Of a stretch of DNA of 64,000 nt, positions 1-64,000 are shown in pieces. Position 1 is the first letter of the stretch; every line of letters starts with the position of its first letter. Made by a program: the position numbers and the translations under genes. The notes under the pieces were generated by a model, which did not search any database, was not told the origin of the DNA, and saw only the letters and a list, made by a program, of their open reading frames with translations. The stretch comes from Lingula anatina (lineage: Eukaryota > Animalia > Brachiopoda): assembly GCA_051362555.1 (NCBI GenBank), contig CM120648.1, positions 19,402,587 through 19,466,586 on the forward strand, in the 5' to 3' direction.

Positions 1-84
1 AATGTGACTAGCATGGGTCTTCAAGCCCGTGGAGGTTCTAAGTCACACCTTGAAAATGCCAATATGTGAAAAATTAAATTTTCA

Positions 85-134
<50 letters not shown>

Positions 135-560
135 GTTTAACTGCCAGAAAAAAATTACCAAACAGACTGCATTGCCTAATGAAGCTGTATTTTAGTCCCA
201 TATTTCTTTCCTGTAAGTTTGAGAACAGTAAGTGACATGGTTTCCTTAAATGGTCATCATGGGAGCAGTGCCCAAAATAGGGGTTTCTTCAAATTTTGAT
301 GCAACATTACATAATGTTTAACAGCATAATGACCATCAATTTTTAATAATAAATTATTAGTAACATGGACATACAGAAAACGTGACCAGCAAAGGCTTCA
401 GGCCAATGGAACTTCAAAGTCACACCTTGAAAATGCCAAAATGTAAAGAAGACAGCACTGTTCTGACATGGGTTCATTTCCATTTTAAACCCTTTTTTAC
501 CATACAGGTTGTATTTTGTACAACTTCAAAACAAACTGGAAATTCAGCAATAAAATAAAA
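1..560 (-). mobile_element. Fragment of the window's dominant HINE-like (Helentron-associated) repeat family, with an expanded poly-A run
   Basis: Reverse complement of blocks at 40900-41630 (e.g. cacaccttgaaaatgccaatatgtgaaaaattaaattttcac; ggtcatcatgggagcagtgcccaaaataggggtttcttcaaattttgatgcaa). Confidence 0.75.
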
Positions 561-740
561 TCAGTGTCATTATTATAATTTTTATCAACATTGTTTGGTA
601 CCACCAGCATTCCAATCACATGCAAGCACTGGTAAATATATAGGCACTTTGTACGTGTGAAATGAAAATTACAATAATAAATACGATAACATTAACAAAT
701 TCAAATCACGCTGGACTATCAAAAATTACATAACTTTACT

Positions 741-946
741 TGTACTTACGTGTAGCGCCTACCATACACAAGGTAACAGACACCCCAGAGTTATAGAGAG
801 CCAGTGCCTGTACTTACGTGTAGCTCCTACCATACACAAGGTAACAGACACCCCAGAGTTATAGAGAGCCAGTTCCTGTACTTACGTGTAGCTCCTACCA
901 TACACAAGGTAACAGACTCCCCCAGAGTTATAGAGAGCCAGTTCCT
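741..946 (-). repeat. 3 x 68-bp tandem repeat duplicating the 3' end and splice donor of SDR exon 5
   Basis: Units start at 741, 809, 877 (tgtacttacgtgtagc...ttatagagagccagt); on the minus strand each unit ends ...GCTACAC|gtaagt. Confidence 0.9.
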
Positions 947-1024
947 GCCTGAGGACGCCAAAGAACCCCTGGAGAGCATACTTAGTGGCGGTGTAAACGG
1001 CTGTATATGGAGTGGCGGTAACTC
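886..1024 (-). pseudogene. SDR exon 5 with catalytic YxxxK (GVTATPYTAVYTATKYALQGFFGVLRQELALYNSG / SVTLCMVGAT), frameshifted
   Basis: ttatttcag acceptor, gtaagt donor; one extra base relative to the adjacent tandem copies. Confidence 0.8.
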
Positions 1025-1310
1025 CTGAAATAACAGCGTGGTCTGAATTAGTACAGATACTGTAGTGACATCTTCAGTCATCAAAAGGAAATAGTTCAAG
1101 TCTTATTATGTTCATTGCTATGACATACGCCCACTGGACTATAGGTACCATAAAACTAAAACAATTATAGTCGTGCTATTTTCAAATATATTATTTTATA
1201 AATATATTTATATAATTATAAATATATAATATTAGTTAGATTAGATTGACAGAATTGTAGGAAAATAAAACGATGGAGTTTGAAACACGTGACAGTAAAC
1301 GTTTGTACAT

Positions 1311-1530
1311 GTGTGACAAGAATGGAAGACCGGGCTGCCATATGATTAGTACAGGTTAGGGTTAGCGGTGTGACAAGAATGGTAGTCCTAGGAATGAAAG
1401 TCCAGGGTCCTATATGATTAGTACAGGTTAGGGTTAGCGGTGTGACAAGAATGGTAGTCCTAGGAATGAAAGTCCAGGGTCCTATATGATTAGTACAGGT
1501 TAGGGTTAGTCGGAAGTTTGGGGTTAGTTT
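1311..1530 (+). repeat. About 72-bp tandem repeat containing GGTTAGGGTTAG
   Basis: tatgattagtacaggttagggttag recurs at 1341, 1413, 1485. Confidence 0.85.
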
Positions 1531-1736
1531 ATTGGACTGTACAACGTTGTGGAGAATGGACTACAGTTCGTGTCAAACTGACCACTTCTGTCGCGTCTTC
1601 AATACAACAGCAACACATTCAACCTCTCTGAAACAGTATTCTGCTAGTATATTTTACGGAAATGAACTTTTTTTAAATTCACTTGTTATTTGAAACTTTT
1701 TGTTTGAAGTGATTGACAAGCTGACGACATACCCAC

Positions 1737-1950
1737 CCGCAGTAGAGGAGACCACAGAAATGTGACCACGACTATTGGTTAACAGAGGTAGTGCATGGGA
1801 CGCCAGATAAACATATGACCGGAAGTTAACGTCCATACTGGTGGTCAGTCTCGTGAAGTTGTCCCCTGTCCCCAGCCACGGCTGAACGTTAGGGAGTATG
1901 GCATGGTTCAAAATCAGTATGTCCAGCCCGCCGAGTTTGTTTTCCGTAAA
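1737..1950 (-). CDS. SDR exon 4 (FTENKLGGLDILILNHAILP...VNFRSYVYLASHALPLLTNSRGHISVVSSTAG)
   Basis: ORF 1654..1911 extended to a ttctaag acceptor; HSD11B1-like motifs. Confidence 0.85.
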
Positions 1951-2130
1951 CTTAGAAAAAACAATAACGTTTTTTTAATATTTAGCCAATCGTTTGTTGC
2001 AATTCTAGAGATATTTTGCAGTTGTACACACTTTTAATTCTCACTGTTAATTGACACTGTCCTCACTGTCCGTGCTTTCGTTAAGGTCGCAAAATTCGTC
2101 ACGCTTGTTTCCATGAATATTATATTATAT

Positions 2131-2822
2131 TTATAAAAAAAGAATAAGATTGGTATCCAATTCCACTTTATTCAGACACCGTCCCGTACATTTGACAATA
2201 CTGTAATTCACAGCGTTCACATTGTTCAGGACCCATATAACCCATCTACCAATTGTCGGGAGCGCACGTGGATCAAGAGACGCTCCCGATGACCTAATTA
2301 CGTAAATAGACTTCATTAACTTTGTGCGCTGATTGGACATTGGTCCTCCAGCAGAAAATCCACCTAAGATCATAATGATAAAGGAAACTAGTATAAAAGA
2401 TCATATTTGTTGTTCCCACAAAATGAAAAAGACACCTTTTAGACCTGGAAGACGGGCCCTTTTCTTCCCGGACCCTTTCCATAGGCTAAAGAAAGTTTGC
2501 TGGGCATCCTCTAGATAATGAAAGAGATTTAGACTACCCTCCAACCTCTGTCTCCATTGCTATCCTTCGTTAACCGTAACGAAATTTTCCATTTTTGCCC
2601 AATTCACTTCTTTCATTATATCTACAAACTTACCTCTAATAGTGACTTTGTCCCATTGGGGTTTTTCAATAGTCACTAGGACAGTCCACTGAGCCTTCAT
2701 GACTTTCAATGGCTGCCGTTCCATAAGGAGGACTCCGTCCGTTAACTTCGTGAACTCCCCGTGAACTCCCGAAGAGAACAAAAAGATTAACAAAGTTAGT
2801 AGGAACCTACCTGCTAACTTAC
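2131..2822 (-). pseudogene. Decayed env-like gene of the Gypsy element (F-protein/errantivirus type)
   Basis: Directly downstream of pol. Hydrophobic leader LLTLLIFLFSSGVHG; furin-like RSKR at 2446-2435 followed by CLFHFVG; later hydrophobic SFILVSFIIMILGG; stops and frameshifts present. Confidence 0.55.
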
Positions 2823-4300
2823 CTAGTGGGAAACTTCCATCTCCACTTCCTTTGCCACATCCTCGTGGTCTACAGCCTGTGCCACATCCTCATGGTCTAC
2901 AGAACCGTCCTCCATTTCCTCTGCCGCTTCCTCGTGGCAGGTATTGCCTTTTTGCTCTGTCGCTTCCTCGCGACAGGCTTTCTTCTTTGGTTGCTCGTGA
3001 ACCAAGTCCTCTGCTGTTTGCATGCATCTTTTTCTGTGTCTAGTGAAGTGTGAATGTTGGGGTACGGTGGCTGCCTGTATGCGCCGTTTCCTGTACCTGG
3101 TGTTGTGAGTGTGTGTAGGCACTGTGTTTCGCTTTGATGCTACTGGAGCTTCCCACTCGTGAACTGATTCAGTGTCTGAGTTGTCAGTGTCTGAGTTGTC
3201 GGAAACACTTACCGTATCACCTACCTGGCCCTTCGCAGGTCTGGCTACTTGGTCAGCAACTCTGTCCTCAGCTGCTAACTGCCCCTGCCTTGCGTTTGGA
3301 GTTCTTTTTAACACCCTCGGACGTCGGCGCTATGCCATCCCAGACTACACCTCTATCAACTAATCGGATCTTATCTCTATTAACTACTCTGGTCTTACCG
3401 GTCTGTTGGTTAATTAGCCAGAATACGTTATTTCTATGGCGCGTCACTGTCCATTGGGGGTCCCACTTTGATCCAAATGTAATATTATCAGGTGCATATA
3501 TGATCACACTATCACCCACCTCAATCTTGTTCGCGTTTGCCTTTGCGTCATACCGTCTTTTGTTTTCTAATCGGCCTGCTTGTAAATTGGCGCGCGCGGT
3601 GATCAGGGCGTCTGATAAGTCACTTAAACGGCCTTTTAGCGCGAGGGGGTCATTAGACACGTTAAAGGTTGCCGACAGCGGCATTCGCGGTCTTCTTCCG
3701 TACACTAGGAAGAATGGGGTAAAATTTGTGGCTACCGATACGCTGGTTCCATAAGCAAAAAGCGCGTTCGCGATGTTTTCCTCCCATGCTCGTGTGTTGT
3801 TATTTACAACTCTGGTTATCAAGCCCTTGAGTGTTTTATTGAATATTTCTACATTCCCTTTACACCGCGGATTAAAACTCGTGGTTCTCCTGTGATCTAT
3901 TCCCAGGCCTTGCAAATATGAGCGAAATTCGTGCGCGCTAAATTCACTTCCTCTGTCCGATATTATAATTTCGGGCACTCCGTGTCGCGGAAAAAATTCC
4001 GTAGCCAGCGCGGCTTGTACTGATTCGGATGTTTTATTGGGAATGGGAAAACTTTCGGCCCAGCCACTAAGGTGACAAACAACATTTAGACAATATTTGT
4101 TGCCTCGCGGAGACTCTTGGAAAGGACCGATTAAATCCATACCAATTATCTGGAATGGGTACGCGGGTAAAGGTAACTCGTCCAAGGTGGTTCTTTGCGA
4201 TCGCGTTTTGTGTACCAGACTCGTGGGACATTGTTTTATCCATCGCGTCACATGCTTTCTCATTCCCGGCCAAACGTACGCGTGAGTGAAAGCTTCCTAC
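2823..4300 (-). mobile_element. Gypsy/Ty3 LTR-retrotransposon pol fragment (integrase), 5'-truncated, inside SDR intron 3
   Basis: ORF 3268..4263: zinc-binding remnant (WPGMRKHV..CPT), rve core GMDLIGPF / ISDRGSEF / GNVEIFNKTL, TNFTPFFLVYGR. Low-complexity tail in ORF 2823..3314; no LTR recognised. Confidence 0.9.
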
Positions 4301-4399
4301 GATTCAGTACGTTCAGTACACAATGATGACTGCCGAAATTGATAATGCCAACAATTTAGCTTGGTTCCCGATCTTAACGTCCTTTTGCGTGTGTGTACA

Positions 4400-4441
4400 G
4401 TGTACCTTCATAATCCAAGCTGTCTCCTCCATGTCTCCCAG

Positions 4442-4481
<40 letters not shown>

Positions 4482-4523
4482 GTGTACCTTGATAACTCTA
4501 GCTGTCTCCTCCATGTCTCCCAG

Positions 4524-4569
<46 letters not shown>

Positions 4570-4690
4570 ACTGTGTACCTTGATAACTCTAGCTGTCTCC
4601 TCCATGTCTCCCAGGTCAATGTGTGTGTGTGTGTGTGTGTGTGCGTGTGTGTACCTTGATAACTCTAGCTGTCTCCTCCATGTCTCCCAG

Positions 4691-4726
<36 letters not shown>

Positions 4727-4770
4727 ACTGTGTACCTTGATAACTCTAGCTGTCTCCTCCATGTCTCTCA
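4400..4770 (-). repeat. About 5 tandem units (exon-3 end + donor + CA microsatellite) in the SDR gene
   Basis: tgtaccttgataactctagctgtctcctccatgtctcccaggtcaa(tg)n near 4402, 4483, 4574, 4650, 4731; minus strand reads DMEETARVIK|gtac. Confidence 0.9.
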
Positions 4771-4837
4771 GATCAGCTACTGTGTACATATGGTTTGGCT
4801 CAGGTGCCGGAGATAACTTTTTACACTATGCGATGAC
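4736..4837 (-). pseudogene. SDR exon 3 (VIA*CKKLSPAPEPNHMYTVADLRDMEETARVIK) with premature TAG
   Basis: tttcag acceptor, 102 nt, phase 0-0, TAG at codon 4. Confidence 0.8.
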
Positions 4838-4997
4838 CTGAAATCGTTATTATTGAAAGATGCAAATGACACCCAACTGATTATTCAAATAACAACCCCA
4901 ATCTGTAAGTTATAGAGCAGCTTGTGTAAAGAGAAATAAAATGTTAATAAAACACATTGCCTTAGATACGAAATGAGAAGTTATACCGGCAACTGAC

Positions 4998-5128
4998 CTT
5001 TTTTAAGAGATTTTCTCTGCGCGCCGTCAAAACAAGGTTTGCTCCCATCTTGGCGAAATGATACGCCACCTGTTCTCCAATTCCAGAGGACGCCCCGGTA
5101 ATGAGCACTCTCTTGCCTCTCACCATGA
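4998..5128 (-). CDS. SDR exon 2 (MVRGKRVLITGASSGIGEQVAYHFAKMGANLVLTARRENLLKK)
   Basis: tatcacag acceptor, gtcagt donor; TGxxxGIG NAD(P)-binding motif; ARR. Confidence 0.9.
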
Positions 5129-5388
5129 CTGTGATAAAACCGATATGCTTATATCAGCCTATTATCATTTTAATTTCTATTATAAAGCTGGGCATTTAAT
5201 AACGCACTGGTATTTTTTTTAATTCATGTGTAATGAATGTGTAATGAATGTTTCATGTGGCTTTAGGCAAACGACAGATTGTGTTTATGATTTTGGAGAC
5301 AAGGAAAAAATGGTACGAAATTCTTGCAACAGCATTCCTATTTTTCGGTTTTAAATATGTGTTTTCTGGTTGTGTTTACGTAATGTAG

Positions 5389-5432
<44 letters not shown>

Positions 5433-5633
5433 CACAATATATGATCGACTTGCGTTTTTTCAGCATCACCAAACTAAGTTGGTCTAACTAAAGTCATTAA
5501 TCATTTACGCACACACAGATTACAAATATTACACATATCAGGCCCATTTCAACCGTGTAGAGTACAGTAGACTATATGAACATGTACATCAGACTTAGAT
5601 AATGACCTGCAAATTAAGACCGTTCATGCTCAC

Positions 5634-5724
5634 CGGGATCGAAATCATCCACGTAGAGGGTGGCGATGTAGACGGCAGTCACAGTGAGGAGGACAGCAAC
5701 CAGTGTTTTTGTTTTGGAACCCAT
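5634..5724 (-). CDS. SDR exon 1 (MGSKTKTLVAVLLTVTAVYIATLYVDDFDP), signal anchor
   Basis: ATG at 5724, phase-1 donor gtgagc, hydrophobic helix followed by DFDP as in 11beta-HSD1-like proteins. Confidence 0.8.
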
Positions 5725-6991
5725 GATGAATTATTTCTCACGTCCAGTTCTCAAACAAAGAGCATACCAGTACGCGATATTCTGCATCCCTAAGTGACCT
5801 TTTAATGTATTCCCGGCCTACTCCCCGTTCTACCAGTAGCATTGAGACCTATCGTTATTAAACTATGAACATAATATTACTGATTAGGTACGCGATAGCC
5901 TCTGCATCCCCGAGTGACCTTTTAATGTATTGAGACCATTCATTAGAGACATACCATTATTAAACTATGAACAGAGCATTACTGATCAGGTCAGGTTAGT
6001 ACATAAGATAACAGGTACGTGTGAGGTACGCTGGCTGGCAGGAGTCTAAAGTCGACAACACTGCTGGCTTGTACAGGGGGGGGGGGATAAGACTGGGTCT
6101 GCTGTGTTAAATCCTATATAGGCACATTCAACTGAAACACTTATCATACGTATTATTTAGATATTTATATTTTTATAATGAATACTGCGGATATTAAGAG
6201 GACACGAGACATTCACTTACACTTAACATTTAAAAGGTTAAATAAATAAGACTGAAGTAGCCTATACATGTGGCTAGAAACAAACGGTGGTATGGATGTG
6301 TTAGGTGATCATCATGTACGTGTTGTGTACACACACAGACACTTGTCTTGTGCGTTCTTGTTTATGTTTTCTGGTTCAGACAGGACAGCCGGTAATTAAG
6401 GGGATATGTATAGACAGTTCAAAAGGAGAGAACGATGTTAAACACAGTCTCCAAGCGTTTGATTATGAAGAACTATAAACCTTTTTCAAATTCATAATAG
6501 AAGTCGCATGATCTTATATACCATCAAATATAATGTTTATTTTTTACCGTCCCGAATCCAAAATCATCTCAGAATCCAATCCATCATTGTGATTATATTG
6601 ATTAACTTTTCTCCGAATACATTCTGGCTGCGCAAAAAAATAGATTTGAACACCTTTTAGGACATGAGTTAACGCAGTATTTCACAATCAATATTATTTT
6701 AATAAAGTAGCTGCCGATAATTCCCATTACTCTAGCTCTGTTACTAATGAGAAATTCCATTCTGAATTTGATTTAAAAAATAATGGTTAACAGTACCCCT
6801 CATAAGATAGGAGTAATTTACATTCAAAAATAAGCTGTTTAATAGATTCTACCGCTTTCATACAAAAGTTACACAATTTACTGCATCATATACACGTCTT
6901 ACTAACACCTGTACATATGATGGCCTTACTCAAAAAATCACCACAACAAATCACCGCTTCTTATTCACTCGTGACTGTTACTTACTAATAT

Positions 6992-7080
6992 TACACACAC
7001 ACACACACATACACAGTACACACACAGTACACACACACAGTACACACAAACACACACACAGTACACACACACACACACAC

Positions 7081-7117
<37 letters not shown>

Positions 7118-7257
7118 ACACACAGTACACACACACACACACACAGTACACACACACACACACATACACACACAGTACACACACACACACACACACACAT
7201 ACACACACACAGTACACACACACACACTTTTATGTGCCCATCTGACAGCCGAAAAGC

Positions 7258-7294
<37 letters not shown>
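6992..7294. repeat. Compound (CA)n/CAGTA microsatellite followed by an inverted (TG)n run
   Basis: Seen directly. Confidence 0.9.
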
Positions 7295-7296
<2 letters not shown>

Positions 7297-8770
7297 CGAC
7301 AACATAGGTCACTTACGCTGTTGTGAATACAGTGTACTACTAGGAAATAATGGTGATGACGAAGGGGGGGGGGCACTTATTCCAAGGATCAGCAAGTGAT
7401 GACGATCTAGAGGATGAACACCAAGAAAAGCAGCATCATCTTGTAACAAAAAAGTGCTAAATTTGTTAAATAAAACTATAAACACAAGTCGGGGTTCTTG
7501 AAGAGGCTGTTTAATATGTTTTGGCATTATGTCACACTGTAAGTAAGTTAAACAAAGTTAGGGTATAGTTTCAAATTCAGTACTTTTCGGTCAATCATAT
7601 TGGACACGTGTACTCATTTCAGTTATGGACCAGGTGATGAATAGTTTGCTTCTTTCTCTCATTTGTAACAAAATTCAGGTCAAAACAAAGCTTCACAAAT
7701 CCTTGCGATATCATTTATTGTTACTAGTAACAAATACAGTCATTGGACTCATGCCGGAGTCAATGTTGTACTTGTAGACCCGTGATTTGCTGGCTCAAGA
7801 TCGTCATCATGATGAATTGCTGAAAAACAAGGAAAATGTATAGTATGAATATATATGTTCTTATAGTCACTAAGCAATTTAAAGAAACTATTTAAAAGGA
7901 TAGCAGTTCTTAAAAATGTATATTAATTAATTGCTGCTGGAACAGAATGTTCTGAGGATAGTCTCTCATTGTTAAAAGAACTAATACGACTAATAAACAA
8001 CAAGTTTAAACAAAATAAAATTGAAAGCATATCAGGAACGTGCCTGTATTTCGTGGTATAAGCATTAAACACGCTAAAACAATATTGAGAACACCAGTGG
8101 GATTGGTTAAGTGCAGTATTTCCTGTCAGCAATCAAATCCTCCGAAAGTAGAAATGTTTCCTCAAATGCAAATTGAGGATGCAAAAATATTTTTTTGGTA
8201 GAAATATTAATCTTTTGAATAAATTCTCTCTCCATTCAATTCCAGATAAATCATTTATGCGTTCTACTAAAACAATAAATATTCATCATAATCCCTGTGT
8301 TGATCTTGTTTTTAAAATTCTTAAATTAGGCTCAAATGCATTTATAAAGATCATCTAAAATTACACATGTAAATATAAAACACCCACGCTTTCAGCAAAG
8401 CGCCTTCTTCAGGGACTGTTTAAGCATAATTTTAACATTAAAGCCACCTACAGTCACAATCAACATCAAAATGGAAGGACCTCCTTAACTCTCGAGAATG
8501 CATAAATAAATATCCAAACAGCGCACCTGAAATTAAGAATACATAAGGCATGTTAGCGACTTTTTGATAGGCTCCAACAAAATGCTAGTGGCATTATGAT
8601 AGGCTTATAAACATGTTAGCGACATTATGATAGGCTCTTACAAACATGTTAGCGACATTATAATAGGCTCTTACAAACATTATATTAGGCTCTAACGATT
8701 ACTGGGAGGGTCTACAGTCTATCGGATATTTAGCTGCTATCCCCGATATTCAATCCGATCCAAAAGTAAA

Positions 8771-9850
8771 AACAAGGCAGCAAAACTGTCAAATGTACAG
8801 ACAGAAATCAGAAAATAATAATTCACAACATTTTAATTTTAACAATAAACTATATGATTTCTATAAAAGTTGTCAGGTTTTTCAATTGTAGCTGTATTTT
8901 AGTCCTGTGTTACCTTTCTGTAAGTTTGAGAAGAGTAAGTGGCATGGTTTTCCTTTAATGGTCACTATGGGGGCAGTGCCCACTTAATTTTTGATGCAAA
9001 ATTACATAATGCTTAACAGCATAATGACCATCAATTTTTAATAATAAAACAAAAGTATGGTGAATATTCAGAAAATGTGACATGGAAAGGTCTTCAAGGC
9101 CATGGAAGTTCAGAGTCACACCTTGAAAATGCCAAAATGTAAACAAGAGGTAACTATGATGAAATGAGTTTATTTCCATTTTCAACATCATTTTACATAA
9201 AACAAAATAATAATTTAATGTCGTTTTTAAATGATCAACTAAGAAAATTGTTGACATAGGAAAAATATCAATAGAAAAAAAATTAAATGTCCATTGCTGC
9301 ATTCTGAGATTCTGAACATGGTAAATGATTGAATCTGACAAACTGCTATGATATGAGTTTATTTCCGTTTTTGACACTTTATTACACAATATACAATAAC
9401 AGGTTTACCATCATTTTTATGTAATCAACTAACAATATTTTTAAGATGGAGAAAATGTCCAAGGAACACTTGTGCATATCAAATTAGTTAAAAAAATGAG
9501 ACTATTAACATGCCTAAGACTTAAATCTGAGGCAGAAAACACTCCTGCCCCCCACCCCCCACCCCCCAAAAAAGGCATAACTTCACCAAAACTTTTTTTC
9601 AAACTGGATCTGTATTTCAGTAAGATTGATCGTTCCTATGAGTTGCAAGACAATAGGCTTTTCAGATTGCCTTGAAATGTGGTATCAGTGTTGCATATGT
9701 GCTGAAAAAAGAGAGAAATATATATATACATATAACTTTTGTAAAAATGGTTCGATCAAGCTGATTTTAAAACTCCACCTGTATTTAAGTAAGATTGTTC
9801 TCTCCTGCACTCCTGTGAATTTCAAGACAATAAGCCAGTTTAAAACCTTT
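8771..9850 (-). mobile_element. HINE-like element, 3' part, reverse orientation
   Basis: Begins with the reverse complement of the family 3' end (aacaaggcagcaaaactgtcaaatgtacagaca); internal blocks match 42060-42900. Confidence 0.75.
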
Positions 9851-10792
9851 GGCCTTTGGAATTTATTTGAGTCATACAAGATACTAGATACTAGATACCA
9901 GATACTTATATGCATTATTGGGAATCCACGCTTCCCCAAATAAATAAATCACTTCATCAACCATGAAATAGCTTTAAACTACTCACTTATTTAACTTTTC
10001 GGTCATAAATTTATCCTACTTGACAGTATCTGACCTTATTATCTACACTCTTCATATACAACAGAGAAAGCTAGCAGCAAAATCTGTTCAAATATCATTT
10101 TTCGGTGAATATTAAGCAATGTCTTTTGGTAATTTCTTATTTATACTATTTGAAATTATCTGCTGGTATTAGGTTGGCTTTTGTGGCAAAAATTGACTTT
10201 GTATATGTATGCATCTTTAGAAGTCTTTGCCTTCCTATAAATTGTGATGGTGCTTTGTAAGTTAATGTTTCATGAAATCTTTCCTTAAATACTTTGTATT
10301 GTGGTTGAAGGAATCTGTGACGGAACAGATTTATATAAACAATACTTTTATATATATTGTATTTCTGGTCTTAAATTCCCCGTTGGTGTCTATTATTATT
10401 ATTATTATTATTATTGTTATAGATTTTCTTTCTGCTTTCGTCATGATAGACGCAAACGCGGTGCTCTGTTCCTGCGCCAAACCTGATAACCTTCCCCTTT
10501 ACCGGCACTACCAATGTTGTCTACCTATATTTTCCATTCAAGTTTCGATCTGCTGTCGGGACCCACATCATGTTAAACCAGGCATGGTTCTTAGTAGTTC
10601 TATACATGTTTCCACATAACAAGGACTGAACACATGCTGATATACACTGTAGATCCTGTGGCACAACCATCTGTATACATGCATTTATGCATATTTTTAT
10701 GTAACTGGGTGTTTATGTGAATCACTATCATTCAGTTCATGTACACTTTGGGTTAAAACACAAACTAATGCACACACGCACATACAAACACA

Positions 10793-10846
<54 letters not shown>

Positions 10847-10876
10847 GGGGAGTGAGAGAGAGAGCATTACAATCAC

Positions 10877-10975
10877 CTGTCCTCTTCTTCACTGGAGCAG
10901 CTGGAAAAAATGTGATAAACATTTTATAAAACAAAATAACTGTTGAATCGCTTCAAGAGATTCCAGTCGAAACTT

Positions 10976-11031
<56 letters not shown>

Positions 11032-11106
11032 TGTGTTTCACTTACCGGAAGATATCATAGCCAGGGTCAGGAGACAGGAGAGAATAATAACTGCAGTGAC
11101 TTTCAT
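10877..11106 (-). CDS. Candidate small secreted prepropeptide, exons 1-2 (MKVTAVIILSCLLTLAMISS|AAPVKKRT)
   Basis: Exon 11106-11046 is a signal-peptide-like 20-mer with phase-1 donor gtaagt. Micro-exon 10900-10877 has ttttttccag acceptor, is phase 1-1 and encodes KKR. Confidence 0.55.
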
Positions 11107-11984
11107 CTTTATCTGATATTCAGAGTGCTGCATATGGAAACGTGGTACAAGATAAAATACACATCAACGTTTGCGTTACAGGCGACAGATGCAAACGGAT
11201 TTTAAAAAAATGCTGGTGCACCTTAATGTAGTTTTCATGTCTCCATACTGGTATATATTTGTCATTTGTTGGGAAGTTAGCTTCAGTATAGAAGGTCTTG
11301 TATTGTAAATGTTTCTGTGGTCCTCCAATATCTACTGCATGTTGGCATAGTTGTGACACTACATTTTCAGTTGACTTTCACGGTCCACATTTCAGTCCGC
11401 TAAAAACTGGTTTTATCATTACAATGTGAATGTACCAATTTTGACACCACAGCCCTTACACCATAAACCATTTGGCCAAGAAGCAATCACTTTAAAAGGG
11501 AATATCAGTGAACAGTTCCACAGATTATCTATATTCCATAAACTCTATACTTATCTGGTGGCCGGCATGAAGAATAAATGTAATTTATAACGACAACAAA
11601 GATTACTGACACTGAGATGAAAACCACTAAGTACCTGCATCAAAAATAATATAAATTTGATCATATATATCAAATATAGGCCTACATTATATATATATCA
11701 TGTTTCTGAAAACCTACATATTTTCAGTTGAACACATTTGCTAATATTATATATCTTCATGACGCTATAAAATAACTGAATCTGATTTGCATCTCTTAAA
11801 TAGAGATGTTTAAATTTAAGAGGCGTTGATTTTTGTTTCAAAATAAATAGTTCCTGTTTTTATTACTCTAACATATTTCAATGTTAGAGTAATAAAAATG
11901 AAAAACTTCAGGCCTGTTGTCCAATTCATCCCGTTGAATATTTCAGTCTATGTATAGATTATTCCTCATAAGGTCTGTTGAGTA

Positions 11985-12765
11985 TAATAATAATAATAAT
12001 AATAAAACACTTCTTTAAAACCGCGCTACACATGCGTCTCAGCGCTGTTTACATAAAAAAATTAAAACTCCACAGATAAATTAAAGCCAGTATAAACTAA
12101 AACAGAAAACTTAAAAAATTTAAAAACTAAGAAGATGCTATAAATTAAAGTATTCTTTAAATAAAAAAGTTTTTAAATTCTTCTTAAAACAGTAATATGA
12201 GTCATCCAGAGACACATTAGATCTTGTGATAAAATTAGACCATAAAATCGGTGCACAAATCTCGAAACTTCTGTGTCCATATGTTTTAAGAGTCTTTTTG
12301 GTGTCTTTTCGCTTAAGTTGAAGTTGTCCACTAGATCGAAGTGATCTGATAGGAGTTAAAAGTTCTATGGTAGAGTTTAAGTAAAATGGACGGTCGTCCT
12401 TTAAAATCTTAAAAGTCAAAAGTAATATTTTAAAAACTATTAGTTGAGACACGGGTAGCCAGTGGAGGTTTCGCAGAATTGGTGTGATGTGTTCGGACTT
12501 CTGAGCTTTACAGAGGAGACGAGCAGCAGAGTTCTGAATTGATTGTAACTTTTCCATTTGATAGTTAGGTATTCCAAACAACAGGCTATTGCAATAATCC
12601 AGTCTAGAAGTTACAAATGCATGGATGAGTAATTCAGTTTGCTTGGTGTTAATAAGGTGACAGATCTTGGATATCCGTTGGAGACTATAATATGCTGTTT
12701 TACATACTTTGTTGATGTGTGATGTCATTTCACATTTGTTATTAAAAATAACACCCAAGTTCCTA
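11985..12765 (-). mobile_element. 5'-truncated L2-clade LINE (C-terminal ORF2 + 3' UTR + (TTA)n tail)
   Basis: ORF 12138..12902: NLGVIF..HINKVCKTAYYSL..LIHAFVTSRLDYCNSLL..IQNSAARL..HITPILRNLHWLPV; simple-repeat tail at 11985-12005. Confidence 0.9.
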
Positions 12766-14204
12766 TATAACATTACAGGCACGTGTTGGAGACAAAGATT
12801 ACAATACCGATGGCCATGCAAGGTAGGGGACGCAAAATAACACACACAATAACACACAATAACACAAAACTCGAAAGCATCGCGAATTGCGACCGCATGC
12901 AAGTATAGCGATCAATCGCTATTTGCGACGGCGATTGTACTCACCTGCCAACTCAAAGCCCTAGCAAACACAACGCCATTATAGCCTCGAACGCTACTAA
13001 AATTCGATTGCCGCATAAAGTGAAGACGCCATAACATAATTACACACATTGTAATTTTATTTCAGTATGGTGCTAACCAAGATAATTTATAAGAATATCA
13101 CAATTACAAATACCGATCTTTGAAGTGTTTGACACCACTAAAATATCAAAAACAATTCAATAACCAAAGGGCACGTGTTTGGACTGATACAATTACTGAT
13201 ACATTGGTGAGCAGTGTTCAGTCTCAGCATCACAGGCACTGAGAAAGGTCTAAAGTTACAAAATAAATTTCATATTCAAGGTTTAAATATGATACACTTA
13301 CACAAACTGATAACAACAAATATACCAGAAAGCACTGCACCATTGTGTTGAGATAGATAAAAACTTTTGAACTTGGCCGGCTTTTAGTTTTCAGTTTATT
13401 TAAACTTGCTGATACACGTTGTGGTATAGCCAATTAGCCAATAAGCAGATAAAACAATGAGCCAATAATCCGGTCACTAAAATTAAACACACACACACTA
13501 TAACATATGCAAATAATGTTTAAAACAATAATTCTCATAAATTCATTAATTTTAATTTTAAATAGCAAACTTAAGCACTTACATAACTGTGGAGTCTATA
13601 AAGTTATAGCAGGGGAGCCATGTCCTTCTCCTTTCAGAGTCAAGTAGCAGTGTGTGATGTGCAGGCTAAACGTGTTTAGGAGTTCCATATGTCTAGCAGC
13701 CTCACGCGCTTAGCAGGGGATGTGCTTAGACAATGTGCTTAGCTTGCAATAGACATATACACATATATACATGTGTTCAACATACATTTTCAACAATAGC
13801 TAATTCCAGTATTTACATTTTTCACTTTCATTCATTTATTTTGCAAGTTGTAAAACACTCCTTTCCTGGGTCATAAAAGGGGACATATAATGCTACCAGC
13901 TATTTGCTTCTTTCTACATAAACCCTGTTAAAATAATATAAAGTACGTACTTACCGTTCTCTTAGGTGATCAAAACTGCAAAATATGTACAACATGCTCA
14001 TTTTCCTTCTTTATTTAACAACACCCGATCTTTTTGTACATGGAGTGTTTCATATTGACAATGCAAACAGGTCTTAGACTTTCTTTAACCTGAAACACAC
14101 AAACACACGCAAATACATGTACATTGTACTTATTGATAAGGTGCGTACTATTTAAAAGTTTAATATAAAAATAAGTAATGTGCGTACATGTATGTCCATT
14201 TGTG

Positions 14205-14252
<48 letters not shown>

Positions 14253-15821
14253 CGAGAAAAGACAGAGATCTTAAAATCATGAGCAGCGGACACATTTGTA
14301 CTGGCCTTTACAAGGTGACAACAAGTTTGTAGAACACGACACGGAGGCTGCCCTAATCTTACACTTCTTGCCAGTATATACTGCCATGCATACGTTATTT
14401 TCTGGACATCTTTTGCAATGCCCCCCCCCCCTCCCCCCAAGCTGTAAATTAATATTTTGAAGTTTTGTTCACTTTTAAAGCGGTTAAGGGCATGCATAGT
14501 GATTTGAATGAAGCAAGTAGGAAATTTATGAAATCATGACATATATTCACATCAAACTGGCAAAGGGAAATGTAGTTTTCAGTTTCAGCTTTCTTTCAAG
14601 TTTTTAGGTAGAATGTACTTAATTTTCAAATAATAATAATAATAATAATAATATAGTCTGATTTTCATGATTTTAACAGGTCATTTGACTTTAATTGAAC
14701 TACATTATTTTGTTACAATATGATCGATCTATCAACATAAAACGTGTCACATCAAACTAAACTCCTTATTCAGGGAAAAATTAAAGTTAAAGCGTTGACA
14801 GCACGTCGTGTCCAGGTCCACTTCTGTATTTTCTTTTCTTGAGGACGCTCAGTGGCACTCCCAGAACACCCAGCTCTACTATCATTGCTGGACAATGGCA
14901 TCTCATTGCCCTATATAAACATTATATTTGTAAGTTGGTGCGATACAACTGTTGCGTTTGCGAAATATATTCTGGAATTTGCTTCTCCCTGTGGGTCAAA
15001 ATTTAGATCACACTTATTACTCCATAAAATAAAACAATTATCATTTAAATTCACAAACTAGTGTTGTTTGGGTCATTTCATAAAATACTACTCTGCAAGG
15101 AGAATTCTTTATCAAACAAAAAGCAAAGATGAGGCAAATAAAATCAAATAATGCAATGTTTTAGTAGACGAAGTAATTATATTATAGTGATCAGGGATTT
15201 CCAAGGACTTCTCAGGAATCTAAGCACCCCTTGTGGTCTCTGTATTACTTTAAATGAAGTTATATTCTGAAGATATACATCTATGTGTATAAATTTATAA
15301 GGCTGGAGACCTTGCCTTCAGTTCTTTATTTTTATTCAGTTTATTATTCTATTTCGCTGAAGTTCAGTGGTTAACAGTGTCTGTTTACATACACTGTATA
15401 GGATAATGCTCTTCTGATACAAGTTGGGCCTTTGGGTTTCCTGTACACAATGATCACACCGTAAAAGTTTTAAGAAAAAGTCCTTACATGTAACAGCTCC
15501 TTGTACTTTATGTATCATTTGTCTGAAGGGAACCTCCACCTTTCGGGTCTCATTGCCTCAGTGGTATGATTCAATCACCCGTCATTATGTCAACCATATA
15601 GAAAATGGAGCGTGTGTATTGATTCCTGACTTTCATAAGGGGTCTTTCAACCAATTTCATATCAGATACTGGTAGAGAAGAATGAGAAGACCTTTGGTGG
15701 AGGGTATAACCACTGCACATGCTTGGCATGTTTACACTCACCACTAGAATAAAGCGCAGGGCGCTGCAACTCAAAAATGAATTAAAATATCCGACATTTA
15801 CTGATGTTTGGGTAATAGGGC

Positions 15822-16034
15822 GCATTCCCATAGATTTTAGATCGATCTATCCCCGTGGGGAGTCTCGCTAGATTACTGTCAGATAATCCGGCTTAAATGT
15901 CCGTCCCGCCTACTATATGTACAAGATGTAAGGGGGTAATTAACTACCGTGCTCGCTCGGCTGACTGCAATATAGCGTGAACCCCCAGGGAGTTAGGTCG
16001 ATCTAGTTGGATCGATCCAAATCTCTGGGAATGC
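15822..16034. mobile_element. MITE with imperfect terminal inverted repeats; relatives near 22105, 22685 and 23462
   Basis: gcattcccatagattttagatcgatc ... ggatcgatccaaatctctgggaatgc; internal cggcttaaatgtc shared with the 23462 copy. Confidence 0.65.
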
Positions 16035-17172
16035 CGTCATAGACGACGTGCAATTCTTCCTTTATGCAAGGTTAGGGAGACAACAGGGATTTATGGTTAC
16101 AAACTGAAATAACCTTGAAACTTATCTGAAAACTTAGAGCAAAGATGTATTAAGCCTGCACGTATGTGATATCTTCAAGATTATAAATCCATTACTCAAT
16201 AAAAACGCCGTTAAAATGAAAAGTATAATGGTAATATAATTAAAACGCCACACAGGTTACACAAAGTGACAAAGAATCTTATTCGTGGCAATAACTGATA
16301 TCTATGAATCAAGTCACAGAAGTACAACGAGTTATTTCAATGACGGTATCCTCTTTCAGCAGTCACTGTGCTGGTAGGTACACATGTATGCTAGTACCTG
16401 CTTTAAAAACGTATGACATGGTTACTTGGATATTGAAAAAGGCCGGAACACATGGGACATCAGTAGAAATGAGAAAAAAATGTGTGTAGTCGTAAATCAT
16501 AATTTTCAACAACATTTTCTATTATAACATGTGCAGGTAACTCAAGTCACCTTGTTAAGATAATGGCACACAAAGAGCCGGTTGCCCGCCATTTCTTAAA
16601 AAGGGGAATCCCCGCCCTAATGTTGTAGATTGATAGTTTTCTGGCCAATAGATGTGACTGTAACACTACTTCCTCGATACATTTCCTGGCACATACACCA
16701 TAGGTATGTGATTTTTTACTGGTCACAAATTCTCGAGCATCATCAAACCCCTTTAACCGTTTAACCCTGCAGGCAAACATGCAGCAGTTTATCAGAGGAA
16801 GGATGCGACAGTTGCTAAGGATCATATTTGCCTTATGTGGGAACGTTTGAGATAACGGACATAAATGCAGAAAGTCAAAAGTGTGAGTGTTATTTAAACT
16901 GTATTTACTCGACCACACAGAGCACTTGTACTCGCTGATTAATTTCAGTAACAAAGCAACAACTGCAGCTATCAGAATAACCAGATGTAAGCCATATAGA
17001 CAATCTGCGGGCTGTCATTCCTCGCTGAATCAGCGGCCTACTGGTCCTACAATAAATCTGAACCAGCTACAACAAATAATTCGATGGTGTCACTTGGATA
17101 TCGGCCGTGCCTGTTTTGGCAGTTATTAGTCGCTCCCTTCTGGTAAGTAAAATTCGCCTCTGACATAATTAA

Positions 17173-19782
17173 CACCTTTCTATTTTGCGGTGGGATAGAA
17201 ATCGGTTTTATATCCTGTTTCACCTATATTATTCGATCGTTGATCAGTGACGGATTTAGGGTATGCCAGAGGGATCCTGTCCCTCCCTCCCGATATCTGA
17301 AATTAATCACAACAATGGTCCCCTCTTGAAATGAACCAAGAGGGGGGGGGTCGCCTTTACATCCCGGAACCCCCTTCAAATAATCCTGGATCCACCCCTG
17401 ATTAATGATGGAAAATGCTAAAATAATGTCTCAATTGTGGCGTGCTTAGGCCCCGTATTATGGAAGGAAACGGAAGTGCGCTGATAACGTTGCGTGAGGT
17501 AAAACAAATACAAAGACACAATATGGGTATCTAAAATGACGAAAGTGTGTAATAAAATGAATATCAGCGATAAAATGTCTAATATTATTCATATTGTTGA
17601 CCTTTTTACGAGATTTTAAATATAAATGTTGTTCAAATCGTTAAATACTCATTAACAGCTTCATTGAATCGGATTATGAAACAAAACTAGGGGCAGAAAG
17701 ACACTGTGACGTGGGAGTATTTGAAGCAATTTGTAGTCGTATAGTAATTGGAATTGTTTTATAAGAGTATTAATTTCAGTCATTGTTTTTTCTTCAAGAC
17801 TATGCTTCACAAGAGTGTCCTCCAACATAACGAAAGTCAGTTTGTCACTGCTTTCTAGGACTTTACCTCTCGCCCTCTGAAAAAAAAAAAAAAAAAGATC
17901 GCACCCATAATTTTGTCTAGATTTCCGTAGGGTTAATTCTTGAAGCCCACTCAAAAAATTATCAAACCTTTGATGTAACTTGATTCAACCTCACTGCTGT
18001 CTGTAAATACCAGCACAAATTTAATACAGTTTTCGTAAGGGGAAACCCTCAGTCGCTCATGATGGGGCAGTAGTCGACTAGATCTGCCTCATCAGATTGA
18101 CTTAGGGACAGCTTTCCATGCACACCTCCCTTCAGAAAACATATTGCAATTCACTGCCACATTTCAATTTCAGTGTTATTGTTCACTATGTCAGCTCAGC
18201 GTAGCATGGACTGCATGTACATCGTGTGTACAAAGAAATAATTTTGGGTGACTATATTTAGAGGGCGCACATCGCAACCAACCGCTTATCGCAGGCAATA
18301 CAAATACTGATATCGATTACCGTCATCACAACCTCAAAGCTATTTCTGCTGGCAAAAATAGAAATTAAAACTAAGATGTATCTTTGAGAGTTCTGTTGAC
18401 AACTGAGTTATCTCTGTCTGATACACAGTTGTCTAACATATTCTCTTTTGTTGTTCTAAACTAAGGTTTTGATTGTAATGGTATAGGTCCTATACATACA
18501 TGTATATTCTTCCATAATACACCACCGTACCATTCCACTATAGTTCTGCCTAAGTAACTATAGATGGGAGACATCTTCAGAGAATCCCATTTATGTAACC
18601 ATCTATGTTACTCAGTGATTACTGCATGGAGAAATTGTATGCAGGTGTCACACTGTCCCGAAATTGTTACAGAATGGACACACGATAAATAAAAACTTCA
18701 AATAGGGTTCTGGTTGTGAAAAAATCAAAGAAAAGAAAAGGCACCACAAGCCGTTGACAAAAACATGTAATTCATTCAATGATAATTATAACATTCTGTT
18801 ATATGCATGTATAAAATACAATACAAAATGTTAAACAATAAAAAGATAAAAACGGAGAATTTGGTCAGATGACCGAATGTAATACAAAGGAACATATTTC
18901 AAAATATGAAAGCTATAGGGAAATATATATCGCCGTCTTTACCCTCCAAATAACAAATAAATAATAAATAAATAAATGAATAAACAATTACAAATACAGA
19001 AATGGCACGTTCAGCCGACGCTGAGGTTTCGTGCATTTTGTGCATGATAGCAAGTTTTCGTCCAAAAATGGGTTAAGTTCTCAAAGAAAAGAAACCTGCT
19101 TGTCAGTAGAACAGATAAAGACATGATTCATGATGCTAATGTCACATCACCATAACACGATATCAGTTGATTATATTGACTTACTGTCAGAAAAATCCTC
19201 TCTGTTGAGCTCGGCAGCTGTATATAGTATCACTAATCGTACACCCTTTACTGCGTCCTTGCCAAACATATTTGATTAAATTGCATTTCTTGTGAATATA
19301 ATATGTAACGTTCACAGGGACTGATATCTATGATCCATCCCTTCTGTAAACTGTTGCATCCTGTACGTGTTTTTAGCAACGAAAAAAAAAAAACACGCTT
19401 ACATTCCGCCCAATATGTCGTGAAAGTCATTGGAAACATAAACAATTCTGTTTGTCAAAGTTCTCCTTTACCTGAACACCCACGAACACCGTTTTAACAC
19501 CAATATAATGACACCATTTAGTACTCCAAAACACTGTCGGCAATATTTCTTAAATTTTCATTTCGGATATTATTGTTGCTAAAGCAAAATAGTGTCTTTG
19601 TTTACAGAAGATCTGTAAATAAAGGATCGTAACTCCATAACAAAAGGATTAACCAAAATGTCGGCAAGCAATTGTAGCCCACTGACTCGTGGTCAGCTAT
19701 GCCAATTTTTGTGATAAAATCTTATTTGTGGATAAAAGTATGTCCCAAACCGATTTCTATCCCACCGCAAAAAAGAAAGGTG
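17173..19782. mobile_element. About 2.6-kb non-autonomous DNA transposon with 36-bp TIRs and TTAA target duplication (piggyBac-like target)
   Basis: TTAA-cacctttctattttgcggtgggatagaaatcggttt ... aaaccgatttctatcccaccgcaaaaaagaaaggtg-TTAA, one mismatch; no transposase ORF recognised. Confidence 0.8.
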
Positions 19783-22700
19783 TTAAATTATAAAACTCTG
19801 AGCTGATTGCAACGAGAACTATAACGTCGATATTTTGTATTTTCGAGGGCATTTTTTTGTTTTAAATCAGCAAAGATAGATCCATTACTGAATAATTAGA
19901 TGCAGGAAAATATCATTTTCGGTATCTAGAGGATAACAAATGCTTAAAATACCCGTCAGCTTATTAATCCCTAACAATCTGCACACAGCTTATCAGGTCG
20001 AGTCCTTCAGTGACGTCACCACTTATTCAGCAAGCGGTGACTCCGCCTGAAGCAACACCTGCCCTATTAAAAAAAAATCTCTGAAAAATTTTGTTAATTA
20101 GGTATGACTTCCTTTTTTTCAGTTAAGTTTAAAAAATACGGTTTTGGTAATTTCCCTTCTCATAATTAACAAGGAAAGGTGCTTCAAGGGGGGGGGGGAG
20201 GGGGAGGGGGCACAAGTTCAACGTTCACCATTTGTATGAATAGTGCTCTTGATGGCCAGCACCGCGCCGACTTTTTGGAAATTTAAAATAATGAGAGAAC
20301 TCTTAACTTGCACGCCTTTCTAAAGCGCCAATGCATTTTAAACCCATGTGTCTGTCTACATAAGTTTATAACCCTGAGCTACGCAAACTTAGTTGAAGTT
20401 ATAACAACAGTTACATTATTTCCATCGATTGTTAACGCTGCATAGGGACTGCAGTGTTACAGAAAGGAAACTTGTACCGAAAAAGGGGAAATTTGTCTTG
20501 AATAATTCGTCATTGTGTAACTTAAGTTCAACAAGGTCGTTACAAATACAGTCTTCTCAAGACAACTTCTCTACAGAGTATATTCAATGGACACTAAATT
20601 TAGTTTTATTTAACTGACCCTGTCACCTGTATATAAAGATATGCAAGCTATGATATCATTCTCTGTTTACCTGCAGACGGCCATATCAAGAAAGGTAACC
20701 TCTATAACCAAGATAAACTGATCAGGGCATGGGAATTTATTGACATCAGAGCTGGGTGCTGAGATATTACTGTTTGAACAGATTAAATCTGTCTACTCTT
20801 GTGGACGCAGGCTGGCACTGTGACAGTCACTGTATGTTTAAGAGCGAGATAAGACACTGTCACCCGAGCAATATATACCAGCACACCTTGAGCATCAGAG
20901 ATGTTTTGACATTTATCTTGAGAGAGTGGCTGTCTATCATGTCACATACATACTAGACTAGTAAACTGAGCGAAAAAAATGGCCTAACCCAGGACTAATT
21001 GCAAAAAAAAATAAAATTGTAATAATGTTTTTTTAGAAAGCTAAATATCCAAATTTCAACATATTAAAAAACTAGAAAATTTTTAATAGTGGAAAATGTT
21101 TTTAAGGCAGTTTTCCAAGATGGCCGCCAATATATTAAGTCTCTATAGGCAAAGTTTTTGCCAGGTACGATATGGCGAGATGGTGTAGCCTTGTAACACC
21201 AGAGGAAAACTCTCACCATACATGCTTGCTCCGTCAAATGTGTCTGTGCCGGTAGCCATGAAAACCTTATTTAATCCCTGGTGCCGCGTCTGATACATGT
21301 ACATGTACTTCAAAGCGCATAGTGATACACATCTTGAAAAGCGATAGCGCGATCCATTTATCGGTGAATTCTGGATCATTTGGTGCCACGTCTGGTAGTT
21401 AGGTAGGCCTGACAAAGTAATCGGATGGCATTGTTTGTATCTGTGTTGAGAAAGTACCCGTCACTCATGTTAAAACGAGTTTTGATAGGTAACGATGCAG
21501 GATTGATTTCAATGATTTGGCACTTGTCAGGTCAACTGAATAATCCAGCGATTATTTAGAAAACTCACCTTGCAAAATGTCATCTAAGTATATATCTGGT
21601 AGTAAGAAGGTGCTCAGCTGCACAACAAACAATGAGTCTATTGCAAAAAATGCATGTATTCATTTCTTTGTGTGTATGTAGAAGTTTCGTCAATTTTTAT
21701 TAATTTTTTTTTTTTCATTTTATTTTATTTTCTTGTAGATTAATTTTGTCTAAAACTACATAAATCGACTTTGTTTGTGTTTCCTGCTACATATCATTGG
21801 TCCCCTAGTTTGTATCATCTGGCGTTGTCTCTGGGCAGAAATGCCGAACAAAATGGCAGAACGCTGACAATCCTATCGCGCCATCGGAAAATGTTACCAA
21901 AAACGATTTTTGACATCTCTAAGTCCTCAAAGATAGTAGACAATGAGCAAGGGTTCCATATGATCGTTTAACTGATAACAGTTAAAACTCTGTTTTGACC
22001 AATATGCTCTGTTAACCTGCCTGTGGACATTTTTGTCATTTTTAAAACAGCTTTCTAGACTGCCGAGATAAGTGAATTTCTCCCCATCTAAATATATTGG
22101 ATATATTCCCATCGTACTAACTGGATCGATCTAACTTTGCGGGAGTTCTTGCTAATATGACTTCGGTATAATCAGCCCAATTGTCTATATAGTGGCAAGC
22201 CCCGTTATAGCAGTAACTAGCAGCTTAATTAGGCGTGTGTTCATTTAAGTCTTCGGTATAATCAGTTCTATTGTCTATATAGTGGCAAGTCCCGTTGGGT
22301 AACAAGCAGCTTAATAAGGCGTGTCAACATTTAAGTCGCTTACACTGAATACAATTTAGTGAGAATCCCTACAGAGTTAGAACTTTATCCAGCAGTCACG
22401 GCTCCACTCCCGTGTACTTCCACCTAAAATGAAAGCTTCACGTCTTACACAAAACAGAATCATAGAAACACTACTATGTTCTAATATGCAGTTTGAAAAA
22501 AAATAATAACTTCCCAAAATTAAACAGAGATGCGTTTTGTCCAACAGTCGACGCTGTAGCTACATTTTGGGAAAAATTCGTTTTTGGTTTTAGGATTTTT
22601 TAAATATCGGAATCAAACTTATTTCAACGGCATCATTAAGCGGGATGAAAGATTTTTTTCAAATGATACTGGGAAACTTTCTTGTTCCCATAATCCTATC

Positions 22701-23314
22701 GTAATAGCTGGATCCATATAATTCCTCGGGGATTCTTACTAAATTGCATTCAGTTTAACTGCCTTAAATATCTGCCCCTCCCTCCTCGTAACTTGAAGTA
22801 CTTGGATAAAGTCAGTTATGGGAACGCAGTTTTAAACAACTTCCTTCTGATTTTATGGTCTTTTACGTTAAATTTATCTTTACTTCATTGACTTCATTGG
22901 GCTTTTAACCTACAAAGACGGTAACTTTTAAATAAACAAATTCCTCCAAACTCCCTGATAACAATATGTAGGACTAGTTCACATACTTCACATCAAGTTG
23001 CTTATTTTTGTAGGGATCAGTTCCTTATAGGGAGCTTTCCAACAGACGTTTTTCTTCTATTCTTTGAGGATTGAAAGAAGTGCAAAAGACTAGGACAAAG
23101 AAACCAAAGTCTGCCCTAGATTGATATGATCATACATGAGGCGTTTCAATATTTTAAGGCAGTTCGATAGCCGTCCTGGTATTAGAGAACATCCCAAAAC
23201 CGAAAATGATATTTTTCTTCCCAAAATGTCCATAATTAATTGGTCTTTTCGGAAGTTTGTTTATTTTTAAAACAGCAAATTAGAACAGGGATATCAATAT
23301 TGACTCTACACCAC

Positions 23315-23357
<43 letters not shown>

Positions 23358-23461
23358 TATATTGCCAAATATATAATTTCCCAAAGTCAACGATATTTTC
23401 AGCTTATCCAGTTACAGCACATTTTAAAACTATTTTTTGCTGTCAGGGGTCTCTAAGAGAC

Positions 23462-23727
23462 CATTCCCAGAGTTATCGTACTAACTTTGGATCGATCTAT
23501 CTCTAGGGGGATCCACACTACATTGCTTTCAACTTAAGCGGCTTAAATGTCTGTCACACCTACTAAAAATGTTAGGGAATAATTAACCACCAGAGGCCGA
23601 GCGTGCACGAAAATTAATTATTCCTTAGTTGATTCGAAAGGCGTGACAGACATTTAAGCCAGTTAAGTTGATAGCAATTTAGCGTGAACCCCTTTGGAGT
23701 TAGACTGATCCTGTTGGGTCGATCTAG
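23462..23727. mobile_element. Fold-back MITE of the same family as 15822-16034
   Basis: aacttaagcggcttaaatgtctgtcacacc is inverted against ggcgtgacagacatttaagccagttaagtt. Confidence 0.65.
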
Positions 23728-23834
23728 GCATTGTATCATACCAGGAGGATGGCTTCATCTCTGAGGGGATTCTCGCTGAATTTAGTCATTGTAATCAGTT
23801 AAATAGTCTCACACGCCACCTCGAGAAGTTAATA

Positions 23835-24045
23835 GGAAAAGAAAAGTGATCACGCCAGCATGACGTAATGTGTATTTGTCTTTAACGTGTGAATGCAGCT
23901 GAACAACGTGAATGCAGCCGAATATCACCTACACTTTATCACCTATCTTATATGTGTGTAAATAAAGGCTTAGTGCCAGGTTGACACTTGAAGTTTGGGA
24001 TTTGAACACAGCAGTCGTGTTTGTCTCTACATGTCATGGCGGAGG
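23835..24045 (+). promoter_or_regulatory. Possible promoter and first coding micro-exon (ATG GCG GAG G, 24036-24045) for the NHL exon
   Basis: TGACGTAA (CRE-like) at ~23861, TAAATAAA at ~23959, gtcATGG Kozak context, phase-1 donor G|gtaacc matching the phase-1 acceptor at 28378. All motifs are short. Confidence 0.3.
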
Positions 24046-26441
24046 GTAACCTTTGTGGATGTGATTTTCTACAAGTAGGAAGGTACAGTTTTATAGTAGG
24101 GCAATTTTTTTGGTCTTCATTTCGTTAATTAAATTGATTGCATTACAAGAAAACAATATGTGAACATTACAGGCCCAAACATAAAGAACGTACTGCAGGT
24201 TTTGTATGTTTTGGTGGTCACCATATAGAATGGGTTGATAAGTATAAATAGCTGGTGTCTTATGTAAAATGAATCTGCTACTATAGCACTGGGATTTATT
24301 AAGGCAAAATGAAAAAAAACTTGATCAAATGGGATTCTACACATGCCACAAATTGTTGAACAGCCGTGTGACTCCAATTAATTTTAGAGCATGGGTCGGG
24401 ATATTTGGGGATTTTCGGAAAATGAAAACTGTGGAAATGTACTATATGACGACTCAGGTCGGATACCATTGAAAGTTGTCAAATGGCTGAACATACTCAG
24501 ATATGGAACAGTTTGCACAGCAGTCGGAGATCGGTACATTTCACTCGTTAGTTACGAACTACTTCCTTGTTTTCACAAGGTCCTTCAAGACCTCTAAAAC
24601 TTCGTTCTAATTGCAGCTCATACACCCAAAAATACTTAGATATGGACATATCGGATTATATTAATGCCAAATTTCCACATGGCAACGATTTACAGCCTCC
24701 CGGGAATTATTTTCCATTTACACTCTTTGTCGCGCTGGCGGTCGACGCAGCATTTATTTCTAAACAAGTTGACCGCAAATTAAGCACGATTTTGCATCTT
24801 CAAGTTTCGTGTCACGTTTTCATATCATGCATTTATTATTTCTACAAGTTTTCTCTGCCCAAAATGCGAAAAAAAAAGAGAGTTATCTTACCATGTTGTT
24901 TAGAAAACTTCTTTTTCCTCCGACAACCCGTCTTCACTACCGTTCATCTCTATGTTAAAATGACCACTCAGCTTCGTTTTTAACACCACTGCAAGTCCCT
25001 TCCGGCACAATTCTGACCAATGCTGACCTTCTCCGGTTCCCTTTATTGTCTGTATATATTCTGATCGGTCTCTCTGTCCGTGTCGTCGCTGTTGCTTACT
25101 GCCGCCCCCCCCCCTCCCTGGCATTTTGCTCAGGCTACGGCCCTGTTACGGTAATTATTTTTTTCACCATTTAGGTCACATTGCCTCATATTTAAGTATT
25201 TTTGATGATGTGTATTTTGTTGATGTTTCTTCTTTTTGCTGTCTGTATATTTACCAGCTTTAATGGTCTAGTTTATAACTTTTTGGGTTGGCACTTTACC
25301 TTTACCTAGAAACTGTACGTTACACAGACACGACTATTAATGAAATAATATCCCAACTATACAAAAAGTAATTACAAGATGAGAGTCCTTTCTTACTTCG
25401 GTGCACTGCTTATATTGAGAATTTCATGAAAAAAATGGGTATCTAAACAAATGGTATGAATGAAATATTTAAGGTTTAAGTGTGTGTGTGTGGGGGGGGG
25501 GGGAGTCAATTAGCAACATTTTTTGTCACGATTTTTGATATAAGGCAGAAAAAATGTATACAACAGGTGTGTTACAAGCCCGAAGGGCTGGGTGTTCAAT
25601 GCACATTACAAGTAAATAAAACGATTATGTTGATATGATAAACGCAAGGTGTTCAGTCATAGCTAACAATTAATAATAACACGATAACCCACAACAGCAC
25701 TGCTGCATTACTTATTAACTCGAGTCTTCTTCCAGTCATGTTGTACTTTGGACTTATCTGCTGACAAACACGTGATGGGGCTAGAAACAGTGACAAGTAG
25801 ATTTAGTACAATAATTATCCTTCACTTTGATATCATTTTTGTACCTTGTCTTACTTTATTCTATCAAGAAAGGGTGACTCCCGATTTCGCCACACAGAAT
25901 AATTATTGAACACATTTAATAAATTTTACCTACAGTTCTAACTCCCTCAATTCACAACAGATAACTTATTAAGACAAGAGAGAGAGAAAGAGAAAGAGAG
26001 ATGAGACGGGGGGGGGGGGGGGGGGTCAAGAAATAGCCTACCTTACTCATGTTACTGGGTATATCTTCTCACTGCGATATATCTTCTCACTGCGATGGCT
26101 TTCTGTAATACAGCTGATAGCAATTATCCCTGGCAGAAAACGGCACAACAGGTCAGGAAACAAGCCACCTTGATATAACTGATATTATAAAAACTTTTAC
26201 AAAGCTTTGCAAATTATCCTTTCCTATATTTGTATTTAATGTTCAACAGTTTTTCTTTTGTTTTGTTTATAATGTCGTTTATTGAGAAATATGTTTCAAT
26301 GATTGCGTGAGTTAGAGCAGATACATTGATAAAAGAAGAGAGAGAGAGAGAGGGAGAGGGAAGGGAGAGAGAGAGAGAAGGGAGGAGGGTAGCTTTATAT
26401 GTTGCCATGCGCACGCATTGTCACTCTCCAGATCTTGTTTC

Positions 26442-26623
26442 CAGGGCCGTAGCCTCCGGGGTGGGGTGGGGGGGGGGGGGCAGGGAGGGCAGCTGCCCCC
26501 CCCCCCCCCTGGAATTTGGAATTTTCCACACCGTGATAGGGGGACACACCCCCCCCTTGGGGGCTTCGCCCCCTCATGTCCGCTTACTGCCCCCCCTGGC
26601 ATTTTGCTCAGGCTACGGCCCTG
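26442..26623. mobile_element. GC-rich MITE, 13-bp TIR CAGGGCCGTAGCC, 5-bp TSD gtttc (hAT5-like)
   Basis: gtttc-cagggccgtagcc...ggctacggccctg-gtttc; inserted in one copy of a ~150-bp tandem duplication (26310-26795). Confidence 0.85.
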
Positions 26624-26668
26624 GTTTCTATCAAGTTAGAGCAGGTACATTGATGAAAGAAGATAGAA

Positions 26669-26706
<38 letters not shown>

Positions 26707-27215
26707 GGGAGGGGAGAGAGAGAGAAGGGAGGAGGGAAGCCTTATATGTTGCCATTCGCGCGCGCCTTGTCACTCTCTAGATCTTGTTGCTATCACGTTT
26801 ACTCAGAGCTTTCAAGCAAAACGACAAGCGACACAGAAATCGGTTACCCTATTTTTTGTATCCCTTTTTACCTTTTACAAAAAATTAGAAAAACGGAACT
26901 TTTTCATAATGATCTGCTCATACAGATAATTCCAGAAACAGGCCTACGCTTATTATAAATTCAGGGTTGGTCTTAGATATATGCCATAGATTCTATTATC
27001 ATTTCACCAGATTAAAGGAGAAGACTCTTTCCAGACCCCCCCCCCTCCAGTCTGATACTGAAAAGCTAATCCTGGTTACCTTCGCCTTCCTGTGGGTAGG
27101 GAAGATCATGATTTCTTGAAATTATTTTTCTAAAAGCGTACAGATGACATTCCCCCCTCCCCAACATACTGTTGTACATGTACTGGTAGATTTGCAAAAA
27201 TGACACCTTAAAGAC

Positions 27216-27779
27216 CAGGGCCGTAGCCTCCGGAAAGGGGGGGGGCAGCTGCTCCCCCCCCTGGGATTTGAGGTGCAAAAAAAAAAAAATTAAAATAATA
27301 ATCGCAAAGATAAAAAAAAATAAATAAATAATTGCTAAGTTGGTATCAATTCTGTGAGAAAATGCACTCATGGCCACTTGACAATCATTCAACAATCTGT
27401 TTACAAAGGTGTACTGTTTACTTGTGTGTACTTAGCGGATTGGCTCTCTTGCTTGTCCACAGAGGAAGAAACGTTATTCCTGATCCTGAGACAATCTACG
27501 AAATGAAGTCCAATTGGCGTGTTGTGTTGAAAAAATGACTGTACTTATAGCAAAATGAACCCACAATTTCTGACTTCTAATTGAGCAATAAATAACAGTT
27601 AAAATGCACCAGAATGCAGTAGGCCTATTAGGGCCTATACATACAGTTTTTAAAAATTTTCCACACCGTGTATTATACATACAGTTTTTAAAAATTTTCC
27701 ACACCGTGCTTCGCCCCCTCGTGTCCGCTTACTGCCCCCCCCCCCCCCACCCTGGCATTTTGCTCAGGCTACGGCCCTG
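27216..27779. mobile_element. Longer copy of the same MITE, 5-bp TSD aagac
   Basis: aagac-cagggccgtagcc...ggctacggccctg-aagac; an orphan right end also ends at 25145. Confidence 0.85.
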
Positions 27780-27839
27780 AAGACAGACGCGAATACTTTT
27801 AATCTTATGTCCCCTAGCCAGTTAGTCTGCAATCTCAAG

Positions 27840-27888
<49 letters not shown>

Positions 27889-28377
27889 TTTATTTTTTAT
27901 GTGATGATTCTTGTGACCTTTGGTAATTACTAAGATGTCGGAGTCATACCATGATTCTTCTTCTTCTTCTTCTCATTATTATTATTATAGCACAATCCTT
28001 ACTCCTTGCAGATACCTGTTTTAAAATTGACATTCTACTGGCACCTGAACTCGCTGTGTCATCTATTATCCACTGCTCTGTGATGCCGTTTTGTTTCTCG
28101 TGGACTGTGATGCCGTTGCCGCCATTCTGTGTCCTGTCCTGGCCTTTCTCCTAAGCGATTCAGTGCTGTATGTGATAAATAGGCGCCATTTTCTTCAACA
28201 GCCAGGAAGTAACAGGACGGAGATTGTGGGATAATGCTGAACATATTTGACAAAGAAAGAGATATGATCTGACCGACTTGTAGGTTTATGGAGCAAGTGT
28301 TTATGTTACTGTGATCTCCAAGCTGCAGCACCAGAAGTAAACATAAAGTTTAGCAATCACTGACAGAAATATTACAG

Positions 28378-29319
28378 GATCTACTGTCGGAATGGAAGCC
28401 ATGTTAGGGCAGTCTAGACGAGGTGTAAATCCAAGATCAGGACAGGTGACAGTACAGACACAACCTCCATTAGCTGAACAGGAAACAAATCCAACATCAG
28501 CTCCACATCCTCCTGTTTTCTTAGACAAGGCAGAATGTGTGCGTTCCTTCAGTGCTAAACTGGAAGATGATAGAGACATATACATAACTGGGTTAGCCAT
28601 AGATAAGGAACACATGTTTGTTGTGGATAGAGGAAACAACAGAACAGAAGTATTCACACATGAAGGACAATTTAAGTTTGACATTAAAGTAAACATACCA
28701 TATGATGTGGCTGTGTCACAGACTGGTCACCTGTATATAACATCAGATGGTCACAGTTGTGTCCAAGTGTACTCCACCAGAGGTCAGCAGGTGACAACCA
28801 TGGGTCAGCGTCTACTGGAGGAACCACTGGGTATTACACTGAACAGACAAGGTCATGTGATGGTTTGTGACAGAAGAAAGAAGTCCATCTTCACATTCCA
28901 TGCAGACAGTGGACAGCTCCTGAACACTATTCCACTCAGTATGTGTAGATACCCACAGTACATCACAGTGAACAGTGTGAATGATAACATTGTGATATCA
29001 GACTGGAGATACTGTGTACATGTGCTGTCACCTACTGGTGATCATCTGTACAAGTATGACGACAGCAGAGAAGGCAGTAAACTGAGTTTACCATGTGGAG
29101 TGTGCACAGACAGCTATGGTCACATCTTCATTGCTGACTGGGATAACAACAGGATAGTGGCACTGAGTCCACAGGGACAGTTTATCAGATACATTGTCAC
29201 TAAGGATGATGGGTTGAAGTATCCCAGTGCAGTAGTCATCAACCCTGCTACTGGTCAGCTGGTGGTGGCAGAGTATGACGTCAATGTTAAGACATTCCAG
29301 TACAGTGACCTGAAACAAG
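28378..29319 (+). CDS. NHL-repeat beta-propeller exon (TRIM2/3/71-like C-terminal domain, no RING/B-box seen)
   Basis: ORF 28392..29327 with repeats PYDVAVSQTGHLYIT, PLGITLNRQGHVMVCD, PCGVCTDSYGHIFIADWDNNRI, PSAVVINPATGQLVVAE; ends CAAG|gtaagt, a consensus phase-1 donor just before the ORF stop. Confidence 0.9.
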
Positions 29320-30143
29320 GTAAGTAACATGTATTAACTGTGTGTAGATATGATTATTATGTAAAATATTTGAAAGTTAATTAGTCTTACAATGTTTTTA
29401 TCCATAAATATGTTTGCCTTTATTTCAAGAAAAAACTTTTAAGCATATTTAAATTCAGTAAGCACACAGCTGTGCTTTAGTAAAAATGTATGTAGAGTGG
29501 AGACATTTTCTATAGTTAATACTTTACTGTTACTGACAAATTTCCATGAACCCATTAGTGATTAGGATTTTGAATGATGATGAAGAACTCTTTTTAATGG
29601 AATTTATAGTATGCTTTATTTGTATTTTTATTAAGTCACAAGAAAAACATCTTATATTGTTTAATCCCTGAACTTCTTGTCCATTTGTCAGTGAAGAACA
29701 ACTGAAATCTCACAACAGAACAGTCCAATTCTTCATATTCTTCATCTTGTAGCTGTTCATGAAAGCTTAGATATACCTAAATTCTCAAATGTACTTTGTC
29801 AAGTTTCTTGATGTCTTACCACTTCTAGATTCAAAGACATTTCATCACCAGTTTGTTGTTAACACACACAAATAAATTAAATGTTGAAGTACTTTGGATG
29901 ATACCTTATTTTCCTGACTTTGTGGATTGTTGTTTGCAAATAAAACTAGCAGACGACCATTTTTCATGAAATGGAACTACTTTTCACAGGAAGTAGTATA
30001 TTCATACACAACAGTGACCTTGGGTTTGGAATACAAAAAAATAGTACATGCATTCATACTGTCACAGCATGCAAATTATAATGAAATATACAAAACTAAA
30101 CACATTTTTATGTAACACAAAAAGTTAAATGCATTTTTATTTA

Positions 30144-30174
<31 letters not shown>

Positions 30175-33100
30175 CTGGATAAAAACGTTGATGAAATGGT
30201 TTTGACCACCTTTTTGGACTTTTTAAACTTCATGCTGATGGACCCACATATTTATGTCAAAGGCCCAGACTAAATCTAGTCCCATGCATAAAAAGCCCAG
30301 ACCCCATGTTTATTACGCCCTGGCTGGGCCCATTCTTTATGGTGTTTGTTTTGTTAACAGCATAGTGGGCAAGTTAATTGACCAAATTAATTGGCCAAGC
30401 TGCCAGTTTGTTTGTATGTGCAGGGGATGTCTTATAGAATAATAAAATCAGACAGAATATGCTGTGATTCCTAAATAAAATAGATGGGGGGGGGGGGGGG
30501 GGGGGGGTAGGAGACACCAAGGGGCTCATGATTATAAATGCCATTGCATTAATAATAATGGTTACATATGCACAACTCCTTTCTTATGTTTGAGTCATAA
30601 CATGGTAAATTCATCTTATTATCACGTAGGTGTAATATTTGGCCTTATCAAATATGTTTTTCATTGCATTAACAAAAATAAGTAAAATGTGTACAAAAGC
30701 TTGTTTCAGCAAAATGGTTTAAAATAATTTTTACTCAGAACATATCTTAAGAAGAACCTGCTAGGGGAGAAGACATATATGTTGTGGGAATTATACACCA
30801 ATATCATATTCACCATAAATCATTGACATAAAGAGCTAGTGCATCATATTTATGACCTAAGTTGAAAATGACCCATCGTAACAGCTAGAAATAGGTACTT
30901 TTTGGACACAGAATTGGCCATGTTTTTGTAAATTGTAGTCGGATTATTATAATTCTTTTTTTATTTTGCTCCTATGAACAGTGTCTTTGATATCAGTCTA
31001 TCAGCAATCTCTAATCATAAATTGTTAATTTATCAGACACTTGTAACATTAACCACATTTAATTGTTCACCCTGATTGTGAAACAGCCGCCTGCTCCAAA
31101 TGTACTTGGTCTTCTCCAAATTAAAAAAAAATCTGGATGTTGATAAAATTTATTCTGAACAGTCTATAAGCCAGGCAGATTCAGTACAATGGCATATGTA
31201 TTTGTAGGTTGATAACTTATTAACTAAAGAAAAAACAAACTTCATGTAATAATCATAATAGTGATACATAATACATGTATGGTGATACATTTCACCACAT
31301 TATGATGCAAACACCATCAAATGGAAACAAAAATTAACTTATTATTAAACCAACTTAACAAATGTTTGTGCCAAGCAGATATTTAGCATTGTACAATGTA
31401 CATGTATTTCAGGAACTGCTCAGAATTATGCTGATTGTCATTTCAAGTCTAAATTAAACAAACATCAATGTCGCCTACAAAACTGACACAACTGCACCAT
31501 ATATCTCTTGCTATATGAAATACTTGTTGAAATGATGTTTTCAATAGAACTTATAATATTTTTTTTCATTTTCTTATTTAATCATGAGAAAAACATTCTA
31601 AAATGTTTAATCCCATTTCTTAGTATTATCATTATGCTTCACATATATATCAAGGCTGTTGCAATGTTTTTTTAACTAGTAAACAAATTAAAATCTCTTA
31701 CACTGCTGCAGCACATCATCTACTAGCTATAATTTTTACATCTGATGGTTTTTATGTACAGACACAGATGTGTCTGTACATATAGCCATCATCTGCGTCT
31801 GTCGTCGCCGTCGTCGCCGTGCACTTTTACCGATAACATGATAAGTGGAAAACCATTTAACCTTTTGACTTGAAACTTGCGGAACTGATGAATATTCATA
31901 ATACGCAGGTCAAGTTCGAAAATCAGCATGATCGGGTCACTTTTAGGGAATTTATGCTGTTTTTTCACTTTTTTCAGCATATATGCAGCACCGATAACAC
32001 GATAAGTGGAAAACCATTTTACCTTTTGACTTGAAACTTACAGAACTGATGAATATTCATAATACGCAGATCAAGTTTGAAAATTAGCATGATCGGGTCA
32101 CTTTTAGGGAATTTATGCTGTTTTTTCACTTTTTTCAGCATATATACAGCACCGATTACACGATAAGTGGAAAACCATTTTACCTTTTGACTTGAAACTT
32201 ACAGAACTGATGAATATTCATAATACGCAGGTCAAGTTTGAAAATCAGCATGATTGAGCCATTTTTAGGGAATTTATGCTGTTTTTTCACTATTTTCAAT
32301 ATAAATGCAACACTGATAACACAATATTAGAAGTAAAGATGTGACTTTGAAGTACCATGAGCCTGCAGACCTTTGCTAGTCACATTTTCTGAATGTCCAT
32401 GTTACTAACAGATATCTAAACCAAAACAAAAAGCTATATGCCTGTTTCATTGACATGAGAAAAGCCTTTGATTCAGTATGGCACAAGGGACTATTACTGA
32501 AATTGCTTAAACTAGGCATTAGGGGGAAATTCTACCGTGTCATAAAAAGCATGTATAGTAACACCAGATTAGGCATCTCGGTCGGTTTAGGTTACACTAC
32601 CCCATTTCTATCAAGATTAGGAATCCGCCAAGGGGATAACCTTAGTCCCACTCTCTTTAATTTATACATGGATGACATCAAGGAGGCTTTCATTTCTTGT
32701 AACCAGCCCGGTGCAATTAACGGACTGAATCACATCTTGTATGCTGACGACCTTGTCCTTATATCGGCATCTAAAGATGGTCTTCAAAATAAACTAACGG
32801 CACTGCAAGCTTACTGTAAAAAGTGGAAACTAAACATAAATGAAAAAAAGTCCAAGATCATGATATTTAATAAAATAGGAAAATTAGACTCTGCAACAAC
32901 ATTTACAATAAATAATATAGCCATTGAATCAGTAAAAGAGTACAATTATCTGGGTTTAACTTTTACAAATACAGGTTCAATGAAAAAAGCAATTGAAAAT
33001 TTAAAGAAAAAGGCTCTAAAAGCAACTTTTGCTCTTAAAGCAGCCCTGTCCTCAAACAAGATAACGTCTCCCACACTCAACTTAAAACTTTTTGACAAAA

Positions 33101-36100
33101 TCATCAAGCCCATCTTACTATATGGGTGTGAAGTTTGGTCTGAAGAAATATTCAAGGAAAAACAAATGTCACTTACAAAACTAAATAAATTTCCTTTTGA
33201 ACAACTACATCTAAAAATGTGCAAATGGGCACTAGGTGTACGAAAAAATGCTATGAACAATGCCTGTAGAGCTGAATTTGGAAGATTTCCACTCTATTCT
33301 GATATTGCAAAACGGACAAAGAGATACAGCGCCAGACTAAAAGAGCTACCTTCCAACAGATTGGTCAAAAACATTTATGAACAGGAGCAAAAAGAAAAAG
33401 GACCCTGTTGGTCTGAATCAATAAGAACATTTATACAGTGCTGGGGTCTGGGCCATAAAATTGATACAGAAACACTAGATAACTTTGAAAACCTAAGAGA
33501 TGCTATCAACAATAAAATTGAGGAACTATTTTGGAAAGACTTGCAAAGTGAAAACTACAGTAAACTCAGGACATACAGATTACTTAAAAAAACTTACACC
33601 CCTGAAAAATACCTGTCAATGAAAGTCACACCATCAGAAATGAAGACTATTGCAAAAATGCGGATTAGTGACCACGAATTAGAAATTGAACGTGGCCGCT
33701 ATACGTCCCCTAAAACCCCTACTGAAAATCGCAAGTGCCCCCACTGTAATGAAATTGAAACGGAGATCCACTTTTTACTGAAATGTGAAGAACATAGTGA
33801 CAGAAGAATTAGATTGATGATACCCCCTGAGCAGAAGACAGATCATGAAAAAATTCAGTGGCTGCTCAGTCCAAAAAGTGAATCGTGTTTGAGAACATTA
33901 TATCTTTATATAACTGAAAGTTTGAAAAAACGACACAGCCACCAATAGCAATAGTCGTTTTATTCTGTGCTGCATCCCAGTAAACATTCAATAAGTATTT
34001 GTATAGATATGTATAATTGTTGCTAAGTTGTTATGACTAGTGTAGAGAGCCTGTAAAATGTAATATATATGCATTTTAGTGCTCAATAAAGATTATAATA
34101 TTCTATTATTAAAAATTGATGGTCATTATGCTGTTAAACATTATGTAATGTTGCATCAAAATTTGAAGAAACCCCTATTTTGGGCACTGCTCCCATGATG
34201 ACCATTTAAGGAAAATCATGTCACTTACTGTCTCAAACTTACAGGAAAGAAACTTGGGTTTAAATTACATGTGTACAGCTTCTGTAGGCAATGCAGTTTG
34301 TTTGGTAATTTTTTTCTGGCAATTAAACAGTTTTTTGTGAAAATTGTATTTTTCACTTATTGGCATTTTCAAGGTGTGACTTTGAAGTTCCACGATCCTG
34401 AAGACCTTTGCTTGTCACTTTTTCTGAATGTCCATGTTACTAATATTCTATTCTTAAAAAATTGATGGTCATTATGCTGTAAAGCATTATGTAATGTTGC
34501 ATCAAAATAGAAGAAAACACAATTTTTGGTGCCGCTGCCATGATGACCATTATGAGAAAACTGTGTTACTTATGACTATCAAACCTTTAAAAAAGAAACA
34601 CTGGACTAAAATGCAGCCTGAGTTGGAAAAGCAGTCTAATTGGCTTCTTTTTCTGGAAGTTATACATTTGAGTGAGATATTCATTATCTTTTTGGCTCCC
34701 ATGGACATGAAGGCGAATGGTAATCAAATTTTCTACATGTCCTTGCAATTTATAGTCAATAATCAAAAATTGGTGATAATTATTCTACAATTTATTATGT
34801 AATGTTACATCAAAATTGACAACAATCTTTTTGCACTGCTACTGCAAACATTATGAAAAGAAAACTGTGTTACTTATTATCATTTTTAACTTCCAAGTAT
34901 GATTTTAAGGATTTGCATGCAGTTCAAATTAGAAAGCCAGGTCAATTGGGTTATCATTTATTATTGACTTTATGCAATTGTGTGTGAAATTTTCATTTTT
35001 CTCATTCTGGCACTTTCTAAGTATAAACTTGAACTCTGATGGGCCTGAAGCCTTATGCTCTTACTTTAGTCGGTGTTACCTGTTGTGCATAATTAAAATT
35101 TGATGTTGACTGTGCAGTTAAACATAATGTATTATTGCATCAGAAATGGTAGTCTCCTATTTTGTGCATTATTGTTTTGTGCTTTCCTTAAGATGTGACT
35201 TATGGGCCTGAGAGGCCTTTGAGAGGGTCAGTCTGTAAATTTCCCTTGGGTATCACTTAGCTTAGTTTTGAGTTATAAATTCATTTGCCTAATTGATTAT
35301 TAATAGGCCATTAAATGAGATTACATAAAGCACACTTTTTGATATCTCCCTGTAAACTCCCAAAGGTTAAGCTCTGCTAGATTAATAAGAAGGAAGCAGT
35401 GATAATTATGGAGGTAAATTATGCAGGTAATTATATATATATATATATCAAACACGAAGATGAAAAGTTTGAATAGCAGCATCATTGGAATTATATTTAC
35501 CTCAGGCTCTGCCAAGGAGGTTATATTTTTACCGTTTGTCTGTCATCAACATAACTCAAAAAGTTATTGACCGATTTCGCTGAAATTTTCAGGAACTGTC
35601 AGAAGTGGGCCAATAATTAGTTTTTGGTGGTGGTCTGGCTCAATTATCAATCAATAATCAATAATAATAATCAACAATTGCTGCCTTGGCAGAGGTCTGC
35701 ACTCTCAGAGTGCTTTTCTAGTTTTGTTATGTTTTCCTTTATAATTTTTTCTCAAATACTTGCATTTGTGACTTTTAACTCAAATCCGTTCGAGGCTCTG
35801 CACATTTTCTGTATTTCCACAGAAGCAGTTGTATTGTTTTTATGTCTTTAAACATTATGTAATATTATTTTATACACTGTCATCATTTTTCAAATATTGA
35901 GACTTTCATTGTGCGACTTTGGTCTCTCATGGGCCTGAAACTGCAATCTTATTGAAGGGGTGGATTGAGACCATCTTCTGGGTCTTCCGGAAGACAGTCA
36001 GGTTATTAAGTTTATATTGACTGGTATCTATTTTTTTTTCTGTTGGAAGACCATCAAAGTGGAGGATGGATCAACATAGATACTTTGGAATACTGTCAGA

Positions 36101-39100
36101 AAATATCTCAGGGTCCGCTCCTGTTATTGACCATGTTACCTGTTGTCCATGATTAAAATTCAGTGTTGACTGACATTGCTATTATAAGCATTATTTATTA
36201 TTGCATCAAAATTCACAAAATGACCTTTTTTGCATCTTTATTTTCTGTTTTTTGTCTGTACATTTGACAGCTTTGCTGCCTTGTTAGAAGTTACTGTCCC
36301 TGTGATTCATCAGCTAATATTGTTTTTTTTCTTTTTCAAATAAGTCATATTGTGTAATATTATTCTGTGTTGTTGTTAAGGGATAACTGTTTGTATGATG
36401 TCCATATTTACTAATAAAAATATTGTAAATAACTCCTAGAAATATAACAAATTTTGTTTTACCACTAAAATGGCAGTCAACACATTTATTAGTACCATCA
36501 ACCTGTAAGCTGTTGGTACTCCTGGTTTTAGTCCCGACCCGTCTCGTACACCTCCACCAGCTCTGTGTTCTGGCGCCGAATACAAGTCACTATTCTCCTC
36601 CTAGACAGCAAGGACCCATGTCCCCATCTTTTGGATTTAGGTCACATATAATCTCAACTTGAATCCCCCCCCCCCCCCCGTTTTTATGTACAGACACAGA
36701 TGTGTCTGTACATATTGCCGTCACCTGCGTCTGTCGTCGTCGCTGTGCACTTTCAGCGTTAACACGATAAGTGGAAGACAGTTTTACTTTTTGGCTTTAT
36801 ATTTACAGAGCTGATGAATATTCATAAAACGCGGGTCAAGTTTGAAAATCAGCATGATCGGGCCATTATTGTAGAAGTTATGCTATTTTTTCACTTTTCA
36901 GCATATATGCAACACCGTTAACACATTTCAAGGAAAACCAATAAGCCTGTTGTCATGAAACTTATAGCATGAAAATAAAAAATAAAAGACTGAAATACTC
37001 AAATAGTCTGCTATTCTATACCTGTCTACAAGACACTTAAAACCTAGCTCTTGGCAGCATTGTGTTAATTTGGACCTGTGCAGAAAAAGAGGAACTTAAA
37101 ATTCCTTGCAATGCAGTATCTCCAAAGTTTCCCTCGTGTGCTTCTGTTTGCTAGTGCAATGTCAACAGGTCAACAGGGAGGTATACTGTACAACCTGACC
37201 GCCTATTTGGTCTGTCACCAAGGCAATAAACTGTTTGATGGAGTTCCTAGTCAGACTGGTGGGGTTCATGAGGGTCAACTGACTTAGGTCAATGAATTTT
37301 TAACTTAATGTACAGGTAATTGGGAATAACTCAGAATGTCATAAAAGAAGAGACCTCTTCTTTTAAATAGTCTCTGAAGATCATTGACAAATGTTGCAGC
37401 AGCCCCGCTTTTGACTGTTACGACTCTGTATTTGGCAGGTGCCATTTTTGTTTTTAAAAATGTTCTTGAAACTAAGGAATTTTGTTTTCGTAGGCCAATA
37501 TCCTAAACAAGCGATTAATATGAAAAGAAATCCAGGGAGGGGTTTCAAAACAACAATTAATGTCGATAAATATGGCCTCAAATGTTTTAATGACTGTTAG
37601 TACACAGGTATAACCAAAAGATTTGTACCATGCTTTGGTTATTGACTCTAAGAAATTTAAAGTGAAAAATGCAGTGGTAAGACAAGTAGTAAGACGTTCC
37701 AATTTCAATAAAAAGAAGGGGATTTTTAAAGCTAAAATTTATTTACATACTGAATAAAGTTATTATAAAGATGTAAAATCTCTAAAATAGAGGTAAGTAT
37801 GATCAATATAAAAACTAAAAAAATAAGGTTAATATTCTGATTATATATATATTCACAAAAAATAATACAGGACATTTACAACACAATGAGAGACAAAGAC
37901 ACCTTCCAACTGCCATTCACACACTGAAGTTCTTACAAATGTGGGTTAAAAATACATGTATAATTTTTTTAAATAAAAGAATCTCAGTACATAGTTACAA
38001 AAAACTTGTCTAGGCTTGATTGATCCAGCAGATGGCAGGCTGCTTGATATCCTAGCTGGCCAAAAGGTTAAACAAACATACTTTACTACAGTTGAATAGA
38101 CGAAAAGTTATGAATGTAAGCCAAATGGAGCTTTTGTACCCCTTTGGGACTCCTTCCACAACTGTGGCATAAATGAATTGGATCTAACTCTCACAGTCAT
38201 CTTGTTAAGAATATCACAACACTGAACCCAAAAGCCAGGTGGGACAATCCAACATTAACTGACAAGTCTATAAAAGTCCAGATAGGCAGAGTGAAGAAAT
38301 ACCGCAATATTTACATCTCCTATGCGGGAGCTGGTCTCACAGATCTATACAGAATTCCAGACCAGCTTTACAGAATTGAAATGTTTGTTGTTATCTCTGT
38401 CCCCACTCTACACCAGTGACAACTACAACAAGTTACTGCTTGTTCTACTTTATGCAGCAGGTAAGATGTGTACAAAGATAGCGTTTAGTTATGAAAAAGT
38501 ACACATTTTGTTAGTGGAATGCAAAAGAAAACATAATATTGATAATAGAAATTAAGTTCATAAATAATTTATTCACCTCTGTTTGTTTGTCACCAGCGTA
38601 ACACATGAAGGATATTGTCACTTTTCCCCAAAAACTCTTTATTTGCTGCCTTACATACACTTTCTTGGGAAATATATAAAACGTCAATGTTCAGCGACTA
38701 AATAAATTAACATGTACACCTACAGGTACAAAATCTAACGCATGGGCGTAACTAGGCATAGGCACGGATGCACTGTGCGTACAGTTTTTTAGGCAACCAT
38801 GATATTGAATTATTTCATAGAAATTTAGTGTAGTTTTCACTGAATATAATGAAAAATCCTCTGCGAGTTAAAGTCACCTGTGTGTACATACCCTCTGTGT
38901 CAATTGTATGTATACGCATTGTACACCATTGTTCTGACACCCCATCATGCATACTTTTATTGAACTGAGGTAAACAATGCCTGTTACCTTTACAAGTCCT
39001 ATCTTAATCTTCCATCTAACTGGAACTTCCTTTACCTCTTAATTGGAGTGTTAAGTGGCCTTTAACCCTCCTGTAGCCTTTGTCTTCAGAGTATCGAACG

Positions 39101-42100
39101 CACTCTCACTGGCGATATTTATCTCAGGAAAAAGTCTACCTGTGCGTTATTTTCAAAGAGCAGCTCCAGCAGACCTGGGGGCACTAGATTAAATCTGGAC
39201 ACCAGGTTTAATAAGAGGCTAGAGAAGCAAAGGAAGAATTTTTTCCTTCAAAGCTTCATAGGAATATTAACACAGATTTCCCAGCAGGCAAATTATGTTG
39301 TTTTGACGTTGAAACAACGTTGAACCATAACGTTGAGTAGACATTGAATAAACGTTGGATTTGAAAGTTGTGTCAACCTCAGATAACAACGTTGTATCAA
39401 CGTCAGAAACCAATGTTATATCAACCCCACCCAGCGGGAAATTAGCCTGGATGTGTTTAGCAGTAGGACATGTTTGATGGCTATATATTATTATTATATA
39501 TATAAACCTTGGAAATTTTAACTTAAAGGCCATACATAAATACCCTACATACATTTAGCCATCAAACATGTCCTACTACTAAACACATACAGGCTAAAAG
39601 GGTGTACCATGCTTAGGTGCAAAACATGCTTAGGAGCTAGATGCGTGGAAAATATCAGACAAAGCAGGCACTTGGATGTTTTTACAGTGTACGTTATAAT
39701 TGTGTACCTGTGTTTTGTACCAAAAATAAAAACATTTCATGTCATTTTAATGTCTTTTCATCCAAGAATGTTGTCTAACAACTGGGGTTGATACAATGTT
39801 ATTATGATATCTGACGTTGATGCAACATTGATATCTGAGGTTGAGTCAACTTTCAAATCCAATGTTAATGCAACGTATTATCAACGTTATGGTTCAACGT
39901 TGTTTCAATGTTAAAACAACATAATTTGCCAGCTGGGTAGTGTTTACTTATGAGCATGTAGACATAATGTTAATGGAATTTAAATAAAATATAATATTGA
40001 TGGTAAGGATTTAGTGCACAAGTAATGCATTAACCTCCGTTTGTTTGTCACCAGAGTAACGCAGTAAGTAATCAGTATGGGTGGATTTTGTTGAAATTTT
40101 CATGATACATCAGAGATGGGTTTCCGTATAAGTTTTTATGTACAGACACAGATGTGTCTGTACATATAGCCGTCATCTGCGTCTGTCGTCGCCGTCGCCG
40201 TTGCCGTTGCCGTCGCAAACACGATAAGTGGAATACTGTTTTACCTTTTGGCTTGAAAGTTACAGAACTGATGAATATTCATAATACGCCGGTCAAGTTC
40301 GAAAATCAGCATGATCGGGCCATTTTTAGGGAAGTTATGCTTTTTTTTCACTTTTTTCAGCATATATGCAACACCGTAAACACGATAAGTGGAATACTGT
40401 TTTACCTTTTGGCTTGAAACTTACAGAACTGATGAATATTCATAATACGCCGGTCAAGTTCGAAAATCAGCATGATCGGGCCATTTTTAGGGAAGTTATG
40501 CTTTTTTTTTCACTTTTTCAGCATATATGCAACACCGTAAACACGATAAGTGGAATACTGTTTTTCCTTTTGGCTTGAAACTTACAGAACTGATGAATAT
40601 TCATAATACGCCGGTCAAGTTCGAAAATCAGCATGATCAGGCCATTTTTAGGGAAGTTATGCTTTTTTTTCACTTTTTTCAGCATATATGCAACACCGTA
40701 AACACGATAAGTGGAATACTGATTTACCTTTTGGCTTGAAACTTACAGAACTGATGAATATTCATAATACGCCGGTCAATTCGAAAATCAGCATGATCGG
40801 GCCATTTTTAGGGAAGTTATGCTTTTTTTTCACTTTTTTCAGCATATATGCAACACCGTAAACACAATAAGTGGAAAACGGTTTTACCTTTTGGTTAGAC
40901 CCATTTCAGAAAAGTGCTGTCTTGTTTACATTTTGGCATTTTCAAGATGTGACTTTGAAGTTCCATGGTCCTGAAGACCTTTGCTAGTCACATTTTCTGA
41001 ATATCCATGATACTAATATTTTATGATTAAAAATTGATGGTCATTATGCTGTTAAACATTATGTAATATTGCATCAAAATTTGAAGAAACCCCTATTTTG
41101 GGCACTGCTCCCATGATGACCATTTAAGGAAAATCATGTCACTCACTGTTCTCAAACTTACAGGAAAGAAACATGGGACTAAAATATAGCTTCAGTAGGC
41201 AATGCAGTCTGTTTGGTAATTTATTCTGGCAGTTAAACAGTTTTTTTGTGAAAATTTAATTTTTCACATATTGGGATTTTCAGGGTGTGATTTTGAAGTT
41301 CCATGAGCCTGCAGACCTTTGCTAGTCACGTTTTCTGAATGTTCATGTGACTAATATTCTATTATTAAAAATTGATGGTCATTATGCTGTTAAACATGTA
41401 ATATTGCATCAAAATTTGACGAAACCCCTATTTTGGGCACTGCTCCCATGATGACCATTTAAGGAAAATCATGTCACTTACTGTTGTCAAACTTACAGGA
41501 AAGAAACATGGGACTAAAATACAGCTTCAGTAGGCAATACAGTCTGTTTGGTAAATTTTTCTAGCAATTAAACAGTTGTTTGTGAAAATTTAATTTTTCA
41601 CATATTGGCATTTTCAAGGTGTGACTTCAATACGCCGGTCAAGTTCGAAAATCAGCATGATCGGGTCATTTTTAGGGAAGTTATGCTTTTTTTCACTTTT
41701 TTCAGCATTTATGCAACCCTGATAATATGAAAAGTGAAAAACCGCTTTATTTTTTGGCTTAAAACTTACACAACTGATGAATATTTATAATATGCAGGTC
41801 AAGCTGAAAATCAGCATGATCGGGCCAATTTTATGGAAGTTATGCTGTTTTTTTTTCAATTTTTTTCAGCATAAATGCAACACCGATAACACGATAATCG
41901 AAAAAATCATTTTACTTTTTGGCTTATAAGTTACTGAAATGATGAATATTCATAATACGCAGGTTAAGTTCGAAAATCAGCCTGATCGGGCCAATTTAAT
42001 GGAAGTTATTTAATGGCAGTTTTTTCGCAATTTCAGCATATGTGCAACATCGATAACACATTTCAAGGAAAATCAATTGGCCAATTATCTTGAAATTCAC

Positions 42101-45100
42101 AGGGGTGATCAGATTTACTAAAATACAGATGAGGTTCGAAAATTAGCTTGATCAGTTCAGTTTTGGTGAAATTGTGCCTTTTTTTGTAAATAAGTCTTTT
42201 TTCCTTGGATTTAATTCTTAGGCATGTTAACAATCTCATTTGTGAACTAATTAGTAATGTAAAGGTGTTCTTTTGACATTTTCTGCATTTTAACAATATT
42301 GCTAGTTGATTATATAAAAATGATGGTAAACCTGTTATTGTGCATTGTGTAATAAAGTGTCAAAAATGGAAATAAACTCATATCTTTACAGTTTGTCAGA
42401 TTCAATCATTCACCATGTTCAGAATCTCAGAATGGAACAAATTAGACATTTAAAATTGTTCTATTGATATTTTTCCTATGTCAACAACTTTCTTAGTTGA
42501 TCATTTAAAAACAACAGTAAATTGATTTTTTTGATATATGTAAAAAAAGTGTTGAAAGTGGAAAGAAATTCATTTCAGTACAGTTATCTCTTGTGTACAT
42601 TTTGGCATTTTGAAGTTGTGACTCTGAACTTCCATGGCCCTGAAGACCTTTCCATATCAAATTTTCTGAATATCCATGATACTTTTATTTTATTATTAAA
42701 AATTGATAGTCATTATGCTGTTAAGCATTATGTAATATTGCATCATAATTGAAGACAACCCCATTTTAGACAATGCCTCCATAGTGACCATTAAAGGAAA
42801 ACCAAGTCACTTACTCTTCTCAAACTTACAGAAATGTAGCATAGCACTAAATTATAGCTTCAGTTGAAAAACCTGCTATATCAGTTAACTTTCTTGGAAA
42901 TTATATAGTTTTTTGTTACAATTAAAATTTTCATATATGGACATTTTCAAGGTGTGACTTAGTCTTTGATCTTCCATTGGCTTGAATACCATTGCTAGTC
43001 ACATCTTTTGAATAGCTATGATACATTTACTTTATTATTAAAAATTGATGGCCATTGTGCTGTTAAGCATTATGTTAAATTGCATAAAAGATGAAAAAAA
43101 AAAACTTTTTTGGACATCGCTGCTAGGATGACCATTAAGGAAAAACCATTTTACTTATGATATTCTAACTTACTGAAAAATTTCATAGGACTGAAGAGTA
43201 GCTTGTGTTGGAAATCAGTGTGATTGTTTTCTGTTTTGGAAGCAATGCAGCTCTATAGAGTGCTATATGGGGCTACTGTTTATGAATGGTGGTAATTGTC
43301 CCTTGGGATAATCACTAGCTAAATTCAGAGCTATAAAATTACTTGCCTAATTGATTTTCAAGTGCCCATTAAATAAGATTACATAAAGTACACGTTAAGA
43401 TTTCCCATTCAAGTCCTATAGGTTAAGCTCTCTCAACTGTGTCACATAATAAGGAATTGGTGATAATTATGCAGGTAAATGTTGTTTAATATTGCAAATA
43501 AGTTTACAAAAGAAAAAAAAATTGTGTAATGCCAACATTAATGCTATAGATGAATAACAGTGCCTTATTATCCTCAAACGCATTGGGATTATTCATATCA
43601 TGTTAATACAGCAAGATTAAAAGTTTGAATAGCAGCTATATTGGATTTTTTTTGTGTGTTTTCTTTTTAATTTTTTTTTCTAAACACTGGCATTTTCAAC
43701 TCCCATCCACCTGAAGCTCTTCAGATTTTCTGTATTTCCACATAAGCAGTTGCATAGGTTTTTATGTCTTTAAACATTATGTAATATTATTTTATGTACT
43801 GTCAACATTTTTCAAATATTGGGATTTTCATTATGTGAATTTGAACTCTCATGGTCCAGAAACTGTAATCTTATTGCAGGGGTGGATTGAGGCCGTCTTC
43901 TGGGTCTTTCAGATGACAGTCAGATTTTAAAGTTTACATTGACTGGTATCATTTTTTTTTGTTGGAAGACCATCAAAAGTGGAGGATGGATCAACAAAGA
44001 TACTTTGGAATACTGTCAAAAAATATCTCTGGATCTGCTTCTGTTATTGACCATTTTACCTGTTGTACATGATTAAAAATCAGTGTTAACTGACCGTGTT
44101 ATTATAAGCATTATTTATTATTGCATCAAAATTGACAAAATGACCCATTTTGCATCTTTATTTTCTGTTTTTTGTCTGTACATTTGACAGCTTTGCTGCC
44201 TTGTCTTAATCTGTCAGGATCTGGTATAGCGGTGAGCACTGCTGCAGCCCCCACCCCCGTGCTGCAGCTGACCTCACCCCAGGGGATGATGGCTCCCGCC
44301 CCAGGGGTTGGATTAACCCCTGGGCTGATAACCGTACCCGGAGTTATCCCCACAGCTGTTATACCTGGTATGTGTGGGTAGAGCTTAGGGAGGGTGGGGG
44401 AGGTGGCATTGGTTGGGGGGAAGGTAAACAGCTAAGTAAGCCAAAAAGTTAATTGACAAAATTACTGTAACTTTTAGAGGCTTTATATTTTTCTTATCTA
44501 TTTTATAAGCTTTCAAATAAATTGTTGAGTTAATTAAAGAAGGTATATGAATGAACCACTTATTTGTAGCATTTGTCAAAAGCATGAAATATTTTTCTCT
44601 GTTAGAATGGTTGGAATATACATGTACTATGTCAGTTGTATAAGGATTGGAAGGGGAAAGGTTGCAGGGAGGGGGGAAAGAAGGGACACATTAGGAAAAT
44701 AGTGGACCATATACCAAATAATTTTTGATTTATGTTTATCAAAATAACAGCACATTTCAAATTCACATTTGCACTCTTCTCTTTTTCTTCTCACTGTCCA
44801 CCAGGTGGTGCTGGAGCAGTGATGGCCCAACAGATGGTGCCAGTTAAAGATGCTCCAGTATTCCACAGAAAGTCAGATCCCACCACTGCCACCGCTGTCC
44901 GAACGCCACCTGGGGCAGGTGGAGATGGTCAAGTGTCCATGGCAAACACAAAAGAGAAAACCCCAATGTGCTTAATCAATGAGTTAGCCCGCTACAATAA
45001 GGTACCTGAATTGTCATGTAATTTAGTAGAGAGTCTTTGGAAAACTTTTCATCTTTTAAAAATCACACTGAGGTTTGTTCTTATGTTAAAAAAAAAAGAT

Positions 45101-48100
45101 TTAATTTTGATTGTAATTTTTTAGATATTAAATCAGGTACATATTTTCTTTAATTGAATACTTGCATGTTTTCTAATATTGATATTTGTTTTTAAATCCA
45201 GGAAAAGAAAAAAAAATAAAAGTACTTATGGGTTTTGTTTCTTGTTTTCCTTAGATACTCCACCAGTACACATTAACTGACGAACAAGGCCCAGCTCACA
45301 AGAAAACTTTCTTCGTGAAGCTCAAGTTAGGTGACGAAGAGTACGCAGCAAATGGCGCCAGCATCAAAAAGGCGCAGCATGCAGCAGCTGACATTGCGTT
45401 AGAGAAGACACAGTACAAACATCCTCCGCCTAAACCAGCAAAGTATGTGGACGGTACAGGAGTCTGTGGTATGCTGAAAAAACTTTGTTACAGTTTTGAT
45501 GATATTTTTATTTTGATTAACTAGCTTAGAAAAAGAATCATTGTATTAGAGGGTGGGGCTTACGTGAGCCTCTTATTATTTTTCATCATTGACATCTTGA
45601 TATGAAGATGAATTATGAGTATGATGACAGAAACAATTTTCATTTCTTTTTCCAAATATTTTTCCTTTAAACTTTTCTTTATTGTTACTACTTATTCTAT
45701 AGCAAACTGTCCAAAGATGAAATATAAAATAACTGACTTCACTTGACTTATTTTTCTTTTTAATCAGTATGTCAGATTATTATGTTATTCTGCCACCTTT
45801 TCAAAGGACATTTTCATGATATCATTCTGTTATTCTTTCCCCAAGATCCTTCTTCCTCCCGTACCATCACTCCCACAGTGGAACTGAATGCTCTGGCCAT
45901 GAAACGAGGAGAACCTGCTGTGTACCGCCCCATTGAGCCTCCCAGACCTGCGTGCTATGGGCCACCTAACTTGGGCTTCAGGGGCATGTACAACCAAAGG
46001 TAAATAACATGTACAACCAAAGGAAGATAACATTTACAACCAAAGGTAAATAACATGTATAACCAAGGGTAAATAACATGTACAACCAAAGGTAAATAAC
46101 AACCTAAAGAAAATTGATTTTTTTTTTTGGGGGGGGGGGGGGGGGGGTGCTTTTCAGTCTGAAGTGGCAACCCTTTTTCTCATTTTAAGGGTATTTCTTT
46201 TCATTATTTTCTTACAACCAAAATGCCTGGTAGGCATGTGAATACACATACAGGCTTGCTTTTGTGCTTCATTTGAAATCCATTTGCAAAGATCATTTTC
46301 TAAAGCAGAAATCCATGCCAGATTATTTCATACTATTGAGTGAGCTGTAGTCAAGCAGTGGCATGGGTGAGAAAATATCGCAGTGGAAGACTGCCAAATT
46401 GATAGACAAATTGACAACCGAGCCAGAAACCAGTTAACATTCAGACTTTCTATTCCAGATATCATTATCCAAAAGCACAGAAAGTGTTCTACGTGTCCCT
46501 GAAGGTGGGCAACCGAGAATTCATGGGTGAGGGCAACACGCGCCAGGCTGCTCGCCATTTTGCCGCTTCAAAGGCGCTGAAAACGCTGGCCGCTCTCCCT
46601 ATGCCAAACCAAGACAAAACACCACTCCAAGTGAGCGATGGAGTGGGTGACGGTGGTAAGTATCCTGGAGATTTGCAGCACATGCAGTAGGTTACCAGAC
46701 ATGGGGGAAAAACTTTTAAGATGCTGAAGGTCTAGAGGACATACGCAAGAGGAGATCTGAAGGTTCTCACAACATTCTTCGGAGTTCAAACTAAGTAATT
46801 TATTTCTGTTAGACTATGTTTACATGTTAGTGATTATTATATGTTGTATTTTCACATAAACCTAGCTAGTCATAAAGACTTGGGATATTAAAAAATCTTG
46901 CAGGTCCTGTAGCATTTCAATTTGGTCATCTCCAGTGGGACAGGCAGTTTCCCCATGTCTGGATAACACTGGCAAAGTCACATGAAGTTACTTTCTCTTA
47001 TACTATGCTGTCTTTGATGTAAGGCATAAATGTTAGATTTTATTGATTGAAAATAAGAAATGTTATATTTTAGAACTTGCGGGCAAACATATCTATATAC
47101 ATATGCATGCACACCCTTGTCTCTGTCACAACTAACACAATGTTTCTGTCACAACTAACACAATGTTTCTGTCACAGCTAACACAATGTTTCTGTCACAG
47201 CTAACACAATGTTTCTGTCACAACTAACACAATGTTTCTGTCACAACTAACACAATGTTTTTGTCACAGCTAACACAATGTTTCTGTCACAACTAACACA
47301 ATGTTTCTGTCACAGCTAACAATGTTTCTGTCACAGCTAACACAATGTCTCTGTCACAACTAACACAATGTCTCTGTCACAACTAACACAATGTTTCTGT
47401 CACAACTAACACAATGTTTCTGTCACAGCTAACACAATGTTTCTGTCACAGCTAACACCATGTCTCTGTCACAGCTAACACAATGTTTCTGTCACAGCTA
47501 ACACCATGTTTCTGTCACAGCTAACATAATGTTTCTGTCACAGCTAACATAATGTTTCTGACACAGCTAACACCATGTCTCTGTCACAGCTAACACAATG
47601 TTTCTGTCACAACTAACACAATGTTTCTGTCACAGCTAACACTATGTTTCTGTCACAACTAACACAATTTTCTTTTTATGTACAGACACAGATGTGTCTG
47701 TACATATTGCCATCACCTGCGTCTGTCGTCGCCGATGGCGATGCCGATGCAGGCGCCGTGCACTTTCCTTGTAAACACGATAAGTGGAGGGCAGTTTTAC
47801 TTTTTGGCTTTATATTTACAGAGCTGATGAATATTCATAAAACGCAGGTCAAGTTCGAAAATCAGCATGATCGGGCCATTATTGTAGAAGTTATGCTGTT
47901 TTTTCACTTTTCAGCATATATTTCACATTTCCTCAGATTCAATTCTTAGGCATGTTAACAGTCTCATTATTAAACTAATAAGATACGAAAAAGTGTTTGT
48001 TTGGCATTTCCTGCATCTTTACAACATTGTTAGTTGATTTTGTAAAAATGATGGTTAACTTGTTATTGTGTATTGTGTAATAAAGTGTTAAAAATGGAAA

Positions 48101-51100
48101 TAAACTCATATCATTGCAGTTTGTCAGCTTCAATCATTCACTATGTTCAGAATCTCATAATGGAAGAAATTGGACATTTAACACTGCTCTGTTGATATTT
48201 TTCCCATCTCATCAATTTTCTTAGTTGATCATGTAAAAATGGCAGTAAACGGTTAATTTTGTTTTATGTTAAAAATTGTTAAAAATGGAAAAAAAAAAAA
48301 CATTTCAGATCAGTGCTGTCTTGTTTACATTTTGGCATTTTCAAGTTGTGACTTTCAAGTTCCATGGGCCTGAAGACCTTTGCTAGTCAAATTTTTATGT
48401 ACAGACACAGATGTGTCTGTACATCTTGCCATCACCTGTATCTGTCGTCGCCGTCGCCGATGCCGGCGCCGTGCACTTTCCTTGTAAACACGATAAGTGG
48501 AGGGCAGTTTTACTTTTTGGCTTTATATTTACAGAGCTGATGAATATTCATAATACGCAGGTCAAGTTTGAAAATCAGCATTATCGGGCCATTATTGTAG
48601 AAGTTAAGTTGTTTTTTCACTTTTCAGCATATATGCAACCCTGTAAACACATTTTAAGGAAAACCGTTAAGCCTGTTGTCATGAAACTCACAGGAGTAAT
48701 CAATCTTACTTAAATGCAGGTCAAGTTCGAAAATTGGCATGATCGGGCCACTACTGTGTCTGTGCATAAAAATTTGACTAGCAAAGGTCTTCAGGCCCAT
48801 GGAACTTGAAAGTCACAACTTGAAAATGCCAAAATGTAAACAAGACAGCACTGATCTGAAATGTTTTTTTTTTCACTTTTCAGCATATATGCAACCCTGT
48901 AAACACATTTTAAGGAAAACCGTTAAGCCTGTTGTCATGAAACTCACAGGAGTAATCAATTTTACTTAAATGCAGGTCAAGTTCAAAAATTGGCATGATC
49001 GGGCCACTATTTTAGTAGTTATGCTGTTTTTTCACTTTTCAGCATATATGCAACACTGTAAACACAACATAAGAAAAACAGATTGGCCAATTGTCATTAA
49101 ACTCACAGGAGTGGTCAATCTTACTAAAACGCAGGTTAAGTTCGAAAATCAGGATAATCGGGCCATTATTTTAGAAGTTATGCTGTTTTTTCACATTTCC
49201 TCAGATTCAATTCTTAGGCAGGTTAACAGTCTCATTATTTAACTAATAAGACACGTAAAAGTGTTTGGTTGACATTTCCTGCATCTTTACAACATTATTA
49301 GTTGATTATGTAAAAATGATGGTAAACTTGTTATCGTGTATTGTGTAATAAAGTTTCAAAAATGGAAATAAACTCATATCATTGCAGTTTGTCAGCTTCA
49401 ATCATTCACTATGTTCAGAATCTCAGAATGGAGGAAATTGGACATTCCGTCACTGTCACTGGCGCCGGCGCCGTTCACTTTCATTGTAAACACGATAAGT
49501 GGAAGGCAGTTTTACTTTTTGGCTGTATATTTACAGAGCTGATGAATATTCATAAAATGCAGGTCAAGTTCGAAAATCAGCATGACCGGGCCATTATTGT
49601 AAAAGTTATGCTGTTTTTTCACTTTTCAGCATATATGCAACACTGTAAACACAACATAAGAAAAACAGATTGGCCAATTGTCATTAAATTCACAGGAGTG
49701 GTCATTCCTGCTAAAACGCAGGTTGAGTCAAAAATCAGCATAATAGGGCCATTATTTTAGAAGTTATGCTGTCTTTTCACATTTCCTCAGATTTAATTCT
49801 TAGGCATGTTAACAGTTTCAAATTTTAATTAATAAGATACGAAAAAGTGTTTGTTTGGCATTTCTTGCATCTTTACAACATTATTAGTTGATTATGTAAA
49901 AACGATGGTAAACTTGTTATCGTGTATTGTGTAATAAAGTTTCAAAAATGGAAATAAACTCATATCATTGCAGTTTGTCAGATTCAATCATTCACTATGT
50001 TCGGAATCTCAGAATGGAAGAAATTGGACATTTAACACTGCTCTATTGATATTTTTCCCATCTCATCAATTTTCTTAGTTGATCATATAAAAATGGCAGT
50101 AAACTATTAATTTTGTTTTATGTTAAAAATTGTTAAAAATGGAAAAGAAAACATTTCAGAACAGTGCTATCTTGTTTTAATATAGATTTTTAAATATTTA
50201 AGACATTGCAGAAATCTTGAGTTTGGCAGTTTCTCCATGAAACACTGCTTTTTGGTCATAGCATCCTATAGTAAACTACCCCAAACATATACCCAAAACC
50301 CCCAAATCAAATGTCAAGTTTGACCTTGACCCTCATTTTCAAGGTCATTTGGCTATTTCATGGAGAAATATTGAAGTGGGCTAAAAGTGATGTTTAGTTG
50401 ACCCCCCCCCCCCCAATTCGCACATGCTCTTTCAGAATATAGGGTCAAATTTAACCCATGACCTTCACATGACCTTGTAAGAGCATTTTCACACCTATTT
50501 TGCAGGGGAATCCTCCGCCACTGGCTTTAGCCAGTTGCAGTCTAGTTAAAATTTGATGTTGAATTTGCAGTTTAACATAATGTACTTTTGCATCATAATT
50601 GACAGTAGCCTATTTTGTTATTTCCTGCTTTTTGTCTGTACATTTGACAGCTTTGCTGCCTTGTTTTAAAATTCTGGTGTTAATATGCAATACCATTTGC
50701 CCTCCACCTCTTTAGATATTCTTTCGCTTCTTCTCTGCTATCGCCTCACAATTAAATGTCATCCGCAAACATCATCATTCACGGGACATTTTCCATGAGT
50801 CATTTCGTCAATCTGAAGCAATATCATTCGTATTACCAGGTGAATTTAATGAACGGCTTCGCCGATTGTGTGAAAGTGGTAAGATTCCAGTATACCGACA
50901 GCGAGTAGCTATTGTAGGACCTTACGGTGTGGGAAAGACTCATCTCGCCAAGCGCCTCATCCATGAGGAATATATCAAAGCAGAAGATGCAAATACAACT
51001 GGCGTGAATATATACCGTCATAGGTGTGTTGTCCATAAAGCTGGCCGATCCTGTTGGATAAGAGGAAAAGGTAAGCAGAATATAGGAAAACATTTGGCAC

Positions 51101-62030: not shown

Positions 62031-64000
62031 GTGGGGAGGGGGTCAGGGGGATCCTGGTTTCTGAAAAAAAATCACACTAGTATTCCCCTCTTGAAATTAG
62101 AAATTTGACTAGCTGAATTATAGTTCTAAATAGAACTGAATGAAACTGTTCTCCCTATAAGGTATCAAATTTCTTCGGGGCCTTTTATATCTCATGGAAC
62201 TGAATCAGTTGCCAGTGTTTCATGTTACCCTAGTGCATTATGCAAGAGGGTAAGAGTGATTATGCTATTATGTAACAGTGCTTCAAAGTTGGCCAAAAAT
62301 TATTTTATGTACTTTTTTTCTGTAGTCTGAATATTTCACAGTTTAACTTTTGCTGCCTTGTTTCTTGGTGTCTATATATTTGCAAGCTTTGTATATTTTT
62401 TAATTGAAATGTTGGAAAATAAGTAAAAGTAAAATGTCTGGATATAAGGTAAGATTTTTGAAAATACTTACCAGATTATACATAATATTGCTTATTGTAA
62501 AAACTTCCAAGTCTAAGATTTCATTCTAGAGTTTTATCATGTCTATTTAAAAGTTTTGAAGTGCAAAACTTGTTTGCAAAAAAAGTGAAGGTTATGTCAA
62601 TGTAGTATTTTTAATAATTATCCATCCATCAACTATTATAGCATCTTTTTGTTTTTGTCGTTTCACATATTGATTGAATCATTTCGGAAGCAACCGTGTG
62701 CTGCGCGGAGTCATTGTGTAGAAGATGTTATTACATACAATGTGTAACAGTGATTTCAGTATTTTTTATCTACAAATTACAATTTCTGAACGTTCCGTGA
62801 ATGGGACTCTGCACCAAACAGTTTCAAATAGTCACCTCAAGTTTGTAAAAGCTGCACTTGGTTGGGAAATTCAAGAATGAAAAAAAAAAGTTCTATTCAA
62901 GTTAATCTTTTACTTCATATTGTATCTGAATACTGTATATTTAACATGGACATATCACTAATGAAAGACGGTTTCAAAGGCAGCCAAATGAATGTAATAA
63001 CTTGCATTAATATATTATCAACAATTTCATTGTAATAAACCTAGGAAAACTGACAACTTTTTTTCATGCTGTCTAAGACCAACCTCTTCCTAGGGCATGG
63101 ACACAGAGGGCCATGGAATAAATACTACAACAGCATGCTTATAAGCCATCACAATGTTCCAATAGTATTCAATGAATATAAGATAAAGTACAAAAAGCAG
63201 TAGGGCTCATAATTGTACATTAAATACATCTTCACCCAGAAATGTTACAAAATGCTGGTCATCAAGTACAACTTCTTCCAAATTGCAGAAAATATTGTTC
63301 TACTGAGTATGATTTGAATTTAACCTTTTTTTTTCATTTTATACTTTTTGCACTTGAACAACAACCGTTATTTTGCCAAATTGGTTATAAATATTGAATA
63401 TACATTCATCTGGATAAAAATGACTCCTTTATCAAATCTACCATTCCACTGTTCTGCATTCATGTGTGCAATCATTTGACACTGTGACAGTAACTCCACT
63501 TTTCAATAACCAGTTGTTCAATTTTTTCCACCCAGTGGATAAAGTAAATTTACATAGAAAAGCATGACGGTATCGACTGTGCAGCAACAAAATAACTACA
63601 ATTAGCAGCATTTGACTCTAAATCAAAATTTTACAAAAAAATTTCCACAGGTAAAGCACTAAAATGTAAAATTATTTTAAATAATTCAAACTTGCATTAA
63701 AAAACATTACAATTAATCTCTTTAGGTGTCAGAAACATTCACTGATAAAAAATAAAAAACTAAAGATAAAAATACTGATGAACCAGAAGACCCCAACTTC
63801 TCTCCACAGTCAACAAGAACGTCAACTCTTACAACAATATACTGAAAATGTCTTCTAAATAATGGTTGCCTAGGCTGAAAAAATGTATCTGCTGTCTCAG
63901 TCCTGTGACTATTTCATACCTTGACTAAAATGTTCTCAAATTTGGTAAGTTTTTCAAATTAACCCTCAATTGCAAAGGGAATCCCATTTTTCACATCTCT

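Follow-up and report, generated by a model that had tools for sequence, protein, structure and literature searches.

Introduction

The question raised by this locus is how a run of staufen exons, complete with introns, came to lie in frame inside an intron of a Roco gene. The window (the whole 64 000-nucleotide stretch of Lingula anatina DNA that was analysed) had been predicted to hold a captured staufen block between same-orientation Helentron-like elements, moved there either by rolling-circle capture or by ectopic recombination between element copies. Few fusions of two coding genes are young, in frame, still intron-bearing and intact at their breakpoints, and such cases are needed to test routes of exon shuffling. 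The coordinates of the features are given in Table 1.

Table 1. Features of the Roco locus and its staufen-derived block (window coordinates)
Feature	Position	Strand	Details	Evidence
Host coding exon 1, NHL-repeat beta-propeller	28392..29319	+	Phase-1 donor	Pfam NHL E 1.2e-18
Decayed DZIP3-type HEPN exon	37980..38460	+	Frameshifts and stops	tblastn
Upstream HINE 'A'	40133..44204	+	5' palindromic subTIR, microsatellite, 161-bp and 335-bp tandem units, 3' subTIR, short stem-loop	
Staufen-derived block with introns	44205..47117	+		Similarity to native staufen, apparently from about 44205–44210 to at least 47080
S1, staufen exon 2	44218..44367	+	Low-complexity N-terminal region, phase 1-1	
S2, staufen exon 3	44805..45001	+	dsRBD1 start, phase 1-0	
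S3, staufen exon 4	45255..45468	+	Remainder of dsRBD1, phase 0-1	Pfam dsrm E 4.4e-9
S4, staufen exon 5	45846..45999	+	dsRBD2 first half, phase 1-2	
S5, staufen exon 6	46459..46655	+	dsRBD2 second half, phase 2-1	Pfam dsrm E 3.7e-5
Minisatellite between block and HINE B	~47118–47673	.	23-bp unit, 24.3 copies	
Downstream HINE cluster 'B'	47673..50665	+	5' ends 47673 and 48392, internal inversion, 3' end 50663–50665	
First Roc exon (P-loop)	50840..51070	+	Phase 1-1	Pfam Roc E 4.9e-6 on surrounding ORF
Remaining Roc and COR exons	51505..59795	+	Open frame	Pfam Roc and COR-A above cut-off
Roc/COR exons, first half	51505–51660, 51875–51925, 54741–54791	+		
Roc/COR exons, second half	55638–55883, 56268–56392, 58613–59795	+		
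Last two exons, DZIP3-type HEPN	60940–60972, 61285–62030	+	R-x4-H motif, hydrophobic tail, stop	Pfam HEPN_DZIP3 E 3.3e-19

Structure of the staufen block

The block is an intron-bearing, DNA-level copy of staufen exons 2–6 in intron 1 of the host gene, between the NHL and Roc exons; the exons and their introns occupy 44218–46655 of the window. Its exons correspond to residues 21–324 of L. anatina Staufen, to which they are identical at 291 of 303 amino acids; by tblastn, only residues 20–324 of the 755 map to the window. None of the 12 substitutions falls within dsRBD1 (amino acids 123–186). AG/GT borders are found throughout S1–S5 with zero stops, and the block is entered and left in phase 1; the exon borders and the open frame thus bear out the prediction that it inserts in frame. 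Spliced native staufen RNA aligned to the block has the same four introns. Its S3 joint (45467>45845) fixes the S3 donor at 45468, and a candidate donor at 45453 was discarded. A retrocopy was likewise rejected because the four introns are retained, as had been predicted.

Neither staufen exon 1 nor exons 7 onwards were found in the window by tblastn, and the best site there for the exon-7 start known from RNA still carried 12 mismatches in 30 positions. A candidate partial exon 7 at 47074 was rejected, as it matches neither the Staufen protein nor the RNA partner. Since exon 1, dsRBD3–5 and the C-terminal domain (Staufen_C) are missing, the block is not a staufen gene.

The host gene

The host is a Roco gene by its domain order, a Roc GTPase followed by COR (Pfam Roc, COR-A; open frame); it is an NHL–Roc–COR–HEPN gene, likely of immune type. 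Two L. anatina reference models, XP_013379953.1 and XP_023930482.1, have N-termini that are 84–87% identical to the NHL exon and are spliced directly to the Roc exon with no block between. The first Roc exon is 96–99% identical to three L. anatina proteins; a start at 50716, as in model XP_013378865.1, was rejected because it is in phase 0 and out of frame with NHL or S5. Translated from Roc to the stop, the gene shares 692 identities with XP_023933246.1 over 823 aligned columns. The predicted frame from NHL to the stop is open, giving 1553 amino acids with the block and 1249 without it. The R-x4-H motif of the HEPN domain presumably has a catalytic role.

When 29320–44204 was searched with 11 Lingula proteins, no hidden exons were detected except a dead HEPN exon, which residues 67–193 of a Lingula paralog matched in three frames (tblastn, E 1e-26) with stops in all three. 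It is likely to be a former exon 5' of Roc.

The host NHL exon is itself shuffled among genes: at 83–87% identity it precedes two different Roc–COR cores and one non-Roco partner. HEPN or caspase modules are found elsewhere in the same Lingula gene family. This variation of accessory modules among close Roco paralogs is a sign that domains are still being shuffled in the candidate immune genes of brachiopods.

Native staufen and the copy

The block was compared with RNA runs X8, X11, X14 and X17 and DNA runs X1, X2 and X4. All four RNA runs contained a full-length staufen of another type, spliced to exons missing from the window: S1 was joined to exon 1 and S5 to exon 7 (X8 contig; 57 X14 reads, agreement 1.0). 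At site 44901 the non-window letter was present in 20/20 (X11), 53/53 (X14) and 69/69 (X17) RNA reads, at 45314 in 11/11, 106/106 and 86/86, and at 45975 in 7/7, 95/95 and 93/93, respectively. A further block-private site lies at 46615.

DNA runs X1 and X2 yielded window-identical intron pieces (0–1 differences per 175–330 nt) together with the native type. The latter is common to X4, for example in 10 shared differences at 44753–44788 and a 12-nt insertion at 45153. X4 held only the native type; 0 of its 38 contigs were ≥99% alike to the window, from which its intron pieces differ by about 3–16%. In X2, pieces common to both types reached 140–268× and single types 45–95×, which hints at three staufen copies, summed contig depth not being equal to copy number. 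X1 and X2 may be the source animal and so are not independent evidence.

The original prediction would have failed had this been the only staufen locus, with the Roco gene nested in its intron. It is not the only one: native staufen is transcribed with different alleles and flanking exons, and X1 and X2 carry both types. The block is a young second copy, separate from the native locus, and is probably single-dose and polymorphic.

Flanking repeats

The repeats on either side have the sequence structure of HINEs (non-autonomous Helentrons). An 11-nt motif after the 5' T-run recurs as its reverse complement at 44173–44183, within the approximately 11–15 bp by which HINE subTIRs are recognized. 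The window holds 28-nt motifs of the 5' end and of the 3' end, five of each. The 5' subTIR palindromes at 40133 and 47673 form a predicted 13-bp hairpin (−11.8 kcal/mol, DNA parameters), and a 4-bp stem in the last 20 nt is conserved in all 3' ends, where the predicted stem-loop is weak (−3.0 kcal/mol for the whole piece). Aligned 5' ends all start in a T-run, and a T follows all 3' ends. Central tandem arrays have units of 161, 165 and 335 bp, and no stop-to-stop frame longer than 144 amino acids was found in 40133–44204 or 47673–50665. The last 28 nt of HINE A are identical to three sister ends, so its terminator is not visibly damaged.

A and B have a common subTIR and belong to different subfamilies; local pieces are about 67–94% alike (mostly 74–83%), the longest exact match is 36 nt and the final 60 nt align with 52 matches in 65 columns. 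HINE pieces on the + strand make up 45% of 29320–55637, and every intragenic copy lies on that strand. Bracketing by same-orientation HINEs therefore proves little, since such dense one-strand elements bracket most intronic segments here.

Breakpoints

The predicted layout proved accurate in all its distances. HINE A ends at 44203/44204, 13 nt 5' of S1; the minisatellite begins 463 nt past S5 and is followed by the next HINE 5' end at about 47673; the last HINE 3' end lies 175 nt short of the phase-1 Roc acceptor at 50840.

At the 5' side, a native-type X1 contig begins at 44210, and the leftover X1 depth in the bin 44186–44284 fits one contig of about 54× running from the HINE end to 44239 (X2 was ambiguous). 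From such contig starts and depths, similarity to native staufen is likely to start at 44205–44209, within about 5 nt of the HINE A 3' end, with which the 5' breakpoint probably coincides. For a breakpoint to fall ≤5 nt from one of three HINE 3' ends by chance, the frequency is about 0.2% (7,844 repeat-free positions, uniform placement assumed); only this tight 5' adjacency is unusual, not the bracketing as such. X4 gave no contig on 44186–44229 and none across the ends of the stretch. By depth, the sampled native staufen alleles appear to be without HINE A at this site. Sequence just upstream of HINE A (39938–40069) resembles host intron 38479–38611 (77%) and not staufen.

At the 3' side, a native-type contig aligned over 46457–47080 (629/629 letters), which places the breakpoint between 47080 and 47672. 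A window-identical X2 contig runs from 46895 into the minisatellite; the 3' end of the block meets the minisatellite, not a HINE. Of the predicted link between breakpoints and HINE ends, the 5' half is probably correct.

Origin of the block

Our tentatively preferred reading, plausible yet short of probable, is that the block was brought into Roco intron 1 by rolling-circle read-through of the HINE ending at 44204. First, a donor allele would have received the HINE in staufen intron 1, within the T-rich polypyrimidine tract; a gap of 13 nt between HINE and exon would follow from such a site. Its 3' terminator would then have been bypassed and copying would have run for about 3–3.5 kb through staufen, perhaps ending at a downstream HINE to give a compound element, and the product would have landed at a T-rich site of the Roco intron. 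In favour are the start of staufen sequence close behind HINE A, the subTIR common to A and B and the host-like upstream flank. A 5' end at 40133 and a same-orientation 3' end at 50665 enclose the block as in a compound capture, which is weakly informative at such HINE density. Against it, native alleles seem to be without HINE A, the terminator looks intact, the 3' end lies at a minisatellite and, among contigs aligned on the block only, none joins it to the NHL or Roc exons. Helentrons were reported to capture gene fragments rarely (PMC4067079). Among bat gene captures, a related element near the parent was missing in 26 cases and present in 3.

The apparent lack of a donor HINE would be expected if HINE A was already in the Roco intron and the repair of a nick or break at its 3' end switched template to staufen via T-run microhomology (filler-DNA type). 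The intron is crowded with same-strand HINEs, and two further duplicated segments of the host gene start 0–4 nt behind HINE 3' ends at T-runs (51342 copied at 54057, 51731 copied at 54461), their donor sites being without HINE. Such a switch must, however, land by chance 8–13 nt 5' of an acceptor, a position that the T-tract preference of HINEs explains under donor insertion, and we consider it unlikely.

Also of low probability is a HINE-independent arrival (end joining or replication slippage), after which HINEs inserting at T-rich sites trimmed the 5' flank by adjacent deletion. There is local precedent, in that the small complete HINE at 54120–54458 replaces about 330–350 nt, including exon R2, of a duplicated segment (R3a/R3b) in the host gene; insertion with deletion can therefore leave a HINE end where homology breaks off. 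The regional HINE cover and the 3' junction at the minisatellite agree with such a history. It nevertheless requires two events at nearly one site, and the DNA upstream of A shows no evident likeness to staufen, the host-like sequence there leaving only 63 nt over.

Assembly might have mis-joined into the Roco intron either a partial staufen copy from elsewhere or a divergent allele of that gene, given that high-copy repeat flanks the block for 4 kb on one side and 3.5 kb on the other and that no contig among those listed spans the whole aligned block stretch. This is quite improbable: the staufen transcribed in four runs has no window-type letters, X1, X2 and X4 have native types that concur with one another where they differ from the window, the X2 depths hint at three copies and the X2 contig supports the block-to-minisatellite junction.

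Non-allelic homologous recombination between HINEs around the donor exons and HINE copies of the Roco intron, the second predicted route, is very improbable despite the related same-orientation repeats on both sides and the partial ascription of DNAREP1/DINE-1 breakpoints of young Drosophila duplicates to this process (PMC2211543). Such an exchange requires donor exons with a HINE on either side, whereas sampled donors appear to be without the 5' one, and A and B, of different subfamilies, are too little alike, with a longest exact match of 36 nt.

Of HINE-driven exon shuffling as originally predicted, what stands is a partial staufen copy in frame in a Roco gene, HINE-type repeats around it and a probable 5' coincidence; the HINE may have moved the block or may have trimmed it later.

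Expression and coding potential

Its phase-1 ends, together with a branch-point-like motif supplied by the HINE end, would allow the block to be spliced in as a cassette of 304 codons that adds dsRBD1–2. No chimeric NHL>S1 or S5>Roc RNA was seen among the loose ends listed for the four RNA runs, about 6–25% of each of which was read, and no block alleles occurred in these runs. Because the animals may not carry the block and the runs were partly read, the missing chimeric RNA neither supports nor refutes a fused mRNA. Block-private changes among those listed comprise at least six non-synonymous and at least three to four synonymous, an underpowered comparison (pN/pS 0.49–0.65, P 0.27–0.47 versus neutrality). 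By default, a neutral passenger that splicing mostly skips is to be expected.

A far-reaching reading would see in the Lingula Roco immune genes live Helentron-driven module swapping and in this allele a newborn, polymorphic NHL–dsRBD1–dsRBD2–Roc–COR–HEPN gene, combining a dsRNA sensor from a developmental gene, a GTPase switch and a predicted HEPN nuclease; we regard it as improbable. No Roc or NHL protein with dsrm was found in word-limited or partial searches (COR exon, 5 hits among 4353 candidates; Roc exon, 4 among 43; NHL exon, 17 proteins Pfam-scanned). In the literature searched, no dsRBD–Roco–HEPN architecture, no account of Lingula Helentrons and nothing relevant on brachiopod staufen duplication was found. 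If the cassette were spliced and kept by selection, it would give this architecture, of which the literature searched holds no example; if it is skipped, the block would be one more neutral rolling-circle passenger. As the block seems polymorphic, living animals offer access to the empty site, to the donor allele and to the outcome of splicing.

Comparison with known systems

The block resembles young Drosophila duplicates with DINE-1/DNAREP1 (PMC2211543, PMC4067079) in being a dispersed DNA-level copy with a Helentron-type non-autonomous element at a breakpoint, and there too the mechanism lies between mobilized flanking DNA and recombination (PMC2211543). None of the Drosophila chimeras described there joined two genic sequences, whereas the Lingula block has a coding exon of another gene on either side and is in frame with both; the Drosophila duplicates were shown to be expressed, while the Lingula block is known from DNA alone (PMC2211543).

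In the compound end-bypass capture of bat HelibatN539 (PMC4224331), host DNA is similarly enclosed by two elements in the same orientation, the first giving the outer 5' end and the second the outer 3' end, and it begins at the 3' end of the first element, as it probably does in Lingula; the Lingula ends differ in being Helentron-type. The subTIRs, 5' palindrome, 3' stem-loop and T-runs at both ends match those of known HINEs (PMC4067079), although the distance from 3' subTIR to terminus is about 20 nt in Lingula versus 38–60 bp in mite families (PMC4067079). Oyster elements with satellite-like arrays (PMC7492417) likewise carry central tandem arrays, of 161 bp in Lingula.

The dsRBD1–2 tandem of mouse Stau2 binds RNA like dsRBD3–4 (bioRxiv 10.1101/396994). 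The Lingula block holds exactly that tandem, for which RNA binding is at most predicted. A Roc–COR core with variable accessory exons, read as immune diversification, is shared with brown algae, in their exon-shuffled ROCO candidate immune receptors (PMC11378527), and with Aplysia, in its ROCO-bearing TIR proteins (PMC9334734). In contrast to both, Lingula swaps whole phase-1 modules (NHL, HEPN, caspase and possibly dsRBD1–2) rather than LRR repeats.

The staufen block and its host gene

The best protein matches of the NHL, staufen, Roc and COR exons all come from Lingula anatina, so the window is Lingula DNA. The staufen-derived block, which lies in a Roco gene of the NHL-Roc-COR-HEPN type, is a real, well preserved young insertion. 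Its five exons (S1–S5, staufen exons 2–6; 44218–46655, 912 nt) encode dsRBD1 and a split dsRBD2, are identical to L. anatina Staufen (XP_023933375.1, amino acids 21–324) at 291 of 303 residues and have 10/10 canonical splice sites and no stops. The original prediction of phase 1 at both ends was borne out, and the host frame is open with (1553 amino acids) and without the block (1249 amino acids). The predicted distances were also recovered: 13 nt from the upstream HINE (non-autonomous Helentron) to S1, ~0.5 and 1 kb from S5 to the minisatellite and further HINEs, and 175 nt from these to the Roc exon. Neither staufen exon 1 nor anything beyond amino acid 324 was found within the window by tblastn, the remaining staufen matches being dsRBD3–4 cross-matching the same exons. 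In the reference gene models XP_013379953.1 and XP_023930482.1, the NHL exon runs directly into the Roc exon; the block thus sits where relatives have their intron 1.

Features of the locus (window coordinates)
Feature	Position	Strand	Basis
Short-chain dehydrogenase-like exon (presumed)	1654–1974	-	By eye
Integrase-like ORF, presumably of an LTR retrotransposon	2560–4296	-	By eye
Host NHL exon, first	28392–29319	+	Pfam
522-aa reverse-transcriptase ORF (RVT_1) of a 5'-truncated non-LTR element inserted into HINE 31748–36285	32380–33948		Pfam
MITE-like element, terminal inverted repeats about 150 bp (84%)	39280–39937		
Upstream HINE (A)	40133–44204	+	
staufen block	44205–47117	+	
23-bp tandem array repeating the S4 donor site five times; fewer units in an X2 contig	45985–46101		
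Dispersed repeat fragment in staufen intron 6; every DNA run shows increased depth and numerous loose ends here	46786–46961		
Downstream HINE cluster (B)	47673–50665	+	
Upstream phase-0 acceptor taken by model XP_013378865.1; would shift the frame after NHL or S5	50716–50839		
Host Roc exons	from 50840 onward	+	Pfam
146-bp tandem array, Roco intron	57205–57959		
Second dispersed repeat family, Roco introns	36515–36668, 56444–56613		
Host COR exon	58613–59795	+	Pfam
Host last exon, DZIP3-type HEPN domain and hydrophobic tail		+	Pfam

Comparison with native staufen

The block was compared with raw RNA of the three studies X11, X14 and X17, of which about 6, 6 and 25% of the respective run was read, and with X8, a spliced transcript contig of 2055 nt. 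The four block introns are the same introns spliced in all of these, in agreement with the predicted intron-keeping, DNA-level copy. S5 is joined to staufen exon 7 (57 X14 reads and X8) and S1 to exon 1 (X8); both outer exons lie outside the window. All reads had non-window letters at the diagnostic sites 44901 (20/20, 53/53 and 69/69 reads in X11, X14 and X17, respectively), 45314 (11/11, 106/106 and 86/86) and 45975 (7/7, 95/95 and 93/93), and X8 shows 20 differences from the block over about 912 exon positions (2.2%). A transcribed staufen with other letters and with exons outside the window rules out the block as the only staufen locus.

The DNA runs X1 and X2, which may represent the source animal, contain window-identical intron pieces (~60× in X1) plus the native type (about 79–93×, matching X4), where contigs show presence, not absence, and summed contig depth gives no copy number. 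None of 38 contigs from X4, another study, was at least 99% alike to the window, intron pieces being ~3–16% different. These observations fit a young paralogous copy, carried in single dose by some animals. At six sites (44250, 44259, 44271, 44830, 44845 and 44882) block and X17 staufen have a common letter that sets them apart from X1, X11 and X14, and also from X4 and X8; the block may therefore predate those alleles or stem from another lineage.

Splicing and function

Relative to the S1 acceptor, the end of A places a branch-point-like motif 31 nt upstream and an additional AG at −29, so that inclusion of the block is possible, not assured. No block alleles were seen in RNA (X11, X14, X17 and X8), these animals possibly being non-carriers, and expression as part of the host gene is putative. 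Among the host's domain types, HEPN domains that contain an R-x4-H motif act as RNases, and RNA binding occurs in some NHL domains. The block's dsRBD1 is unchanged; among the block-private changes listed, six are non-synonymous and three or four synonymous (pN/pS 0.49–0.65, not distinguishable from neutral). The dsRBD1–2 tandem of mouse Stau2 binds RNA, according to 10.1101/396994.

Flanking repeats and breakpoints

The flanking repeats appear HINE-like by structure, with an 11-nt subTIR pair, 13-bp 5' hairpin, short 3' stem-loop, T-runs at both ends, microsatellite and 161-bp arrays, features listed for HINEs in PMC4067079. The predicted bracketing by same-orientation HINEs is present but not special to the block, since + strand HINE pieces make up 45% of 29320–55637 and all intragenic copies lie on one strand. 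RNA from each of the three studies is rich in HINE 3' ends (44105–44208), which continue into many different flanks and in X11 and X14 come mainly from a single strand.

A native-type X1 contig begins at 44210 (branch at 44209), the remaining X1 depth in bin 44186–44284 (2895 depth-bases) fits one ~54× contig from the HINE end to 44239, and no X4 contig was placed before 44230. From these contig starts and depths, rather than junction sequence, we infer that native intron 1 diverges from the window at 44205–44209, at most 5 nt from the end of A, and that the sampled native alleles lack A; X2 depths fit more than one reading. Under uniform placement, a breakpoint this near would be expected with a probability of about 0.2%, an assumption broken by T-rich targeting and HINE-linked deletion. 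Upstream of A, 39938–40069 is 77% like host intron and hence gives no sign of the block reaching beyond A. On the 3' side, native similarity extends to at least 47080, a window-identical X2 contig runs into the minisatellite and no X4 contigs were found past 47135. As X1 depths agree equally with a break close to 47117 and with a minisatellite common to both copies, the 3' breakpoint is placed somewhere in 47080–47672.

Mechanism of insertion

HINE involvement in the insertion is likely. We tentatively favour read-through capture, in which a HINE would have sat in staufen intron 1, within its T-rich acceptor tract, accounting for the block start just before an exon; its 3' signal would have been bypassed and copying continued into staufen, possibly terminating at B. 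An older local duplication in the host gene served as an internal control. Two copied segments begin at T-runs, 0–4 nt past a HINE 3' end; the 51-nt exon R3 is doubled (51334–52044 and 54049–54908), each start of homology having a HINE 3' end, and in the second copy a small HINE replaces about 330–350 nt including exon R2. R3 is also doubled in model XP_023930482.1, and R2 instead in another model. The pattern thus recurs, yet need not mean transduction. Repair-type capture at the end of a HINE pre-existing in the Roco intron is less likely, as, to the same degree, is HINE insertion with trimming after the block had arrived. Mis-assembly is improbable; it is the assembly that links the block to the host exons. 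Very improbable is an ectopic recombination of copies resembling A with copies resembling B, as these two belong to different subfamilies and share no exact match longer than 36 nt.

Module exchange and precedents

The host family exchanges phase-1 modules. Its NHL exon is a mobile module: it resembles the 3' portion of TRIM-NHL genes (63% to XP_013418625.1), and copies 83–87% identical stand before three partners: host-type Roc, a distant Roc-COR (XP_013403180.1; 28% in COR) and a non-Roco protein (XP_013391204.1). A frameshifted HEPN_DZIP3 pseudo-exon (~37980–38460) with its phase-1 donor still in place matches the exon before Roc in paralog XP_013395173.1, and probably represents the original first module, whose place the NHL exon took. 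Caspase domains occur in other paralogs.

The literature searched (few subscription papers) yielded no report of this locus, of Lingula Helentrons or of a dsRBD-Roco fusion, and the main text of a Lingula genome paper (PMC13121700) contains neither 'Helitron' nor 'staufen'. HINE-linked duplicates and shuffled ROCO genes are both already known, from Drosophila (PMC2211543) and brown algae (PMC11378527), respectively. The proposed bypass of the 3' signal, with B as a possible end point, corresponds to compound capture as reported for bats (PMC4224331).
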